Shown here: positions 1 to 64,000 of the stretch, one piece after another
Numbering within the stretch: the first letter of the stretch is position 1
How the letters are laid out: every line of letters begins with the position of its first letter
Origin: Spirochaetales bacterium
GTDB taxonomy: Bacteria > Spirochaetota > Spirochaetia > SZUA-6 > RPPD01
Length of the DNA stretch: 64,000 nt
Direction: 5' to 3'
Assembly: GCA_016934415.1 (NCBI GenBank)
Contig: JAFGSW010000063.1
Coordinates: 20,043-84,042 of the forward strand
The notes under the pieces: generated by a model
What the model was told of the DNA's origin: nothing
The model's database searches: none
Seen by the model: only the letters and a program-made list of their open reading frames with translations
Position numbers and translations under genes: made by a program

Positions 1-2
1 AT

Positions 3-260
3 TCCAATTTCTCCCGCCTGCTCGCCATCCAGGCCGATTACGTCAAGATCTCCGGTGACTTCACCAAGAACATTCTGGTCGACGAGCAAAACTACAAGGT
101 GGTCAAGGCGATCACCGACTTCGCGCACAGCATCGGCACCGAAGTCATCGCCGAGTACGTCTGCCACGAGGATATCCAGAAAAAGATCCTCGAGCTCGGG
201 ATCGAATATTCGCAGGGCAACCTGTTTTCCCGCCCCGCGCCCGAGCTGGTGAAGGGCTGA
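3..260 (+). CDS. EAL-domain (c-di-GMP phosphodiesterase) protein, C-terminal fragment; the N-terminus lies outside the window
   Basis: Frame 3 translates without a stop from the window edge to the TGA at 258-260: ...YVKISGDFTKNILVDEQNYKVVKAITDFAHSIGTEVIAEYVCHEDIQKKILELGIEYSQGNLFSRPAPELVKG. This matches the conserved C-terminal block of EAL domains. The ORF-track ORF at 55..252 is in a different, arginine-rich frame and is probably spurious. Confidence 0.6.
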   Translation, partial: SNFSRLLAIQADYVKISGDFTKNILVDEQNYKVVKAITDFAHSIGTEVIAEYVCHEDIQKKILELGIEYSQGNLFSRPAPELVKG

Positions 261-332
261 GGCGATCTCCCTCGACAATTCTCATCGTTTCAGTTATTTT
301 TATCGTAGCTTTTAGGGTCAAGGAGTCGAGCC

Positions 333-2075
333 ATGAAGGTTAGAATCTCACTCGCCATTTTACTCTGCACAGCATTCATCTTGACCGGCTGCGGTCCCGG
401 CGCCGGCCAGGGGCCCACCGTTGAGGATAATTCAATAGCGTTTGGTTACGAGGCGATGCCTAATTCCTTGAACTACCTGATCGACTATAACAGTTTTAGT
501 ATTTATGTGGGACAACTTCTTTATGAAACGCTTACGGAGCTTAATTACGATACTTTCGAACTTCAGCCCCGCCTTGCAGAGAGCTGGAAAATCAGCGATG
601 ACAAGATGACGTATACGTTTATCCTCGATAAAGATGCGCAATGGGCGGACGGGTCGCCGGTGACAACCGACGATATCCTTTTTACGTATAATACGATCAT
701 GGATCCTAAAAACTTGACGTCAATTTTCCGCTCAGATTATGAAAATTCCTTTTTAAAAGTGTACGCGTTGGATTCGAGAACGATAGTTTTCAAGGCAAAA
801 ACGAATCGATGGTCGAACTTCTATTCCGCGTGCTTTTTCGTCGTTCTCCCCAAAGAAGCATATAGCGGAAAGGATTTCAATAAAGATTTTAACCTGACTT
901 TACCGCCCGGCTCGGGACCATACATTATCGATACTATCGAACCTGATCGTTTTATACAACTTAAGAAACGTTCCGATTTCTGGTGCAAGAAGCTTCCAAG
1001 TAAAAGAAACATGTATAATTTCGAAACAATAAAGATTAAATTTATTTCCGAGGACAGCGTACGGATCGAGGCCCTAAAAAAAGGCGATATTAATTATTTT
1101 CCCGTCTCAAGTGCGAAGAATTGGGTTGAATTGACTCAGAACAATGTGCCGGACCAAATAAAAAAGAATTGGATCCTCGCGAAGCGCATTTGGAACAAAG
1201 CTCCCCAGGGATATCAAGGTTTCGAGATGAACCTGCGTCGCGATAAATTTAAAGACCTACGTATTCGTCAGGCTCTAGCCATGCTGCTGAACATCGATCT
1301 AATTAATGAGAAAATTATGTATAATCAATATACACGCCTCAGATCTTATTTCCCGTCATTTTTCGGGCAGGATAAAGACCTCCCGCTCATTCCTTACGAT
1401 CCAGATCAGGCGAGAAAACTGCTGGCTGAGGCCGGTTGGGACAAAGTTGGCAATGACGGTATTCTGGTGAATAAAAACGGTCAACGATTCAGTATTGACT
1501 TCCTTTATAGTTCGCAGAGTTTGGAAAAGCATCTTACGATTTTTAAAGAAGATTGCAAAAAAGTCGGCGTACAGGTGAACCTCAGCCTTATATCCGCGGC
1601 GTCCTGGCGGAAAAAAGTTTTTGAGGATCATGATTTCGATATCACGTGGGGCGCCTGGGGTCCCGGCGTCCCCTACCCTTCGGTAGAAGACGGCTGGAAA
1701 AGCGACCGGGCCGATCTTCCGAACAGCAATAACATCACCGGCTATAAAAATCCTTCGCTCGATAAACTCATTGACGCATACTTGATGGAATACGATATTC
1801 CAAAACGCGTGGCGCTTCTCAAAAAAATCGACCTCACCCTGACTAGTGATATGCCGACGATATTACTCTGGGGTGCCCCGTATATTAGGATTTTATATTG
1901 GAACAAATACGGGATGATTCCGACCGTACTGAAAAAATACGACGACAGCAACAGCGAGGATTCGCCCTACACCAACTGGTGGCTCGATGCGCAGAAGTTA
2001 AAAGCCTTGATTGATGCGCGCGCCAACAATGCCGTGCTTCCCTCGGAGCCAATCGAAGTACACATCGAAAAATAA
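333..2075 (+). CDS. ABC transporter substrate-binding lipoprotein, family 5 (oligopeptide/dipeptide OppA/DppA-like)
   Basis: 580 aa. Lipoprotein signal MKVRISLAILLCTAFILTGCG (lipobox LTGC). Length and composition are typical of SBP_bac_5. AAGGAG ribosome-binding site 8 nt upstream. First gene of a five-gene transporter cluster. Confidence 0.9.
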   Translation: MKVRISLAILLCTAFILTGCGPGAGQGPTVEDNSIAFGYEAMPNSLNYLIDYNSFSIYVGQLLYETLTELNYDTFELQPRLAESWKISDDKMTYTFILDKDAQWADGSPVTTDDILFTYNTIMDPKNLTSIFRSDYENSFLKVYALDSRTIVFKAKTNRWSNFYSACFFVVLPKEAYSGKDFNKDFNLTLPPGSGPYIIDTIEPDRFIQLKKRSDFWCKKLPSKRNMYNFETIKIKFISEDSVRIEALKKGDINYFPVSSAKNWVELTQNNVPDQIKKNWILAKRIWNKAPQGYQGFEMNLRRDKFKDLRIRQALAMLLNIDLINEKIMYNQYTRLRSYFPSFFGQDKDLPLIPYDPDQARKLLAEAGWDKVGNDGILVNKNGQRFSIDFLYSSQSLEKHLTIFKEDCKKVGVQVNLSLISAASWRKKVFEDHDFDITWGAWGPGVPYPSVEDGWKSDRADLPNSNNITGYKNPSLDKLIDAYLMEYDIPKRVALLKKIDLTLTSDMPTILLWGAPYIRILYWNKYGMIPTVLKKYDDSNSEDSPYTNWWLDAQKLKALIDARANNAVLPSEPIEVHIEK

Positions 2076-2093
2076 TAGATTATTGGTAGAGCG

Positions 2094-3098
2094 ATGCTCC
2101 GGTATCTGATTAAAAGGATGCTTCTCATCATTCCCACGCTCATCGGGGTGAGCATCGTGACCTTCTTTCTCACCAGAATTCTACCCGGTGGGCCTGTTGA
2201 ACAAGCCATCATGCACATGACCCAGGGCAAGGACCGATCTCTGCGCAAGGAGGTAAACTCCGAAGAGATTGCGCGCTTGAATAAAATCTACGGCTTCGAC
2301 AAGCCGGTCGTTCAACAGTATTTCATGTGGATGGGGAAAATCGTCCGGGGAGATTTCGGAGAATCCTTCCGCTCCTTCCGGCCGGTCACGCAGGTGATTT
2401 TTTCGCGGGTGCCCATTTCGCTTACCTTCGGGCTCACGGGTTTTTTCCTCTCTTATCTCATCTGCATCCCGCTCGGTATAAAAAAAGCGCTTAAGCACAA
2501 ACAGCTCTACGATTCGATCACGAGCGCTATCGTTTATATTGGATATTCTATTCCCGGTTTCGCATTAGGCGTCCTGCTGCTCGTGTTCCTGGGAGGCGGC
2601 ACCTTCCTCAATCTTTTTCCCCTGCGCGGGATCGTCTCCGACAATTTCGAGTATCTACCGTGGTACGGTAAAATCTTCGATTTCATCCACCACATGATTC
2701 TACCCGTATTTTGCTATACGGTCGGGGGGTTCGCCGTGCTCACCACCCTTATGAAAAATTCACTCCTCGACGAACTGGGGAAGGACTATATCCGCACCGC
2801 CATGGCGAAGGGACTTCCCTTCCGGAAAGTCGTTTATCGTCACGCGTTGCGGAACGCGTTTATCCCCATCCTCACCGGATTGGGCAGTTTTTTCAGTATT
2901 TTTTTCGCAGGTTCGATCCTGATAGAAAAAGTTTTCACAATTCCCGGTATGGGGCTTTTAAGCTACGACTCGATGCTCAACCGGGATTACCCGGTTGTGC
3001 TCGGCCTCATTTTGATTCAAACGCTCTTTGCGCTGTTGGGACGACTCGTCTCCGATTTTTCATTAGCCGCGGCCGACCCGCGCATTTCATTCGAATAG
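2094..3098 (+). CDS. ABC transporter permease (OppB/DppB/YejB-like)
   Basis: 334 aa. N-terminal ...RILPGGPVEQAI... motif typical of OppB-family permeases. Multiple transmembrane segments and an EAA-like loop (IRTAMAKGLPFRKVVYRHALRNA). Confidence 0.9.
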   Translation: MLRYLIKRMLLIIPTLIGVSIVTFFLTRILPGGPVEQAIMHMTQGKDRSLRKEVNSEEIARLNKIYGFDKPVVQQYFMWMGKIVRGDFGESFRSFRPVTQVIFSRVPISLTFGLTGFFLSYLICIPLGIKKALKHKQLYDSITSAIVYIGYSIPGFALGVLLLVFLGGGTFLNLFPLRGIVSDNFEYLPWYGKIFDFIHHMILPVFCYTVGGFAVLTTLMKNSLLDELGKDYIRTAMAKGLPFRKVVYRHALRNAFIPILTGLGSFFSIFFAGSILIEKVFTIPGMGLLSYDSMLNRDYPVVLGLILIQTLFALLGRLVSDFSLAAADPRISFE

Positions 3099-3109
3099 GA
3101 GTCTTGAGT

Positions 3110-4153
3110 TTGCGCCTGTCGCCACTTACTAAAAGACGAATCAATCGGTTTTTCAAGATCAAGCGTTCGGTCCTTTCCCTGGCCGTTCTCGGCGTCCTGT
3201 ATATCCTCTCGCTCGGGAGCGAGCTCATTGCCAATGACAAGCCCATTCTCGTCTTTTATAAAAACACGCCCTATTTGTTCAACGCCTACATCTTCCATTC
3301 CGATAAAACCTTCGGGGGACAATACGACACCGAGGCCCAGTACCGCGGGCTCAACAAGACCGCCGCTTTTATGCAGGGAAGCGGCAACTATATGGTTTTC
3401 CCTCTCGTCCCATACAGCGCCTATTCTTCATCACTTGACGAGCTTAGGGGCAACCCGCCCACCGCTCCGGATGCGATACATATCCTGGGCACGGACGATC
3501 GCGGGCGGGACGTGTTTGCCCGCCTGCTCTACGGTTTCCGGACCTCGCTCACCTTCGCGCTGGTTCTCCTCGTCCTGGAAATCGTCATTGGATGCGTTAT
3601 CGGCGCTCTTCAGGGTTACCTGGGCGGGGCCTTCGATCTCGTCATGCAGCGCCTCATCGAGATTCTCTCCGCCCTTCCGTTCCTCTACATCGTTATCCTC
3701 ATCGGCAACGTTCTTGGGCAGAGCTTCGGCATGCTCATTCTCATTATGGCAATCTTCAACTGGATCGGGCTTTCCTACTACATTCGGTCCGAATTTCTAA
3801 AAAACAAGCAGTTCCAGTTCGTCGAAGCGGCCAGGGCCCTCGGCGTGCGCGGTGCCAAGATCCTTTTCTCCGAAATTCTCCCGAATGCCCTCACCCCGAT
3901 CGTCACCTTCATGCCGTTCTCGCTCATCTCGGCCGTCTTTACCCTCACCGCCCTCGACTACCTGGGCTTCGGCCTGCCGGCTCCCACGCCGAGCTGGGGC
4001 GAGCTCATTCAGCAGGGAATGGAAAACCTTTCGAGCTATTGGTTGTCGGTGTATCCTTTCATCATTCTTTTCCTCACGCTCCTCCTCCTCGCCTTCGTGG
4101 GCGAAGGGCTCCGGGAGGCGCTCGATCCCAGGGAATACTCCCGGATGGAATGA
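3110..4153 (+). CDS. ABC transporter permease (OppC/DppC/YejE-like)
   Basis: The ORF-track frame (2711..4153) is open through the upstream gene. I place the start at the TTG about 7 nt after a GGAG that overlaps the upstream stop. This gives LRLSPLTKRRINRFFKIKRSV..., a typical OppC N-terminus, and about 348 aa. The exact start is uncertain by a few codons. Confidence 0.8.
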   Translation: MRLSPLTKRRINRFFKIKRSVLSLAVLGVLYILSLGSELIANDKPILVFYKNTPYLFNAYIFHSDKTFGGQYDTEAQYRGLNKTAAFMQGSGNYMVFPLVPYSAYSSSLDELRGNPPTAPDAIHILGTDDRGRDVFARLLYGFRTSLTFALVLLVLEIVIGCVIGALQGYLGGAFDLVMQRLIEILSALPFLYIVILIGNVLGQSFGMLILIMAIFNWIGLSYYIRSEFLKNKQFQFVEAARALGVRGAKILFSEILPNALTPIVTFMPFSLISAVFTLTALDYLGFGLPAPTPSWGELIQQGMENLSSYWLSVYPFIILFLTLLLLAFVGEGLREALDPREYSRME

Positions 4154-4156
4154 GAC

Positions 4157-5155
4157 ATGGCGAACGAAAAACCCCTGGTCAATGTCAAACGCCTCTCCAT
4201 CGGATTCACCGTCGAGGAGAAATACATCGAAGCGGTGGATGGGATATCGTTCGCCATCGGCTCGTGCGAAAGCGTGGGGCTGGTGGGCGAATCCGGCTGC
4301 GGCAAGAGCGTAACGGCCATGGCCCTCATCAAGCTGCTCCCCGTGCCCGTCTCCCGGATCGCCTGTGAGACGCTCGAGTTCGCCGGCAAGGATCTCCTTT
4401 CCCTGCCCCATGCGGAGATAGAGGCGATCAGGGGACGTGAAGTGGGCGTCATATTCCAGGAGCCGATGACGAGCCTCAATCCCGTCAAAAAGATCGGGGT
4501 TCAGGTCGAGGAACCGCTTCGCATCCACCTTCCCGCCATGGAAAAGACGGAGCGGCGTCTGCGCATGTTTGAGATGCTGGCCGAGGTCGGCCTGTCCGAC
4601 GCGGAGCGCGTCGCCGCATCATTTCCCCATAATCTTTCCGGCGGGATGCGGCAGCGGGTGATGATCGCCATCGCCATGGTCCTCAAGCCCAAGCTCCTCA
4701 TCGCCGACGAGCCCACCACCGCCCTCGACGTGACGATCCAGGCCCAGATCATCGACCTCATCAAGCGGCTCCAGGAACAATACCGGATGTCGCTCCTTCT
4801 CATCAGCCACAACATGGGCCTCGTCACGACCGTCTGCGAACGGGTGTTCGTCATGTACGCCGGCCGGTTAGCCGAAACCTCTCCTCTTGAGGAGCTTTTT
4901 TCGCATCCCCTCCACCCGTATACGCAGGGCCTTCTCAAATCCATCCCGACGCTGTCAACGGGACGCGAGGCGCTTCAGTCCATCTCCGGGACCGTCCCCC
5001 ACCCGAGCGAGTTTTTGCCCGGTTGCCGCTTCGCTCCCCGTTGTCCGTACGCCTTCGATCTCTGCCGTGCGCCGGAGCCGCCTCCCCTCTTTGTCCGAGG
5101 ACCCGAACACGGCGTATCGTGCTGGCTGTACCGGGAAGGAGACAGACCGACATGA
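4157..5155 (+). CDS. Oligopeptide ABC transporter ATP-binding protein (OppD-like)
   Basis: Walker A GESGCGKS, ABC signature LSGGMRQRV, Walker B LLIADEPTTALD. C-terminal oligopeptide-transporter extension carrying cysteines. Confidence 0.9.
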   Translation: MANEKPLVNVKRLSIGFTVEEKYIEAVDGISFAIGSCESVGLVGESGCGKSVTAMALIKLLPVPVSRIACETLEFAGKDLLSLPHAEIEAIRGREVGVIFQEPMTSLNPVKKIGVQVEEPLRIHLPAMEKTERRLRMFEMLAEVGLSDAERVAASFPHNLSGGMRQRVMIAIAMVLKPKLLIADEPTTALDVTIQAQIIDLIKRLQEQYRMSLLLISHNMGLVTTVCERVFVMYAGRLAETSPLEELFSHPLHPYTQGLLKSIPTLSTGREALQSISGTVPHPSEFLPGCRFAPRCPYAFDLCRAPEPPPLFVRGPEHGVSCWLYREGDRPT

Positions 5156-6156
5156 ATGCGCCCCTGCTTGAGGTCCGCGGCTTGAAAAAATACTTCCCCG
5201 TCCGCAAGAATATGCTCTGGAGCCGTCAGGCGACGGTGCGGGCGGTCGACGATGTTTCCTTTGCCGTCATGCCGAGCGAAACCATCGGCCTGGTCGGTGA
5301 ATCCGGCTGCGGCAAGACGACATTGGGCAGGGTGATCTCCCTCCTCCTTCGCCCGACGGCTGGGAAGATCACGTTCGACGGGCGGGTCATCACCGGCTTG
5401 CGGGGCCGCGCGCTTCACCGATACCGGCATTCACTGCAGATCATCTTTCAGGACCCGTATTCGTCGCTCAATCCGCGCAAGACCGTCTTCGACATCGTTC
5501 TTACCGGGATCCGCGCCTTCGGAATCGTTAAAACCAAAAAGGCTCTCATGGACAAAGCCGAAGCGCTCCTCACGCTGGTCGGGCTTTCTCCGCAATACCT
5601 CCACCATTATCCGCACGAATTTTCCGGCGGCCAGCGGCAGCGGATTTCCATCGCCCGCACCCTGGCGGTGAATCCCCGGCTGGTGATCTGCGACGAACCG
5701 GTCTCGGCCCTCGACGTGTCCATCCAGGCGCAGATTCTCAATCTCCTCAACGAGTTGAAGCAGCAATTGTCGCTTTCGTACATTTTTATTTCGCACGATT
5801 TGTCGGTTGTGAAATACCTGTCCGACCGCATTTTCGTGATGTACCGGGGGAAAATCGTGGAAAAGGCCGCCGCCGCCGAGCTCTTCGCCCGGACGGCGCA
5901 TCCCTACTCAAAAGCCCTCATTTCCGCGATTCCCGAGCCGGTGATCAACCAAACGAAAAAGACGATCATCCTCAAAGGCGACGTCACGACGCCCGTGGGA
6001 GCGATAGAGGGCTGCTGTTTCCGGGAGCGCTGCTACATGGCGCAGGCGGTGTGCCGGACGACGAGTCCGCCGGACCGCGAGATACACCCGGGACATTTTT
6101 CTTGCTGCCATTTTGCGGAGCAGGTCGCGCCGCCCGCTGGCGGGGGAAAATCGTAA
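5152..6156 (+). CDS. Oligopeptide ABC transporter ATP-binding protein (OppF-like)
   Basis: The internal ATG at 5152 ([17 protein letters not shown]) overlaps the upstream stop as ATGA. Walker A GESGCGKT, signature FSGGQRQRI, Walker [13 protein letters not shown]. The ORF-track start at 5023 is an in-frame extension running into the previous gene. Confidence 0.9.
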
Positions 6157-6193
6157 ACGATGATGGGCGCTCAAACGCCCGAAGGGGGACCAT

Positions 6194-7657
6194 ATGAAAA
6201 AAAGATATCTGGCGATTTTCGCGGCGGCGTATTTGCTCGGGGTTCCGTTTCAGGCGACCGCCCTTGATACGCCCGTTCCCGGCCTCACGTGGCAGGTGCT
6301 CGACAACGGACTCGAAGTGTTCATTTACGAATCGCACGCCGTACCGCTCGCCAAAGTGGAGGTGGTCTTCCGCTGCGGATCGCTCGCCCAGACTCCCGAG
6401 ACGGCCGGCTTGTTTCACCTTTACGAGCACCTGCTTTTCAAGGGCAACGCGTTGCTGAAGAGCGACAGCGATTTCCAGGCCGCCATGAAAGAGCTCGGGG
6501 TGACGTCCTGGAACGGCGGCACGAGCGATGAATTCGTCAATTACTACTTTACCATACCCTCTGATAAAGTGGAGAAGGGGCTCGCCTTCTGGGCGGCGGC
6601 CGTACGCTCACCCCTTTTCCTGCCTAACGAGCTGGCCATCGAAAAAGACGTCGTTATCAATGAAATCCTGGGGGATTATAACGAGCCGAACCGAATCTAC
6701 GACGGCGCCCTCGAGGCGAGACTTTTTTACATGTACCCCTGGCGCAAGGACGCCATCGGTCCGGAACGCAATGTGCGGAACGCCACCATCTCCCAGTTGC
6801 GGGAAATCCAAAGCACCTATTACATCCCGAACAATGCCGCCATTCTCGTCGGCGGAGACGTCGATCCGGCTGAAATCATCATCTTGATCAAGAAGCGCTT
6901 CGGCGACTGGAAGCGCGGCTCGGCCGCCTGGTCGACCAGACCGGCGCCGCATCCCTTTCCCGCCGCCGACTTGTTCCTGGCATACCCGGATGAAACGACT
7001 TACCAGGACATCATCACGATCGATATTCGCTGGCGCGGTCCTGACGTGCTCGACCAGACAGCCGCCACCTATGCCGCCGATCTGTGGCTTTCCCTGCTCG
7101 AAGATCCGGCGGGGCCGTTTCTCAATCATCTGGCGGAAAAAATCCCGTCCCTGTACAAGAAAGAGGCGACCACCGTTTCCTACTTCACCCAGCGCGACGG
7201 CGGGGTGATTTACTTCAGGACCTTGCTCAAGGCGACATCCGGACACAACCTGGCGCAGACCGTGCTCGACGCGAAAAAAGCCGTCCTGGAGGAAATGAAT
7301 TTGATGGCCTCCGATCCGCATTATTTCAGCGAGGCCGATTTCTCCCTGGTGAAGGCGAGACTCGAAGACCAGCTCCTTGTGGGCCGGGAAACCGCCGACC
7401 GTTTCATCGACACCCTGTCGTTCTGGTGGTCCACGGCCAGCACAGATTATTATTTCGGATATATCGACAATCTGCGGCGCGTCACCAATGACGACGTGGC
7501 GAAGTTCATCACCGCGTACCTCCTGACCAAGAAATCGGTGACCGGGGTGAGGCTCAACCCCTCTCTTTACAGGACTGCCCGGTACGGCTTCCGGAAAGCC
7601 CGTTTCTCCGAGATCACGCCCGCCAACGCGTTTTGGTGGCAGGATAAGGGGAGATAA
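6194..7657 (+). CDS. Secreted M16-family (pitrilysin/insulinase-like) zinc peptidase, active subunit
   Basis: Signal peptide. Inverted zinc-binding motif HLYEHLLFKG (HxxEH). 487 aa. GGGGGA ribosome-binding site. Confidence 0.9.
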   Translation: MKKRYLAIFAAAYLLGVPFQATALDTPVPGLTWQVLDNGLEVFIYESHAVPLAKVEVVFRCGSLAQTPETAGLFHLYEHLLFKGNALLKSDSDFQAAMKELGVTSWNGGTSDEFVNYYFTIPSDKVEKGLAFWAAAVRSPLFLPNELAIEKDVVINEILGDYNEPNRIYDGALEARLFYMYPWRKDAIGPERNVRNATISQLREIQSTYYIPNNAAILVGGDVDPAEIIILIKKRFGDWKRGSAAWSTRPAPHPFPAADLFLAYPDETTYQDIITIDIRWRGPDVLDQTAATYAADLWLSLLEDPAGPFLNHLAEKIPSLYKKEATTVSYFTQRDGGVIYFRTLLKATSGHNLAQTVLDAKKAVLEEMNLMASDPHYFSEADFSLVKARLEDQLLVGRETADRFIDTLSFWWSTASTDYYFGYIDNLRRVTNDDVAKFITAYLLTKKSVTGVRLNPSLYRTARYGFRKARFSEITPANAFWWQDKGR

Positions 7658-7659
7658 AT

Positions 7660-9138
7660 ATGAATACCAATTCTCGTTTTCGGCCGCTGATACCGCTCCT
7701 TTTTTCATTTCTCGTCGCCGGCTGCCAAACCGGAGGCCCGGCCGCGGCGGTCAATCAATTCGCGCAAAACAACCTCTCCTCCTTTTTTTCGCGGACGCTG
7801 GATAACGGAATACCGGTCGTCGTTAAAAAAAGCGACGTCAATCGCATCCGGACTCTCAGCATCAGCCTCAAGGGGCAGGCGATGTTCACTCCCCCCGGCC
7901 GGGCCGGCATCGAGGCCGTGACACTCGACATGCTCACGAAAGGCTCCCGGCGCTACTCATACGACCGGATCCGGAGAATGCTGTACGAGATGAGCTCCTC
8001 CATATCCGATTTTTACAATTCCTTCGATTACTCGTCCTTCAATCTCTTCACCCTCGATAAATACTTCGACGAGCTTTTTCCGATCTTTATCGATTGCTTC
8101 CTTGATCCCGCCTGGGACGCCGCCCAATTCGACAAGGTCGTCAACGATTTGAAAATAAAAAGGAAGCAGGACTTGACCGATCCTTTGGGCCTGGCGGCGG
8201 ACAGGCTCCACAACCGTTTTTTCAAGGGGCACCCTTATCTCGCGCCTTTCGGCGGCAGCGAAGAAACCCTCTCACGGCTCACCCTGCCGATCGTGATGAA
8301 ATACTATGATGATTTTTTTCGCCCGGAACGGATCATGATTACAGCCGTGGGGAACTACGATCCCGAGGATCTTTTTCGCAAATTGAACGCCACGATCGGG
8401 AAACTGCCGAAAAAGGGAATTTCACTGCCGTCCGTCCCCCCTTTCGCCCCGATGAAGGATTCCTCCCTCCTCCTCGAACCTTTCCCGGCTTCGGTCGGTG
8501 TCGGCTATGTGCGCGGCGATACGCCCATACCGCCGCCCACGGATGGCGACTACCCCGCCCTGCTCATCGCCTGCTCCATGCTCGGCGATATTTTTTACCA
8601 AAAAATCCGCATTGAGCACGGCGCCGCCTACGGCATGTGGGCCAATCCCTTCGCCTTTAAAGCGAATTACCTGAGCATCACTATTTATAAAACGACCGTG
8701 CCGGAAAAGGTGAAGCACTACATAGACGATTCCATCGCCGTCATGGCGCGGGGGAAATGCCTGGGAGTGACCGTCAACTCGTCCGCTGCGGCGGTGGAAA
8801 ACAGCGCCTCCCAACCCCCGCCTCCGTCGTCGTACGTCGACTTAAATGACGCGCTCGAATTCTACAAGGCCCAGTACATCAATTCATATTACCAGCGGCA
8901 GGAAACCAATGCTTCAATCACCTCGCAGATAATCACCTCGCTCGTTTCCACCGGCGATTTCAAGAGCTATTTGTTCCTTATCAATAGGATCGATTCAGTC
9001 ACGGCCGACGATATCAGGCGCGTCGTAAAAAAATACCTCTATCAACAACCCAAAATGTGGATCGTCGTGGCTTCGCAGGACTTGCTCGACAACATCAACC
9101 AAGCAGACTACCTTCATTTCCTCGGCGACATAAAATAA
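7660..9138 (+). CDS. M16-family peptidase-like lipoprotein lacking the HxxEH motif (probable non-catalytic partner subunit)
   Basis: Starts 2 nt after the upstream stop. Lipobox LVAGC. M16-like length and domain layout, but no HxxEH was found by eye. Confidence 0.75.
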   Translation: MNTNSRFRPLIPLLFSFLVAGCQTGGPAAAVNQFAQNNLSSFFSRTLDNGIPVVVKKSDVNRIRTLSISLKGQAMFTPPGRAGIEAVTLDMLTKGSRRYSYDRIRRMLYEMSSSISDFYNSFDYSSFNLFTLDKYFDELFPIFIDCFLDPAWDAAQFDKVVNDLKIKRKQDLTDPLGLAADRLHNRFFKGHPYLAPFGGSEETLSRLTLPIVMKYYDDFFRPERIMITAVGNYDPEDLFRKLNATIGKLPKKGISLPSVPPFAPMKDSSLLLEPFPASVGVGYVRGDTPIPPPTDGDYPALLIACSMLGDIFYQKIRIEHGAAYGMWANPFAFKANYLSITIYKTTVPEKVKHYIDDSIAVMARGKCLGVTVNSSAAAVENSASQPPPPSSYVDLNDALEFYKAQYINSYYQRQETNASITSQIITSLVSTGDFKSYLFLINRIDSVTADDIRRVVKKYLYQQPKMWIVVASQDLLDNINQADYLHFLGDIK

Positions 9139-9265
9139 CGCATGAAACGGTGACAATCTGTTTTCTCCTGCGGAACACACCGTGAGTCGAATTTGAATAT
9201 CTCTTCCCCATCCGCTATACTTCGAATCGAGGGGATAATCCGAGGAAGGAGAGGCGCTTTTCGCC

Positions 9266-10462
9266 ATGCCCGAACCGTTCACCTTGCAGGAACGCATTTA
9301 TAAAAAAGGCTCGATTGTATGGATGGAGAATTCCAAGGCCATGCCCTACTTCTTCATCCTCAAGAGCGGACAGCTTCGCCAGTTTTTCAGGCTCATGGAC
9401 GAGGAGGAGGTGACCGTCCACGGCAAGGGCGACACCTTCGGCCTCATCGGCTGTCTTACCGGACACAATTACGTCGACCGGCTTATCGCGGTGGAAGACT
9501 CGACCGTGATCATGATCAAGACCGAGGAGCTCATTCCCTTCCTCGCCCACCGGTCGGAAATTTTTCTCAAGATCGTCGGCGATTATTCCAACCGCCTGCG
9601 CAACATCAACCAAAAGCTCTTCCAACTCTGCTCGCGCGGCAATTACGAGGACGTGCCGCGCCATTTCCTGGACATCGCCGAGTACTTCAAGGCGCACAAG
9701 CTCGATCGCAACGCCGTCTACGCCTACCGGCGTTACCTCGCCTACGGCGACGACCAGGCGCTGAAGACGGCGGTGGCGGCGGAAATCAAGGCGGCGGAAG
9801 CGCGGGTGGGGACGCCCCTTCCCCCCGAATCTTTCACACCCCAACGGCAGGGCGCCAAAGCGTCGTACCGGGGCGGGGAGATCATTTTCCTCGAGCAGGA
9901 AAAGGGCGACGAATTCTATTTCATCGAATCGGGCAAAGTGAAGATTTCGCACATCGACAAATCAAACGAATACGTGATCGCGGTGCTGCGCAGCGGCGAG
10001 TTTTTCGGTGAAATGGCGATCCTCAACCAGGAGGAACGCAACGCCTCGGCCATCGCTTTCGAGAACACGAGGCTCCTCGTCCTCAACAAGGACACCATCA
10101 TGCAGTCTCTTGGCGTGGAGATCCTCAAGAAAGTCTTCACCAGCCTCGCCAAGCGCATGTGGTATTCCTACCGCCGCTCCATCAACCTGAGCTACAAGAA
10201 CCCGGTCCTGCGACTTTACGATTGCCTCGATTTCATCATCGAGTCGAAGAGCGGCCAGAAGCGTGAGAACTCCTACTTTTTCGACATCAACTTCCACGAT
10301 CTCCGCGGGATGACCAACACCCTCGACGTTGAGGACTCGAAGATCAGGGATTTCCTCAACGACGAGAACATCAAGCTCAATTACGGGACCGTCTCGATCA
10401 TCAACCTTTCCAAATACACCGACACGCTCAAGGTCTACCGCAGCCGCGAACACACCATGTGA
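9266..10462 (+). CDS. Tandem cyclic-nucleotide-binding (cNMP/CAP-like) domain protein with an uncharacterised C-terminal domain
   Basis: Two CAP-type cNMP-binding cores: GDTFGLIGCLTGHNY...AVEDSTV and GEFFGEMAILNQEERNASAIAFENTRLLVL. No helix-turn-helix recognisable in the last ~130 aa. GGAAGGAGAGG ribosome-binding site. Confidence 0.8.
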   Translation: MPEPFTLQERIYKKGSIVWMENSKAMPYFFILKSGQLRQFFRLMDEEEVTVHGKGDTFGLIGCLTGHNYVDRLIAVEDSTVIMIKTEELIPFLAHRSEIFLKIVGDYSNRLRNINQKLFQLCSRGNYEDVPRHFLDIAEYFKAHKLDRNAVYAYRRYLAYGDDQALKTAVAAEIKAAEARVGTPLPPESFTPQRQGAKASYRGGEIIFLEQEKGDEFYFIESGKVKISHIDKSNEYVIAVLRSGEFFGEMAILNQEERNASAIAFENTRLLVLNKDTIMQSLGVEILKKVFTSLAKRMWYSYRRSINLSYKNPVLRLYDCLDFIIESKSGQKRENSYFFDINFHDLRGMTNTLDVEDSKIRDFLNDENIKLNYGTVSIINLSKYTDTLKVYRSREHTM

Positions 10463-10664
10463 AGTATCGAAGAAGAAGAACTGCGGATGACGCGGATAAA
10501 ACGCGGTTAAGAAAAAAGGGCAAAAATATTCCAGGCCTTCAAATGATCACTATAAATTTCAATTGTATAATTAATTTCTAAGTGTAAATATTTTCTCTTC
10601 AAATATTCATTCTTTCCATCCGCTCTTATCCGCGCTCATCCGTAGTTTCACTTCTTCCGGAGCG

Positions 10665-11603
10665 TCATTCGATCGCGCCGAAGCGGGAGAATGGAAAGAA
10701 GCGCAGGACCGATTTTCCCTGGATCCGATGGAGGTCGACCGGGCCGTAGAAACGGGCGTCTTTGGATTGGGGGCGATTGTCTCCCATCGGGAAAAACATG
10801 CCCGCCGGGATATACCAGCCGAGTTCCTGTTTGAGCCAGGCGGAAGCGGCGGCGGAGTCTTGCGGGTTCCGTTCCCACTCGGCCCGGGTGATGTCGACGG
10901 GCGGAGTCTCGCGGCGGACGCGTGCGGTAAGCCGGTCCAGAAACCGCGCCAGCGACCGCCGGTCGAGGGGAAGCGTTCGCCGGGAATAGTCGCCCTCGAT
11001 CGTATAGACCGTCCCCCCCCGGGCCATCAAATCCCGCTCCTCCAGCCATCGCTCCTCGCAGGCGGGGAGAATCTCGAAACGTCCGTTGAGCTGCCGCACA
11101 CGATCGCCGGGCAGCCCGATCACCCGCTTGATGAGGAGGTCGACGATCGGGTCTCCCCCGGAGTCGGTCTTCAGGTTGACGAGAGAAAGAGTGGCGATGA
11201 ACACGAGGCGATCAGCGAGTTCGGCGAGCGGACCGTTCTTCGCGTAGAGCTCGCTCTCAAAGGAAACGATTTCGCCGTGACGGGGTGACCGCAGGGCGGG
11301 CAACTTGAGCCGGCCTGGCAGGAGTTCCGGCCCGAAGGTGATTTTCTCCACCAGGATGAGGTCGCCGTCCAGGAGGGTGGGAACCATGGACTCCGAGGGA
11401 ATACGGTAATTCTGAAAAACGAGCATCTGGAAGACGACGGCGGCTATGAAAATAACGGCGAACGTTATAAGCCATTCAAGAATGACGGTAGGAACCTTCC
11501 GTTTACGCGCGGGGCTTCGTCGGGCGAGTCTGCGCCGCCGGCGACGGCTGAGCGCGGCCTCGGTCTTCGTCACGAGCCAATTTTCGAATTCCTTGAACGT
11601 CAC
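10665..11603 (-). CDS. lepB: Signal peptidase I
   Basis: N-terminal transmembrane segment. Box B with the catalytic Ser (IPSESMVPTL). C-terminal box E (GDNRPQSKDARFYGPV). Confidence 0.9.
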   Translation of the reverse strand: MTFKEFENWLVTKTEAALSRRRRRRLARRSPARKRKVPTVILEWLITFAVIFIAAVVFQMLVFQNYRIPSESMVPTLLDGDLILVEKITFGPELLPGRLKLPALRSPRHGEIVSFESELYAKNGPLAELADRLVFIATLSLVNLKTDSGGDPIVDLLIKRVIGLPGDRVRQLNGRFEILPACEERWLEERDLMARGGTVYTIEGDYSRRTLPLDRRSLARFLDRLTARVRRETPPVDITRAEWERNPQDSAAASAWLKQELGWYIPAGMFFPMGDNRPQSKDARFYGPVDLHRIQGKSVLRFFPFSRFGAIE

Positions 11604-11644
11604 ACACGTTCTCCCAAAAAAGAACGGCGATTTCCCTTCGCCTG

Positions 11645-11670
11645 AAAAAAAAGGGGCTCGTGAGGCCCCC
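11645..11670 (-). terminator. Rho-independent terminator downstream of rpmB
   Basis: On the minus strand: GGGGGCCTCACGAGCCCC stem-loop followed by TTTTTTTT. Confidence 0.55.
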
Positions 11671-11789
11671 CTTCGGCGTTCATGCGCACATTGATTTCCC
11701 GTCTTATTAGACGGGTCGCGCCCTTCAAGTTCGTTCCGGGGACCCGCCGATCGCTGGCCCGCTCCCCGCTCGCGAAGCGCTGCGATACT

Positions 11790-11978
11790 TCAGCGCTTCG
11801 TCACTTTCCCCGATCGGAGGCAACGGGTGCATACGGTAAGCACGGTCCGGCGTTCGCCGACGACCGCTTTCACCCGTTGCAGGTTCGGTTTCCACGACCG
11901 TCGGGTCTTATTGTGGGCGTGACTGACTTTGTTTCCGGTGGTGGTGTGTTTCCCGCACACATCGCATTGCATTCCCAT
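11790..11978 (-). CDS. rpmB: 50S ribosomal protein L28
   Basis: 62 aa: MGMQCDVCGKHTTTGNKVSHAHNKTRRSWKPNLQRVK.... This matches the L28 consensus C.V.GK...GN.VSHA.N.T.R...PNLQ. Confidence 0.9.
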   Translation of the reverse strand: MGMQCDVCGKHTTTGNKVSHAHNKTRRSWKPNLQRVKAVVGERRTVLTVCTRCLRSGKVTKR

Positions 11979-12172
11979 ATGCTTCCTCGAAATATAATAT
12001 CGTTTTTCGTGACTTTGAAAACGGAAGTTTTAAAAGTCTTTCACTGAAACCCGGCGCCCGGGCGAGAGGATAAAATAACACATACGCGAGGGAATGTAAA
12101 GGGGGCCAGTTGCACTATCCGCCGCGATAGATAATACTGTAGGAAAGGGCCGGCCGGTCCCGGGGAGCGTTT

Positions 12173-12460
12173 ATGAGTGATGAAAACAGATCGAAAACCA
12201 AGGTCGCGGGCGAAGATCTCATCCGAAAAATCAAGGAAATCGTACGTGAAGGCAATGTCCGCAAAATCGTCATCCGCGACGACAAGGGCAAGCAACTCCT
12301 GGAGTTGCCGTTGGCGGTCGGGCTTCTGGGCATCGCGATCGCGCCGCTCTGGGCGGTTCTGGGAACGGTCGGGGCCGTCGCCATGAATTACACGCTCGAG
12401 ATCATCCGCAAGGACGATGCGGAGAAATCGTCAGCGCCGGAGAAAAAAGCCGACGCATAA
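12173..12460 (+). CDS. DUF4342-family small protein
   Basis: 95 aa. EDLIRKIKEIVREGNVRKIVIRDDKGKQLLELPLAVGLLGIAIAPLWAVLGTVGAV is the characteristic DUF4342 pattern. GGGGAG ribosome-binding site. Confidence 0.7.
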   Translation: MSDENRSKTKVAGEDLIRKIKEIVREGNVRKIVIRDDKGKQLLELPLAVGLLGIAIAPLWAVLGTVGAVAMNYTLEIIRKDDAEKSSAPEKKADA

Positions 12461-12487
12461 GGCGACGGCCGGGACGGCCGTCGCCTT
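12459..12487 (+). terminator. Perfect 13-bp stem-loop directly after the DUF4342 stop (terminator-like, no clear U-tract)
   Basis: AAGGCGACGGCCG-gga-CGGCCGTCGCCTT. Only a distant A/T run on either side. Confidence 0.4.
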
Positions 12488-12678
12488 ATGCGACTGTCCG
12501 CGCATGTCTTTACAATTCTCATTTCTTTCCCAGTATGCAAATACGCTATAGGCGACTTCTTCAGGCCGAGTGACGGGCTGCATGGAGCGCTTTTCGATAT
12601 TCCATTTTTTTTATATTATGCGCATATAATTATATCATGATCTTCCCTGAACAGGATGCTCGTGAGCGGCGCAGTCGC

Positions 12679-15600
12679 TCACGAGCATCCTGTCGTGGAG
12701 CCGCAGGTTTCGCACTTGAGGCAGGTGCCGTTTCTGACCAGCGTGAAGTGGCCGCACTCGGGGCAGGGATCGCCCTCGTACCCGATGCGCCGCGCCTGCC
12801 TGGCCTGGTTTTGTTCCGCGATCTCCGCCGCGGCGGCGGGCGGCTCCTTCTTCGCTTCCTCCTGCATCATGGTGGTGGCGATGAGGTCGTCGGGCTTCAC
12901 CTGCACCAGGTCCGTCCGGTTCAGATAGGAGAGCGCCAGATCGCGGAAGATGAAATCGATGACCGAGGTCGTCATCTTGATGTTCTGGTGCCCGGAGACT
13001 GAGCCGTTCGGCTCGAAGCGCGTGAAGGTGAAAGCGTCGACGTACTCCTCGAGCGGCACGCCGTACTGGAGTCCCAGCGACAGGGCGATGGCGAAGCTGT
13101 TCAAAAGCGAGCGGAAGGCCGCGCCCTCCTTGTGCATGTCGAGGAAGATCTCGCCGAGGCTGCCGTCTTCGTACTCGCCGGTGCGCAGAAATATGCTGTG
13201 CCCGCCGATCTTGGCTTTCTGCGTGTACCCGGATCGTCGGTTGGGCAGGAGACGTCGTTTCTTGCGCGGCGGCTCGGCGTCCGGCGGCGCGGCCGCGGAT
13301 TGGCCGCGCTTGTCATGCGCCGCGAGGCCCACGATCGCGTCGCGCAGGGGGTTGCTTCCCGGCTCGAGGCTCGAAAGCGGCTGGCTCAACTTCGACCCGT
13401 CGCGGTAGACCGCCACGGCTTTCAGCATCTTTTCCCAGGCGAGCCAGTAGGCGGACTTGATGTCGTCGACGGTGCTCTCGTTCGGCATGTTGATGGTCTT
13501 GGAGATGGCTCCGGAGATGAAGGGCTGGACCGCGGCCATCATGTCGATGTGGGCGCGCCAGCCGATGGCCCGCGTTCCGCCGGCGCCGGGCTTGGAGGCC
13601 GTGTCGAAGACCGGGTAATGCTCGCTCTTGAGATGAGGCGCGCCCTCCAGCCGCATGGTGCCGCAGGCGTAGATTGACGCCCTCTCGATCTCATCCTGTT
13701 TAAATCCGAGATGGGAAAGAAGCTGGAAATCCGGCTTTGTGAAGACAGCCCTGTCGATTTTGAGCGTGTTTTCGAGAAATTCCCCGCCCACGACCGCCGG
13801 CAAGAAGGCGGAATGCAGCGAGAAGGTGTTCTTGAGTTCGGTTTCGATCTTTTTGAGGACGGCCTGGGTGAAGCCCTTTTTCCCGAGGGCCGCAAACGAC
13901 AATGGCGAATCGGGATCGAGGGTGCCGTGACCGATGCAGTAATGGACGATCTCTTCGGCCTGCTTCTTTGTGTACCCGAGTTTTTTCAGAGCGGGCGGGA
14001 TCGAGGTGTTGATGATTTTAAAGTACCCGCCACCGGCCAGTTTCTTGAACTTGACGAGCGCGAAATCCGGCTCAATGCCGGTCGTGTCGCAGCCCATGAC
14101 GAGGCCGATAGTGCCGGTCGGCGCGACCACGGACACTTGCGCGTTGCGAAATCCGTGGGACTCTCCCATTGAGAGCGCCTCGTCCCAGACGGTGCGCGCC
14201 GCTGAGAGGAGGTCCTTGGGACAGACTTGCGGGTCGAGCCCTTGCGGCGTCACCGACAGCCCTTCGTATTCCGAAACGGGCGCGTTATAGGCCGCGCGCC
14301 GGTGGTTGCGGATCACCCGGAGCATATGCTCGCGGTTGGCCTGGAAGCGCGCGAAGGGGCCCAGTTCCTTGGCCATCAGCGCCGACGTGCGGTAGCACTC
14401 GCCGGTAAGAATGGCGGAAAGCGCGGCGGCGATCGCCCTCCCCTCGGCGGAATCGTACGGGATGCCGAGCACCATGAGCAGGGCGCCCAGATTGGCGAAA
14501 CCGAGGCCGATCGTCCTGAAGTCGAAGCTCTTGCGGGCGATGGCCTTGCTCGGAAACTGGGCCATCACCACGGAGAGCTCGAGCACGATCGTCCACAGCC
14601 TGACGGCGTGGCGGAAATCGTCGATCAGGAACTTCCCCTTCTCCCGATCGTAGAACGTTATCAGGTTGAGTGAGGCGAGGTTGCAGGCGGTGTCGTCGAG
14701 GAACATGTATTCGGAGCAGGGATTCGAGGCGCGGATCGCGCCGTCGGCCGGGCAGGTGTGCCATTCATTGATGGTCGAGTGAAATTGAAGGCCGGGGTCG
14801 GCGCACTTCCAGGCGGCTACGGCGATCTCTTCCCACAGCGCGCGCGCCGGTATCGTCCCGGAGCGGCCGCCGCTCGTGCGGTTCACGAGCGCTCCCCCGC
14901 CGCCGGTCCTGACCGCCTCCATAAACGCCGCATCGACGCGCACGGAGTTGTTCGAGGACTGGCCGCTGACGGTGTTGTACGCCTCACCGTCCCACTCGGT
15001 CGAATAGACGGCGAGGTTATGGGCGCCGTAGCCCTGGCGCGCCAACTCGAGCACCTGGAAGAGAAAGGACGCCGGCACGTGGTCCAGAAGCGCGGACTGG
15101 AGCGCGTCGTAGAGCACCGTATTTTTCCCGGGGTTGAGGCGATCGGCGCCGGCGAGAGCTTTCGCCTTGCCGTCGAGAGCGGAAAGAATGCCCGTTACGT
15201 GCCGCCGGATGACCGCGCTGCCCGTGACCAGGGCGGCCACCTTGAAATCCTCCTCGACCTTCCATTCGACGAACTGGGCGATATCGGGGTGGTCGGCGTC
15301 GAGGCAGACCATGCGGGCGGCCCGGCGGGTGGTGCCTCCGCTCTTGATGGCCGAGGCGGAGCGGTCTCCGACGCGCAGAAAGGACAGCAGCCCGGACGAC
15401 ACCCCGCCTCCGCTTAAGGGCTCGTCTTTCCCCCTCAGGCTCGAGTAGTTGGTGCCCGTGCCCGAGCCGTACTTGAAGAGGCGCGCCTCACGGGTGATGA
15501 GGTCCATGATGCCGTTGTCGTTCACCAGATTGTCGTCGACGGACAGGATGAAGCAGGCGTGAGGCTGGGGCCGCTCATAGGCGCTTTTCGATTTTTCTAT

Positions 15601-16065
15601 CTTGTTCGTCTCTGGATCGACGTAGTAGTGTCCCTGGGGGGGACCTGAAATGCCGTATGCCGCGAACAGTCCGGTGTTGAACCACTGCGGCGAATTGGGG
15701 GCCGCCATCTGAAGGGCGAGCATGGCGCAGAGCTCGTCATAAAAGGCCTGGGCGTCCTCCTCCTCGTCGAAGTAGCCGTACTTTTTTCCCCATTCCTTCC
15801 ACGTGAGGGCCAGGCGATGGAAAACCTGCCGTGCGTCCCGCTCTCCGCCGGTGGCACCGTCGGGTTGCGGCACGCCGGTCTTCCGGAAGTATTTCTGGGC
15901 GAGGATATCGACGGAAATCTGGTTCCAGGAATCAGGCACATTAATGCCTTCCTGCCGGAAGATGCTCCGTCCGTCGAGATTTTTTATTTCACTCGTCCGC
16001 ACGACGAAAGATATGCCCTGGTAGGGATCTTCGCCCTTTTTCGTGAAGCGCCGCTCAATTTTCAC
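12679..16065 (-). CDS. nrdJ: Class II adenosylcobalamin-dependent ribonucleotide reductase, long form with a C-terminal zinc ribbon
   Basis: Active-site region [22 protein letters not shown]-terminal [22 protein letters not shown] zinc ribbon. The probable start is GTG at 16065 ([17 protein letters not shown]) with a GGAGGA ribosome-binding site 6 nt upstream; the ORF-track ATG at 16122 is an in-frame alternative. A 17-bp perfect hairpin (12651-12693) overlaps the stop codon. Confidence 0.9.
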
Positions 16066-16308
16066 CCGATTCCTCCGCGGACCGGATGAAGTCCTTCGCG
16101 CCGATGCACCAAGCCCCCTCACCTTCCGGTCATCGTTTTTTTTCGTATTGAGAGTATATGAATCTTTTCGCCAATTATCAAGCGCGCCTGATTTCTCTCA
16201 AGGAATGAACGAATACATCGTTCCGTACGGCCTCTTCCGCATCCGCGGATATCCGTAATCATCTTGAGCAACGAAAACGCATCGGGATGACAAGACGGCG
16301 TGGAGACG

Positions 16309-16986
16309 TCAGGGCGAATAATAATACGGTCCGATCATCACCCCGAAGTAGATGCCGCTTTTTTTGGCGTACGCGTAATATGTGAAACCGGCGGCGAGTT
16401 GTTTGTATTTGGTCCTGATTGACGAAATGTCGGCGAATTTCTGCGGCATCGGCAGTCGATCGATGAAGACGTCGTTCGCGTCGAATATCCACAACTCCGG
16501 ATCGGTGAAATCTCCTTCGACAAGGATCCGGTCGTTTTTCACGGACACGGAGGGGAACCGGGCATTGGCGGTTTCCACGTTCTCCTTTTTCATATAGAAC
16601 TGCGTTTCGGCGGTTTTTCCGCCCTGGTCCTCGACGAGAACGCGGTACATTCCCGTGGGCAGGTTCCGGCCGTCCGGCATGGCGAGTCCGTTCGAGCCGA
16701 TCCAGGCCACCCCCCGGACGCTGGCTTTTTCCCATTTCTCGGACGGTATGCTCCAGAAAAGCTCATCATCATCGTTGATGACGTTTATCGTTGCCAGGTC
16801 CTTTTCCCCGTCCTTGTCATTGGCCAGAACGAAGACGGACAATCTCTGGTAGGTGACGTCCATAAGCCGGTTCCGGAAGAATACAACCTGCCATTGCACG
16901 CTGTTGATCTGCGGCGCATTGTCGGAACAGGCCGGCGGCATAAGGATGAGTGCGAGCAAATACGAAATGGCGAAGCGCCTTTTCAT
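16309..16986 (-). CDS. Hypothetical lipoprotein
   Basis: 225 aa. Signal plus lipobox PPACSDN. The start overlaps the hisC stop (ATGA), which suggests co-transcription. No recognisable domain. Confidence 0.6.
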   Translation of the reverse strand: MKRRFAISYLLALILMPPACSDNAPQINSVQWQVVFFRNRLMDVTYQRLSVFVLANDKDGEKDLATINVINDDDELFWSIPSEKWEKASVRGVAWIGSNGLAMPDGRNLPTGMYRVLVEDQGGKTAETQFYMKKENVETANARFPSVSVKNDRILVEGDFTDPELWIFDANDVFIDRLPMPQKFADISSIRTKYKQLAAGFTYYAYAKKSGIYFGVMIGPYYYSP

Positions 16987-18110
16987 GACGCGGTTTCTCC
17001 TTTCCCCGTCGCGGCGAGGACCTCGTCGAGCGCGGCAAGGAATTTTTCGTTCGCGGTCCGGGTGCCGATCGTGACGCGGATGCGGGTCCGCATGGACGGC
17101 TGCGGCAGAGCGCGGACGATGACGCCGCGATCGAGAAGCGCATCGGCCAGGAACCGGTTTTCCCGGCCGGCGTCTATGAGGATGAAATTAGCCGATGTTG
17201 GTTGGTACGGAAGCGAACGGCGGTCGAGTTCCGCGTACAGGAACCGCTTTTCACGCTCGTTGTGCTCGATCGTCTTATGATAAAATACATCGTCCTCTAT
17301 TGCGGCTAGGGCCGCAATTTGGGCGAGCACAGAGACGTCGAAGGGCGGACGGACGCGGTACATCATGCTCACGAGCGCGGTCGCGCCGACCCCGTATCCG
17401 ATCCGGACCCCGGCCAAGCCGTAGATCTTGGAAAAGCTGCGGATGACGAAGACGTTGTCCCGTCCGTTTCGGATGTAGGAAAGAGCGTCGGGGACGGCGG
17501 AGGCGTCCGCAAAATCGCCGTAGACCTCGTCATAAATGAGAAACACATCTTCCGGCACGCGCGCCGCGAAGGAATGAAAAGCCGCCCTGCCGATGGCGGC
17601 GCCGGTGGGATTGTTGGGATTGGCGATCCAGATCATCTTGGTGCGCTTGGTAATCCGCGCCAGGATGTCCTGCAGGTCGATGTTGAGACCCTCCATCCTC
17701 GAAAAAACGGCTTTTCCGCGCATGGCGCGTACCGCGATTTCGTAATAGGGAAACGTGACTTCGGGGATGACGGCCTCATCGCCCTCGGCGAGCATGCTCA
17801 TGGCGCAGGCATAGATAAGTCCGTCCCCCCCATTGCCGAATATGATGCATTCCGGATCCACGCCGATACGCTTCGCCAGGGCGATTCTCGCCTCGCGGCA
17901 TGTCGCTTCCGGATACGCGAAAGCCTCCGCGGCGCGCGCCTGCACCGCCGCGAGGGCCGCGGGCGACATGCCGAAGGGATTCTCGTTCGAGGCCATTTTT
18001 ATGAATTCACCGCCGCCTTTTTCCCGGCCGGCCTCATAAACCGTTTTCCCCGGTTCGTAAGGTTTGATGCCGAGGATCCCGGGATTAAGCCGACGGTTCA
18101 AGTCTTTCAT
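16983..18110 (-). CDS. hisC: Histidinol-phosphate aminotransferase
   Basis: N-terminus MKDLNRRLNPGILGIKPYEPGK. PLP-lysine motif FSKIYGLAGVRIGYG. Class II aminotransferase length. Confidence 0.85.
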   Translation of the reverse strand: MKDLNRRLNPGILGIKPYEPGKTVYEAGREKGGGEFIKMASNENPFGMSPAALAAVQARAAEAFAYPEATCREARIALAKRIGVDPECIIFGNGGDGLIYACAMSMLAEGDEAVIPEVTFPYYEIAVRAMRGKAVFSRMEGLNIDLQDILARITKRTKMIWIANPNNPTGAAIGRAAFHSFAARVPEDVFLIYDEVYGDFADASAVPDALSYIRNGRDNVFVIRSFSKIYGLAGVRIGYGVGATALVSMMYRVRPPFDVSVLAQIAALAAIEDDVFYHKTIEHNEREKRFLYAELDRRSLPYQPTSANFILIDAGRENRFLADALLDRGVIVRALPQPSMRTRIRVTIGTRTANEKFLAALDEVLAATGKGETAS

Positions 18111-18242
18111 ACGCAGTGAGAGTATTATTTTTATCGGTCTTTGTATAGGGCAGCCGGCTTTGAAACGCCATGCCCTTTATGGTATACTGTAATGGATGGA
18201 ATCTCCGGTTACCTTGCCCCGGCTTTTTTCCGATATTGAGGT

Positions 18243-19472
18243 ATGATGCGTCTCCGCTGGCTCGTCTTTTCATTTTTTTACCTCTGCGCGTCCGGCCTCT
18301 GGGCTCAGAACCAATCTTCCGGGGTCTTCGCCCCCTTCGTCTCTCGTCTTGCCGCCGTACCACAGGCCGGACGAATCGTCCTCTCATGGAAAAACTCCGA
18401 GGATGCGAGCGGATACAAACAGGTGTTCCGCTCAGACGTCGAAATCACAGACCGAACGTTCGGGAGCGCGACGATGATCGCCCGGGTGGCTCCCAATGTC
18501 GAATCCCACCTCGATACCCCCCCCTCCGGGCATGATTATTTCTACGCGGTGCTCCTCGAGGACAACCGCGGCGATCTCTACCGCGTCTTCATTCCCTACC
18601 GCAACCAGACCGCAGCCGGTGTCCGGCTCGCGCAATCGGCGGAGAGCGCGGCTGCATCCGTCACCGGCATCACCGCGAGCGTGGCCGGTGAAACCGTGAT
18701 GGTGAGTTTCCTCCCTTCGAATAAAACGCGCGACCTCATTTTTTACCGAAGCACGGCGCCGATCCGCTCCGTCGCCGACCTGACCAAGGCCAGCTACTCG
18801 ATTCTTCTCAGCCCGGGGACGCTTCAGGTAAAGGACGTCCCCCTGCCCGGCATTGATTATTATTATGCGGTGCTGGACGCCGATCTCGTGAATTCCGGCG
18901 CATCAGTCTTTGTGACGGGACAGAACACGACGGCCTCCCCGGTGCAGATCCCGCTCGGCGACCTCTCCGCCAAAAACCGGGCGCCCGTCGAGCGCGTTTT
19001 CCCCCTGCCCGCCCCTCATGTCCTGTATAGCATTGAATCCGGTGAAGAGCTGCTGCCGCCGCTCCCCTTCCTCCTGCCCCAAAAAATGGAACTCGCCGGC
19101 GCGGTCCAGAATCGGATTGATTCACTCATCGGACGCATCCAGCGGCCGCCGAAAGAGATGACCTTTGAGCTCCTGCCGGTCGATGAGGCGTCCAACCTGG
19201 AAGGTGAAGACCTCCTCCTGCAGACGATCGTCAAAGCGTCAAGCGAAGATCCCGGGACCAAGGAAACAGTGGATAAAATCGGGGATTTCCTGCGGACGGC
19301 CCACGGAGACCGCATTGAGGCGCGGGCCCGCTTTTACCTGGGCCAGGCCTATTACCTCCACGGCCAGGTGAGGGAAGCGCTTCTCCAATTTGTCTTGGCC
19401 CAGCGGTATTACTATGTGGAAACTCAGAAATGGGTCGATGCCTGCCTCTCGTCGCTCGAGACGGCGAAATAA
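18243..19472 (+). CDS. Hypothetical secreted protein (beta-rich N-region, TPR-like C-terminus)
   Basis: Signal peptide MMRLRWLVFSFFYLCASGLWAQ. C-terminal ...ARFYLGQAYYLHGQVREALLQFVLAQRYYY is TPR-like. Confidence 0.6.
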   Translation: MMRLRWLVFSFFYLCASGLWAQNQSSGVFAPFVSRLAAVPQAGRIVLSWKNSEDASGYKQVFRSDVEITDRTFGSATMIARVAPNVESHLDTPPSGHDYFYAVLLEDNRGDLYRVFIPYRNQTAAGVRLAQSAESAAASVTGITASVAGETVMVSFLPSNKTRDLIFYRSTAPIRSVADLTKASYSILLSPGTLQVKDVPLPGIDYYYAVLDADLVNSGASVFVTGQNTTASPVQIPLGDLSAKNRAPVERVFPLPAPHVLYSIESGEELLPPLPFLLPQKMELAGAVQNRIDSLIGRIQRPPKEMTFELLPVDEASNLEGEDLLLQTIVKASSEDPGTKETVDKIGDFLRTAHGDRIEARARFYLGQAYYLHGQVREALLQFVLAQRYYYVETQKWVDACLSSLETAK

Positions 19473-19537
19473 TTCATCACGCGAACGCATTCCCGTGAGT
19501 ACTAAAGACTCTGATAATTTTCGGAAGGAGAAATTTA

Positions 19538-19702
19538 TAAGGAATCCAGGAAACCCGGAAATATCCGAAAAGGCAATAGCGAAATTTTTGAAATATTGTT
19601 ATTATCCCACCTGATTAATTAAAATTTCTTTCAACGGTAAAATGAATATAACGAATAGCGCCGCACGCTACTTTGCTGCTATTTACTTTCCTGGATTCCT
19701 TA
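19538..19702. repeat. MITE-like element copy A (165 bp), perfect 16-bp terminal inverted repeats
   Basis: Left end TAAGGAATCCAGGAAA at 19538-19553. Right end TTTCCTGGATTCCTTA at 19687-19702, an exact reverse complement. AT-rich interior. Lies between convergent genes. Confidence 0.7.
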
Positions 19703-19727
19703 TTGAATTCATTTCCTTTCCGAATAT

Positions 19728-21719
19728 TCACATTTTCTGAATCGAAAGCTCCAGCGTCATCTCCCAGATCTCGTTCGGCTCCAGGCTGATCCCCCAGGAT
19801 GGGAACAGGCACAGCGCCTGGAATTGCCTCCGGATTTTTCCGTTTTCACGGGCGTGTGAATAGACGCTGTGGTTGAACAGCGAGCAGGGTTTGGCGGACG
19901 TCAACTCGAGCAGGACGTTATTGAGTTTGTCCTCGACGGTTATTTTCCGCACATTGGCGCGCTCGCCCGCGGCGGCGTCTATTTCGCCGGGAGTCTTTTT
20001 CGACGAATCGAAGAGCTTCAGATTTTCCTTGAGCGCCGAGAGTAATGCCAGATTTATCTCGGTGCCGAATTCGACGGCGAATTTCTTTTCGCCCGTGTTG
20101 CGGATCACATAATCGGTCACGACCGTGTTCTTTCTGAACGAGTACCGTTTTTCCAATTCGACAAGCGTTTTTTCCCGTCGGCCGTCGAGGCACCCCCCGT
20201 AGAAGAACGCCATTTGACGTTGTTCGCGCTTCAATTCCTTGAGTTGATATTCGGCCCCCGGGCAGGCGCAGACGTCGGCGATACGATCGCTCAAGGTGGA
20301 GGCCCCGCCGTCTTTCTTGAAATGAAAAAAATGCTCGACGAATATCTTGCGCGGATATCCGTCGAACGAATCGGTTCCGTCGCGGTGATAATACTCCCTG
20401 ATCCGGGACAGTGTATCTCCGTAGTTCCAGCAGACCGGGATGTAATCGAGCTCGAAGATCATGCCGTTCTGGCGGTGGATGTAGACGTTCATCTCATTCG
20501 ATTGGTAAAGGATTTCCGGCTCCCCGTCGAAGTCGAAATCCGCCGTAATAATCGACGACAGGAAAGATCCTTTGACCCGCGTGTATTTTTCCGCCGTGAT
20601 GAAGCTTTTATAGATTTCCTTCCGCAGGGCATTGTCGTAGATGCCCAAATGGCGGCCGTGCCAATATCCGTAATGGCATTGGCCGCGCCACAACTCCTCG
20701 AGCGCGCTTTTTTTCCTCGATTTGTCGCCGCGCATCTGGTGTACCGTCAGGTGGGTATACATCATCTTGGCGTAGAGCAGATTGCTCTCCCGGTATTTGT
20801 TGAAGATTTGCTTGAAATTCGACGCGGCCGGCGCGATCGGCCGGCGTGTTTTTATTCGCCGGTAGGGAGGGCGCAAGGCGGCGCGGGAGACGGCATCGGA
20901 ATAGGTACCGGAAAAATAAATCTTGCGGGTGACGTTCCGCCCCTTCAGATATTCCTGCGGTACGACGGGAATGATGGTGTCCCGATGATCGTTCAGCCGG
21001 GCATGGAACTCTTTGAGCCAATTAATATTTTTGCGTCCCTTGGGGAGCACGAAGCGCTTGGTATAACATTCGCCGTCGATGAGAATCGAAATCACGCGCT
21101 CCCCGTCCTCCGACGCCTGCCGCCGCAGGAAGCGAATCACCTCGCGCGGACTTTTTCGGAAAAGGAGGTCTTTGAGTCTGAGGGTGAGCGGAAATATCGT
21201 AATATTCTTGCCGTGTTCCTCGGTCAAGTGCGGATAAAAGAGGTCGTCGTCGGAGCGCCGAACGGAGAGGAAAGCGCTCTCGTTGAGAAAGGTGTATTCG
21301 ATTCCGCAGCTTTTCAGGGTGTTGGGAAGCGTCGCCTCCCACACCTGTTCCGGCAGCCACAGCCCCCGCGGCCGTTTGCCGAAATGCGAGCGCAGGTAGG
21401 TCGTGCAGAGCTCGATCTGTCCGATTTTATCGAGGAGCGGAACGAGCGGCAGGATGGGGTCGTAAAAACCCCCGCCGATAAGCTCCACCTGTTTTCTCTT
21501 CATCATTTCATCGAGAAGGTTCAAGTATTCGGGATGATTTTTTTCGAGGAATTCAAGGACGATTCCCGAATAATGGAGCACGACGGGCAGCCGTTCAATC
21601 TCGTAGAGCGTGCTTAAGAAATGCTTATAGGTATCCTGATAAACGGCCTCGAAATCGTGGTCGCTGTAACCGAGCGGCGCGTGCCAATGCACCCCGAAAA
21701 TGAGGTGTATCGTTTTCAT
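19728..21719 (-). CDS. Glycoside hydrolase family 57 (alpha-glucan-acting enzyme)
   Basis: N-terminus MKTIHLIFGVHWHAPLGY... with the GH57 HWHxP motif. 663 aa. Confidence 0.85.
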   Translation of the reverse strand: MKTIHLIFGVHWHAPLGYSDHDFEAVYQDTYKHFLSTLYEIERLPVVLHYSGIVLEFLEKNHPEYLNLLDEMMKRKQVELIGGGFYDPILPLVPLLDKIGQIELCTTYLRSHFGKRPRGLWLPEQVWEATLPNTLKSCGIEYTFLNESAFLSVRRSDDDLFYPHLTEEHGKNITIFPLTLRLKDLLFRKSPREVIRFLRRQASEDGERVISILIDGECYTKRFVLPKGRKNINWLKEFHARLNDHRDTIIPVVPQEYLKGRNVTRKIYFSGTYSDAVSRAALRPPYRRIKTRRPIAPAASNFKQIFNKYRESNLLYAKMMYTHLTVHQMRGDKSRKKSALEELWRGQCHYGYWHGRHLGIYDNALRKEIYKSFITAEKYTRVKGSFLSSIITADFDFDGEPEILYQSNEMNVYIHRQNGMIFELDYIPVCWNYGDTLSRIREYYHRDGTDSFDGYPRKIFVEHFFHFKKDGGASTLSDRIADVCACPGAEYQLKELKREQRQMAFFYGGCLDGRREKTLVELEKRYSFRKNTVVTDYVIRNTGEKKFAVEFGTEINLALLSALKENLKLFDSSKKTPGEIDAAAGERANVRKITVEDKLNNVLLELTSAKPCSLFNHSVYSHARENGKIRRQFQALCLFPSWGISLEPNEIWEMTLELSIQKM

Positions 21720-21880
21720 CGGATATTCCCTCCGCGTACCGTATGGCGGTTTTTTACAACGGCCGACACAAAAACCCCCATCTGAACTCGGAGAATGAAT
21801 AATCGCCCGTTTATTTCATTATGCGCGAAACGCCTATTGTACACCCGCCAACTCGGACAACGCAATAGCTTTTTGTAAAA

Positions 21881-21908
21881 GTTGAAAAAAACCCCGGCCG
21901 CGGTGCGT
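21881..21908 (-). terminator. Probable rho-independent terminator after rnfA
   Basis: On the minus strand: GC-rich CACCGCGGCCGGGG followed by TTTTTTT. Confidence 0.45.
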
Positions 21909-21946
21909 CATGAAGCTGAGACGTAGTCATCGATTCCTTTTCCTTA

Positions 21947-22537
21947 TCACCCGAAGATGTGCGAGAGAAGGGCGACGTCGAGCGCGACGAATCCCAGGGA
22001 GATGAGTCCGGCGGTGATGAAGGCGATCGGCGCCCCGCGCAGGGCCCGGGGAACGTTTTCCAGATCGAGTCGCTCGCGGATGCTCGACATAAGCAGCACA
22101 GCGAGAAGGAATCCGAGTCCCGAGGCAAAGCCCGCCAGCGTTCCCTCGGCGGGAGAAAAATCGTTTTTCAGGCTCATGAAGACCGTCCCCAGGACTGCGC
22201 AGTTGGCGCTGACGGCCGGAATGGAAGCGCCCAAGGAAAGGCGAAGCGCGGGCCAGAAGCGGCGCACGGCGCGTTCCGTCGCGAAAAGAAATCCCGTCAC
22301 CATGAGCACGAAACACATGATCCTGAAGCTCGAGAGCACGGGACCGACAAGGAGGTAACGCCCCACGACCTGGGAGACGAGCGTCGAGCAGGTCATGACG
22401 AAGACGACGGCGCACGCCGAACCGATCGCCGAGCCGGTTTTTTTCGGGGGATGCAACATCGGGCACCATCCCAGGCACTGGATGAAAACAATGTTTCCGG
22501 TAAAGGCGAAGGTGATGATGATGCTGAAAACGCTCAT
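21947..22537 (-). CDS. rnfA: Rnf electron-transport complex subunit A
   Basis: 196 aa polytopic protein, MSVFSIIITFAFTGNIVFIQCLGWCP..., collinear with E. coli RnfA. ATGA overlap with rnfE. Confidence 0.9.
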   Translation of the reverse strand: MSVFSIIITFAFTGNIVFIQCLGWCPMLHPPKKTGSAIGSACAVVFVMTCSTLVSQVVGRYLLVGPVLSSFRIMCFVLMVTGFLFATERAVRRFWPALRLSLGASIPAVSANCAVLGTVFMSLKNDFSPAEGTLAGFASGLGFLLAVLLMSSIRERLDLENVPRALRGAPIAFITAGLISLGFVALDVALLSHIFG

Positions 22538-23226
22538 GGCCCAGTCCTCCCCTCCGCCTCGCCTTCGGTCTTCCCTTCCCCTTCATCGTCTGATGTCCTG
22601 CGCGCGGCTTTCCTCCTGTTTCCGACGGCACGAACGACATTGAAAAGTCCCATGAGAAGGCCGACGGTCAAGAAAGCCCCCACCGGTCCCGCGATGACCG
22701 CCGCCGGAGAGTCCGCCAGTCCCGGTAGTGCGATCAGCCCGTATCCTGAGGCAGGGAAAAAAGTGATCGTTCCCGATCCGATGAGTTCCCGGAAGAATGC
22801 GATCAGTCCCAGGGCCAGGGTGAAGCCTCCGCCCATGCCGAGGGCGTCCGCCACCGTCCGTCCCGGCGCGTGTGTGAAGGCGAAGGTCCCGGCGCGACCG
22901 AGAATGAGGCAGTTGACGGCGATGAGCGGCACGTAAATGCCGAGCCGCGAGGAGAGAACGGGCGCGGTGGCCTTGAGAAGCTGGTCGGTCGCGGTCGTGA
23001 GGGCGGTGAGCATGATGAGGACCGCCGGTATACGCAAATTGGCGGGGATGAAATTCCTGAGGAGGGAAACGGACAAGCCCATGCAAAGGAGCGCTCCCGT
23101 AACACACGCGCCCAACACGACGGCATTGACGAATTGAACCGTGACGGCCAGGGCCGGGCACAAGCCGATAAGGACGACGAAGACCGGATTCCGAGTGAAG
23201 AGGCCCCGGGAAAAATCCTGCAACAT
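22534..23226 (-). CDS. rnfE: Rnf complex subunit E
   Basis: Internal start MLQDFSRGLFTRNPVFVVLIGLCPALAVT preceded by GGAGG. The ORF-track N-terminal extension is arginine-rich and probably spurious. Confidence 0.85.
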   Translation of the reverse strand: MLQDFSRGLFTRNPVFVVLIGLCPALAVTVQFVNAVVLGACVTGALLCMGLSVSLLRNFIPANLRIPAVLIMLTALTTATDQLLKATAPVLSSRLGIYVPLIAVNCLILGRAGTFAFTHAPGRTVADALGMGGGFTLALGLIAFFRELIGSGTITFFPASGYGLIALPGLADSPAAVIAGPVGAFLTVGLLMGLFNVVRAVGNRRKAARRTSDDEGEGKTEGEAEGRTGP

Positions 23227-23978
23227 TAGAAACCTCCCATCCGAGCCGCGAAGCGTGAGCCCTCGCGCAAAGCGAGCCCCAACCCCCTGAAAGTCACCGT
23301 CGCTCCGGTGACGGCGTCGGCGCCTGCCCCGGTGAGGCTTTCCCGCGTCACAGGGACTTCCCTCCCCTTTGCGCCGGCAAAGAGACCGAGCAACCGCACG
23401 GCTTTCGCGCGTTCGCGCCACGGCCCGCGGCCGGCTTCTTCGGCCAGCACCGCATTCCTCACGACGCCGTCCCTTCCGAAATACGCCAGCAGCTTCATCC
23501 CTCCTCCGAAACCGCGGACGCTTAATTCGAGCACGAATCCGGTGAGTGAGCCGGAACTTTCCACCGGATAGTAGGCGCGCACCGTCCCTTCGTTCCTGTA
23601 TCCTATCGAAGAAACAAGGAGGGACAAAGCGGTGCGGTCGCTCTCAGGGAGGCCCTGCTTGAGTCCGACGGTATCGTCCGGGAGGATCTCGTAGCAGGCT
23701 GAGATCCTGCGCCGTGCTTCGTCATCGGGACAAGACGCCAGGATGCGCTCGGCGAAGCCGGTGCGGCTCATGGTGAGAGGAAAAGCCGCATATCGCTCGC
23801 CCGGCGCAAGTCCCCCCGCCGCCGCCCTTAAGAGTTCCTTCTCTCCCCGGGCCAGGCGGTCTTCGATCACCGGCCCCGTCGCAAGTCCGACCGTCACGAT
23901 CACGGCCGCAGCGGCCACGGCGACGACGCCCAACCGCCAAAACGGACTGATCAAATTGCGTAAATCGGCTCTGTTCAT
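23226..23978 (-). CDS. rnfG: Rnf complex subunit G (FMN-binding)
   Basis: This is the C-terminal 250 aa of the 661-aa track ORF, starting MNRADLRNLISPFWRLGVVAV (transmembrane anchor). FMN-attachment motif DAVTGATVT. ATGA overlap with the rnfD stop. Confidence 0.8.
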   Translation of the reverse strand: MNRADLRNLISPFWRLGVVAVAAAAVIVTVGLATGPVIEDRLARGEKELLRAAAGGLAPGERYAAFPLTMSRTGFAERILASCPDDEARRRISACYEILPDDTVGLKQGLPESDRTALSLLVSSIGYRNEGTVRAYYPVESSGSLTGFVLELSVRGFGGGMKLLAYFGRDGVVRNAVLAEEAGRGPWRERAKAVRLLGLFAGAKGREVPVTRESLTGAGADAVTGATVTFRGLGLALREGSRFAARMGGF

Positions 23979-25126
23979 GTCGTCTTCTCCCGGGCGATCA
24001 CGGTCCGTTTCGGCCTCAGAAACCGGTCGATGAGAGGGACGAACATGTTCATGACGATGATCGCCACCGACGCCCCTTCCGGCAAAATGCCGGCGGCGCG
24101 GATCAGGAAGGCGATGAGTCCGACGCCGGCACCAAATACTATTTTCCCCGGGCGGGTGAGAGGTCCCGAAACGTAATCGGTCGCAATAAAGAACGCGCAG
24201 AAGACGATTCCTCCCGAAAAAAGGTGGAAGAGAACGTCGCCTTGGAAAAGGCCCGTCGCGAAGGGAACGCCCCCGAACACCCAGGTGAGAAGCGCGAACG
24301 TCCCCAGCAGCGCCGCAGGGATTTCCCAGGAAATGATCTTCCGCGCCAAAAGCACGGCCGCGCCCACCAGCAGCAGAAAAACGGAAATCTCGCCGATAGA
24401 CCCCGCCGTGTTCCCGAAAAAAAGGTCGAAGTACCCCGGCCTCACGTTCACGCCGAAAAGACCGCCGAGCCATTTGCTCAACTGGCCGTCGAAAGCGGTT
24501 ACCGGGTAATGATGGACGGCCATAAGCGCGGCGGGGCCCCCGAGCGAGCGCAAGGCGGACGCCGCCGCCTCCTGAGAAGCGGCGCCCGCGCCGATCGACG
24601 ACACGGTCGTTTTCACCACGCTTAAGGGTGTGGCGCCGGAGAGGGCGTCGAAGGACGGTCCGGCCCCTTCCGCGATCGTGGCCGGCGCGATCCAGGCGCT
24701 CATGGCCGCCGGAAAGGAAAGCAGCGCGAATACCCGACCCGCCATGGCGGGATTCATCCAGTTGGCGCCCAATCCGCCCGAGGCGTGCTTGACGACGGCC
24801 ACGGCGAACACTGAAGCGCAGAGTGGAACGTAGACGGGCGCGGCCGGCGGCAGGCTCATGCCGATCACGAGGCCGGTAAGGAAGGCGGATCCGTCCCCGA
24901 CCGTCACTTTTCCCCTGATTGCGTTCGCCGCGAGCTCCGTGAGAACGGCGCCCGCCAGGGCCGTCGCCACCACGAGGATCGCGCGCGCGCCGAAAACGGC
25001 CAGGCCCCAGGCGAGCGCGGGGACCAGGCACGCGGAGACCGTCCACATGACGGTCCGGATGCCGGCACCTTCGGCGATATACGGGGCGGAGGCGCTCGTG
25101 ATGGACCGTTTTTCGGATTTCATCAT
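23975..25126 (-). CDS. rnfD: Rnf complex subunit D
   Basis: NqrB/RnfD-type polytopic protein. Start at MMKSEKRSIT overlapping the rnfC stop. Confidence 0.85.
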   Translation of the reverse strand: MMKSEKRSITSASAPYIAEGAGIRTVMWTVSACLVPALAWGLAVFGARAILVVATALAGAVLTELAANAIRGKVTVGDGSAFLTGLVIGMSLPPAAPVYVPLCASVFAVAVVKHASGGLGANWMNPAMAGRVFALLSFPAAMSAWIAPATIAEGAGPSFDALSGATPLSVVKTTVSSIGAGAASQEAAASALRSLGGPAALMAVHHYPVTAFDGQLSKWLGGLFGVNVRPGYFDLFFGNTAGSIGEISVFLLLVGAAVLLARKIISWEIPAALLGTFALLTWVFGGVPFATGLFQGDVLFHLFSGGIVFCAFFIATDYVSGPLTRPGKIVFGAGVGLIAFLIRAAGILPEGASVAIIVMNMFVPLIDRFLRPKRTVIAREKTT

Positions 25127-26457
25127 ATCGCCCCGTCCCGAGTCGGCATCCGGCCCCAGCTTCTTCCTTTTCTGAGATAGGCGAGAAGCGGTATCCCCGC
25201 CGGGCAGACATACGCGCAGCAACCGCATTCCTCGCAGTCGTTCAATCCCCCGGCCACCGCTTCTTCCGTCCGGCCGTGTTTGATCAATTTCACGAGGATC
25301 GTCGGTGAAAGGCCCCACGGGCAGGAGCGTACGCACCGTCCGCACCGGATGCAGGCGTCATCGGCGCAGGAAGCAGTTTCACGCCGGGTAAGAGCGATGA
25401 GTCCCGTCGTAAGCTTGGTGAGGGGCGCGTCGAGATCGGTCACGGCGGCGCCCAGAAAAGGGCCGCCCATGACGATCCGGCCCGGCGGCTCCCTGAATCC
25501 CCCGCAATCCTCGAACAGCTCGCCGATCTTGGTCCCGATTCTGGCCTTGACGTTCGACGGCCGGACGACCGCCGAACCCGAAATAGTAATGACGCGTTCG
25601 ATGAGCGGTTTTTTCCAGACGACGGCTTCGTAGACGGCGAAAATTGTGCCGACATTGGAAATGATCGTTTTCGTTCCCGGCGGGATATGATGCGCCGTCC
25701 GATCTTCGCGCAGAACATGCCGAAGCAGGTCTTCTTCTCCCTGCGGAAATTTCGCTTTCACCGTGACCAGGTCAAACGGCAGGGACTTCTCCGCTATTTT
25801 TTCCCGCAGCACGGCAACGGCGTCGATCTTGTTTTCCGCGACGGCGAAAACCACGCCGCGGGCGCCGGTGATTTTCCGGGCGATGCATGAGCCTTCGATG
25901 ATTTCGTCCGGTTTTTCCAGCATGAGACGGTGTTCGCCCGTGAGATACGGCTCGCACTCGATCCCGTTCACGATCAGGCTGTCCGCCGGACGGTCCGTTC
26001 CGAACGCGTATTTTACGTGAACGGGAAAACCCGCCCCCCCGAGTCCCACCACGCCCATTTCGGCCACAAGGGCGTTCAGGGTCGCCGCGTCGACGCCGTC
26101 CCACGGTTGCCGGTTCAGGATCTTTCCGGAACGGTCGAACTCACCCGCGCACTCGACGGTGACGGCCCGGCATCGTCCGCCGTCGGGCAGCGTCATGTCC
26201 CCCACGTCCCGTACCAGCCCGGGGACGGGCGAGTGGATATTGGCCGACCGGAACCCGTCGGCGCGGGCGATGAGCATTCCCTCCCTCACCCGGTCGCCCG
26301 GGGAGACGACGGCGACGGCCGGCGCGCCCGAATGCTGAAGGAGGGGAACGACGGCAACGGCCGGAATATGCGCATTGGCGATCGGGAGATGTGAGGTCAG
26401 TGATTTAAAATCAAGGGGTTCGACGCCGCCCCGGGCGAACGTCAAGGTTCGGCTCAT
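25123..26457 (-). CDS. rnfC: Rnf complex subunit C (NADH-binding, two 4Fe-4S clusters)
   Basis: 444 aa. Two ferredoxin-type motifs, CIRCGRCVRSCP and CEECGCCAYVCP. RnfC N-terminal domain. Confidence 0.9.
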   Translation of the reverse strand: MSRTLTFARGGVEPLDFKSLTSHLPIANAHIPAVAVVPLLQHSGAPAVAVVSPGDRVREGMLIARADGFRSANIHSPVPGLVRDVGDMTLPDGGRCRAVTVECAGEFDRSGKILNRQPWDGVDAATLNALVAEMGVVGLGGAGFPVHVKYAFGTDRPADSLIVNGIECEPYLTGEHRLMLEKPDEIIEGSCIARKITGARGVVFAVAENKIDAVAVLREKIAEKSLPFDLVTVKAKFPQGEEDLLRHVLREDRTAHHIPPGTKTIISNVGTIFAVYEAVVWKKPLIERVITISGSAVVRPSNVKARIGTKIGELFEDCGGFREPPGRIVMGGPFLGAAVTDLDAPLTKLTTGLIALTRRETASCADDACIRCGRCVRSCPWGLSPTILVKLIKHGRTEEAVAGGLNDCEECGCCAYVCPAGIPLLAYLRKGRSWGRMPTRDGAI

Positions 26458-28211
26458 CGTTTTTTCCTCTTGGTCGGACGATTACTTTTTCTCATTCCGT
26501 ACACGAGCCCGGGAAACGCCGTGTACTGAAGCAGCAAGAGTGGAACCAGTACGATACTAAAGATCACGATGATTGTCCAGTCGCCTTCCCTGAACCGATC
26601 TCCCCGAAATTCCCGGGAGAAAGCCATCGACAGGCATTGGCCCTGGGCGAAGAGCATTGTCGCGACCGAAGAGCGACCGGCCCGTTTCTCAAGTCCGCGC
26701 AGCCACTCGTCGTCGAAGGCGAGGACCGTCTTTTCGGAACGTACGACTTCGCCGTCGGACGCATCGGTCCGGTATTCGGAAACGGCGATGTATTCGCCCG
26801 GGGCGGGTATGGCGTATGCCGGATGTTTCTCGTAGGCGAGCCGCTCCTGAAACGCCGCATGACGAACGAAATCCGAAAGATCGGGAAGCGAATCGGCGGA
26901 TTTCGCTTCGCTCAAGCGGCGGATCGAGCTCATGGCGATGGGCGCCCCCGGAGCGACCGGGCTGGGGATGGGGAAGCTCACGGAGCGTGAGGCCGGCAGC
27001 AGGAGGAGCACCGGATACACGAGGCAGAGAATGATGACGACGGCGTGAACCGCCCGGCGATTGGGCTTGTCAGACGTTTCCCGCGGTTCGAAACGTCTCA
27101 GCAGCCCGGCGACCGTGGAAACACGGAACGACTTCGATCGCTTTTTTTTCTTTGCGAACGCGGCGGCCCGCAGCCACCCCCAGTAAACGCCCGCTCCCGC
27201 CGCCTGGCAGAAGAGCGCACACGCGACGGTCGCCGGACGCACCGTCCCGAGGACGGCGCAGCACGCCGCAACGAACATCATTCCGCCGTACAATCCGAGC
27301 CGCACAAGAAGCGGGCGCCTTTCGGCGCGAAGAGATCCCGGCCGGGTTTCATTGTCGCAATATGAAAGGAACTCCCTCAAGAAAAAACACCATGCGGCTG
27401 ATACCAAGAAAAACAAGGCGAAAACCTCTATTTTGCTCCCGGCCAGGGCATGGAGCCAGGGGAGAATGCCGGCGGTCGCCAGCACATGGAACACGGGACG
27501 GAGCACCAGGGTGAACAGCGATATAAAAAATACCGTCCCGATCAGGGCGATGATCGCCATTCTCCCTTCATTGCCCGTTGTGTCGAGAATCCAGTCTTCC
27601 GGACCGGTTCCCGCGATCCGCGGAAGGACAAGCGAGAGGGAGAGTGAATTGCGCGACGCGGCTACATAGAGCACGTCCCACCGCGAGCCGCCCTCGCGGA
27701 AGGTGAAGTACCTCTCGAGCTGCTTCATGTATTCGTCGTACCGCGGATCGAGCGCATCGAAGCGTTGTGAGACCTGCGCCAGGGTCACGGTCGAGAACCC
27801 GGAAAAATCCGTGAAGAGCACCTCGGCCGTCTCCCGGGACACGACCGCCTCGATGCCGGGTTGTTTCTCCATGAAGGCCGTCACTTCGGAGAGCGGCCGT
27901 GAACCGCGGTAGAGAACCGTGTCGTATCCTTTGAAAGCCGGTCGCGAGGAAGCGGGAGCCTCGAACAGGAGGTCGAATCCGACGAGAAGCGCACACACGG
28001 TAAGCGTGATGAGCGGGATGACCCTTCTCCCGGCGCCGGCGCGCGCGGCGGCTGGAGTCTTGATCGCGACCGGCGCCCGGCGCCGGGGAGAGCGCCTCGG
28101 CGCCCGGAGCGGCGGTGAGGCGGCGGTATTCTTTTTCGAGATCGTACCTTTTGTCCGGCGCCCTTTCGTCATCTTTCGACGCGCCGTCCCGCGGCGAGCT
28201 TTTCTTTTCAT
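26454..28211 (-). CDS. Hypothetical polytopic membrane protein with highly basic N- and C-terminal tails; first large gene of the rnf transcription unit
   Basis: 585 aa. N-terminus MKRKARRGTARRKMTKGRRTKGTISKK. Several hydrophobic segments. C-terminus ...KSNRPTKRKKR. No Fe-S cysteine motifs, so it is not RnfB. The stop overlaps the rnfC start. Confidence 0.6.
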   Translation of the reverse strand: MKRKARRGTARRKMTKGRRTKGTISKKNTAASPPLRAPRRSPRRRAPVAIKTPAAARAGAGRRVIPLITLTVCALLVGFDLLFEAPASSRPAFKGYDTVLYRGSRPLSEVTAFMEKQPGIEAVVSRETAEVLFTDFSGFSTVTLAQVSQRFDALDPRYDEYMKQLERYFTFREGGSRWDVLYVAASRNSLSLSLVLPRIAGTGPEDWILDTTGNEGRMAIIALIGTVFFISLFTLVLRPVFHVLATAGILPWLHALAGSKIEVFALFFLVSAAWCFFLREFLSYCDNETRPGSLRAERRPLLVRLGLYGGMMFVAACCAVLGTVRPATVACALFCQAAGAGVYWGWLRAAAFAKKKKRSKSFRVSTVAGLLRRFEPRETSDKPNRRAVHAVVIILCLVYPVLLLLPASRSVSFPIPSPVAPGAPIAMSSIRRLSEAKSADSLPDLSDFVRHAAFQERLAYEKHPAYAIPAPGEYIAVSEYRTDASDGEVVRSEKTVLAFDDEWLRGLEKRAGRSSVATMLFAQGQCLSMAFSREFRGDRFREGDWTIIVIFSIVLVPLLLLQYTAFPGLVYGMRKSNRPTKRKKR

Positions 28212-28224
28212 GTCCCTCTATCGA

Positions 28225-28689
28225 TTACAGCATGCAGAATGCCAAAGCGATGAAAAATCCGAGCACCGCTCCCACCCCCACTTCAGAGAGGCTGTGGCCG
28301 TTGATTTCCTTCACGGGTTTTATGGAAAGACGCTTCTCCTTCTTCAAAACGGCGATGAGTCTGTTCAGGGTGTGCGCCTGGAGCCCGGCGGACCGCCGTA
28401 CGCCGAGGGCGTCGCGGATGACGAGAAGCGCGTAAAAAAAGGTGACGATAAAAAGGGGATCGCCGATGCCCACCCTGAACCCGATTGAGGTGACGAGCGC
28501 CGCCACCACCGCTGAATGGCTGCTCGGCATTCCGCCCGTGGTCCAGAAAATGTACTTGAGTATTTTCAAGGCGCTCCGCGGTTTATTCTTGGTGATTTCG
28601 ATGATCGATTTCATCACCTGAGCGATGAACCAGCTAAACACGGTCGCCAGGAATATCGGACTCTTCAATAACGCATTGATATGATCCAT
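28225..28689 (-). CDS. Divergent PAP2-superfamily membrane protein (YuiD/DUF212-like)
   Basis: Internal start MDHINALLKSPIF...; motifs GGMPSSHSAVVAAL and IRDALGVRR...LN. The 266-aa track ORF is an upstream extension with no good start context. Confidence 0.65.
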   Translation of the reverse strand: MDHINALLKSPIFLATVFSWFIAQVMKSIIEITKNKPRSALKILKYIFWTTGGMPSSHSAVVAALVTSIGFRVGIGDPLFIVTFFYALLVIRDALGVRRSAGLQAHTLNRLIAVLKKEKRLSIKPVKEINGHSLSEVGVGAVLGFFIALAFCML

Positions 28690-28930
28690 ACAACCCATCG
28701 GTGGCGGGCGGCCCCGCCGCGGGAAACGGCGAAGCCGCTTCCGCGTCCGTTGCCTCCGCAGATTATCTTCCCGTTCCGCTGATGCAGTCTCGTGCCAACG
28801 ACGTGCAAGTTTCGCTTTCCTTCGGGAAATTGTCAATACAGCGGACCTCACTCGTGTGCAATCCACTCCCCGCGGACACAGAGGGAGGAGAGGCACTCGG
28901 AGAAGGTATGAATAAAATATCAGAGGTTTA

Positions 28931-28958
28931 TTGACACATTCGCGATTCCCGCTACAAT
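28931..28958 (+). promoter_or_regulatory. Near-consensus sigma70-type promoter for the mlaEFD unit
   Basis: TTGACA (28931-28936), 16-nt spacer, TACAAT (28953-28958). AGGGAA ribosome-binding site and ATG at 28970 downstream. Confidence 0.55.
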
Positions 28959-28969
28959 TTACAGGGAAT

Positions 28970-29758
28970 ATGACGAAAATAGGGGATCGCGCGTCAAAAG
29001 AGTGGTCTATCACGGCCAAATCCATTCTTTCGATCTATAGGAATTTCTTTTTTTGGGTCTTCCGCCGGCCGCTCAACGGGATACAACTCGCCGAACAGTT
29101 CGTACGCACCCTCCTTGAAGGTTTTTTAACGATCGTCATCGGCTCGGTGGTCATGGGCATGTTCATCGCCTGGATCGGCGGTTATTTCGGATCGCTGTAC
29201 GGGGCCGTCAACTACATCGGCGCGGCGGCCACCTTCGCCATTCTCCACGAATTCACGATCATGCTCGTCGGCCTGCTCTACGCCTGCCGCGTCGGCACCG
29301 CTTTCACCGTCGAGATCGGCTCGATGGCCATGAGCGGCCAACTCGACGCCCAGCGGATGATGGCCGTGGAACCGCTCAAGCACATCGTCATCCCGCGCGT
29401 AGTCGCCTCGGTCTTCAGCATCGTCCTTCTCCTCGCCGTCTCCATCGGGATCGGCCTGGTCGCCTCGGCTTTTTTCCTGCAGCTCTGGTTCAATATCACT
29501 TTCGCCACCGTCTTCGACAACGCCTTTATGCTCGTCAAGCCCGGAACCGTCATCCAGGCTTTCGTACGCATAGCGATCATGGGCTTTTTCATTTCCCTGA
29601 ACGCCTGCGCCGTCGGTTTCAATTTTACGGGCGGCGCGATCGAGCTCGGCAAGGCGGCCACTAAGTCCATCGTCATTAATTTCATGTACGTGATGGTGAT
29701 CCAGCTCGTTACGGCGATCCTCGTCACCTACAGCCGCTGGTTTACGGACGTGTTATGA
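28970..29758 (+). CDS. mlaE: MlaE-like ABC transporter permease (phospholipid/lipid trafficking)
   Basis: YrbE/MlaE family polytopic protein. ATG at 28970 chosen because the ORF-track TTG start at 28931 lies inside the -35 box. Confidence 0.8.
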   Translation: MTKIGDRASKEWSITAKSILSIYRNFFFWVFRRPLNGIQLAEQFVRTLLEGFLTIVIGSVVMGMFIAWIGGYFGSLYGAVNYIGAAATFAILHEFTIMLVGLLYACRVGTAFTVEIGSMAMSGQLDAQRMMAVEPLKHIVIPRVVASVFSIVLLLAVSIGIGLVASAFFLQLWFNITFATVFDNAFMLVKPGTVIQAFVRIAIMGFFISLNACAVGFNFTGGAIELGKAATKSIVINFMYVMVIQLVTAILVTYSRWFTDVL

Positions 29759-30507
29759 TCAGAATTGTCGACCTCCATAAATCGTTCGAGGGCAACCTGG
29801 TGCTCGACGGCGTCTCAATCGACATCCCCGATTCGGATTCGCTCGTCATCGTTGGCAAAAGCGGCATCGGAAAATCGGTGCTCTTGAAATGCGTCACCCG
29901 GCTCCTCGTTCCCGACTGCGGACGCGTCTACATCGACGACGAGGACATCACCGTCGCCGGGCGCGACGACCTGCTCCGCATCCGCAGAAAGATCGGTCTC
30001 CTGCTGCAGGAAGGGGCGCTCTTCGACTCGCTCGACGTGTACGAGAACGTCGCCTTTCCGCTCTGGTACCACCGCCTGTTCACCCGGGGGGAAATAGACC
30101 GAAAGGTGCGCCACTACCTCGACATCGTCGAAATGCCCGAATTCATCCACGCCTTCCCCGACGAACTCTCCGGCGGAATGAAACGGAAGGTGGCGCTCGC
30201 CAGAGCCATGATACTCGAGCCGAAATACCTGCTCTACGACGAACCCACCACCGGGCTTGACCCGATGAGCGCCGGCATCGTGGAATCCATGATGATGAAG
30301 CTCAAGCGGGAAATGAACATCACCTCGCTCATCGTCACCCACGATCCGGACCTGGCGCACTACATCGGCGAGCGCATTGCCCTCCTCGACGGGGGAAAAC
30401 TGGTGGCGGTGGAAACACGGGACGGGGCCTTCGAGGAGCAGTCCCCCATTTACGAATATTTCATCCACACGCGGGAAAGGGTGCACAACAACCATGGCAG
30501 TCACTAA
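29755..30507 (+). CDS. mlaF: MlaF-like ABC transporter ATP-binding protein
   Basis: Walker A GKSGIGKS, signature LSGGMKRKV, Walker B LLYDEPTTGLD. ATGA overlap with mlaE. Confidence 0.85.
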   Translation: MIRIVDLHKSFEGNLVLDGVSIDIPDSDSLVIVGKSGIGKSVLLKCVTRLLVPDCGRVYIDDEDITVAGRDDLLRIRRKIGLLLQEGALFDSLDVYENVAFPLWYHRLFTRGEIDRKVRHYLDIVEMPEFIHAFPDELSGGMKRKVALARAMILEPKYLLYDEPTTGLDPMSAGIVESMMMKLKREMNITSLIVTHDPDLAHYIGERIALLDGGKLVAVETRDGAFEEQSPIYEYFIHTRERVHNNHGSH

Positions 30508-31345
30508 ACGACAGGTTTCCAAGGTCATCGTCATCGTGACGATCGCTCTCGCCGTCACCCTGATCATTTTTCTCATGGTGTTCAGGGTGCAGATCTTCTC
30601 GGGCCCGGTCTTCCACATTAAATTCGATCATGTCGGATCGCTCACCAGCGGCGCGGTGGTACGGACGGCCGGCGTGCGGATCGGCACCGTGACCGACATC
30701 GCCATCAATCCGGACGATTTCCGGACGGTTATCGTCACGGTCACCCTCTACCCCAATGAAAAGGTGCGGAAGGGCTCGCGTTTTCTCGTCATGTCCGGCA
30801 GTCTCATCGGCGACCAGTACATCGAGGTGCTGCCCGTCGCGCAGGGCGCGTTCATCACCGGCGGCGAGACCTTCACGGGCGAACCGATCAAGAACCTCGA
30901 TTCGTTCCTGCTCTCCTCCGATACGCTCATCAAGGATTTCACCACCGCCATGAGCACGCTGGCGGATATCTTGAGCGAAAACAAGGACGACATTCACGAG
31001 GCGATCGCCAATATCAACGCGGCCTCCGCCTCGCTCAAGGAATACATGAGCGAGGACAAGGGCGGCGGCCCTTCGCTCTTGAAAAAACTTTCCACCCTGC
31101 TTGACAACCTCGACCGAAGCTCGACCGCCATGACCAAGGTCCTTGAGGACCTCTCCTCGAAGGATTCGGTCGTCACGCTTCTGAATCAAAAAGAGACCAC
31201 GTCCGACATGAAAATCACTTTGAGCAATCTTAAAAAAATCTCTGAAAACTTGGAAAGCGTCGCGAGCGACCTGAAAACGCTCATGAAAGACGTCGTCGGC
31301 CCCTCCCCGACGCCTGTTGGCCGGACGGATGACGGGAAAAACTGA
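30494..31345 (+). CDS. mlaD: MlaD-like MCE-domain protein
   Basis: Internal ATG MAVTKRQVSKVIVIVTIALAV (transmembrane anchor) followed by an MCE domain (...FDHVGSLTSGAVVRTAGVRIGTVTDI...). Confidence 0.8.
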   Translation: MAVTKRQVSKVIVIVTIALAVTLIIFLMVFRVQIFSGPVFHIKFDHVGSLTSGAVVRTAGVRIGTVTDIAINPDDFRTVIVTVTLYPNEKVRKGSRFLVMSGSLIGDQYIEVLPVAQGAFITGGETFTGEPIKNLDSFLLSSDTLIKDFTTAMSTLADILSENKDDIHEAIANINAASASLKEYMSEDKGGGPSLLKKLSTLLDNLDRSSTAMTKVLEDLSSKDSVVTLLNQKETTSDMKITLSNLKKISENLESVASDLKTLMKDVVGPSPTPVGRTDDGKN

Positions 31346-32306
31346 GCCGCTGTTCGCGGGACCTGACGACGGCGGAAAGCGTCTCGACCGGGTCCTGCGC
31401 CGGCACTTTCCCCGTCTCGCCTTAAGCGGGGTGTACCGGCTCATCCGGCGCGGCCGGGTGAAGGTCAACCGCGCCCCCGCCTCTCCCGCGTACCGCCTCA
31501 AGCCGGGCGACCGCATCGACGTCTCCGCCGACGTGGCGGCCCTGGCCCGCGACACGACGATGGAACGCACCGCCCCGCTCACGGGAGACCGCCGGCTCCC
31601 GTCCCTCCCCGTTCTCTACGAAAGCGAGCACGTGCTCGCCGTGAACAAACCGTACGGGGCGCTCGTCCACGGTCCGGACTCGCTCGCCGATATCGTCGCC
31701 GCCGAATACGCCGGAGAGGCGCCTTCCCTTTCCTTCCGGCCCGGACCCGCGCACCGGCTCGACCGCAACACCACCGGTGTCCAGCTTTTCGGCCTGACTC
31801 TCTTCGGGGCGCGGGCGCTGGCGAACAGTTTTCACTCGCACCGGGTGATGAAAATATATTGCGCCCTCGTGGACGGCGAAATACGCGCGGAAGAGGAGTG
31901 GGAGGACGTTCTGGAGAGGGACGATGCCCGGCGGCTTACGATTTCCGCCCGTCCGGACGCTGCACGCGGCTTGTCCGCCACCACCCGGGTCGTACCGTTA
32001 TTTCCGGGGAAGCGATTCTCGCTCGTGTTTTTCCTGCCCGAAACCGGGCGCACCCATCAGCTCCGCTTCCAGTCGTCGCGCCGCGGCCATCCGCTGGCCG
32101 GGGACGCCAAGTACGGCGGATCGATTGACCGATCGCGTTATCTCCTTCACTGCCAGGGACTGGCCGTACGGTCGGACGATCTTTCGCTGCCCCCCCTCTT
32201 CGCCCCCCTCGATCGGTTCGGCCGGAAAACGGTCGAGGAATTGTTCGGGCGGTCGGCGATCGGAACATTGCGCCGTCTGTGCCGCGAACGCCTCACCGGC
32301 GCTTGA
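31329..32306 (+). CDS. RluA-family 23S rRNA pseudouridine synthase
   Basis: S4-like N-terminus. Catalytic motif HRLDRNTTG. PETGRTHQLR motif. Start could be TTG 31317 or ATG 31329. Overlaps the mlaD 3' end. Confidence 0.8.
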   Translation: MTGKTEPLFAGPDDGGKRLDRVLRRHFPRLALSGVYRLIRRGRVKVNRAPASPAYRLKPGDRIDVSADVAALARDTTMERTAPLTGDRRLPSLPVLYESEHVLAVNKPYGALVHGPDSLADIVAAEYAGEAPSLSFRPGPAHRLDRNTTGVQLFGLTLFGARALANSFHSHRVMKIYCALVDGEIRAEEEWEDVLERDDARRLTISARPDAARGLSATTRVVPLFPGKRFSLVFFLPETGRTHQLRFQSSRRGHPLAGDAKYGGSIDRSRYLLHCQGLAVRSDDLSLPPLFAPLDRFGRKTVEELFGRSAIGTLRRLCRERLTGA

Positions 32307-32392
32307 TCGCCCCGCACGAGTCCGCGCGTCCGTTTTCTTGGCACACGGCGCGGAAGAATGTATTTTTAAAGCGAAAGGAAACCGTCACCGCG

Positions 32393-33274
32393 ATGAACGC
32401 CGCCGTCGCCGCCTACTACCACCTCCTCTGGCTGATACGCGGCATCCAGGTGTTCGCCCTCATCGGCCGCAGCGGGACGGGGAAGAGCTTCCGCGCCGCG
32501 CTCATCGCCCAAAAATACAATATCGAGCTCATTCTCGACGACGGGCTTTTGATTCACGATCAGAAAATAATCGCCGGCCGGTCGGCCAAAAGCGAGAAAG
32601 CCTATCTCTCGGCCATCAAGACCGCCCTTTTCGCGGATGAACGCCAGCGCCGGCAAACCATCGACGCCCTCAAGCGATATAAATTCAAGCGCATCCTGAT
32701 CCTGGGCACGTCTTTCGGGATGGTCGCCCGAATCGCCCGCCGGCTGGAGCTCCCCTCGCCGTCACGCGTGATCAACATACAGGACGTCGCCACCGAGGAC
32801 GAAATAAAACTCGCCATGCGCGCCCGGAAAACCGAAGGGAAACACGTTGTCCCCGTCCCGGCCCTGGAAATCAAACGCGATTTCGCCCATCTTATTTACG
32901 AGACCGTCAAGGTGTTTTTCGAGCGGCGCTTTTTCCGATCGAAGAAGCGCAGCGTCTTTGAAAAGACCGTCGTCCGGCCGGAATTCAGCCGGCGCGGGAA
33001 GCTGGAGATATCCGAGACGGCTTTGAGCCAGATGGTATTCCACTGCGTGAGTGAATACAATCCCGCCTTGAGGATTGAAAAACTGATCGTCAAACGCGAG
33101 GCGCACGGGTACATCCTCTCCCTCCACATGCGCGTTCCTTACGGAACCGAGCTCTCAAGCTCTATTCCCCAGCTGCAAAGGTATCTGATCGAAAGCATCG
33201 AAGGGTTCTCCGGGATCCGCCTTTTTCGTGTCGACCTCCTCATTTCGAGAATCGAGCGGCGGAAAAACGAATGA
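32393..33274 (+). CDS. Fusion protein: N-terminal P-loop NTPase/kinase-like domain (HprK-like Walker A) plus C-terminal Asp23/Gls24-like domain
   Basis: Walker A VFALIGRSGTGKSFRAAL. The C-terminal ~110 aa (GKLEISETALSQMVFHCVSEYNPALRIEKLIVKREAHGYILSLHMRVPYGTELSSSIPQLQRYLIESIEGFSGIRLFRVDLLISRIE) follow the Asp23 family pattern. Start chosen at MNAAVAAYYHLL. Confidence 0.6.
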   Translation: MNAAVAAYYHLLWLIRGIQVFALIGRSGTGKSFRAALIAQKYNIELILDDGLLIHDQKIIAGRSAKSEKAYLSAIKTALFADERQRRQTIDALKRYKFKRILILGTSFGMVARIARRLELPSPSRVINIQDVATEDEIKLAMRARKTEGKHVVPVPALEIKRDFAHLIYETVKVFFERRFFRSKKRSVFEKTVVRPEFSRRGKLEISETALSQMVFHCVSEYNPALRIEKLIVKREAHGYILSLHMRVPYGTELSSSIPQLQRYLIESIEGFSGIRLFRVDLLISRIERRKNE

Positions 33275-33290
33275 GTGATTCGGAGGGAAT

Positions 33291-33396
33291 GGAGTACACG
33301 GAGAAAAGAGAGGAGAACGCGGAGGAAAAGGGAAATGCTAGTCATCCCGTTTTTTAGATTCCATCTTTCTCCGTGCTCTCCGTGTCTTTCCTTGAC
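33291..33396. repeat. Long purine-arm/pyrimidine-arm inverted-repeat hairpin element (copy F)
   Basis: ACACGGAGAAAAGAGAGGAGAACGCGGAGGAAAAGGGAAATG ... GATTCCATCTTTCTCCGTGCTCTCCGTGTCTTTCC. Shares the GAGGAAAAG(R)(R)AAATG core with copies E and B. Confidence 0.5.
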
Positions 33397-33537
33397 GGCG
33401 GTCCGTACAAGCAGTTTTTTGTTTTTGGTGCTCCATCTTTCACGTATTTCTTCCGATACTAGTACGGAATGAACCGTATCATCTCAATTGACAGGCTGAT
33501 TTCACCGCACTATGCTTAAAGCCATGAGGGGGAACGT

Positions 33538-34878
33538 ATGAAAACATTGCCGAAACTACTCGCGCTGTTGGCGGCGGCGCTCCTGTTCGTAAACGCCGAC
33601 ACCACCGCCGCGACCTCGCCCGGTGGCGCCATCGCCCAGGTCAATTCGGACCATTACCGGATTTTTTATCAAGGCTCGGATGAGGACGCCCGCCTGTTCG
33701 GCGCGAAGATGGAGAGCTGCCTTGAGCTCTACAATTCAGTGCTCCATTTCGACCTGGCCAAACTGCTGATCAAGCTCAAGGTGCGGATCTTCTCCGACAA
33801 AAGCGGGTTCGACGCGTACTTGAAATCCGTCGTCAAGGAGACCAAGGACGATTTCGTCTACATCCACTATACCGATCTGGCCAGGTGCGAGCTCGTCGGC
33901 TTTCAGAAGACCGTCGAAGCCGATTTCTATACCGCGCTCCTCCATCAAGGCGCCGTTCAATTCCTGAAAGCGTATGTTTCCAATCCTCCCCTTTGGCTCC
34001 AGGAAGGATTGGCCGCGTATTTCGAACAATCTCAGTTTAATGAGGAAAAGAACAAATTCGACCTCCCGTCCGACCTCATCTGGCTTACCAGCCTGAAAAA
34101 ACTCGTGAAAGGCGATTCGGAAAATGCCCTGATCTCTTTCGATTCGTTTCTTGTCATAGACAAGACTCAGGCACAGGCCGATCTGGCTTCCTTCTACCCC
34201 GAGGCTTGGGGTCTCGTCTATTTCCTTCTCCACAGCCAGGATTCGAACATCAACCGGATTCTCTGGGACAGCATTGCGGCGCTCGATCCCGCCTTAAGCG
34301 TGAAGGACAATTCCGCGCGCGTGATGGATAAAGCCTTTTCCTGGTACGGCGTGGACAAGATCGAGACCGCGTTCAAGGACTATTACAACGGACTCAAGAC
34401 GTTGTCCGACCTGGTGGCGGAAGGCGTTTCATATTACAGCGGCAATGAGCTCGACAAGGCCCGTGAATCCTTCACTCAAGCCGAGGGGAGGAACCCCGAC
34501 AACTATATTCCGTATTATTACCTGGGCTTGATCAGCTATAATAAGAAGGATTACGGCAAGGCGGAGACGTTATATCTCAAGGCGCTCGATCTCAAGGCCC
34601 CGGCGGCTCTCATTAACTACGCCATCGGCGTCAACGCGTATGCCGACAACAACTATGATAAAGCGGCGACGTATCTTAAAAACGCCAAAACCGAAGACCC
34701 GAAAAACTACGGCGACAAAGTTGATACCATCCTTTCGAGCATCGAAGGGGAAACCGCCGGCGGCGCCGACGTTTCTCCCTCACCGAATCCTTCTCCCGCT
34801 CCCGCTCCGGAAGCCAGCCCCGCTCCCGTTCCTGATTCCGACTCCGACACCGAGCCCCTGGACGACGAGGAGATGTAG
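33538..34878 (+). CDS. Secreted TPR-repeat protein with a Ser/Pro-rich acidic C-terminal tail
   Basis: Signal peptide. Internal TPR-like repeats (YYYLGLISYNKKDYGKAETLYLKALDL...). Tail SPSPNPSPAPAPEASPAPVPDSDSDTEPLDDEEM. Confidence 0.65.
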   Translation: MKTLPKLLALLAAALLFVNADTTAATSPGGAIAQVNSDHYRIFYQGSDEDARLFGAKMESCLELYNSVLHFDLAKLLIKLKVRIFSDKSGFDAYLKSVVKETKDDFVYIHYTDLARCELVGFQKTVEADFYTALLHQGAVQFLKAYVSNPPLWLQEGLAAYFEQSQFNEEKNKFDLPSDLIWLTSLKKLVKGDSENALISFDSFLVIDKTQAQADLASFYPEAWGLVYFLLHSQDSNINRILWDSIAALDPALSVKDNSARVMDKAFSWYGVDKIETAFKDYYNGLKTLSDLVAEGVSYYSGNELDKARESFTQAEGRNPDNYIPYYYLGLISYNKKDYGKAETLYLKALDLKAPAALINYAIGVNAYADNNYDKAATYLKNAKTEDPKNYGDKVDTILSSIEGETAGGADVSPSPNPSPAPAPEASPAPVPDSDSDTEPLDDEEM

Positions 34879-34905
34879 GTTTATTCACCGACCCCCGAAC
34901 CTATC

Positions 34906-34942
34906 AAGCGGCGCGCCGATAAACGGGCGCCGCTTTTTTTTC
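34906..34942 (+). terminator. Rho-independent terminator
   Basis: AAGCGGCGCGCC-gataaac-GGGCGCCGCTT followed by TTTTTTTT. Confidence 0.8.
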
Positions 34943-35029
34943 GCGCTTTACATTCACACGCTTTCCGATTAATCTGGAGCACGTCTTCCGAAAACACGGG
35001 CTTCCGCCCCGGAGAAAGAGGTAGCCTTC

Positions 35030-36340
35030 GTGAAATCACCTATCGAACCGAAACTCCTCAAGGGCTTCCGCGATTTCCTCCCCGAAAGTGAGATCGTGCG
35101 AAAATCCATGACGAGGAAATTGGAAACCGTCTTCGAGCAGTTCGGATTCGTCCCCATCGATACTCCGGCGATCGAATACGCCGAGATACTGCTCGGCAAG
35201 AGCGGCGGCGAAACGGAAAAGCAGATCTATTCCTGGAGAGATCAGGGGGGACGCCGCGTGGCGCTCCGCTTCGACCTGACTGTTCCATTCGCCAGGTTCC
35301 TGGCCCAGCACCGGCCCCGCCTTGTTTTCCCCTTCAAACGCTACCACATCGCGAAAGTGTGGCGTGGAGAAAATCCCCAGGCCGGCCGCTATCGTGAATT
35401 CATGCAATGCGATTTCGACATCGTCGGCGCGGATTCCGTCTCCGCCGACGCCGAAATCCTGCTTGTCGTCTGCCGCAGCTTCAAGTCGCTCCGCATCGAA
35501 GATTTCAAGATTCACGTTTCCCACCGCGGGGCGCTTAATGATTTTCTCTCTTCACTCGGCATTGCCGACCGTTCGGCCGACATCCTGCGTCTCGTGGATA
35601 AATCGAGAAAAATCGGGCCTGAGAAGACCTCCTCCGAACTCGCCGCTCTCATCGGTCCCGAAAAAACGGATTCGATCCTCGATTTTATCTCATTCGTCGA
35701 TTCAAATGAACTGGCTCTTCAAAAAATGGCCGGCATCCTCGGAGAAGACAATTCCCACGTCGGACGGCTCAGGGACGTGTACGCCTGTTTCCGAGAATTG
35801 GGTATGGCTCACTACCTCGTCTTCGATCCTTCCATCACCCGCGGCTTGGATTATTATACCGCTCTCGTGTTCGAGACCTTCGTCGCCGGCGCCGAGGGAA
35901 TGGGCTCTGTGTGCAGCGGCGGCCGGTATGACAACCTCGTCTCCGTGTATTCGAAAGAGAAGCTCTCCGGAATCGGCGGATCGGTGGGGATCGACCGGCT
36001 GCTTGCCGTGATCGAGGAACTCGGCGAGCTCCCCTCCTGGAAGGGGAAGACGCAGATCGTCATCCCCGTCGTTGACGAGGACCTTGCTCGCTATTACCAC
36101 AAGCTGGCCGAAATGCTGAGGAGCGAGGGCTTCAATGTGGAAGTGTTCCATGAAAAACTCAAGCTGGCCGCGCAATTCACGCTGGCCGAGAAAAAAGGCA
36201 TACCCTGCGCGGTGATCGTCGGCGGCCGGGAACGGGAACGCAATGTCGTCCAGGTCAGGGATTTCGCCACCCGTTCCAATTTCGAGAATCTCTCCGTACC
36301 GGAAGCCATCGTCAAGCTTAAGGGTATCCTGCAGGTGTGA
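35030..36340 (+). CDS. hisS: Histidyl-tRNA synthetase
   Basis: GTG start with AGAGG ribosome-binding site. Class II aaRS motifs (..LKGFRDFLPE.., ..RYHIAKVWRGENPQAGRYREFMQCDFD..). Confidence 0.9.
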   Translation: MKSPIEPKLLKGFRDFLPESEIVRKSMTRKLETVFEQFGFVPIDTPAIEYAEILLGKSGGETEKQIYSWRDQGGRRVALRFDLTVPFARFLAQHRPRLVFPFKRYHIAKVWRGENPQAGRYREFMQCDFDIVGADSVSADAEILLVVCRSFKSLRIEDFKIHVSHRGALNDFLSSLGIADRSADILRLVDKSRKIGPEKTSSELAALIGPEKTDSILDFISFVDSNELALQKMAGILGEDNSHVGRLRDVYACFRELGMAHYLVFDPSITRGLDYYTALVFETFVAGAEGMGSVCSGGRYDNLVSVYSKEKLSGIGGSVGIDRLLAVIEELGELPSWKGKTQIVIPVVDEDLARYYHKLAEMLRSEGFNVEVFHEKLKLAAQFTLAEKKGIPCAVIVGGRERERNVVQVRDFATRSNFENLSVPEAIVKLKGILQV

Positions 36341-36642
36341 TCGTCATGTTACGTGCCGCGTCCGGCCCCCGTGAAGAAGCCTTCACCATCGCCGTCAAGG
36401 TGATTCCCTCGGCGCCCGGTAACCGTTTCGCCGGATACCAGGGAAAGGAACTGGTGGTGAAAATCGCCGCCCCGCCCGAGAAAGGCAAGGCGAACAAGGA
36501 GTTGATCGCCTTTTTTTCGAAATCGCTCGGCATCTCCAAAAGCGGCGTCGCATTGCTTCGCGGCGAAACGTCCCACCACAAGCTTCTGAGCCTTCCATTA
36601 TCAAGCCGGGAGGCCCTGGAACGCATCCTCTCTCCCGAATGA
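36337..36642 (+). CDS. DUF167/YggU-family small protein
   Basis: ...IPSAPGNRFAGYQGKELVVKIAAPPEKGKANKELIAFFSKSLGISKSGVALLRGETSHHKL matches the DUF167 pattern. Overlaps the hisS stop. Confidence 0.7.
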   Translation: MIVMLRAASGPREEAFTIAVKVIPSAPGNRFAGYQGKELVVKIAAPPEKGKANKELIAFFSKSLGISKSGVALLRGETSHHKLLSLPLSSREALERILSPE

Positions 36643-36660
36643 TGCGCTTGAGATAATTCG

Positions 36661-36786
36661 ATAAGGAACCCAGGAAACCAGGCAAAGAATCCTGAGGGAA
36701 AAGAATGAAACATGACGCTGCATATATCTGAGACCGGTTTGTTTTCATATTTTTTGTTTCCTTTCTTGGTTTCCCGGCTTCCTTAT
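36661..36786. repeat. MITE-like element copy B (126 bp)
   Basis: Left ATAAGGAACCCAGGAAACCAGG. Right CTTGGTTTCCCGGCTTCCTTAT, an imperfect reverse complement. The interior contains GAGGGAAAAGAATGAAAC, related to copies E and F. Confidence 0.6.
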
Positions 36787-37161
36787 AGATTCTTCCGAAC
36801 TGAATTCCAAAAAAGGGGGTGGTAAACCGGCAGGCTGATTGACAAACGGATATCCCAAAGTTATAGTAAAGTACTGGATTCGATCGTTTTGAAACGGCGC
36901 CGGAAATCCGGCGAGGCATTTCCCGTTACGGCGATTTTCTTTTTCATCGGAAAAGGATCCTCTGAAAACTCCATGACCTTCGGGTTCTTGAGTCGTCGAA
37001 GGATCCCGCGCCGGGGCAATACGCCCCTTTTATGAAGGAACGAGCGCGTCCCAGGCGGCCCGTGATGGCTCCTGAATCGGGAAAGAATACCCTTAAAGAC
37101 GACAGTTTTTTGGGGACCCTCAAATCATCAACCCCTTTCGGGGGGGACAAAGGAGTCCAGT

Positions 37162-39240
37162 ATGAGCTACGCCACCTCTTCCATCAGGAATATCGCTTTG
37201 TGCGGACACGGGAGCACGGGAAAAACCACGCTCACCGAGCAGCTGCTCGCGACCGGCGGCGCCATTTCCAAGGCGGAGGCGGTCGAATCGGGAAAATCGA
37301 CGAGCGATTTTACCGAAGAGGAAATCGCGAGAAAAATATCGATTCATACCTCGCTTTCGAATCTCGTTTGGAACGGCGTGAAGATCAACGTCCTCGATAC
37401 GCCGGGCGTGGCCGATTTCGTGGGCGAGGCGGTGGCGGCGTACCGGGCCGCCGAGTGCGCCATCGTGCTCGTCGGCGCCGACGTGGGCGTGCAGATCGAA
37501 ACCGTTAAAATCTGGCGGCGCCTTTCCAAAATCCAGTACCCGCGGGTCTTTTTCGTCAACAAGATGGATAAGGAACACGCCGATTTCGAGAAAACATTGG
37601 CCGATCTGAAGGGCAAATTCAACGCCTCCTTCGTCCCCGTCTCCATCCCCATCGGCAAGGGAGCGGGATTCAAGGGCGTCATCGATCTTCTTAAAATGAA
37701 GGCCTCTACTTCGGGCGAAAACGCAAAATCGGCCTCCGAGGATATCCCGGCCGATATGGTTGCGGAGGCCAAAAAATACCGCGACGCGCTCATTGAGGCG
37801 GCGGCCGAGGGCGACGACAAGCTCATCGAAAAATTCTTCGCCACCGGCACCTTGTCGGAAGAAGAGATTCTCACCGGCCTGCGCAAGGCCCTGGCAAACG
37901 GCAGACTTTTTCCTGTGCTCTGCGGCGCGGCGGTGGACAATCGCGGCGTCGCCGCCCTGCTCGACTTCATCGTCACCGCCTGTCCGTCTCCCGGCGGCGA
38001 GGTCAAGGGGTTCGATCTGAAGGGTCAGGAAACCGTTCGCCGCGTCGATTCTTCCGAACCGCTCTCCTGCTTCCTGTTCAAGACCGTCATCGACCAGTTC
38101 TCCGGCCGGATGTCGTTCGTCAAGGTCGTCTCCGGCAAATTGTTGAACGACTGCGACCTCATCAACGTCCGCGGCGAAAAGAAGGAAAAGTCCGGGAAGC
38201 TTCATTCCCTGATCGGGAAAAAACTCACCGACGTCGACGCGCTCGAAACCGGCGACATCGGCGTGCTCCTGAAACTCCAGAGCGTCGCCACCAATGACAC
38301 GCTCTGTACTCCCGATTCACTCGTGAAATACGAGCCGCTCGCCCTGCCCCAGCCCGTTCACGGGGTGGCCATATCCGCGACGTCGAAAAAAGAAGAAGAC
38401 AAACTCAACCAGATGCTTCAGCGCGCCGCCGAAGAGGACCCGACCTTCAAGCTTTCCTTCAACGCTGAAACCAAGGAAACGGTCGTTTCCTGCATGGGCG
38501 AACTCCACCTTTCCATCGTCCTCGACAAGATCAAGGAAAAACAAAAGATCGATATCGAGACGCGCATCCCCAAAGTGGCCTACCGCGAAACCCTGCAGGC
38601 GGCCTCGGGCGCCGAATATACGCACAAGAAACAGACCGGCGGCCACGGCCAGTATGCCAAGGTCGTCCTTGAAATCGCGCCCCTGCAGCGGGGCGAACAG
38701 TTCAAATTCGTCAACGCCATCTTCGGCGGGGCCATTTCGAAAGGCTACGTGGCGGGCGTCGAGAAGGGCGTCATCGAGGGCATGGAACACGGCATTCTCG
38801 CCGGTTACCCGATCGTTGATTTGGAAGCCAAGGTCGTGGACGGCAAGGAACACCCGGTCGATTCGTCGGAAATGGCCTTCAAGCTCGCCGCGCGCGGCGC
38901 GCTCAGGTCCGCCATGGAAAAAGCCAAGCCCGTGCTCCTTGAGCCGGTCATGAACCTCACCGTCTACGTGGACGAGAATTACCTGGGAGACATACTCTCG
39001 GACATTTCCAGCCGGCGCGGCAAGGTGCTCGGCCAGGAGCCGATCGGGGGAGGCATCCTCGAAGTGCGCGCCCAGGTGCCGCAGTCCGAACTTCTTCGCT
39101 ATTCGATCGACCTCAAATCGATCACCTCGGGGACGGCGTCCTTTGAGATTGAATTCGATCACTACAGCCCCATTTCGGGCAAGATTGCCGACGACGTAAT
39201 CAAGGCGGCGCAGGTGGCCAAGGAAGAGGCGAACGCTTAA
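37162..39240 (+). CDS. fusA: Elongation factor G family GTPase (stand-alone paralog, EF-G2-like)
   Basis: G-domain AHGSTGKTT...DTPGVADF...NKMD. 692 aa. AAAGGAG ribosome-binding site. Not located in an str operon context. Confidence 0.85.
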   Translation: MSYATSSIRNIALCGHGSTGKTTLTEQLLATGGAISKAEAVESGKSTSDFTEEEIARKISIHTSLSNLVWNGVKINVLDTPGVADFVGEAVAAYRAAECAIVLVGADVGVQIETVKIWRRLSKIQYPRVFFVNKMDKEHADFEKTLADLKGKFNASFVPVSIPIGKGAGFKGVIDLLKMKASTSGENAKSASEDIPADMVAEAKKYRDALIEAAAEGDDKLIEKFFATGTLSEEEILTGLRKALANGRLFPVLCGAAVDNRGVAALLDFIVTACPSPGGEVKGFDLKGQETVRRVDSSEPLSCFLFKTVIDQFSGRMSFVKVVSGKLLNDCDLINVRGEKKEKSGKLHSLIGKKLTDVDALETGDIGVLLKLQSVATNDTLCTPDSLVKYEPLALPQPVHGVAISATSKKEEDKLNQMLQRAAEEDPTFKLSFNAETKETVVSCMGELHLSIVLDKIKEKQKIDIETRIPKVAYRETLQAASGAEYTHKKQTGGHGQYAKVVLEIAPLQRGEQFKFVNAIFGGAISKGYVAGVEKGVIEGMEHGILAGYPIVDLEAKVVDGKEHPVDSSEMAFKLAARGALRSAMEKAKPVLLEPVMNLTVYVDENYLGDILSDISSRRGKVLGQEPIGGGILEVRAQVPQSELLRYSIDLKSITSGTASFEIEFDHYSPISGKIADDVIKAAQVAKEEANA

Positions 39241-39310
39241 TTCCGGCTCCGCCGGAAATTAAGCGACATGAACAAGCCGTAAGAAAATGGATTGAGTGCC
39301 TATTCAAAAA

Positions 39311-39345
39311 GAGGCCGCCGGTTCCGCCGGCGGTCTCTTTTTTTG
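39311..39345. terminator. Bidirectional rho-independent terminator between the EF-G gene (+) and hypE (-)
   Basis: GAGGCCGCCGG-ttcc-GCCGGCGGTCTC flanked by AAAAAG on the left and TTTTTTT on the right. Confidence 0.75.
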
Positions 39346-39354
39346 ATTCTATCT

Positions 39355-40377
39355 TCAGCAGATGCGCGGCAGCATGTCCGCAACGAGCATGTCGACAATG
39401 CGCGTTCCGCCCGCCTTTGTATTCAAATACACCCGGCTTAAAGGATCGTCGGTGACTGTGCCGATGATGGCCGCGTCCTTGGATGCTGGCCGTGAACCCA
39501 AGTGCGCGAGGATGTCTTCGGCCGTATTTTCCTCACAGACGAGGATGAACTTTCCTTCGTTCGCGAGGTACAACGGATCGTAACCGGTCAATTCGCACAA
39601 TGCCAGCACCTCGTCGCGCACGGGCAGCGCCGATTCGTCGATTTCAATCGAACATGTGGAGGATCGCGCCAACTCAACCAACGTCGTAGCCAATCCGCCG
39701 CGGGTGGGATCGCGCATGAAGCGTACGGCCGGCGGCGGGAACCGTTCGAGGGTTGCGAGAACGACCCCGGACAGGGGCCGGCAATCGCTCTCGATCTCAA
39801 ATGAGACGGGAAAATCGCCCCTGGCCTTCATGATGGCGGCGGCGTGGTCGCCGAGCGTCCCGCTCACGATCACCCGGTCTCCGGGCCGGACGGCGAGAGG
39901 CGAAAGCGCGGCTCTGAATTCGCACGTGCCGATCCCGCTCGTGTTGACGAACAGGCCGTCGGCTTTTCCCCGCGGCACGACCTTGGTGTCCCCCGTGACG
40001 ATCGCCACGCCGGCCTCGTCCGCCGCGATCTTCATCGAGCGGACGATCGCAGCCATATCTTTGAGGGGAAATCCGTCCTCGATGACGAAGGCGGCGCTCA
40101 AGTACCTGGGCCGGGCGCCGGCGACGGCGAGGTCATTGACCGTGCCCGACACGGCGAGCCGTCCGATGTCTCCTCCCGGGAAAAACAGCGGCTGCACCAC
40201 GTACGAATCGGTCGTGAAGGCCAATCCGTATTCGTGCGCGGGCAGAATGGCGCTGTCAAGCAAAGCCTCGAGGAAACGATTGTCGAGCGCCGGCAGAAAC
40301 GTCTTTTCGATGAGATCATGCATGGCCTTCCCGCCGTTGCCGTGGGCGAGGGTGATCGTCTTGCCTTTGGATGTCAT
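39355..40377 (-). CDS. hypE: Hydrogenase maturation protein HypE
   Basis: N-terminus MTSKGKTITLAHGNGGKAMHDLIEK. AIR-synthase-like fold. C-terminus ...PRIC with the conserved terminal cysteine. Confidence 0.9.
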   Translation of the reverse strand: MTSKGKTITLAHGNGGKAMHDLIEKTFLPALDNRFLEALLDSAILPAHEYGLAFTTDSYVVQPLFFPGGDIGRLAVSGTVNDLAVAGARPRYLSAAFVIEDGFPLKDMAAIVRSMKIAADEAGVAIVTGDTKVVPRGKADGLFVNTSGIGTCEFRAALSPLAVRPGDRVIVSGTLGDHAAAIMKARGDFPVSFEIESDCRPLSGVVLATLERFPPPAVRFMRDPTRGGLATTLVELARSSTCSIEIDESALPVRDEVLALCELTGYDPLYLANEGKFILVCEENTAEDILAHLGSRPASKDAAIIGTVTDDPLSRVYLNTKAGGTRIVDMLVADMLPRIC

Positions 40378-40406
40378 TTATCTTTTCACCTTCAGTTAAT
40401 AATTCT

Positions 40407-40623
40407 AAAAGGAAACCAGGAAAAATTACAGTGAAAATAAACACTCCTCATCATGACCCAACGAACCATATTTTCAGGAAGCTCAGAGCAGAAATAATGA
40501 AAATAAATTATCTACAAAATGGTCAACTGAATTTTAACATAAATAGTTATTGTTTTTTCAAATTTTTCTGAACGTCTTTTCGTTTTCATATTTTTCTTTT
40601 TTCCTGGATTCCTGGTTTCCTTA
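40407..40623. repeat. MITE-like element copy C (217 bp)
   Basis: Left AAAAGGAAACCAGGAAAAA. Right TTTTCCTGGATTCCTGGTTTCCTTAT. AT-rich interior that shares GTTTTCATATTTTT with copy B. Confidence 0.65.
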
Positions 40624-40642
40624 TTATTTCCTTTTGAGAGAA

Positions 40643-41563
40643 TTACGTCCCCTCGATCACCACCAGACCGCCCAGGCGGCGCGGATCGAGGTTCACTGTT
40701 TTAACGAGTTTGGCCATGGCCTCTCTGGGAAAGGACGCATCTCGAACGAATTCACTTCCAATCTGCCAAAAGGCTTTTTCCTGTTCCAGCCAGCGAACGA
40801 CGGCGCAGAAAACCATTTTCTTCCCGATTCCGCCGACAGCGTCGACTTGGACGCTGATGATCCCGCCCTGCTCCAGGCTGTCGCGACTCAAGAGAAGCAA
40901 TTTTGCGCCCTCCGTGGATATGTCGATCAGGTATCCATCGATTGAATTATTCACGACCGCCTTGGTGAAAATGCTGTGCCGTTGGAGCCGCCGTAGGTAC
41001 ATTCCGGACTCGACGGGTTTCACTTCCGCCTCGTTCCCGACTTTCGTCATTCTCTTGGCGGCGGTAATTCGCGTGCCGGCCACGCTCCCCCCGCCCTTCC
41101 ACGCGCACTCTTTTCCTTCCCGGTCGATGAAGACGAGATGAAAGGCGTCGAGGGCGATTTTGGCCGAAAGGAGGCCGATTCCGAACCGGTTGAAGCCGTG
41201 GCGTTCGCGATATTCCTGAAATTTAAGACTCGTAAAGTCCGGTTTTTTCGATTCGTCGTTGATGTCGATCGGAAGGGTTGAGAGATCGAATCCGCCCCCG
41301 AAATCCGTCACGATGATCTTCAGGAAATTTCCGGAAACCATGAGGTCGACCGATACTTCCTTGTCGATCTTCCGCTCATGGAGGGCGCGCAGGGAATTGG
41401 TCACGAGCTCGGTAAGGGCGTACCGCAGGATGATATTATCGGATTCCTTGACCGGGAAATCGATGAGCTCGAGTATTTTAAAAAAATCCGAGCCGTTCAG
41501 TTTGGGCGAAAAATGAATGAACAATTCCGTGTAGCAGTTGCCCTTGTAGACGATGTAGTTCAT
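40643..41563 (-). CDS. Fusion protein: GHKL/HATPase_c (anti-sigma-factor/serine-kinase-like) N-domain plus PilZ c-di-GMP-binding C-domain
   Basis: N-domain ...ILRYALTELVTNSLRALHERK...IIVTDFGGGFD. C-domain RRLQRHSIFTKAVVNNSIDGYLIDISTEGAKLLL (PilZ RxxxR ... D/NxSxxG). GGGAG ribosome-binding site. Sits between hypD and hypE. Confidence 0.65.
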   Translation of the reverse strand: MNYIVYKGNCYTELFIHFSPKLNGSDFFKILELIDFPVKESDNIILRYALTELVTNSLRALHERKIDKEVSVDLMVSGNFLKIIVTDFGGGFDLSTLPIDINDESKKPDFTSLKFQEYRERHGFNRFGIGLLSAKIALDAFHLVFIDREGKECAWKGGGSVAGTRITAAKRMTKVGNEAEVKPVESGMYLRRLQRHSIFTKAVVNNSIDGYLIDISTEGAKLLLLSRDSLEQGGIISVQVDAVGGIGKKMVFCAVVRWLEQEKAFWQIGSEFVRDASFPREAMAKLVKTVNLDPRRLGGLVVIEGT

Positions 41564-41700
41564 ATGGCTCCCATAGAATTATATCCATTCTTCAAAAAAT
41601 AAAAAGATCATATTTCATAAAACCTTCGGGAGTCTTTTCCGGGAGACGGCCTCTCGCGCCGGCTCGATCGATCCCGGAAACGCGAACGATGATTCGTTTC

Positions 41701-42792
41701 TCAGGCGTCCCGATACGAGTAATGGATGCCGCAGGCGCCCTCGGCGCTCACCATGCAGGCCCCGAGGGGATTGTCCGGCCGGCAGGTCCGCGCGAACAGA
41801 GGGCAGGCGGGCGGGTCGATCGTCCCCCGCATCACGTCTCCGCACCGGCAGCCCGGGTATTCACGGGGCGGCGGAAGCTCCACCGGGAATCTTCGGTCGG
41901 CGTCAAATCGCGTGTAATCGACCTTGAGCTCCAGGCCCGAACCGGGGATGTTTCCCAGCCCCCGCCAGACCGCGTCCGCAGGAACAAACACGCGCTCCAT
42001 GACACCCCTGGCGGCCGGGTTTCCCTCCCGTCCCACGACGCGCGTGTATTCGTTCTCAACCTCTCCCCGTTTTTCCCTCACCTGGCGCAGGAGCATGAGG
42101 ATGGAGCGCAGCATGTCGGTGGGCTCGAAGCCCGAGACGACGCACGGCACGTGAAATTCGTCCGCGAGGGGCTCGTAGATACGGCCGCCGGCGACGGCCG
42201 TGACGTGGCCCGGACAGATGAAACCGTCGATACGGACGGTCGGGCTCTCGAGCAGGGCGCGCATGGCCGCGGGCATGGTTTTGAGGGCGGTGAGCAGGCT
42301 GAAATTGCGGAGTCCCCGTTCCTCTGCTTCGATCACTGCCGCGGCCGCGGTTGGAGCGGTGGTCTCGAATCCGATGCCGAGAAACACGACCTCCCGCTCC
42401 GGGTTCGCTTGGGCGAACGCCACCGCTTCGAGTGGCGAGAGACATATCCGGATGTCGGCCCCCCTCGCCTTGGCCTCAAGCAGCGAACCGTCCGTCCCCG
42501 GCACGCGCAGCATGTCGCCGAAGGTGGCGACGACGATGCCGGGTCGGGCGGTGAGGGCGAGAGCGGTATCAATGTACCGTTGCGGTGTGACGCACACGGG
42601 ACAGCCGGGGCCGCTCTTCAAGCTCAGCCCCTCGGGGAGAAGCTTCGCGAGTCCGTACTTGAGGGCAGTAAGGGTATGGCCGCCGCAGATTTCCATGAAG
42701 GCGAGCTCTTGCTTCGGCATGAGGCTGCGGATGTCGGCCGCCAGGGCGCGCGATCCGGCCGCGCTGCGAAATTCCTCCATGTACCGGATCAT
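41701..42792 (-). CDS. hypD: Hydrogenase maturation protein HypD
   Basis: Start at MIRYMEEFRS. Motifs GPGCPVCV, CPGHVTAV, FEPTD. Fe-S C-terminus. Confidence 0.9.
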   Translation of the reverse strand: MIRYMEEFRSAAGSRALAADIRSLMPKQELAFMEICGGHTLTALKYGLAKLLPEGLSLKSGPGCPVCVTPQRYIDTALALTARPGIVVATFGDMLRVPGTDGSLLEAKARGADIRICLSPLEAVAFAQANPEREVVFLGIGFETTAPTAAAAVIEAEERGLRNFSLLTALKTMPAAMRALLESPTVRIDGFICPGHVTAVAGGRIYEPLADEFHVPCVVSGFEPTDMLRSILMLLRQVREKRGEVENEYTRVVGREGNPAARGVMERVFVPADAVWRGLGNIPGSGLELKVDYTRFDADRRFPVELPPPREYPGCRCGDVMRGTIDPPACPLFARTCRPDNPLGACMVSAEGACGIHYSYRDA

Positions 42793-43025
42793 TCGTTTTT
42801 CGCCTTCCCTTCGGCCTCCTCGATTTCCCGGAAGAGACGGATCGATTCGGCGGCGTCCTCCTGATCGAGTTTCTGGATGGCGAAACCGGCGTGTACAATG
42901 ACGTAGTCTCCCGGGACTATATCGGGTAGCAATCGGAAGCTCACTTCGTACGTCACACCGCCCGCCTCGACGACGCCCTTGTCGCTTTCTATCGTTTTGA
43001 CTTCCATGGGAATGGCCAGACACAT
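42789..43025 (-). CDS. hypC: Hydrogenase maturation protein HypC
   Basis: Internal start MCLAIPMEV.... 78 aa. Confidence 0.85.
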   Translation of the reverse strand: MCLAIPMEVKTIESDKGVVEAGGVTYEVSFRLLPDIVPGDYVIVHAGFAIQKLDQEDAAESIRLFREIEEAEGKAKNE

Positions 43026-43038
43026 ATCGAAATACCCC

Positions 43039-45363
43039 CTATCCCACGTTTTCCGCGGCCACGACCGCCTGTCCAAGGGCCAACCCTCCGTCATTGCAGG
43101 GCACCCGCTCGTGAACAATCGGTTTCAGGCCGTTATGCTCGATCCTCAGTGCCAGACCTTCGAGCAGGGTCATGTTCATGAAACAACCGCCGCTCAAGAC
43201 GACGTCTTTCAAACCCGTTTTCCGGGCGACGGTTGATACCGTTGAGGCGAGAACGTCCGCCAGACCACGGTGGAATTTCCCCGAGATAGTCGCGGACGAC
43301 GTTCGCTTTCTGGCGTCCATTGCCGCGGACAGAACGACGCCCCGCCAGTCGATGACAATGCCGTCCGATTTTTCTTCGATCGAAAAACGATATCCGTTTT
43401 CATCGCCGGATCCATTTCCCGCAAACGCCTGTTCGAACTCGATCGCCGGCTGGCCCTCGTAGCGGGCTTCGAGGCAGACGCCGGAAATGGCCGACATGGC
43501 GTCGAAGAGTCGGCCGCAACTCGACGTGACCGGCAGCGATAACGATGATTCCAGCTGGGCGGCTGTCACCGCCAGCTTTTGTTCGGGGATACCGGAAAGC
43601 GACGGCGGTAACACGTCCCGCCAGCCGTTTCCGCACGCCTCCCTGAGACAGGCCGCCGCCATGCGCCACGGTTCGCGAACGGCAAGATCCCCGCCCGGCA
43701 TAGCGACGGTTCCCAAATGCGCCCGGCGCTCGAAACGGGCGCGGTCGGCGACGAGTATCTCCCCGCCCCAGACGGTGCCGTCCGTTCCCAGGCCCGTCCC
43801 GTCGAGCGCCACGCCGATGACGGGCCCCCGCAGGCCCCGCTCGGCCATGCAGCTCGCAATATGCGCGTGATGGTGCTGGACCGGGAATTTGAGGGCCGCC
43901 GCCGCCCATTCGAAATCCGGGGGTGGATCGAGCGCGAACTGCGTCGAAAGGTACTGCGGGTGCAGGTCGTGCGCGATGAGCGACGGGGTCACGTCAAGAA
44001 GGGCGAGGAAATGGCGGATCGCATCCAGAAACGCCCGGTAGGTTTCGCGGTCCTTGAGGTCGCCGACGTGCTGACTTAAGAATGCCGAATCGCCGTGGGC
44101 GAGGCAGACGGTGTTTTTCAACTCGGCGCCCACGGCCAGCACCGGGCGCTTGAGCGCAGTCCGCATCACGACCGGGGAGGGCGTGAAGCCCCTCGCCCGC
44201 CTGATCGGGTAATCGCCTCCCCGGAACAGCCGGACGACCGAATCGTCGGCTCTGGTCTGGATGTCCCGGTCACCCTGGAGAAAATAATCGCATATGGGTG
44301 AAAGCCTGTGCAGCGCCTCGTCGTTCCGGCAGGCTATCGGTTCGTCGGAAAAATTGGCGCTGGTCATGACGAGCGGAACGTCGATTCGCGAGAAGAGGAG
44401 GTGCTGGAGCGGCGTGTAGGGGAGCATGAGTCCGAGTGTCGACGATCGGGGGGCGACCGCCTCCGCCAGCCCATGCCCTGGTTTTTTCGGCAGGAGCATG
44501 ATCGGGGCGTCGACGTCGAGAAGGCGCCGTTCCTCGGTTTCCCCGAGCTCGACGAGCCGCCGCGCCGACTCAATGTCCCTCACCATCACCGCCAAAGGCT
44601 TCTCCTCGCGGCGCTTGCGCCAACGAAGGGCGGCGACCGTTTTTTCGTCGTCGGCCCGGCAGGCGATATGAAATCCGCCCAGACCCTTGACCGCGATAAT
44701 GGCGCCGCCGGAAAGCATGGCTGCGGTCCTTTCGATGAGGTCTTTAACCGATGAGGAATCGACGCCGCGGACGATCGTCACGCCGTTGCGGTCGCAGAGA
44801 CTGACATGCGGTCCGCAAACGTGGCAGGCATTGGGCTGGGCGTGGAAGCGCCGGTCGGCCGGGTCGCTGTATTCGCGCTCGCATTCGGGGCACATGGGGA
44901 ACGAAGACATCGTCGTATTGGCCCGGTCGTATGGAATGTCCCGAACGATGGTGAAACGGGGGCCGCAATTGGTGCAGTTGATGTAAGGATAGAAAAACCG
45001 CCTGTCGCGCGGATCAAATAGCTCCCTTCGGCAATCGGGGCAGAGGGCGAGGTCGCGTGAAATCCTGACGATCCGGACGTCGTCCGCGCGGCTCTCCTCG
45101 ATGGTGAACCCGTCAAAGACGGGCGGATTTTCGACCGTGACGCTCTCCACGGATTCCACCCTGCTCTGCGGCGGCGGAGTCTCCCGGACGGCCCGCTCCA
45201 GGGCGGCCACGGCCTCCTCCGTCCCCTGGGCGAGGATCTCGACGCAGCGCGTGGTGTTGGCGACGGTCCCCATGATCCCCAGACCCGCCGCCCGGTTGTA
45301 GACGAAGGGCCTGAAGCCCACTCCCTGAACGACTCCTTTGACGATAATGCGCTTGGTGATCAT
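43039..45363 (-). CDS. hypF: Carbamoyltransferase HypF
   Basis: Start at MITKRIIVKGVVQGVGFRPF (acylphosphatase domain), an ATGA overlap with the hypB stop. Two zinc-finger pairs, YrdC and Kae1-like domains. The 212-aa ORF-track N-terminal extension is arginine-rich and probably spurious. Confidence 0.9.
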   Translation of the reverse strand: MITKRIIVKGVVQGVGFRPFVYNRAAGLGIMGTVANTTRCVEILAQGTEEAVAALERAVRETPPPQSRVESVESVTVENPPVFDGFTIEESRADDVRIVRISRDLALCPDCRRELFDPRDRRFFYPYINCTNCGPRFTIVRDIPYDRANTTMSSFPMCPECEREYSDPADRRFHAQPNACHVCGPHVSLCDRNGVTIVRGVDSSSVKDLIERTAAMLSGGAIIAVKGLGGFHIACRADDEKTVAALRWRKRREEKPLAVMVRDIESARRLVELGETEERRLLDVDAPIMLLPKKPGHGLAEAVAPRSSTLGLMLPYTPLQHLLFSRIDVPLVMTSANFSDEPIACRNDEALHRLSPICDYFLQGDRDIQTRADDSVVRLFRGGDYPIRRARGFTPSPVVMRTALKRPVLAVGAELKNTVCLAHGDSAFLSQHVGDLKDRETYRAFLDAIRHFLALLDVTPSLIAHDLHPQYLSTQFALDPPPDFEWAAAALKFPVQHHHAHIASCMAERGLRGPVIGVALDGTGLGTDGTVWGGEILVADRARFERRAHLGTVAMPGGDLAVREPWRMAAACLREACGNGWRDVLPPSLSGIPEQKLAVTAAQLESSLSLPVTSSCGRLFDAMSAISGVCLEARYEGQPAIEFEQAFAGNGSGDENGYRFSIEEKSDGIVIDWRGVVLSAAMDARKRTSSATISGKFHRGLADVLASTVSTVARKTGLKDVVLSGGCFMNMTLLEGLALRIEHNGLKPIVHERVPCNDGGLALGQAVVAAENVG

Positions 45364-46043
45364 GGCCGCGAATTCACAGTATACGGCATTGACCGCCTCC
45401 GTCCAAGCAGCCATTCTGCGAACCGCTCGGTCCCCTCTCCCGAGACGGCCGAACATTCGAAGACGGGCACCTCGGCGTTGACGGCGCTGATATTGTCCCG
45501 GTAGCGTTCCAGGCTCACCGGCAGGTGCGGGATGAGATCGGTCTTGGCGATCACCGCCGCGATCGCCTCCCGGAAAAGGAGCGGGTACTTGAGCGGCTTG
45601 TCCTCGCCTTCGGTGACGCTCAAGACCGCAATCTTTCCGTTTTCGCCGATGTCGAATTCCGCCGGGCAGACGAGGTTGCCGACATTTTCCACGAACACGC
45701 AGACGCCTTCGCCCGCCTCCGGGAGAGGGAGATCTTCCAGGGCTTGAAAGACCGTCTTCGCTCCCAGGTGGCAGGCGCCGTGGGTGAGGATCTGAACGGC
45801 GGGTATGTGGAGCGCCAGGAGCCGGTCGGCGTCCCGGGTGGTTTCCACGTCCCCCTCGAGCACGAAACAAGACAGCCGTTCGCGGAGAAACGGGATGAGA
45901 CGTTCGAGAAGGGCGGTTTTCCCCGAGCCTGGCGAACCGATGATGTTCCACATCACCGCGCGTTTCTCTGCCAGGAAAGCCCTGGTCCGGGCCGCCCATT
46001 CCTCGTTCGCGCTGAGTACGTTCTTATATACCTTCAGGTTCAT
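45360..46043 (-). CDS. hypB: Hydrogenase nickel-incorporation GTPase HypB
   Basis: P-loop GSPGSGKT. ENVGNLVCP motif. Start chosen at MNLKVYKNVL. Confidence 0.85.
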   Translation of the reverse strand: MNLKVYKNVLSANEEWAARTRAFLAEKRAVMWNIIGSPGSGKTALLERLIPFLRERLSCFVLEGDVETTRDADRLLALHIPAVQILTHGACHLGAKTVFQALEDLPLPEAGEGVCVFVENVGNLVCPAEFDIGENGKIAVLSVTEGEDKPLKYPLLFREAIAAVIAKTDLIPHLPVSLERYRDNISAVNAEVPVFECSAVSGEGTERFAEWLLGRRRSMPYTVNSRP

Positions 46044-46407
46044 CGTCCGCAATCTCCATGTCCTCGATATACAGTTCATTGCCCGAGATCGTTTCCACCG
46101 CTCCCCGTCCGCAGCGGCCGCACAGAAAGAACGGCGCCTCGATCTCCCCTTCCCAGCCGCAGGTACGGCAGTGGACGGCGAGTGGAATTTTCTTCAATTC
46201 CAGAGCCGCTCCCTCGAACGCCGTACCAGGGGTGAGCGCTTCCCAGGCGAGAAGAAAGCTCTCCGTCACGATCTGGTGGATCTGCCCCATCACGATTCGC
46301 ACTCTGATGACGCGCGCCGCCCGGGAGCCTTTTTTCCCGGCTTGGGACCTTTCGTACTCGGCGGCAAGCGTCTTGAGCATCGATTCGCACATGGAAAGCT
46401 CATGCAT
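46024..46407 (-). CDS. hypA: Hydrogenase nickel-insertion protein HypA
   Basis: MHELSMCES N-terminus and two CxxC pairs (CRTCG ... CGRCG). Confidence 0.85.
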   Translation of the reverse strand: MHELSMCESMLKTLAAEYERSQAGKKGSRAARVIRVRIVMGQIHQIVTESFLLAWEALTPGTAFEGAALELKKIPLAVHCRTCGWEGEIEAPFFLCGRCGRGAVETISGNELYIEDMEIADDEPEGI

Positions 46408-46879
46408 CACCCGCGACCTTTTTCACCAACCCGGTTTCGGACGCGATCTCCTTCAGATACTCGTCAAAACGGCATTCGAGCGAGGCTGACAAGCCGCGGC
46501 CCAATTCGATCCGTTCCGGCTCGATCCCGAAAAAAACGATTTCCGGCGGCCCCGAGCCCACGCGTCCCGCGACATTGACGATCTCGAAGACGTCGCCCTC
46601 GTGCAAGCTCATGTGCCGCAGGACCTTCTTCGAACGGGCTTCGTCGCGAGTGAATTTGATTATCGTTCCCGGTTTTTCGCCCATGAGCGCGCAGTCGATG
46701 ATGACGGCCTTGGCTTTGTTTTCAAGCACGTGCACCACATTGAAAAGGGACGTGCCGAGGTCATACACCTCGACGCCCGAGCAATCATAGCGGCGCTCAA
46801 GCTCTTCGGCCAGCCGCCCGCCGATGCCCTCGTCCCCGGCAAGCGGGTTTCCCAGACCGACGACGGCTATTTCTGCCAT
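46400..46879 (-). CDS. [NiFe]-hydrogenase maturation endopeptidase (HyaD/HybD/HycI family)
   Basis: Internal start MAEIAVVGLGNPLAGDEGIG.... About 159 aa. The ORF-track N-terminal extension runs into the hairpin element. Confidence 0.8.
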   Translation of the reverse strand: MAEIAVVGLGNPLAGDEGIGGRLAEELERRYDCSGVEVYDLGTSLFNVVHVLENKAKAVIIDCALMGEKPGTIIKFTRDEARSKKVLRHMSLHEGDVFEIVNVAGRVGSGPPEIVFFGIEPERIELGRGLSASLECRFDEYLKEIASETGLVKKVAGDA

Positions 46880-46891
46880 ATGCTCATCACT

Positions 46892-47034
46892 CCCGTAAAA
46901 AACAGCCACAGAGGCACTGAGGACACAGAGAGGAAAAGAAAATGAGGAAAGAAAATTTCCAATAAATTCTCCTTCCTTTCTTTTTATCATTTTCTTTTTG
47001 TCTTCTCTGTGCTCTCTGTGTCTCCGTGGCTGTC
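46892..47034. repeat. Long imperfect inverted-repeat hairpin element (copy E) between hydA and the maturation protease
   Basis: Arms ACAGCCACAGAGGCACTGAGGACACAGAGAGGAAAAGAAAATGAGGAAAG and CTTTCCTTTCTTTTTATCATTTTCTTTTTGTCTTCTCTGTGCTCTCTGTGTCTCCGTGGCTGT, centred on AATTTCCAATAAATTCT. Confidence 0.55.
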
Positions 47035-47085
47035 CTTTTCTTCCCCGCTAGGTGAAGTCACGTCGCGCGCAAAGCCGACGAAAAA

Positions 47086-48381
47086 TCACACGAACTCGAC
47101 ATCCAGATAATGCGTGGAGCAGGAGATGCAGGGGTCGTACGCGCGGACAAGCATCTCCATGAGGAGCCTGATTTCGTCCTGCGGCTTGTCGATGATCTTC
47201 GGCACCAGGGATTCGAAGTCTTTCTGAATGTTCCCGTGATTCTGGCCGGTGGGGATGCAGATATTGGCCGACGTGCACATTCCCTTGCCGTCGAATGCAT
47301 AGCGGTGGAAAAGAATGCCGCGCGGAGCCTCCACGCTTCCCACCCCCTCGCCTTCGCGCGGCGCGGCCTTGGGCGTCTCCGGCGTGACGCCGTCGGTAAG
47401 GACGCCGTCGATGAGCCGGATCGAATGGGCGATGACCTGGGCGATCTCCACGACCTGGGCCACGCTGTTGAGGTAGGGGTTGCAGGCGCCCTTTTGAAGG
47501 CCGAACTTCGCCGCCACGGCCTTGGCCTCGGGAAGGAGGAGATCGGCATTGATATTGTACCGGGCGAGGGCGCCCACGGCGTATGAGTCCCTGTGCCACT
47601 TGCACCACTTGGCCGTCGATTGGGCGGAAACGTACTCATTCGCCACCGATTCGAACTTATGAACGTCGGTGGTCTCCTTGACGTCGGTGGAGGCGATGTC
47701 TCCGTGGTAGAAGGTGTATGTTCCGTCCGTTTTCAGCGCGACATATTCGGTATCACGGTTGAAATCCGGAAGCTTGTCCGCCAGGCTCACGACCACATCC
47801 GCCAGAATCCCGACCAGCTTCATGCCGTTCTCGAGATCTTTTTTATAAGCCTTCAATTGCGCTTCCGTGGGGAGCTTGGCGAACCCGCCGGGCTTGACGG
47901 TCACCGGGTGCGTCATCCGCCCTCCGATGAGCTCCATGCCGGCGTTGCCGAGCTTGTGCAGTGCTATGACGGTCTTCACCACGTCCGGATGCGATGCCAC
48001 GAGCGGAACGACGGATTTCTGGCCCAGGAGATCGGGCGCCACCAGGTAACCGACGTGCAGGACGTGACTTTCGATCTGCTCGGCGTAGTGCAGAACGATG
48101 CGAAGCGCGTCGGTCTGCTTCGAGACGGTGACGCCGATGGCGTCCTCCACGGCCTTGATGGCGGCGAGCGAGTGGGTCACGGAGCAGATGCCGCAGATGC
48201 GTGAGACGATGGTCTGGATGTCTTCGTAACTCCGCCCCCGCACCATGGCTTCGAAGAAGCGCGGAGCCTCCGGCACCCGCCACTCCACCCGTTCTATCTT
48301 CCCGTCGGAGGCGCGCACGCGGATCGTGCCGTGGCCCTCCACCCGGGTGACATGGTGTACGCTTACATCAATATTCGGCAT
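47086..48381 (-). CDS. hydA: [NiFe]-hydrogenase large (alpha) subunit, group 3b-like
   Basis: N-terminal RICGIC and C-terminal DPCISCSTH Ni-Fe ligand motifs. 431 aa. Confidence 0.9.
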   Translation of the reverse strand: MPNIDVSVHHVTRVEGHGTIRVRASDGKIERVEWRVPEAPRFFEAMVRGRSYEDIQTIVSRICGICSVTHSLAAIKAVEDAIGVTVSKQTDALRIVLHYAEQIESHVLHVGYLVAPDLLGQKSVVPLVASHPDVVKTVIALHKLGNAGMELIGGRMTHPVTVKPGGFAKLPTEAQLKAYKKDLENGMKLVGILADVVVSLADKLPDFNRDTEYVALKTDGTYTFYHGDIASTDVKETTDVHKFESVANEYVSAQSTAKWCKWHRDSYAVGALARYNINADLLLPEAKAVAAKFGLQKGACNPYLNSVAQVVEIAQVIAHSIRLIDGVLTDGVTPETPKAAPREGEGVGSVEAPRGILFHRYAFDGKGMCTSANICIPTGQNHGNIQKDFESLVPKIIDKPQDEIRLLMEMLVRAYDPCISCSTHYLDVEFV

Positions 48382-48392
48382 CGGATCGCTCC

Positions 48393-49127
48393 TTACGATT
48401 GATTGTTGAACAAGAGCAGGCGGCCCGACAGATCGTCGACCGTCTTGCCGTAGATGTCCATGACTTCCTTGGCGGCGTCAACGTTCGGGTTGTCGAGCAG
48501 TCCCCGGCAGCCGAAGCACCAGAACCCGCCCGTCGGGCACTTGGCGCCGCAGCCGGCGCGCGTAATCGGGCCGAGGCAGACTTCGTTGTACTCGTAGCGG
48601 CAGATGTTGCCTTTTTTCTTGCATTCCACGCACACGGGATAATTCGGTATCGAAGGCGTTTTCCCGGCGAGCACGCTCTTCAGGATGGTGCCGAACTCGA
48701 AATGATCGATCGGGCAGCCGTGAATCTTCACTTCCACGGGCACGACCTCGTGGACCGCCTTGACCCGGGCGGTGTCCAGGTGCGGGGCTTCCGCGTCCTT
48801 GCCGTACACCGTGCGGCGCACCTCACCGAAATCGAACTGGTTTTTGAGCTTGTTCACCCCGCCGATGGTCGCGCAGGCGCCGAGGGCGATCATCACTTTG
48901 GCCCTTTTCCGGATGTCCTTGAGGCGCTCCTCGTCCTCTTTTCTCGTGATTGAGCCCTCGATGACGGCAATGTCGTAGCTGTCGGACTGGTCGCTTATGG
49001 CCTCGCGCCATTCGACCGGCTCGATGAGCCCGAGGACGTCAAGGAGGCCTTCCTCCAGATTATAGAGCTGGAGCTGGCAGCCCTCGCAGCAGGCGAAATC
49101 GAATATGGCGACGCGCGGTCTGTCCAT
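48393..49127 (-). CDS. hydD: [NiFe]-hydrogenase small (delta) subunit
   Basis: Internal start MDRPRVAIFDFACCEGCQ (proximal-cluster motif). ATGA overlap with hydG. Confidence 0.85.
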   Translation of the reverse strand: MDRPRVAIFDFACCEGCQLQLYNLEEGLLDVLGLIEPVEWREAISDQSDSYDIAVIEGSITRKEDEERLKDIRKRAKVMIALGACATIGGVNKLKNQFDFGEVRRTVYGKDAEAPHLDTARVKAVHEVVPVEVKIHGCPIDHFEFGTILKSVLAGKTPSIPNYPVCVECKKKGNICRYEYNEVCLGPITRAGCGAKCPTGGFWCFGCRGLLDNPNVDAAKEVMDIYGKTVDDLSGRLLLFNNQS

Positions 49128-49963
49128 CAAATGGCCTCCCTCGTTTCGGCGATATCGGAGTAGCGGAACACCGGACCGTCCTGGCAGGCGTACAGGCCGT
49201 TGATCTGGCAGTGGCCGCATTTGCCCACCCCGCACTTCATCTTGCGCTCGAGCGACACGTACACGTTCGCATAACTCATCTCCAATTTGCGGAGCTCGAG
49301 CAGGGCGAATTTATACATGACCGGCGGTCCGACGATGAGGGCGACGGTGTTCTTCGGATCGAAGGATATTTTGGAGAACAGCGTGGTGATGACGCCGACG
49401 TTCCCCTTCCAGCCGTCGTCCGGCTGATCGACCGTTTCCAGAAGCCGGACCCCGTCGACTTTGCCCCACTGTTCGAGCTCGTCCGAAAAGAGCCTGAACG
49501 CCGGGGTGCGGGTTCCGGAGAGAATGTGGATTTTCCCGTACTCTTTCCTGTGGGACAGCACGTACTTGATGGCCGAGCGGAGCGGGATCATGCCGATGCC
49601 GGCGCAGACGAAAAGGATATCCTTCCCTTTCATTGCCGTCGTGACCGGGAACGTGGTGCCGTAAGGCCCGCGCACGCCGATCTTATCGCCGACGGAGAGC
49701 CGGTGGAGGGCGCCGGTGAGGCTCCCCACCTGCCGGATGCCCATTTCGAACGTCGGTTCGCCGTGCGGAGGCGAGGAGATCGAGATGGGCGCCTCGCCGA
49801 TGCCGAAAAGCGAAATTTCTGCGAACTGTCCCGGCATGTGGCCGAGCGATTTTCCCGAATCAAGCTTGAACTCGAAACATTTCTCGGTCGGGGTGAGCTG
49901 GCGGATGGCGACCGCGGTGGCCGTCTCGGGAAGGTAGATGTCCTTCAATGCGATCTTTCCCAT
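49127..49963 (-). CDS. hydG: Hydrogenase gamma subunit (FAD/NAD(P)-binding, 2Fe-2S; AsrB/PyrK-like)
   Basis: Ferredoxin-reductase-type FAD/NAD fold. C-terminal CGVGKCGHC cluster motif. Confidence 0.85.
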   Translation of the reverse strand: MGKIALKDIYLPETATAVAIRQLTPTEKCFEFKLDSGKSLGHMPGQFAEISLFGIGEAPISISSPPHGEPTFEMGIRQVGSLTGALHRLSVGDKIGVRGPYGTTFPVTTAMKGKDILFVCAGIGMIPLRSAIKYVLSHRKEYGKIHILSGTRTPAFRLFSDELEQWGKVDGVRLLETVDQPDDGWKGNVGVITTLFSKISFDPKNTVALIVGPPVMYKFALLELRKLEMSYANVYVSLERKMKCGVGKCGHCQINGLYACQDGPVFRYSDIAETREAI

Positions 49964-49966
49964 GTG

Positions 49967-50983
49967 TCAGGCCTCCATGATGGCGTTGTAGACTTCCACC
50001 GGATTGGCGATGTGCGTTACGCACGCGCCGATGCAGCGCCCGCAGCCCACGCACGAAAACTCTCCGATCTTGTCCGGCACGTATTTCCCCTTGCGGTAAT
50101 AGCGGTGTCGGTAGCGCGCCTCTCGCTGATTCCGGAAATTATGGGGGCCGGCCACGGTGGCGAAATCCTCGAGCATGCAGCCGTCCCAGGTGCGCACACG
50201 CTCGCCGGATGCAAGGTCCCAGTTCAACCTGTCCGCCACGTCGAAGCAGTAGCAGGTGGGACAGACCAGGTTGCAGCTGCCGCATGAGAAGCAGAGGCGC
50301 GCCTTTTCCTTCCATATTTTGTGATCGTATGATTTTTCAAGCTGCGCGGTTATCTGCGCCTTGTTCGGCTTGAGCTCGTGCCTGCGCAGAGCTTGTTTGT
50401 TTTCGTCCCAGATTTTTTTCCGCGCGGCCAGGTGCGTATCGTCCGCTTTTGTGAATCCCTTGCCCAAGGCGATAAGTTTTTCGCCGGCGGCCGTGGCCGC
50501 GTCGGCGAGATACTCGTTTCCGATTTTGGTAAGAAGTATGTCGTAGGAATCCTCAACATGCTCGAAGCCGAGGCAGCCGGCGAAAACGTGAGCCGACGGT
50601 TTCTGCACGTCGACCGCGACGACGATCGCCTTGGCCCGCCGGGAAAGGTAGTGAACGTCCGGGTTGTCCATCTCGAAGAGTTTGTCAAGTTGACGGAGGG
50701 CGATAAGATCGTACGGGTGAACGCCGAAAAGGACGAACGGCTCAGCCGCCTGGGCGCTCTTCGCCTCGTCCTTCTTGAAAGTGAAAAGCTTTTCGTCAGG
50801 CAACAGGAAAAACCTCTTGGGAGCGTTCAGGCTGACGTCGTAGTCGAGCCGCAGGTCTTGAACCTTTGCAAGCGGCCCGAAATCGAACTTGTCGGCGCGG
50901 GCCTGAATCCCGATCACGTCGTGGGCTTTGATGATCGCCTCGACCCATGTTCCGAGCTCGGCCGTGTCAAGGACTTTGAGCAT
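49967..50983 (-). CDS. hydB: Hydrogenase beta subunit (AsrA-like iron-sulfur protein)
   Basis: Cysteine motifs CFSCGSCNLVCPTCYC and CVGCGRCIGAC. 338 aa. Confidence 0.85.
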   Translation of the reverse strand: MLKVLDTAELGTWVEAIIKAHDVIGIQARADKFDFGPLAKVQDLRLDYDVSLNAPKRFFLLPDEKLFTFKKDEAKSAQAAEPFVLFGVHPYDLIALRQLDKLFEMDNPDVHYLSRRAKAIVVAVDVQKPSAHVFAGCLGFEHVEDSYDILLTKIGNEYLADAATAAGEKLIALGKGFTKADDTHLAARKKIWDENKQALRRHELKPNKAQITAQLEKSYDHKIWKEKARLCFSCGSCNLVCPTCYCFDVADRLNWDLASGERVRTWDGCMLEDFATVAGPHNFRNQREARYRHRYYRKGKYVPDKIGEFSCVGCGRCIGACVTHIANPVEVYNAIMEA

Positions 50984-51351
50984 TTCTCACCTCCCCGTCC
51001 GGCTGTCGTAACAGCGCAGTATCGGCGCGTATTCCATCACAGCCGTCACTGTATGTGCTTTGCGACCGCACCGGCTTAAGACCGCATCGTTTCGCAGAGT
51101 TGTCATCCCTGTCAGGATAAGGCTGTGAAAAAAGCACTGGCTCCTTAAGGGCCGGACGCGCAACCACAAGCTTTATGAAAGTTTTGCCCCACCCGGACCA
51201 GATCGTGTTGCCCGTAATATATACGGATTAATTGAACGTGTCAAATATTCGCGGTTTTCTTGTCACAGTCGGCCTGTCCGTGATAGTGTGTGATCGCTTT
51301 CAATCCGATGGTGCGGCGCGGCCTCGAATAATGCCGCCGAAAGGGGAACGC

Positions 51352-52326
51352 GTGAAAAAAACGCCGGCGATCATTTTTTCCACACTGCTCTTCGTTTCCT
51401 GCAGCGGCGTGGAATCCGAATTTTCTCCCCCGGTGTCCCTGCGTCTGACGATCCGGGCCGGCCTGCCGCCGGTCGCGATCGCGGTCGATGAATTCGCGCG
51501 GCTCGCCGCCGAGCGTTCCCACAAGACGATGACGATCGCCGTCGGCGAGACCCGGCACGCAGCCGACGACCGGAAGGTCGTGAAGAAATTGGCCGCCGGA
51601 GAGATCGACGTCGCCTGTGTCGGCGCTCAAGAGTTAAGCGCGCTCGACGCGGAGTTCGCGGTCCTCACCCTGCCCTTTCTCTTCCGCGGCGACGCCCATT
51701 TCCGCCGCGTCATCAACGGACCCGTCGGCGAAAGTATTCTGAAAGGACTCGATCGCCACGGGCTCACCGGCATAGGTTTTTTCGACCAGGGCGCATTGCA
51801 TTTTTTCAGCCGGGACAAGAAGCTGATCCTGCCCGCCGATTTCAAGAAAACGCGGTTCAGGATCCCCTCGCTGCCCCCGCTGCGCGGCGCAATTGAACGC
51901 CTGGGCGGCTTCGTCGCACCCGTGCCGGGCGAAGAGGCCGCCCAGGCCCTCAAGCTCGGTATTGTCGACGCCGTGGGCGATTTCCCATGGGCCTTCGAGC
52001 GCTACGGTTCCCAAACCGCGGCCATGAGAGTATCGTCTCTCGGCTGCGCCCGCGCGCCTCTCGTGCTCGTCATGAGCGGCGCGGCGGCGAGGAAACTTCC
52101 GTCCGGAGCGATCGAGTTCCTGCGCGCCGCCGCTCGCGACGCCGCGACCGGTCAAAGGGCGTCGGCTCACGGCGATGACGAGTCCGTCGCCGCGCTCGCC
52201 GCCCGGGGAGTCACGGTCGATCGCCCGGTCGATGTTTCGGCATTCGCCGCCCTTATCGGGCCGGTTTATCGGGAACAGCCCGAGGAAGTGCGGAAACTCA
52301 TAAAGGAAATTGATGATATGCGATAA
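51352..52326 (+). CDS. TRAP-type transporter solute-binding lipoprotein (DctP family), orphan
   Basis: GTG start after AAAGGGGAA (alternative ATG at 51331). Lipobox LFVSCSG. DctP-like sequence. No dctQ/dctM adjacent. Confidence 0.7.
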   Translation: MKKTPAIIFSTLLFVSCSGVESEFSPPVSLRLTIRAGLPPVAIAVDEFARLAAERSHKTMTIAVGETRHAADDRKVVKKLAAGEIDVACVGAQELSALDAEFAVLTLPFLFRGDAHFRRVINGPVGESILKGLDRHGLTGIGFFDQGALHFFSRDKKLILPADFKKTRFRIPSLPPLRGAIERLGGFVAPVPGEEAAQALKLGIVDAVGDFPWAFERYGSQTAAMRVSSLGCARAPLVLVMSGAAARKLPSGAIEFLRAAARDAATGQRASAHGDDESVAALAARGVTVDRPVDVSAFAALIGPVYREQPEEVRKLIKEIDDMR

Positions 52327-52334
52327 GTTGGCGT

Positions 52335-52952
52335 TTAATCTTTCCCCCGGATCACGCCCCAGACTTTCGTGAGATCGGCCTCCCGGTACTGCCCCGGGAC
52401 TTTGCGGTTCGAGCCCACATACTCGACCGTGAGCGCGCTCCGCTTGTCGAAATCGATCCATTCCACGAACACGGCGCTGTGGCCGATTTCTCCGTACGGC
52501 AGGTTCCGGTACATGACCCAATCGCCCGGCCGGATGACGCCCGGGTCGGCGAACGGACCGGTTTCGGGCTCCTTGAAGATCGTAACGCGCTTGGCGCCGG
52601 GAAAACCCGCCCGTTTATAGACGGCGTTCACGAAATCCCAGCAGGCGCCGAGCACGATCTTTTTTTCGCCGACCATGGCGGCGGCCGCGGCGAGCACCCG
52701 GGCGCCCGGCGTTTTCTCCTCCGCATGCGCGGCGACGACGGCGGACACTGAATCGACCGAGCCCGTCTCTGCCGGACGCCGAGTTCGCGGGCGGTCTCCG
52801 GTCCTCGGCGCCGCCCGATCGTTCCATTCGCTTGAAGCCAGTCGCGTCGATCGGCTGATCGTAATGATGCAGCCGCTCAAGGGCAGAACACATACGATCG
52901 TCCATATAATCAAATATAATAATGTGCGCAATTTATTATAATAATTTTTCAT
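52335..52952 (-). CDS. Lipoprotein with a putative papain-like (NlpC/P60 or CHAP-like Cys/His) peptidase fold
   Basis: Internal start MKNYYNKLRTLLYLIIWTIVCVLPLSGC. Candidate catalytic Cys in LGACWDFVNAVY and His in GEIGHSAVFVEW. The fold assignment is tentative. Confidence 0.4.
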   Translation of the reverse strand: MKNYYNKLRTLLYLIIWTIVCVLPLSGCIITISRSTRLASSEWNDRAAPRTGDRPRTRRPAETGSVDSVSAVVAAHAEEKTPGARVLAAAAAMVGEKKIVLGACWDFVNAVYKRAGFPGAKRVTIFKEPETGPFADPGVIRPGDWVMYRNLPYGEIGHSAVFVEWIDFDKRSALTVEYVGSNRKVPGQYREADLTKVWGVIRGKD

Positions 52953-53619
52953 CCCGCTCCTCGAAGGTCCGGTAAACGGCTTCATGCGGCCTTCGGCGCA
53001 CGTCGCCGTAGGTGTAATATTCAGCCCGGGCGGTCCACTCACCGCGCGCATTGAATTTCAGATATTTATATTCAATGAAAAAAGCGAGACCGCCGTCGGG
53101 ATTGCGGACGGAAATCGACTCAAGATTGCCGGCATCGTCGTAGGCGTACGTTTTCCTGAAGACGAGGCGACCGTCGGCCCCTCCCTGCCTGGTTTCCTCG
53201 AGACGTCCCGATCGCGAATACTTTTTTTGGTTGACGAAGAGAACGCCGCCGTCCGGCAGGACGGCCGTTTCGGTCTCGAGGTCGCCCTCGCGCTCGAGGG
53301 TCACCGTCCGGCGCAGCGTTCCTTCCGGACCAAAGACGGAAAGGATGCGTTTCCCCTTGCCGTACCGGTAGACCGTTTTTTCAAGGACGTCGCCCTTTCC
53401 CCCCGCGAGCACCTCTTCGGCCGGGCGGCCTTCCCGGTCGAACGTCAGGGTGATGCGTTTGATCGTCTGGCCGACGCCCCACACCCTTTTCTTCGCGTTC
53501 CAGTGGTACACTTTCACCGTGGAGACGATTTTCCCGCGGCCGGAAGCCTCCGCGTAGGCTCCCGCGCAGGCGAGAAAGGCGAAACCGATGAAAATCGCCC
53601 TGTCGATCCGTCTATTCAT
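52936..53619 (-). CDS. Short secreted YD/RHS-repeat-like protein
   Basis: Signal peptide. YD-repeat-like motifs (RLVFRKTYAYDDAGNLESISVRNPDGG, RYGKGKRILSVFGPEG). Confidence 0.5.
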   Translation of the reverse strand: MNRRIDRAIFIGFAFLACAGAYAEASGRGKIVSTVKVYHWNAKKRVWGVGQTIKRITLTFDREGRPAEEVLAGGKGDVLEKTVYRYGKGKRILSVFGPEGTLRRTVTLEREGDLETETAVLPDGGVLFVNQKKYSRSGRLEETRQGGADGRLVFRKTYAYDDAGNLESISVRNPDGGLAFFIEYKYLKFNARGEWTARAEYYTYGDVRRRPHEAVYRTFEERDEKLL

Positions 53620-53700
53620 TCAAGCCGGGCGTTCCTTTACCGCCCTCGTTCATTGTATCGTCTTCTGGCGGGGAATTCCAAAACTGCGCTGTAAATCCAA

Positions 53701-54306
53701 TCAGCCTGCCAGGTAGCCGCGTACCGCCGCCTCGTCGATAAGCCCGCCGGCGAGCTCCCCGAGCTCGGCCGACCCGTCTCCGATCCGGGCTTCGACATTG
53801 GCGCGCACCCGGGCCGCGTCAATTCCGTGCTCCAGCCAGGCTTTGCCCGAGGTGAGAAAATTATGGTAGAGCGGCTGGAAGCGGTCAATCGACTTCGCGA
53901 AGCGCGCGGCGGGAGTGACGCCTTCCTCGAATTCCCTCCAGAGCGAAAGAAGCTCGTCACGCTGGTCGCCGGGGAGGAGCCCGAAGAGCTTTTCGGATGC
54001 CCGCGTCTCTCGTTTTGCCTGGCCCGCGACCGCCCGCTCGTCGTAGATGTAGGTGTCTCCGGCTTCGATCTCCACCACGTCATGGATGAGGAGCATTTTC
54101 ACCACTCTGAAGGGGTCGATGCCGTCCGCGTCCGCGTGCTCGATGAGGAGAATCGCCATCAAGGCGACCTGCCATGAGTGCTCGGCTGAATTTTCGGTTC
54201 GCGACGAATCCAGCAGATAGGTGCGCCTCTTGACGGACTTGAGCTTGTCGAGCTCCCGGATGAACGCGAGTTGTTTTTCGAGCCGTTCGGAAATATCGAT
54301 CGCCAT
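53701..54306 (-). CDS. HD-domain phosphohydrolase (YfbR-like 5'-deoxynucleotidase family)
   Basis: Start MAIDISERLEK. Motifs ENSAEHSWQVALMAILL...LIHDVVEIEAGD (H..HD..D). Confidence 0.75.
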   Translation of the reverse strand: MAIDISERLEKQLAFIRELDKLKSVKRRTYLLDSSRTENSAEHSWQVALMAILLIEHADADGIDPFRVVKMLLIHDVVEIEAGDTYIYDERAVAGQAKRETRASEKLFGLLPGDQRDELLSLWREFEEGVTPAARFAKSIDRFQPLYHNFLTSGKAWLEHGIDAARVRANVEARIGDGSAELGELAGGLIDEAAVRGYLAG

Positions 54307-54384
54307 CGTTTTCGCTCCTCTCGCTGTCAGTATATGACATTCACGCGGCGGGGTAAATCGTGGCGGCACGGGTGTATATATTAC

Positions 54385-54530
54385 TGCAGAAATTCTCAAT
54401 TTTTCATATACCGGACGTCATTCCGAGCGAAGCGAGGAATCTCCCAACAACGAATGGTCCAGATGACTCTTATTGTTAGGGGATTCTTCGGCCTTCGGCC
54501 TCAGAATGACATTTCACATTCCTTATTGAG
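54385..54530. repeat. About 145-bp composite palindrome in the divergent promoter region between the HD hydrolase and MscS genes
   Basis: Outer arms GAAATTCTCAAT / ATTGAGAATTCC. Two inverted inner units GTCATTCCGAGCGAAGCGAGGAATCTCCC and GGGATTCTTCGGCCTTCGGCCTCAGAATGAC. Its right end (ATTCCTTATTGA) resembles the right end of MITE copy A. Confidence 0.5.
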
Positions 54531-54618
54531 AATTCCTGATATCAGTGATTCCCCGGTTTTCACTTACGTGAATGCGTGTTATCATTTCCTACAAATTGCC
54601 GAAAACGGGGGAGATGCG

Positions 54619-55734
54619 ATGTGGCAGGAATTAATCCAAGAGTTTGAAAAGAATTGGCAAGGCTACCTGACATCGGCTGTTGTCATTCTGGCGGCGGCAG
54701 CCGCCGGGTTCATCGCGCAATTCCTGATATCCAGGCTCATCAGGGCGATTTCAAGAAAGAAAACCGATTTCCCCGGCAGTCTCGCGGTCAAGCACCTGCG
54801 CTGGCCTCTGCGCTTCGCCTTGCCCATCGTGTTCATCGCGGCCGCCTCGCCCTTCGTCAAGGCACCCCCATCCATTCAATACGGCGCGGGCATCATCCTC
54901 ACCACGCTCCTCATTGTCGTCTTCGCCTGGACCGCGATAAAGGCCCTTTCCATCGTCGTCGACTGGAGCGAGCGGCGCCTGCGCGGCGGCGGGCGGGAAA
55001 CTCTGCGCGACCGCCGCATCTTCACGCAGGTGCGCATCATCAAGCGCATCGTCGCCACGGTCGTCGTCTTCGTCGCCGCGGCGATCATCCTCCTTCAGTT
55101 CAAGGAAATCTCGAACCTCGGCACCACCCTCCTCGCCTCGGCCGGCGTCATCGGCATCGTCGTCGGTTTCGCCGCCCAGCGCTCGCTGGGCACCTTTTTC
55201 GCCGGTTTCCAAATCGCGCTCACCCAGCCCATCCGCATCGACGACGTGGTGGTGGTGGAGGGCGAATGGGGCACGATCGAGGAGATCACCCTCACCTACG
55301 TCGTCGTCCGCATCTGGGACCTACGCCGACTCATCCTGCCGGTAACGTATTTTCTCGAGAAACCCTTTCAGAACTGGACGCGCACGTCCGCCGCGGTCAT
55401 GGGCACGGTCTTCCTCTACGCCGACTACACCGCTCCCGTCGCCGCCCTCCGGGACAAGCTCAAGGAAGTCGTTACGGCGGATCCCCTCTGGGACAAGAAA
55501 GTCTGCGTGCTCCAGGTGACCGACACGCGCGACCGCACCGTGGAGCTGCGCGCGCTGGTGAGCGCCGCCGATTCGCCCTCGCTCTGGGACCTGCGGTGTC
55601 ACGTGCGCGAGGAGCTCGTACGCTTCCTTACCGAGACTTATCCCCTCTCCCTCCCCCGCTTCCGCGCCGTCCTGGACAAGGAAGACCCGCACGAACCCCG
55701 AAAAACCCGCGGGCCGCTGAAGAAAGATTTATAA
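54619..55734 (+). CDS. Mechanosensitive ion channel (MscS family)
   Basis: ATG at 54619 after GGGGGAG. N-terminal transmembrane helices and an MscS beta-domain region (GFQIALTQPIRIDDVVVVEGEWGTIEEITLTYVVVRIWD). Confidence 0.8.
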   Translation: MWQELIQEFEKNWQGYLTSAVVILAAAAAGFIAQFLISRLIRAISRKKTDFPGSLAVKHLRWPLRFALPIVFIAAASPFVKAPPSIQYGAGIILTTLLIVVFAWTAIKALSIVVDWSERRLRGGGRETLRDRRIFTQVRIIKRIVATVVVFVAAAIILLQFKEISNLGTTLLASAGVIGIVVGFAAQRSLGTFFAGFQIALTQPIRIDDVVVVEGEWGTIEEITLTYVVVRIWDLRRLILPVTYFLEKPFQNWTRTSAAVMGTVFLYADYTAPVAALRDKLKEVVTADPLWDKKVCVLQVTDTRDRTVELRALVSAADSPSLWDLRCHVREELVRFLTETYPLSLPRFRAVLDKEDPHEPRKTRGPLKKDL

Positions 55735-55898
55735 GGAAACCAGGAAGAAAGAATCCAGGTAAAGGAAAGCAAAAATAGAGAGAACGAACCGAAGTTTTCC
55801 TTTTTCGGTTTGTATCTGTTTTTTTACCGCATGGATTTTCCTTCTCTTATTTTTTCTCATCTCTCTTTCCTGCTTTCCTTTCCTCCTGGCTTCCTCAT
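55731..55898. repeat. MITE-like element copy D (168 bp)
   Basis: Left ATAAGGAAACCAGGAAGAAAGAATCCAGG starts at the MscS stop codon. Right CCTGGCTTCCTCAT. Polypurine / polypyrimidine halves. Confidence 0.6.
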
Positions 55899-55911
55899 AA
55901 ATTCTCTTTCC

Positions 55912-58900
55912 TCAGTAATAATACCCGCCCCACACGGCGCCCGCCTGGGGCAGCTCGACCGGCTTCTTGTCCCAACTCTCCTCCAGGCGGTCGGGGTCGC
56001 GGGTGAGGCGCACCGCCTCCTCGACTTGGACCGAGAGCGCGCCCAGATCGTCCTTGACCGTGCCCACGATGAGGAAGGCCGCCGCCTGCTGGAGCAGGAA
56101 GCGGTGGCGGGCGTAGACCTCGGGGAAGAAGACGGTCTCGAACACGGCGTGCTCGTCCTCGAAGCTCACGAACATCATGGCCGTATTCACCCGGGTGCGC
56201 ACCTCCTTGCCGGTGACGATGGTCCCGGCGATGGCCGCCCGGCGGCCGACGAAGCGCGGCAGGTCGGCCGAGCCGATGAGCGGCAGGCCGGGAAAGCGCC
56301 CGGCGCGCGCGGCGGCCCGCGCGGTAAAGAGGCTCATCGGGTGGCGGGAGGCGACGAGACCGAGGCTCTCCACCTCGGCGCGAAGGCGGGCCTGAGCGGA
56401 GTAATCGGAAACGCAGTCCGGGAGGCGGGGCGGGAAAAAGCCGAAATCGGCCTGCGTTCGCGGAGCACGCTCCCCACGGGCACCCGACCGCGCGTCCAGC
56501 TGGAAGAACAGGAAGAAAAGCTCGGGCCGGGTGCGGCCGTTCGAAACCGAATCGAGCGCCCCGCTCTTGATGAGCACCCGAATCTCCGGGTAGCCCGCCC
56601 CGGTGCGCCGGCAGAAATTGAAGAAGTCGACGAACGGCCCGCGCGCCCGGCGCTCGGAGACGAGCTTTTCCAGAAACGGCCGCTTGACGTCCGCGAGCTG
56701 GAGGAGGCCGATGCGGAGCCCCCCGTTTTCCACCGTGTATTCGAGTCCGCTTGAGTTCACGTCCGGCGGCAGGACGGCGAAACCGCGGCGCCGCACCTCG
56801 TCCAGATAGGTCTGGCGCGTGTAGAAGCCGCCGCCGTTGTTGATGACCGAGGCGAGAAACTCGATCGGGTAATGGAGCTTGAGCCAGGCGAGGCGGTAGG
56901 AGACCTGGGCGTAGGAGGCCGAGTGCGGCTTGCAGAAGGAATAGCCGTCGAAGGAGAGGATCATGTCCCAGACGGCGTCCGCCTCCGCGGCCGTGACGCC
57001 GGCTTTGACCGCGCCCGAGACGAATCGTTCCTTGAACTGCGCCAGCTTCGGGCTCCCGCCCTTTTTGGCCAGTATCTTGCGGAGCATATCGGCGTCCTCG
57101 GTCCCGAAGCCGGCGAGCGCGATGGCCACCCGCGACACGTCCTCCTGGTAGACCATGATGCCGTAGGTGTCCTTGAGGGTGTCGTCGAAGGCGGGGTGGA
57201 GCCTGAGGTAGGGCTTGCCGTGCAGGCGCTTCACGAACTCCTCGATGTACCGGTTGGCGGCCGGCCGGATGATCGAGCTCGCGATGACGAGGTTCTCGAA
57301 ATCGGCCTTCCCCATTTTCCGCAGCAACTGGCGCGTGGCCGGCGACTCGATGTAGAAGATCCCGACCGTGTCCCCCGAGGCGATGAACCGCTCGACGGCC
57401 GGGTCGGCGGTCGGATCGAAGCGCCGCCAGCTCAAGGACTCGCCGCGCCGCTCGTTCACCAGGCGGATGGAATCGCGGAGCACGCCCAGGGAGCGGTTGC
57501 CGAGGAGGTCGATCTTGACGAGGCCCGCCGCTTCGACCGCGTCCTTCTCCCAGGCGATGAGCGGCCAGCCGAGGGCCGACACCTGCACCGGCACGTGGTC
57601 GGTGATCGGGCCGGGGGTGATCACCACCCCGCCCGGGTGCGTGCCGATGGTGCGGGGCACGCCGCGGAGCGTGTCCGCCAGGTCGAGAAGCTCGGCCGGA
57701 ATCCGGTCGCGCTCTCCCGCCAGGCGGAAGCGCACGAGCCGCTTGATCTCAGGCTCGCTCACGCCCAGGGCCTTGGCAGGCTCGCGCAGGGAGGAGCGCG
57801 GCCCGAAGGTGACATGATCGGCCACCATGCCAGCGCGGCCGCGGTAGCGCTCGAACACGTAGCGCAGGGCCTTCTCCCGCTCGTCCCAGGGGAAGTCGAC
57901 GTCGATGTCCGGCGGATCCCTGCGGCCGCGGTTCAGGAAGCGCTCGAAGAAGAGGTTGTGGCGCAGGGGATCGACGTGGGTGATGCCGAGAAGATAGGAG
58001 ACGATGCTCGAGGCCGCGCTCCCCCGCCCGCAGGTGCGCGGGCAGCGGCGGACGATGTCGTGCACCACCAGGAAGTACCCGGCGAAGCCTTTCTCCCCGA
58101 TGATGGAGAGCTCGTAGTCGAGGCGCGAGCGGGCCGGGCCGCGCTCCGCGGCCGGATAGCGGCGATCGAGCCCCGTAAGGCAGCGGGCCCGCAGCCGCGC
58201 GAACTCCTCCTCCGGGGACAGGCCGCAAAAGGCGGGGAACACCGGCCGGTCGGAAAGCACGCCCGCGGCCGACGATTCCTCCACGAGCGAGCGGGTGTTC
58301 CGCACGGCCCCGGGCACGGCGCTGTAAAAGGCGGCGGCCCGCTCCGGCTCGGGGAGGCGCTGCGGGGAGCGCTCTTCCCGCGGCAGGCTGTCAACGTTGA
58401 CCGACAGGTCCACGGCGCGAAGAATCCGGTAGAGCTTCGCGTCCCGCTCGGTCCGAACCGCGCCCTCCACCACGGCCAGGCCCGGCAAGCCGCGCGCCTC
58501 CCCCCAGGCCGCCAGGCGGGCGAAGGGCCGCCCGTAGGCGAGCTTCACGGAGAGGCCCACGGCGCCGCGCGCGCGCAGGGCGTCGAGGAGCCCCGGGTCG
58601 TCCGAGGCGAGGGCGAGACCGTCCCAGCCCTTTTCAAGAAGATCCTCCGTCAGGCGGCGGCGCAGGTCACCGTCGAGCTCGGCCTCGGTGCGGCCGGCGG
58701 CCCGGTCGGGAAAGTACCGGCGCGCGGTCACGTCGGTGAGAATGAGGCTGAGAAGCGCGGAAAGACGTCTGAAACCAGCCGCGTTGCGGACGAAGGCGCT
58801 CGCGAGCGGCCGGCCGCCGGTTTCAAGCGCCGCGCCGACGACGGGCTTGACGCCCCCTTCCCGGCACGCCGAAAGAAAACGCACCAGGCCGTAGAAATTG

Positions 58901-59040
58901 TTGACGTCGGCCAACCCGACTGCCGCCCAGCCGGCCGTGCGCGCGTCGGCCGCGATTTCCTCCGGCGAAAAAACGCCCCTGAGGAGGGAAAAATACGAGT
59001 GCACGCCCAATGGGACGACGAAGCCTTCCTTTTTCTGCAT
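55912..59040 (-). CDS. dnaE2: DNA polymerase III alpha-subunit family protein, short form (DnaE2/ImuC-like error-prone polymerase candidate)
   Basis: N-terminal PHP domain, then polymerase core. About 1040 aa with no C-terminal tau-binding extension. Start is ATG at 59040 (MQKKEGFVVPLGVHSYFSLL) or TTG at 59049. Confidence 0.7.
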   Translation of the reverse strand: MQKKEGFVVPLGVHSYFSLLRGVFSPEEIAADARTAGWAAVGLADVNNFYGLVRFLSACREGGVKPVVGAALETGGRPLASAFVRNAAGFRRLSALLSLILTDVTARRYFPDRAAGRTEAELDGDLRRRLTEDLLEKGWDGLALASDDPGLLDALRARGAVGLSVKLAYGRPFARLAAWGEARGLPGLAVVEGAVRTERDAKLYRILRAVDLSVNVDSLPREERSPQRLPEPERAAAFYSAVPGAVRNTRSLVEESSAAGVLSDRPVFPAFCGLSPEEEFARLRARCLTGLDRRYPAAERGPARSRLDYELSIIGEKGFAGYFLVVHDIVRRCPRTCGRGSAASSIVSYLLGITHVDPLRHNLFFERFLNRGRRDPPDIDVDFPWDEREKALRYVFERYRGRAGMVADHVTFGPRSSLREPAKALGVSEPEIKRLVRFRLAGERDRIPAELLDLADTLRGVPRTIGTHPGGVVITPGPITDHVPVQVSALGWPLIAWEKDAVEAAGLVKIDLLGNRSLGVLRDSIRLVNERRGESLSWRRFDPTADPAVERFIASGDTVGIFYIESPATRQLLRKMGKADFENLVIASSIIRPAANRYIEEFVKRLHGKPYLRLHPAFDDTLKDTYGIMVYQEDVSRVAIALAGFGTEDADMLRKILAKKGGSPKLAQFKERFVSGAVKAGVTAAEADAVWDMILSFDGYSFCKPHSASYAQVSYRLAWLKLHYPIEFLASVINNGGGFYTRQTYLDEVRRRGFAVLPPDVNSSGLEYTVENGGLRIGLLQLADVKRPFLEKLVSERRARGPFVDFFNFCRRTGAGYPEIRVLIKSGALDSVSNGRTRPELFFLFFQLDARSGARGERAPRTQADFGFFPPRLPDCVSDYSAQARLRAEVESLGLVASRHPMSLFTARAAARAGRFPGLPLIGSADLPRFVGRRAAIAGTIVTGKEVRTRVNTAMMFVSFEDEHAVFETVFFPEVYARHRFLLQQAAAFLIVGTVKDDLGALSVQVEEAVRLTRDPDRLEESWDKKPVELPQAGAVWGGYYY

Positions 59041-59060
59041 ACTATACAAATGTATAGTAT
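59039..59060. promoter_or_regulatory. Perfect 10-2-10 palindrome overlapping the polymerase start codon (candidate repressor operator)
   Basis: ATACTATACA-AA-TGTATAGTAT. Lies in the divergent region between dnaE2-like (-) and a membrane protein gene (+). Confidence 0.5.
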
Positions 59061-59154
59061 TTCAGGGCGATATGCAACCGGCGGCGGGGAAGTCTTGACG
59101 CGACCCTGCAAAGCCTTTACTCTCGAATTGATCCTATGCGCGCGGGGGGCCTTC

Positions 59155-59835
59155 ATGGATATTCTTGTAATATTAATCGAAGTCTTCATCGGCGGCGGCT
59201 TGCTCGTCATCGTCCTGGCGCCGGCGTTCAGGCTCTTCAAGAAAGCCGGCGGCAGCCAATGGCCGGCGCTCGTCCCCGGGCTCAATGTCTGGAAGTTTGC
59301 GGGCTTCGGCGGCCGACGGAGCGTCCGCCTGATCGGCTTCGCATCGTTCATCGCCTTTCCCGCTTTTATCGTCCTCTACGACCTCATCATGTTCCAAGGT
59401 GAATCGCCCGCAGTGACCTCGATCGTGCTTGAAATCGTCTTCGCGCTCCTGATCGCCATGTACGTCTTTCCATTCCCCATGCTTTCCACGACCATGGCGA
59501 TGGCCGCGACGGTCTTCCTCGCCATCGCCTATCCCGGGCCCGGCGAGGCGGCTTTGCCCTTGACGATCATTTTCGTCTGCCTGGCCGCCCTGCAGGCGGT
59601 GTGGGATTATCTCGGCTGGCGGTCGATCCTGAAGCGCATGAGCCGTCCCGCCTGGCAGGCCGTGTTCCTGTTCCTGCCGGTAGCCGCCGCGCTCTGCCTG
59701 GCCGTAGCGAGCCTTCTCGCGGGGCCTCTCGGTCCGGCCGTGATCCTGGGAGTCTTCCTCCCCGCGCTTTTCACGGGGTTTGTGTATTATTATTACATCG
59801 GTTATTCCGCCAAGGTCCGATATCGGGCCGATTAG
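59155..59835 (+). CDS. Hypothetical polytopic membrane protein
   Basis: 226 aa starting MDILVILIEVFIGGGLLVIV after a GGGGGG ribosome-binding site. It is the 3' part of a long spurious track ORF running antisense to dnaE2. Confidence 0.6.
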   Translation: MDILVILIEVFIGGGLLVIVLAPAFRLFKKAGGSQWPALVPGLNVWKFAGFGGRRSVRLIGFASFIAFPAFIVLYDLIMFQGESPAVTSIVLEIVFALLIAMYVFPFPMLSTTMAMAATVFLAIAYPGPGEAALPLTIIFVCLAALQAVWDYLGWRSILKRMSRPAWQAVFLFLPVAAALCLAVASLLAGPLGPAVILGVFLPALFTGFVYYYYIGYSAKVRYRAD

Positions 59836-60023
59836 AGGAATATATTCTGCAAAAATCGATGTGATGGTCGCTCATCTTCGGACTCGGAGTGATTATGTCA
59901 TGGTGAGTTTGTCGAACAATGACAGACACGTGAAGCGTCACTCGTCCGTCACCTTTCGACAGGCTCAAGGTGACCAATTCGCTTAAGGCTAACGAAACGC
60001 GAAAGACTGCTATATCCACCGAT

Positions 60024-60299
60024 TCATTTCGGCGAGCTCACTTTTGAGAAGACCCAGAGCAGGAAGAAGGCCGTGCCGAGCGCCAAAAACACATTGACGC
60101 CGTTGAAGTTTGACAAAAACTTGATGACGTTTTCACCGAAAAGGTAATTGACCACGAAGCTCAGGAACGATCCAACCAGTCCCACGATGAGCGCGCCGAT
60201 GAATTTGCCGAGAAGCTGCTTGCGCAGAATGAAGTGATAATAGAGGGCCGCCGCCATCCCGATCGTCGTGTAGGTGAGAAAGATGTTGATCGTGCTCAT
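60024..60299 (-). CDS. Transglycosylase-associated (GlsB/YeaQ/YmgE family) small membrane protein
   Basis: Start MSTINIFLTYTTIGMAAALYY.... Glycine-zipper transmembrane pattern (GALIVGLVGSFLSFVVNYLFG). Confidence 0.6.
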   Translation of the reverse strand: MSTINIFLTYTTIGMAAALYYHFILRKQLLGKFIGALIVGLVGSFLSFVVNYLFGENVIKFLSNFNGVNVFLALGTAFFLLWVFSKVSSPK

Positions 60300-60359
60300 T
60301 GAATGACCTTTCGGAAAAATTTCAAATTCTGTTTTCAGTGAAAGGCGGAGCAATTATGG

Positions 60360-61118
60360 CTACTCTGTATCCTCATCCCAACAATAGAACGAAACGTTGA
60401 CAATGCCTCCTGCCAGAGAGCTCCTCACATAACTGCCAGTATCAATATTATATCCGTACGCATATATATAAATTAAAATAACCGCTGGTAGTGCAGCTTC
60501 GTTCAATACACCGGCTAAAGGTATGCCGGGATAGTAAATGTCGTTGTCGCCATTCCAAAATGCATTAAAACGCTTAAAATGCTGATAATCCGATGAACTT
60601 TGAGGAGCATTGCTATGAAGCGCCCGCCGTAGATTTACAGTGACGGGGGTGCCCACTGGATATTCGTAAGACGCGGTCGCCTCTTCCATGCCTAATCCAT
60701 GAGCAGTTAATTTATTAAAGTCCAAGGTGACGGTTACTTTGTCACCTGAAGCGGGAATGAGCTTAACAAGTGGAGCAGGGGCCGTAGCAGACGCTGGTTC
60801 CCATACATCACTAGAAAGGTACATTCTTTGAAATTGATGACTAGATAGTTCGTTTGCGTCAGCAAGGCTAATATCGGCACTTAGCGTGCTTGCTGAATCG
60901 GCCGCTTTATAATAAAGCTCATACCCCAAGAAAAAACTATTGGTTCCGACCCCCCCGCTATAATTATTATCCCCAGTAGTAAAAACAAATTTACCGATTG
61001 AAGGAACTGTCACCGTGGGAGCGTCCCATGGCGTAATCGACCTTTCCAACCCGCACTGCGCCAGAAGCAGGCAGGCGGCGGCGGAAAGGATCAGGAGGGG
61101 GATTTTTCTACGCATCAA
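60360..61118 (-). CDS. Hypothetical lipoprotein encoded in a lower-GC segment
   Basis: Signal plus lipobox LLAQCG. 252 aa. The 3' half of the gene is noticeably AT-richer than the surrounding DNA. Confidence 0.6.
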   Translation of the reverse strand: MMRRKIPLLILSAAACLLLAQCGLERSITPWDAPTVTVPSIGKFVFTTGDNNYSGGVGTNSFFLGYELYYKAADSASTLSADISLADANELSSHQFQRMYLSSDVWEPASATAPAPLVKLIPASGDKVTVTLDFNKLTAHGLGMEEATASYEYPVGTPVTVNLRRALHSNAPQSSSDYQHFKRFNAFWNGDNDIYYPGIPLAGVLNEAALPAVILIYIYAYGYNIDTGSYVRSSLAGGIVNVSFYCWDEDTE

Positions 61119-61124
61119 GGTGTA

Positions 61125-63521
61125 CTATACCGCGGCCGGCTTGGGTGGTTCAAGGCCGTCCTTGACGTCCAAAAGCTCGTAGATGAGCACGGGCTTATTC
61201 TTGCCCTTCACCCTAATATTGTCGAGCTCGCGGACCACCACCCGGTCCTTGACGAGGCCGTAGGTGTACTCGCTCAAGATGATGGTGGTGCCGTAGGACT
61301 TGTTCGTGCCCTCGAGGCGCGCCCCCAGGTTGCAGTTGTCCCCCATGAGTGTGTAATTCATGCGCCCCGGCGAGCCCATGTTGCCGACCGTCATGATGCC
61401 CGAATTGATGCCGATGCCGATGTTGATCCGCTTCTCCGGCGGCCAGTTCCGGTTGAGCTCGTTCAGGACCTCGATCTGCCTGAGCGCGCACTGGCAGGCG
61501 AGTATGGCGTGTTCCTTCTGCGGCAGCGGCGCCCCCCAGAAGCACATGATCTCGTCTCCGACGTACTTGTCCAAGGTGCCGTAATATTTGAAGATGACGT
61601 CGGTCATCTCCGTCAGGTAGACGTTCAGGTGGTTGACGAGCGCCTGGGGCGTGAGGGTTTCCGAGAGGGTGGTGAATCCCCGGATGTCGGAGAAGAGCAC
61701 CGTGATCTCCTTGTCCACGCCGCCGAGCTCGGGCGGATTCAGGAGGATCTGCTCCACGACCTGCGCGTTTACGTACTTGGCGAACATGCCTTTAATCCGC
61801 CGTTTGTCCTGCTCCTCGAAGATGATCCGGTAGGCGACGATGAAGAGGAACGTGAAGAAAATGCCGATCGCGGGCTCTGAAAAATTGAGGATGATGTTGT
61901 TGAAATCAAAGAGGAAATTGACCGCGATAAAATACACCGCCACGAACCACACCGTCATGAACAGCGAGAGGAGGGACGGAAGGCGCGAGCTCACGAAGGC
62001 GGTCAGGAGCACGGCCGCCAGGACGATCGCCAGAGTGAGCCAGACCGGCGGCTGGGTGAGAAAATTGTCCATGATGATGGTATTGACGGCATTGGCGTGC
62101 ACCTCTCCGCCGTACATGAGGCCCAATGGCGTGCTTTTTTCGTCCTCGGCCATTCCCGTGGTGTAGGCGCAGGCGATGACGATTTTATTGGCGTAGCCGC
62201 GCGAGATGGGGCGCCGGGCGGGCGGCGCGTCCTCCTTCGGGATGACTGCGGGATTGGCGAACTGCCAGTATGAAGACACCCAATAGGTCTTGGAAACGTC
62301 CGAGCTCGGTCCCATGAAATTGATCAGCATCGCCCCTTCCGCGTCGACCGGAATCCTGATTTCTTTCACGATTTTGCCGTCGCGCATGAGCGACTGCCAG
62401 CCGCCGGACGGATTGAGCATGTCGTCGTCGTCGATTACGTAGATCTCCGGGTCGGGAATCCGAACGTACTCTCCGTACTTGATCTCCACGTCGGAGATTT
62501 TTTTATGGTAGTATTCAAGCGCCAGCGAGAGCGAAATGGCGGGGACGAAGTAATCACCGAACAATCTGATGGAGTACGCTTCCCCCTTGTTGCGCAGGGC
62601 TTCATCCGAAAGCAGCCGCCCGAGCCGGGCCATGGCCGCCGGATCGCCGAGGGTCGTCTCGTCGATCCGACGGAATTTTTCGGTCTTGTCCTTCCAGGCC
62701 AGCCATTCGAAATTTTCCCGGTTGACCGAAAACGTCTTCAGCGCGGCGCCCAGATCGTCCGTTTTGACGGGGATGTCCTTTTCCGTGATGAGCCGGGAAC
62801 AGCGGGCGACCAGCGCGACCCGGCGGAACGTCTGGTCGCTGTCATGCTCGAGAATGGCGTGTCCGTAGCCCTCCGTGTTTTTGCCGAATTGCTCGAGCGG
62901 GGGCACTTGCGAAAAATACGGGCGCACGTTCCACCAGGCGCCGCTCACCTTGACCACCGTCCCGTGTTTCCGATAGAGGACCTCCTGGTCGCTTTCCCTT
63001 CTGGCGGTGGTGGCCTCGTCCACGCGGGCGTCATACCAGGCGGATTGGGGGATGGTTTCCAGGAAGACCCGGCCGTTCTCGGCCATGGCGTCCCTGAGGG
63101 CGTCGTCCTCCTTGGCGACGGTGGGTTCATTGTAGAAAAAATCGACAAGGAGGGCCCGTTCCCGGTTCACCGGAGTGCGGAGGCGGGCGGTCGATTCCAT
63201 GAGCCGGGCTTGCACGCTCCGCCGCCATGGCCAGCGTCCGAGTTGATCGAGCGCCGTCTGGTCCACGCCGATGATGGCGATGTCCTGAGAGACCTTGGCT
63301 TCCCTGGTCGTCGCGTAGGACACGCCCTCCTCTTCCGAGACCGCCGCCGATGTCACCTTAAGATTGAAATTCTGATCGAGCATTCCCAACTCGATCGCAT
63401 TGAACAGGGGGAATTTCGTCCCCACGGATAAGAGAGCTATCAGGACGAACACGGCCAGGGCGATGAGAAGGCTCATGTATCGAATTTCGAACAGCTTCGG
63501 ACGTTTCCCTTTCTTCGTCAT
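61125..63521 (-). CDS. CHASE2 sensor-domain class III adenylate/guanylate cyclase
   Basis: N-terminal transmembrane plus CHASE2 region. C-terminal cyclase domain (VLFSDIRGFTTLSE ... YVGDEIMCFWGAP ... GIGINSGIMTVGNMGS). Three transmembrane helices before the catalytic domain. Confidence 0.85.
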   Translation of the reverse strand: MTKKGKRPKLFEIRYMSLLIALAVFVLIALLSVGTKFPLFNAIELGMLDQNFNLKVTSAAVSEEEGVSYATTREAKVSQDIAIIGVDQTALDQLGRWPWRRSVQARLMESTARLRTPVNRERALLVDFFYNEPTVAKEDDALRDAMAENGRVFLETIPQSAWYDARVDEATTARRESDQEVLYRKHGTVVKVSGAWWNVRPYFSQVPPLEQFGKNTEGYGHAILEHDSDQTFRRVALVARCSRLITEKDIPVKTDDLGAALKTFSVNRENFEWLAWKDKTEKFRRIDETTLGDPAAMARLGRLLSDEALRNKGEAYSIRLFGDYFVPAISLSLALEYYHKKISDVEIKYGEYVRIPDPEIYVIDDDDMLNPSGGWQSLMRDGKIVKEIRIPVDAEGAMLINFMGPSSDVSKTYWVSSYWQFANPAVIPKEDAPPARRPISRGYANKIVIACAYTTGMAEDEKSTPLGLMYGGEVHANAVNTIIMDNFLTQPPVWLTLAIVLAAVLLTAFVSSRLPSLLSLFMTVWFVAVYFIAVNFLFDFNNIILNFSEPAIGIFFTFLFIVAYRIIFEEQDKRRIKGMFAKYVNAQVVEQILLNPPELGGVDKEITVLFSDIRGFTTLSETLTPQALVNHLNVYLTEMTDVIFKYYGTLDKYVGDEIMCFWGAPLPQKEHAILACQCALRQIEVLNELNRNWPPEKRINIGIGINSGIMTVGNMGSPGRMNYTLMGDNCNLGARLEGTNKSYGTTIILSEYTYGLVKDRVVVRELDNIRVKGKNKPVLIYELLDVKDGLEPPKPAAV

Positions 63522-63556
63522 GAGAACACTCCCCCCTTCGCCGTTCGCCGGCGCGC

Positions 63557-64000
63557 TTAATTCTTCACCAGGCCTTCCGCCTCCATGGCTATCTTACGGT
63601 TGACGGCGATTTTCGTCCAGAGACTCGTTCCGTAATCGCTTTCCAGCCGGCCGTAAAGGTCGTAGGCTCCCTGGGCGTCGCCCTTGGCCTCGAGCAGGAA
63701 CCCCATGTTGACGAGGGCTTGCGGCGTGTAGAGGCTCTTCGGGAATCGGTCGACGAGGTTCTGGAATACGGCGAACGCCACCTCATCGATTTTCTCCGGC
63801 TTGGCCGTGCCGAGCGCCTTCCGCGGAACGATTTTCATCAATTCGTCGAGTCCGACGGCGGAACCTTCCCCGGACGCGGCCGGGGCCAGGTTGTCCAGGT
63901 TCTGGACGATGGTTCCCAGCTTGGTGAGGGCGAGAGGGACGAGGACGTTGTCGCCCGCAGTATCGACGACCCGCGACAGGTCGCGCAGGATCGACACCGT
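63557..64000 (-). CDS. TPR-repeat protein (YbgF-like), 3' part only; the gene continues past the window end
   Basis: C-terminal TPR-like repeats (...ALVNMGFLLEAKGDAQGAYDLYGRLESDYG...). The frame is open to the window edge. Confidence 0.6.
   Translation of the reverse strand, partial: TVSILRDLSRVVDTAGDNVLVPLALTKLGTIVQNLDNLAPAASGEGSAVGLDELMKIVPRKALGTAKPEKIDEVAFAVFQNLVDRFPKSLYTPQALVNMGFLLEAKGDAQGAYDLYGRLESDYGTSLWTKIAVNRKIAMEAEGLVKN

Follow-up and report, generated by a model that had tools for sequence, protein, structure and literature searches.

The 64-kb stretch of DNA analysed here, hereafter the window, carries the genes of a [NiFe] hydrogenase and, downstream of them on the same strand, a hyp gene cluster for hydrogenase maturation. 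Lodged between hypD and hypE is an additional gene, called gene X in what follows, and the features of the locus are these:

39306..39342, no strand assigned: GC-rich hairpin with a 17-bp stem and T-runs on both sides, between the convergent hypE and EF-G genes
39355..40377, minus strand: hypE (TIGR02124, 430 bits; AIRS and AIRS_C domains), directly downstream of X
40397..40626, no strand assigned: AT-rich X-hypE spacer, flanked by the arms of the inverted repeat AAGGAAACCAGGAA / TTCCTGGTTTCCTT
40643-41563, minus strand: gene X, an open reading frame of 306 amino acids, its stop codon within these coordinates
41701..42792, minus strand: hypD (PF01924, 474 bits; the 363-aa form), upstream neighbour of X
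42789..43025, minus strand: hypC (PF01455)
43039..45363, minus strand: hypF (Acylphosphatase, zf-HYPF, Sua5 and HypF_C domains)
45360..46079, minus strand: hypB (cobW/HypB; the reading frame as listed, whose true start may lie further downstream)
46024..46410, minus strand: hypA (PF01155)
46400..46990, minus strand: HycI-type hydrogenase maturation protease (PF01750)
47086..50986, minus strand: four-subunit sulfhydrogenase-type (group 3b-like) [NiFe] hydrogenase by NCBIfam and Pfam, all Shy/Hyd NCBIfam matches of its subunits falling below equivalog cut-offs
47086-48381, minus strand: hydrogenase alpha subunit (ShyA/HydA-type the best or near-best NCBIfam match)
48393-49130, minus strand: hydrogenase delta subunit (HydD/ShyD best or near-best NCBIfam match)
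49127-49966, minus strand: hydrogenase gamma subunit (HydG/ShyC near-best; PRK08345 and sulfite_red_B score higher)
49967-50986, minus strand: hydrogenase beta subunit (ShyB/HydB best or near-best NCBIfam match)

The initial annotation of this DNA had placed the reading frame between hypD and hypE, and the profile matches of both flanking genes bear it out. A GGGAG ribosome-binding site stands 5 nt 5' of the ATG of gene X, and its product is identical to NCBI MBN2353180.1, a record from a metagenome-assembled genome titled 'PilZ domain-containing protein [Spirochaetales bacterium]'. The order of the hydrogenase genes upstream is the same in the window and at loci L001 and L004. At the other end of the cluster, the hairpin at 39306-39342 is likely a bidirectional terminator that closes the hyp transcript; the minus strand between hypD and hypE showed no terminator-like site, and a scan of 39200-42000 for sigma-70 promoters gave sites no more numerous than in shuffled sequence. 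Spacers of 137 bp and 265 bp flank the window copy of X. The AT-rich spacer that separates X from hypE is a member of a family of intergenic repeats (its core motif has 12 matches in the window where 0.4 are expected); its inverted repeat is conserved in L001, and it is absent from loci where X abuts hypE. An Rfam scan of 39000-43500 (E<=1) returned sub-threshold noise, with no riboswitch of any kind, those for c-di-GMP included, and PADLOC reported no match to a defence system.

Within the product of gene X two domains and a linker can be placed:

41039..41563, minus strand: N-terminal GHKL (Bergerat-fold) domain, residues 1-175
41396-41410, minus strand: GHKL N box ELVTN, located by translation
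41291-41305, minus strand: GHKL G1 box DFGGG, located by translation
41171-41188, minus strand: GHKL G2 box RFGIGL, located by translation
40979..41038, minus strand: interdomain linker, predicted disordered, residues 176-195, with RxxxR at its end
40979-40993, minus strand: RxxxR motif RRLQR, R191-R195, in the loop preceding PilZ strand 1
40688..40978, minus strand: PilZ beta-barrel and C-terminal helix, residues 196-292
40907-40924, minus strand: DxSxxG motif DISTEG, D214-G219, at the end of PilZ strand 2
40646..40687, minus strand: C-terminal tail, residues 293-306, with the near-invariant strand GLVVIEG(T/S) at its end

Pfam PilZ (PF07238) matches residues 205-275 at 26.5 bits, above its gathering score of 22.5, and the RRLQR and DISTEG motifs on which the initial annotation had based a C-terminal PilZ domain are present. 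The same annotation had proposed HATPase_c_2 as the Pfam check of the other half, where the score falls short (22.3 bits against a gathering score of 27.4); the related HATPase_c is marginal, matching residues 42-142 at 26.2 bits, just below its 26.4. NCBIfam offers weak matches only, with RsbW and SpoIIAB leading, and since the curated equivalog cut-offs are not reached (18.3 against 155 for TIGR01924, 17.4 against 135 for TIGR01925) X is to be regarded as a distant relative of RsbW and SpoIIAB and not as an orthologue. A single-sequence search of PDB sequences yielded noise plus one weak RsbW match, and in a profile search the N and G1 boxes align with RsbW. The AlphaFold2 model, built on an alignment of 15 orthologues (pLDDT 83.5, pTM 0.81), contains two folded domains, with linker residues 176-193 at pLDDT <50 and a further beta-strand predicted at 301-305. 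Its PilZ half forms a six-stranded beta-barrel followed by a C-terminal helix, and its N-terminal domain is structurally nearer to anti-sigma kinases than to the CA domains of histidine kinases, the best matches being SpoIIAB, RsbW, UsfX and SiaB. Pfam finds no HisKA-type match and the model holds the GHKL and PilZ domains and no DHp/HisKA; nor does a PilZN/xPilZ barrel occupy the N-terminus, that domain being GHKL. Neither Pfam nor NCBIfam gives any homology to Hyp families, and what links X to the Hyp proteins is operon position only. On the combined profile and model evidence, X is a fusion in which an ATP-binding GHKL domain, by structure one of the anti-sigma/serine-kinase class, is followed by a disordered linker with the RxxxR motif and then by a canonical PilZ barrel with DxSxxG, and the anti-sigma-like N-terminal half proposed in the initial annotation stands on its N, G1 and G2 boxes, which are conserved, and on its structural neighbours.

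A protein of this kind might still be a degenerate adaptor or scaffold, either with a PilZ domain that does not bind c-di-GMP, like the type II PilZ adaptors, or with a GHKL pseudo-kinase. The marginal HATPase_c scores would fit such a reading, as would a G1 box that reads DxAxG in most orthologues (against DxGxG in the window copy) and the loss of R191 in three of 15, where N, S or K replaces it. The remaining ligand residues tell against it. Across 15 full-length orthologues of 37-100% identity, E52, N56, D87, G91, R126, F127, G128, G130, L131, G163 and T164 are invariant on the GHKL side and R195, S216 and G219 on the PilZ side, where position 214 is D or N; R191 itself is kept in 12. The same core persists in remoter fused relatives at 20-35% identity. 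In all, 15-19 relatives retain the ligand motifs (E52/N56, D87..G91, G128/G130, R195, D/N214, S216 and G219), and over an identity range of 20-100% the nucleotide-binding residues of either domain vary little or not at all. Because this constancy extends to distant fused relatives, both nucleotide-binding sites are under purifying selection, and because the defining residues are conserved neither half resembles a degenerate domain. The PilZ motifs are, moreover, in register with those of proven binders: RxxxR with RRKEPR of VCA0042, and DISTEG with DLSRSG of VCA0042 and NISAGG of MotI. Absence of a PilZ fold or misalignment of these motifs had been named at the outset as grounds for abandoning the assignment, and the opposite was found. 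We consider the degenerate adaptor very improbable.

The C-terminal tail is conserved as well, V301, I303 and G305 being invariant in the hyp-linked clade, and split PilZ proteins do not have the GLVVIEG tail. That this strand is specific to the hyp-linked clade was considered and holds only in part: other fused clades have a hydrophobic strand at the same C-terminal position, less conserved.

Nine independent Spirochaetia lineages have flanks that can be used, and in every one of them gene X immediately precedes hypE on the same strand, in the order hypD-X-hypE in eight and ankyrin-X-hypE in one. Identity to the window protein falls from 86% (L001/L018), 66% (L019) and 55% (L028) through 47% (L016/L017/L029) and 43% (L002/L003/L020) to 39% (L021), 39% (L022) and 37% (L004/L005/L023/L031). 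In the 47% lineage an ankyrin-repeat gene stands upstream and the ribosomal S12 operon downstream, with the X-hypE pair intact, and the genes beyond hypE vary from lineage to lineage, being EF-G in some, the S12 operon or, in another, an esterase. In six lineages X and hypE are 0-46 nt apart, and the position of X is kept even where HypD and HypE are only 53-57% identical. All sources with names are Spirochaetales, Spirochaetaceae or Spirochaetia metagenome-assembled genomes; the hyp-linked clade is small and made up of uncultured organisms only. The six genome loci and four metagenome loci found are lower bounds, since the locus scans used narrow peptide patterns. The initial annotation had allowed that orthologues might never occur near hydrogenase genes; every orthologue with enough flanking sequence proved to be hyp-linked and directly upstream of hypE.

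Pairwise identities of X (86/66/48/43/38%) run beside those of HypE (85/63/53/53/53%); over four deep lineages or more they follow HypD, HypE and HypF, which indicates that X has been inherited vertically with the hyp genes. Horizontal insertion had been entertained as the main story, gene X having ~52% GC against 64-67% in the flanking hyp genes, and was rejected because its GC3 is 0.70 against 0.73-0.78 in the neighbours and its divergence tracks that of the Hyp proteins. Co-inheritance is shown by the synteny, and X is probably co-transcribed with hypE; an output on the hydrogenase does not follow from it.

Beyond this clade the family is sparse. A profile search of 1.84 billion representative proteins (E<=1e-3) returned only 138 relatives, some eight of them fused, about 70 stand-alone GHKL proteins (~175 aa) and about 25 stand-alone PilZ proteins (~115 aa), with public annotations in the family such as 'ATP-binding protein', 'PilZ domain-containing protein' and 'anti-sigma regulatory factor'. 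The closest stand-alone GHKL homologues are ~38% identical to the N-terminal half of X, and each of their genes is followed by an overlapping gene for a PilZ protein of 113-127 aa with a DISxxG motif. The occurrence of the same pair in split and in fused form therefore argues that the two halves work together. The split loci are not near hyp genes, and their surroundings are rich in c-di-GMP-related genes, including DUF1577-PilZ and ComFB; one has the order GHKL, PilZ-like, STAS, second RsbW-like kinase. Three divergent fused proteins (P0102, P0165 and P0164) each adjoin a divergently transcribed STAS gene at loci that also hold REC-GGDEF and/or REC-HD-GYP genes.

Enzymes of c-di-GMP metabolism are also found beside the hyp-linked form. 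In L004/L005/L023 and L021, hypB and hypF are separated by a gene on the opposite strand for a GAF-GGDEF-EAL protein (661-672 aa) with the motifs SGDEF and ECL. L022 and L007 have this gene as the immediate upstream neighbour of hypF, on contigs that stop before a hypB is reached. The loci with the gene in the hyp cluster belong to one subclade. In the window, the initial annotation had noted an EAL protein at the left edge, and it is real:

3..257, plus strand (frame +3, by translation): last 85 residues of a protein with an EAL domain, truncated at the window edge

This fragment is 66% identical over 80 aa to the GAF-GGDEF-EAL protein of L021, and since that exceeds the identity of Hyp proteins between the same two genomes (47-57%), it is, on the strength of a short fragment, a plausible candidate orthologue of the hyp-cluster gene.

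It is against this background that X might be a general c-di-GMP effector, acting for example on motility or matrix production, that sits in the hyp operon through convenient co-expression or by accident. Its split and STAS-linked relatives live away from hyp genes, the linkage spans only about nine lineages, all of one class (Spirochaetia), and the 137-bp and 265-bp spacers beside the window copy may give it some transcriptional autonomy. Against such a general role, X has held its place while HypD and HypE diverged to 53-57% identity and the genes on both sides were rearranged, it abuts hypE in the six lineages with gaps of 0-46 nt, and a GGDEF-EAL gene independently joined the same cluster in one subclade. 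Weighing these points, we regard a function unconnected with hydrogenase as distinctly unlikely.

Which protein X would act upon is the next question, and here the searches of the locus returned no neighbour of the expected kind. The partner-switching suggestion of the initial annotation gains support from the structural matches to SpoIIAB, RsbW, UsfX and SiaB and, by analogy, from the STAS genes beside non-hyp relatives; the STAS partner that it proposed to search for did not appear in the 64-kb window or the hyp-linked loci by six-frame hmmsearch with a STAS profile built from the relatives. Genes for STAS, PP2C or sigma factors were likewise not seen in the 64 kb of the window or, in the hyp-linked loci, up to 10 kb from X; Pfam scans of window ORFs gave no STAS match, and the ORFs scanned (64 kb of genome) include no sigma-factor gene. 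For this reason a partner-switching output for X is borrowed from the STAS-linked relatives, which share only 26-40% identity with it. The missing neighbour, together with a linkage that is specific to hypE, would suit a protein that acts directly on HypE, another Hyp protein or a hydrogenase subunit, by binding or phosphorylation, and so gates cyanide-ligand synthesis or cofactor insertion post-translationally. No Hyp protein is known to have a STAS-like fold or to be regulated by phosphorylation, and the C-terminal strand of X may be an intramolecular latch, given that other fused clades have one there; direct action strikes us as unlikely. A more specific proposal is that X is a ligand-controlled Hyp accessory factor, in which ATP and c-di-GMP would together switch HypE and the supply of cyanide ligand, fed by the GAF-GGDEF-EAL enzyme of the cluster, and gate assembly of the [NiFe] active site. 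It would be the first known second-messenger checkpoint on metallocofactor biosynthesis, and we think it quite improbable.

The reading we prefer, and hold with about even confidence from domain structure, model and analogy, is that X is a c-di-GMP-gated switch kinase of the RsbW/SpoIIAB type, co-transcribed with hypE, whose partner is encoded elsewhere and through which hydrogenase output would follow c-di-GMP. The ligand would bind between the RxxxR linker and the PilZ barrel, as in proteins of the YcgR and MotI type, and in doing so would clamp the linker to the barrel, so that the PilZ domain, the C-terminal strand 301-305 included, could re-dock on the GHKL domain. Re-docking would alter how X, in dependence on ATP, binds or phosphorylates a partner protein. 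That partner would most likely be a STAS-type antagonist, proposed by analogy with the STAS-linked relatives, or else a sigma-like or other regulatory protein, its gene lying elsewhere in the genome. Through such a switch the level of c-di-GMP would determine how strongly the sulfhydrogenase-type [NiFe] hydrogenase and its maturation system are expressed or how active they are. That level is itself probably set by the dedicated GAF-GGDEF-EAL enzyme found in the hyp cluster of one subclade and, as the fragment of a candidate orthologue, at the window's left end; the GAF domain of this enzyme could respond to a redox- or H2-related signal.

Each of the two modules, PilZ receptor and RsbW-type switch kinase, is well understood by itself, and their fusion would place a partner-switching kinase directly under c-di-GMP. 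The position of X before hypE, with a GGDEF-EAL gene in the cluster, makes for a testable link between c-di-GMP and [NiFe]-hydrogenase maturation or H2/redox metabolism, a link by which this messenger, beyond motility and matrix production, would also come to control fermentative redox balancing in anaerobic spirochaetes. At 306 aa, X also offers a tractable model for the regulation of a GHKL ATPase by PilZ. The initial annotation had thought the GHKL-PilZ regulator undescribed, and text searches of the open-access literature indeed found no description of this architecture or of control of hyp genes by c-di-GMP; the combination goes unmentioned both in a survey of PilZ domain architectures (bioRxiv 10.1101/814665) and in a census of Leptospira c-di-GMP genes from 2026 (PMC12943098). 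In our judgement X combines known signalling modules in a new architecture and stands in a context that is new and conserved; it is not a categorically new mechanism.

The known systems that come closest each share one part of this design. From the anti-sigma serine kinases RsbW, SpoIIAB and UsfX, X differs in its covalently fused PilZ receptor, in an extra N-terminal beta segment of ~40 residues and in its place in a hyp operon and not a sigma-factor operon, with no STAS or sigma neighbour. Pseudomonas aeruginosa has, in its SiaB-SiaC-SiaD system, an RsbW-like kinase that governs a diguanylate cyclase by way of a phospho-switch protein. This kinase stands upstream of the synthesis of c-di-GMP and lacks a receptor domain for it, whereas the PilZ domain of X would put the kinase downstream of the messenger or make it part of a feedback loop; the neighbourhood of X showed no SiaC-like gene. 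Binding of c-di-GMP to a kinase is known from CckA (PDB 5idm), where the ligand sits on the CA domain itself of a histidine kinase that contains a DHp domain; X lacks DHp, and its receptor is a PilZ domain separate from the kinase-type domain. RsiG embodies the same concept as X, an anti-sigma-type protein under c-di-GMP control, by other means: it is helical, binds c-di-GMP via E(X)3S(X)2R(X)3Q(X)3D repeats, has neither GHKL nor PilZ domain and is not homologous to X. YcgR, MotI (DgrA), PlzD (VCA0042) and PlzA, finally, carry an N-terminal PilZN/xPilZ barrel and direct their output to the flagellar motor or to nucleic acid, in contrast to X, whose N-terminal domain is of the ATP-binding GHKL kinase type and whose PilZ half alone matches YcgR, MotI and VCA0042. 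With these proteins X shares the predicted placement of its RxxxR arm in a flexible interdomain linker, the geometry that effectors of the YcgR, MotI and PlzD type use.

The association of the GHKL-PilZ fusion protein X with hypE persists where the hydrogenase maturation cluster around it has been rearranged. In the lineage whose X shares 47% identity with that of the window, the position 5' of X occupied elsewhere by hypD is taken by an ankyrin-repeat gene:

L016, 27-920; L017/L029, 3-896: ankyrin-repeat protein with eight Ank repeats, upstream of X

Downstream of hypE lies the ribosomal S12/S7/EF-Tu operon, so that in this lineage the hyp cluster has come apart on both sides of an intact X-hypE pair. 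The hypD-X gap also varies, spanning 438 bp in the 43%-identity lineage (L002/L003) versus 137 bp in the window, and the longer version contains one predicted reading frame:

L002/L003, 9552-9887: 111-aa ORF, predicted by one gene caller

This ORF has no Pfam match, and the window holds no counterpart of it.

The difference in GC between X (about 52%) and the neighbouring hyp genes (64-67%) lies mainly in amino-acid composition; the GC3 of X, 0.70, lies near the values of its neighbours, and the GC difference gives no clear sign of recent horizontal transfer. GC dips to 35-45% in both spacers flanking X (window 40300-40750 and 41350-41650). The spacer between X and hypE also houses one member of a family of inverted repeats scattered through the window:

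19541-19699: inverted-repeat pair, intergenic
36665-36774: inverted-repeat pair, intergenic
40397-40626: inverted-repeat pair, intergenic, X/hypE spacer
53186-53197: single unpaired copy of the repeat
55735-55878: inverted-repeat pair, intergenic

Each pair, with the consensus ATAAGGAA[A/T/C]CCAGGAAA ... TTTCCTGG[T/A]TTCCTTAT, flanks 100-220 bp of AT-rich sequence between genes, and the core motif occurs 12 times in the window where 0.4 matches would be expected. The sequences enclosed by the pairs bear no relationship to one another from copy to copy, and the X-hypE copy is present in L001, the 86%-identity relative, and missing from more distant loci. Such pairs may represent a MITE/REP-like element or, alternatively, paired sites for a binding protein.

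A possible source of c-di-GMP turnover lies at the edge of the window:

3-257 (+): C-terminal end of an EAL-domain protein, truncated by the window boundary

Over 80 aa, this fragment is 66% identical to a GAF-GGDEF-EAL enzyme whose gene adjoins hypF in the L021, L022 and L004 lineages, flanked by hypB and hypF where both are visible. In the window, some 40 kb separate this gene from the hyp genes; it may encode a dedicated c-di-GMP enzyme serving X.

Other window genes include two for nucleotide signalling, a two-cNMP-domain protein and a CHASE2 cyclase, as well as a ribonucleotide reductase and a putative Rnf-type series:

9266-10462 (+): protein with two cNMP-binding domains
61125-63521 (-): CHASE2-sensor adenylate/guanylate cyclase
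12679-16122 (-): class II (B12-dependent) ribonucleotide reductase, 1147 aa, TSCPD domain at the C-terminus
about 21947-26481 (-): ORF series resembling an Rnf-type membrane complex, by eye
25123-26481 (-): RnfC-like ORF, 452 aa, by eye

Inspected by eye, the putative Rnf-type series, which includes small polytopic RnfA/E-like ORFs, looks like such a complex and, if real, would be in keeping with a redox economy based on ferredoxin, NAD(P)H and H2, beside the sulfhydrogenase-type enzyme.

Away from hyp genes, relatives of X occur as adjacent, separate GHKL and PilZ genes:

L008, 8001-10162; L011, 7644-9823: split GHKL + PilZ pair, with neighbours

Their surroundings are a dense grouping of second-messenger effectors, in which the pairs lie beside genes for DUF1577 (PilZN-GAZ-PilZ), a PocR-AraC regulator, a B12-binding protein, an HD_assoc_2 protein and ComFB, the last being one of a family of receptors for c-di-NMPs that was described recently (PMC12448109).

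Follow-up and report, generated by a model that had tools for sequence, protein, structure and literature searches.

The window, the whole 64-kb stretch of DNA that was analysed, carries a stand-alone dnaE2-type gene whose start codon lies within a perfect inverted repeat (Table 1). Its closest neighbours are a convergent gene for an MscS-type channel, a divergent gene for an unknown membrane protein, and a gene for a CHASE2 cyclase. We infer that the hairpin between the two convergent genes is probably a terminator. Nothing shows the divergent neighbour to belong to the system, and the upstream neighbour varies from one orthologous locus to another (L001, L220, and L221, for instance, have alanine dehydrogenase); a conserved neighbouring regulator gene was not found in these loci, where the neighbours differ. 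The polymerase gene is locally orphan in the window, as the sequence-only reading had stated when it found no adjacent imuA or imuB: no Y-family or RecA-like ORF occurs in the window or within ~10 kb around 14 orthologous loci. Likewise, neither the window nor the ~10 kb around the gene in those 14 loci yielded a lexA, and the window encodes no S24 protein.

Table 1. Features at the polymerase locus (positions within the window).
Feature	Position	Strand	Remarks
Stand-alone dnaE2-type gene	55912..59040	minus	ATG 59040-59038, stop codon 55914-55912; error-prone-type Pol III alpha paralogue
Gene for divergent neighbour, 226-aa hydrophobic protein	59155..59835	plus	No Pfam match; start 95 nt from palindrome
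Hairpin ACGAACCGAA / TTCGGTTTGT	55784..55813		AT-rich spacer between convergent dnaE2 and mscS-like genes
Perfect 10-2-10 palindrome ATACTATACA-AA-TGTATAGTAT, 22 nt	59039..59060		Proposed LexA (SOS) operator
20-bp core TACTATACA-N2-TGTATAGTA	59040-59059		Inside palindrome
Putative -35-like hexamer TTGCAT	59072..59077	minus	12 nt upstream of 20-bp core
Candidate -10 hexamer TACATT	59049..59054	minus	Within palindrome, 17 nt after TTGCAT; proposed from spacing

Translated from the ATG, the product has 1042 aa and the same sequence as GenBank MBN2353196.1; the earlier reading had the right family and a length (1040 aa) that was close enough. The protein has the Pol III alpha core architecture of PHP, palm/thumb, fingers, HhH, and OB domains (PF02811, PF07733, PF17657, PF14579, and PF01336). 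Its match to the DnaE1 profile is partial, covering polymerase residues 179-1016, and ends at profile position 1067 of 1146, with the protein stopping ~25 residues further on. The C-terminal (tau-binding) domain is therefore absent, in agreement with the first description of this gene. Active PHP enzymes carry H-x-H at the first motif. Here that motif reads PLGVHS, which confirms the degenerate GVHS noted previously, and the second motif, ADVNN, is without histidine; this comparison of the PHP active site covers two motifs only, and at these three classical DnaE2 show equal loss. The internal beta-clamp motif region is highly variable within the clade. We take the enzyme to be a Pol III alpha paralogue with a putative role in translesion or mutagenic synthesis, whose PHP proofreader is inactivated and which has no domain for binding tau.

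Alternatively, the polymerase could be the replicative DnaE1 of the organism and the palindrome an unrelated promoter feature, which we consider very improbable. Such a role would fit the NCBI label of MBN2353196.1 ('DNA polymerase III subunit alpha'), the lack of a visible second dnaE in the 64-kb window, and a score against the DnaE1 model (NF004226; 558.5 bits, cut-off 1002) slightly above that against the DnaE2 model (NF004225, 'error-prone DNA polymerase'; 528.6 bits, cut-off 939). Both scores fall short, and the polymerase clade is far from both NCBIfam models. However, the partial profile match, the missing C-terminal domain, and the degenerate PHP site all speak against replicative DnaE1, as does a box common to the polymerase gene and lexA promoters (see below). 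The phylogeny points the same way: in a neighbor-joining tree (100 bootstraps) with few DnaE1 references, none of them from spirochaetes, the polymerase was split from the E. coli, Pseudomonas, and Erythrobacter DnaE1 with 100% support and grouped with classical DnaE2 with 95% support. The earlier placement on the DnaE2 side, apart from DnaE1, is thus upheld. The orphan polymerases formed a clade with 100% support, nested beside the cassette-linked dnaE2 of lexA-(DUF72)-inactive PolY cassettes, which were its sister; the joint clade also received 100% support.

Genes of the sister clade adjoin ~400-aa Y-family proteins in which the catalytic acids D8, D103, and E104 (catalytic D/D/E) are replaced, an association seen at sister-clade genes and not locally beside those of the window clade. 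These partners fit the 'DnaE2B-iPolY-RecA' type of module (PMC12926913), and the usual partner is probably not ImuA/ImuB, contrary to what had first been expected. The window polymerase resembles DnaE2B in its inactive PHP domain and in having this sister clade beside Y-family proteins without catalytic acids, although orphan status is the rule in the window clade and the exception among DnaE2B; genomes without imuA/imuB and a few partnerless DnaE2B have been reported (PMC12926913). Placing the polymerase in DnaE2B is only an inference, because the tree contains no reference DnaE2B. The imuA-imuB-dnaE2 (ImuC) cassette of Proteobacteria and Actinobacteria is similar in that LexA controls a second Pol III alpha that lacks the tau-binding domain (such control is predicted here). 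The window gene differs from it in the absence of imuA/imuB nearby, in missing the NCBIfam DnaE2 cut-off, and in sequence, with an identity of only ~28% to the DnaE2 of Ralstonia, Sinorhizobium, and Polymorphobacter.

The minus-strand text at the start of the gene reads ...TTGCAT-atcgccctgaa-ATACTATACA-TT-TGTATAGTAT-Gcag, and the two candidate start codons, TTG (59049-59047) and the ATG, both lie in the right arm of the palindrome, just as originally described. With its 20-bp dyad over the start codon and the putative promoter, the site has the form of a dyad-symmetric operator (14-20 bp over the promoter of a damage gene). The exact motif occurs once in the window with up to three mismatches allowed, against none expected, and neither a further box nor a further SOS gene was found in the 64 kb. 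Perfect palindromes of this kind (arms of at least 10, loop of 0-4) are another matter: Markov simulations predict 0.75 per window, and a second one lies at position 12462. The palindrome by itself is therefore not significant, which might favor its chance occurrence in AT-rich intergenic DNA; it is its conservation among orthologues that makes it significant. The core TACTATACA-N2-TGTATAGTA stands at the start codon in 15 of 15 orthologues from Spirochaetia MAGs, chosen by protein similarity (44-56% identity), with 11 box positions invariant across the 15 loci. This conservation refutes chance, to which we give practically no weight. Among species-representative Spirochaetia orthologues the box lies 0-11 nt before the ATG in 10 of 10, at 44-55% protein identity, and it was present in all four further orthologues picked by protein similarity. 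Each orthologous locus of ~20 kb has one box.

The inverted repeat might instead work at the RNA level, folding into a hairpin that masks the start codon of the mRNA and controls translation. The 5' region does fold at -23.8 kcal/mol (z = -2.4), with a 9-bp stem ending at the AUG. However, the box alignment has no compensatory changes and its covariation score is no higher than that of shuffles; five of the ten arm base pairs never vary, and substitutions break pairs. What every Spirochaetia orthologue examined retains is the sequence of the dyad rather than its base pairing. Furthermore, other loci have the dyad within promoter spacers or at a distance of 49-200 nt upstream of lexA, the L223 sites are located upstream of a normal Shine-Dalgarno sequence, and the transcription start proposed for the window locus would fall within or after the left arm. 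Translational control by such a hairpin thus appears highly unlikely.

That transcription start relates to the position of the palindrome within a putative promoter. Most orthologous loci, and acidobacterial lexA loci as well, have a TTGnnn hexamer 12-14 nt ahead of the core, and from the candidate -10 hexamer transcription would begin 0-3 nt before the ATG, which suggests a leaderless or near-leaderless mRNA. There is no Shine-Dalgarno sequence between palindrome and ATG at the window locus or in most orthologues. Since the promoter hexamers are weak and a scan for consensus sigma-70 promoters called nothing at the palindrome site, the leaderless model is unproven.

A scan of metagenomes with TACTATAC-N4-GTATAGTA returned at least 120 loci, the matches being selected by the motif itself. 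Among the matches listed, the ORFs beside the sites included at least 15 with Peptidase_S24, at least 12 with LexA_DNA_bind, and at least 5 with DUF72 domains, along with at least 4 DUF4130, at least 4 PHP, and at least 3 radical SAM. The arrangements among these listed matches were a site followed by lexA, by lexA and dnaE, by DUF72, PolY, and dnaE2, by dnaE2 alone, or by a radical SAM-DUF4130 pair. Of the 80 loci examined, the other, cassette loci (L012-L080) lacked the box, except for one Caldithrix operon (imuB-like-dnaE2), where two boxes follow TTGACA.

These matches also bear on whether the repressor acting at the palindrome in spirochaetes is one other than LexA, either an S24/XRE-type damage regulator or a protein of the CsoR/RcnR/FrmR family. 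This alternative draws on the absence of a box-bearing spirochaete lexA from the loci and homology searches, on non-LexA SOS regulators in other phyla (PMC8565304), and on the arms TACTATAC/GTATAGTA, which also flank operators beside at least 24 CsoR-family genes. Yet the two groups of sites differ at the centre: at least two G or C were found there in 22 of 24 CsoR-linked sites versus 4 of 30 SOS-linked sites, and only 2 of the CsoR-linked sites are A/T-rich at the centre (no more than one G or C). This association of A/T centres with SOS genes and of G/C centres with CsoR/FrmR-type genes (Fisher p = 6e-9) holds, like the counts, among the matches listed, where the A/T-centred form adjoins lexA at no fewer than 12 loci. 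The window palindrome has the centre ATTT in place of the central G/C tract of CsoR/RcnR/FrmR-type operators; their DUF156-family neighbour is missing too, no CsoR-type gene being found among the window ORFs scanned. Moreover, sites with the A/T-rich centre accompany dnaE2 cassettes and, in no fewer than three phyla, canonical LexA genes, and the target gene is part of the classical SOS core. We consider a non-LexA repressor unlikely, though less so than the other alternatives.

Independent evidence for LexA comes from lexA genes chosen by protein similarity, on contigs of Terracidiphilus, Humimicrobiaceae, and Verrucomicrobiota. All three have the box upstream, and two of these boxes overlap the ATG in just the way seen at the window polymerase. 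Helix 3 reads SP(K/R)xxxDH in 10 of 11 box-linked LexAs and is different in ~40 cassette LexAs without the box, and one Verrucomicrobiota-labelled LexA is associated with the variant box TACTATTCA-N2-TGAATAGTA. A box upstream of lexA, indicative of autoregulation, was accordingly found in other lineages and not at a spirochaete lexA: two LexA homology searches returned names from Acidobacteriota, Actinomycetota, and Verrucomicrobiota and none from spirochaetes, and the one spirochaete-labelled LexA examined (L047, of the cassette type) lacks the box and differs in helix 3. Because no lexA from any orphan-clade genome was recovered in the loci searched, it is by analogy with other phyla that the spirochaete repressor is identified as LexA. 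The suggestion of an SOS-type operator gains from the box at every orthologue start examined, before lexA and SOS-type genes, and before the independently chosen LexAs. The idea that it is lineage-specific does not survive, as the box also serves LexAs attributed to Acidobacteriota, Actinomycetota (Humimicrobiaceae), and Verrucomicrobiota.

The closest known relative in spacing is the E. coli-type box of Beta- and Gammaproteobacteria, CTGT-N8-ACAG or TACTG(TA)5CAGTA, which shares the 20-bp dyad and the outer TACT...AGTA. The G of CTGT is A here, and conservation of the inner ACA..TGT sets the present box apart from that of E. coli. The palindrome had been said to match none of the classical LexA boxes listed; it is not unlike all of them, as CTAT-N8-ATAG keeps the spacing of CTGT-N8-ACAG. 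The LexA proteins are similarly related, with SPNAAEEHL in helix 3 of E. coli LexA versus SPKAAADHV in box-linked LexA, and with K/R standing for N41 and D for E45. The E. coli SOS system also resembles this one in lexA autoregulation and in the control of mutagenic polymerases. However, the E. coli-type box belongs to Proteobacteria, whereas the box described here occurs on contigs of Spirochaetia, Acidobacteriota, Actinomycetota, and Verrucomicrobiota, not Proteobacteria.

The cyanobacterial box TAGTACA-N2-TGTACTA (PMC2921402) and the Gram-positive GAAC-N4-GTTC share the core xTACA-N2-TGTAx (AC-N4-GT), as a palindrome upstream of lexA, recA, and umuDC. The cyanobacterial box has G beside the TACA core (GTACA/TGTAC) where A stands here (ATACA/TGTAT), and the present dyad reaches further outward by CT/AG. 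The core LexA regulon of Verrucomicrobia, consisting of lexA, a radical-SAM repair gene, and imuA-imuB-dnaE2 (PMC4951493), is similar in make-up but not in motif (TGTTC-N4-GAACA); some Verrucomicrobia have a divergent LexA helix 3 and no known motif (PMC4951493). Among spirochaetes, an SOS box has been studied experimentally only for Leptospira LexA1, TTTGN5CAAA (PMC3789691). The Leptospira sites at recA and recN include TTTGTATAG, which matches exactly the spacer plus right arm of the window palindrome, a likeness that may be coincidental because dyad axis and length differ. The Bacteroidetes SOS motifs GGA-N5-TCC and CTAA-N5-TTAG did not match the palindrome. The NrdR box is alike at first sight; its spacing differs, and nothing like the palindrome lies upstream of nrdJ. 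Text searches of the literature for the motif in several spellings found no description of it.

We conclude that the palindrome is likely a LexA operator that puts the stand-alone DnaE2-type polymerase gene under SOS control. A LexA dimer bound there would lie across the -10 region, the point where transcription begins, and the start codon of the probably leaderless mRNA, and would exclude RNA polymerase. Upon DNA damage, RecA filaments would trigger self-cleavage of LexA, vacating the site and allowing the polymerase to be made. The nearest relatives may work beside an inactive Y-family protein; here the gene would have been separated from such a partner while keeping its own box. More tentatively, CTAT-N8-ATAG (TACTATACA-N2-TGTATAGTA) may represent an undescribed class of LexA box, read by SP(K/R)xxxDH LexAs across at least four phyla and possibly travelling with DnaE2, PolY, and PolB mutagenesis modules, which in Spirochaetia would control a partner-independent DnaE2 on a leaderless mRNA with the start codon inside the operator.

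LexA boxes vary by phylum, and with every new box the SOS regulon of another group becomes readable directly from its genomes; for non-leptospiral spirochaetes, the literature searched describes no box. The one proposed here would permit regulon prediction in Spirochaetia and in those acidobacterial, Humimicrobiaceae, and some verrucomicrobial lineages that have the box in common with them, with DUF72 and the radical-SAM/DUF4130 pair as recurrent companions. It would also provide a natural pair for understanding how few helix-3 changes shift LexA from CTGT to CTAT. Finally, the analysis flags a whole clade of stand-alone DnaE2 genes, which bears on the recent finding that ImuA and ImuB are not in every case the working partners of DnaE2.

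In a neighbour-joining tree (974 columns, 100 bootstraps), the window polymerase, a Pol III alpha paralogue, falls with the other lone dnaE2-type genes (those without a local partner) in one clade with 100% support. This clade is sister to one from lexA-(DUF72)-inactive PolY operons (the cassette clade; 100% for both together), and the two group with classical DnaE2 at 95% and split at 100% from the DnaE1 of E. coli, Pseudomonas and Erythrobacter, which upholds the sequence-only reading of a DnaE2-like rather than a DnaE1 polymerase. The ATG-initiated product (1042 aa) is identical to GenBank MBN2353196.1, 'MAG: DNA polymerase III subunit alpha [Spirochaetales bacterium]', and carries PHP, Pol3 alpha, fingers, HhH and OB domains (Pfam). 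It matches the NCBIfam 'error-prone DNA polymerase' model over its full length (529 bits) and the DnaE1 model over residues 179-1016 only (558 bits), both scores being far under the cut-offs. The DnaE1 match stops at profile position 1067 of 1146, in agreement with the C-terminal region reported earlier as missing, and the degenerate PHP domain is likewise borne out: the lone clade, like classical DnaE2, has lost the HxH of motif I. Identity is ~28% to classical megaplasmid DnaE2 (Ralstonia, Sinorhizobium, Polymorphobacter), whose genes all adjoin imuA-imuB, and no lower to DnaE1; the top plasmid match (40.6%) comes from Desulfosarcina, where the gene is part of a lexA-DUF72-hypothetical-polymerase operon. 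In base composition the window's polymerase gene stands out (68-72% G+C and GC3 0.90 at 56001-59000; flanking genes 55-62% G+C, just upstream 46-58%), which may reflect horizontal acquisition or a distinct codon regime.

The best 80 relatives in species-representative genomes form two sets. A lone dnaE2-type gene occurs in 10 Spirochaetia MAGs, while at most other loci (from Thermodesulfobacteriota, Nitrospirota, Acidobacteriota, KSB1, Myxococcota, Calditrichota and two Spirochaetota) the polymerase gene comes after a gene for a ~400-aa Y-family protein, in many cases with lexA and DUF72 further upstream; all three catalytic acids are missing from these Y-family proteins. A DUF72 protein is regularly encoded in the lexA-DUF72-inactive PolY-dnaE2 operons (loci L116, L119, L123, L065, L205 and others), in the position that imuA holds in classical cassettes. 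No S24, Y-family or RecA-like ORF was found in the 64-kb window or within ~10 kb of the gene at 14 orthologous loci, consistent with the earlier remark that no imuA or imuB is adjacent. For genomes that have neither imuA nor imuB, a 2026 survey described 'DnaE2B' polymerases that often come with an inactive Y-family protein and RecA and in a few cases are partnerless (PMC12926913), and we infer that the lone clade fits this description.

The palindrome noticed earlier over the start codon was confirmed, its last two bases plus a G forming the ATG. Perfect palindromes of such size are not rare in themselves, with 0.75 expected per window in first-order Markov simulations, so the case for an operator rests on conservation and regulon evidence. 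The motif occurs once in the window at up to three mismatches. At the orthologues, the box TACTATACA-N2-TGTATAGTA is present in 10/10 from Spirochaetia (44-55% protein identity), ending 0-11 nt before the ATG, and in 4 more picked by protein similarity alone; 11 of the 22 palindrome positions are invariant. RNA of this region would fold, but the arms contain no compensatory changes and their covariation score equals that of shuffles, which argues for a protein-binding DNA site over an RNA helix. Most orthologous loci have a TTGnnn hexamer 12-14 nt before the box core, and a ribosome-binding sequence is usually absent. In the window, the two candidate hexamers would place the transcription start at the ATG or just before it; because a consensus scan called no promoter at this site, we only infer one there.

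Features of the window around the polymerase gene and the second palindrome
Feature	Position	Strand	Remark
Polymerase ORF	55912-59060 region	minus	alternative starts TTG 59049 or ATG 59040
Perfect 22-nt palindrome ATACTATACA-NN-TGTATAGTAT	59039-59060		basis: sequence
Candidate hexamer TTGCAT	59077-59072	minus	read from sequence
Candidate hexamer TACATT	59054-49	minus	17 bp after TTGCAT
AT-rich spacer	55735-55911		between convergent mscS-like and dnaE2 genes
Spacer inverted-repeat arms	55733-55777 and 55848-55884		enclose hairpin 55784-55813
GC-rich palindrome GCGACGGCCG-GGA-CGGCCGTCGC	12462-12484		perfect 10-nt arms
Class II ribonucleotide reductase gene	12679-16122	minus	TSCPD domain

The GC-rich palindrome, the sole other perfect one with 10-nt arms in the window, has a small ORF on one side and the 3' end of the ribonucleotide reductase gene on the other, and is probably a terminator. 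The AT-rich spacer holds nested purine/pyrimidine-rich inverted repeats. One of the four lone-clade orthologues picked by protein similarity (L223, 5478-5514) carries two boxes that overlap with a 15-bp offset, upstream of a clear GGAGGAG ribosome-binding site; the others have one box and no such site. The sole cassette-type genome locus with the motif among the 80 (Caldithrix; L041, 3002-3041) has two adjacent near-consensus boxes right after TTGACA and before an inactive PolY-dnaE2 operon.

A metagenome contig scan for TACTATAC-N4-GTATAGTA gave at least 120 loci, whose adjoining ORFs were clustered and scanned with Pfam. Sites with an A/T-rich centre adjoin canonical LexA (at least 12 with the LexA DNA-binding domain, at least 15 with S24). 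Among the matches listed, they also adjoin lone dnaE2, DUF72-inactive PolY-dnaE2 operons, lexA-dnaE-PolY operons and a radical-SAM/DUF4130 pair, whereas G/C-rich-centre sites adjoin CsoR/RcnR/FrmR-family genes and a copper ATPase, a clean separation (Fisher p = 6e-9). At acidobacterial lexA loci the box covers the lexA ATG exactly as at the window polymerase gene. The CsoR/RcnR/FrmR-adjacent operators (at least 24 of the metagenome loci L081-L200, e.g. L104, L136, L188) have 8-nt outer arms TACTATAC/GTATAGTA as in the LexA box and differ from it solely in the G/C-rich centre; near-identical arms thus serve two unrelated repressor families. The radical-SAM/DUF4130 pair follows the box repeatedly (L199, 4041-6511; L141, L108, L118, L091, L155, L100), several times on termite-gut contigs, and the box directly precedes the DUF72 gene in five metagenome loci among the matches listed.

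As a motif-independent test, a protein-similarity search supplied three LexAs, whose contigs bear the labels Terracidiphilus, Humimicrobiaceae and Verrucomicrobiota, and the box lies upstream of 3/3. The Verrucomicrobiota-labelled LexA has a symmetric variant, TACTATTCA-N2-TGAATAGTA, over the lexA ATG, which may be the motif of those verrucomicrobial LexAs that PMC4951493 notes as divergent in helix 3 and lacking a known motif. Behind this variant (L218, 5980-8669) come lexA, a gene of the cpYpsA family and an ORF combining IMS and PHP domains. Box-linked LexAs (10 of 11) have in common the helix-3 signature SP(K/R)xxxDH (SPNAAEEH in E. coli), and in ~40 cassette LexAs that lack the box this helix reads differently. 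Neither the LexA homology searches nor the window nor the spirochaete loci yielded a lexA belonging to a lone-clade genome; the sole spirochaete-labelled LexA found is of the cassette type, with a different helix 3 and without the box. In L210 (9960-13561; also L197) the box heads a cassette of another kind, with lexA, a Rad51/RecA-like protein (189 aa), DUF8156 and a family-B DNA polymerase (726 aa). In Humimicrobiaceae-type loci (L177, 421-5541; L217, 5782-11252) it precedes lexA, a Pol III alpha from a remote clade (26-30% identical to the window protein) and a Y-family polymerase, which in L177 keeps its catalytic acids.

The box has the length and spacing of the E. coli box TACTG(TA)5CAGTA (CTAT-N8-ATAG vs CTGT-N8-ACAG), and its inner TACA-N2-TGTA recalls the cyanobacterial box (PMC2921402), whereas the published spirochaete box, Leptospira TTTGN5CAAA (PMC3789691), differs. 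The earlier proposal of an SOS-type operator holds, with the correction that the site resembles one of the classical boxes listed there. The box-linked genes match the make-up of the Verrucomicrobia core LexA regulon, namely lexA, a radical-SAM gene and a dnaE2 operon (PMC4951493). No description of the motif was found in the searched literature, and the operator is a member of the LexA-box family with a sequence apparently new to the literature. It is common to several phyla, including those of the three LexA contigs, and is thus not lineage-specific as first suggested. The view of the window gene as a stand-alone DnaE2-type polymerase gene, with its promoter and start codon under an SOS-type operator, is largely right, and our data strongly suggest LexA as the binding protein in this spirochaete.
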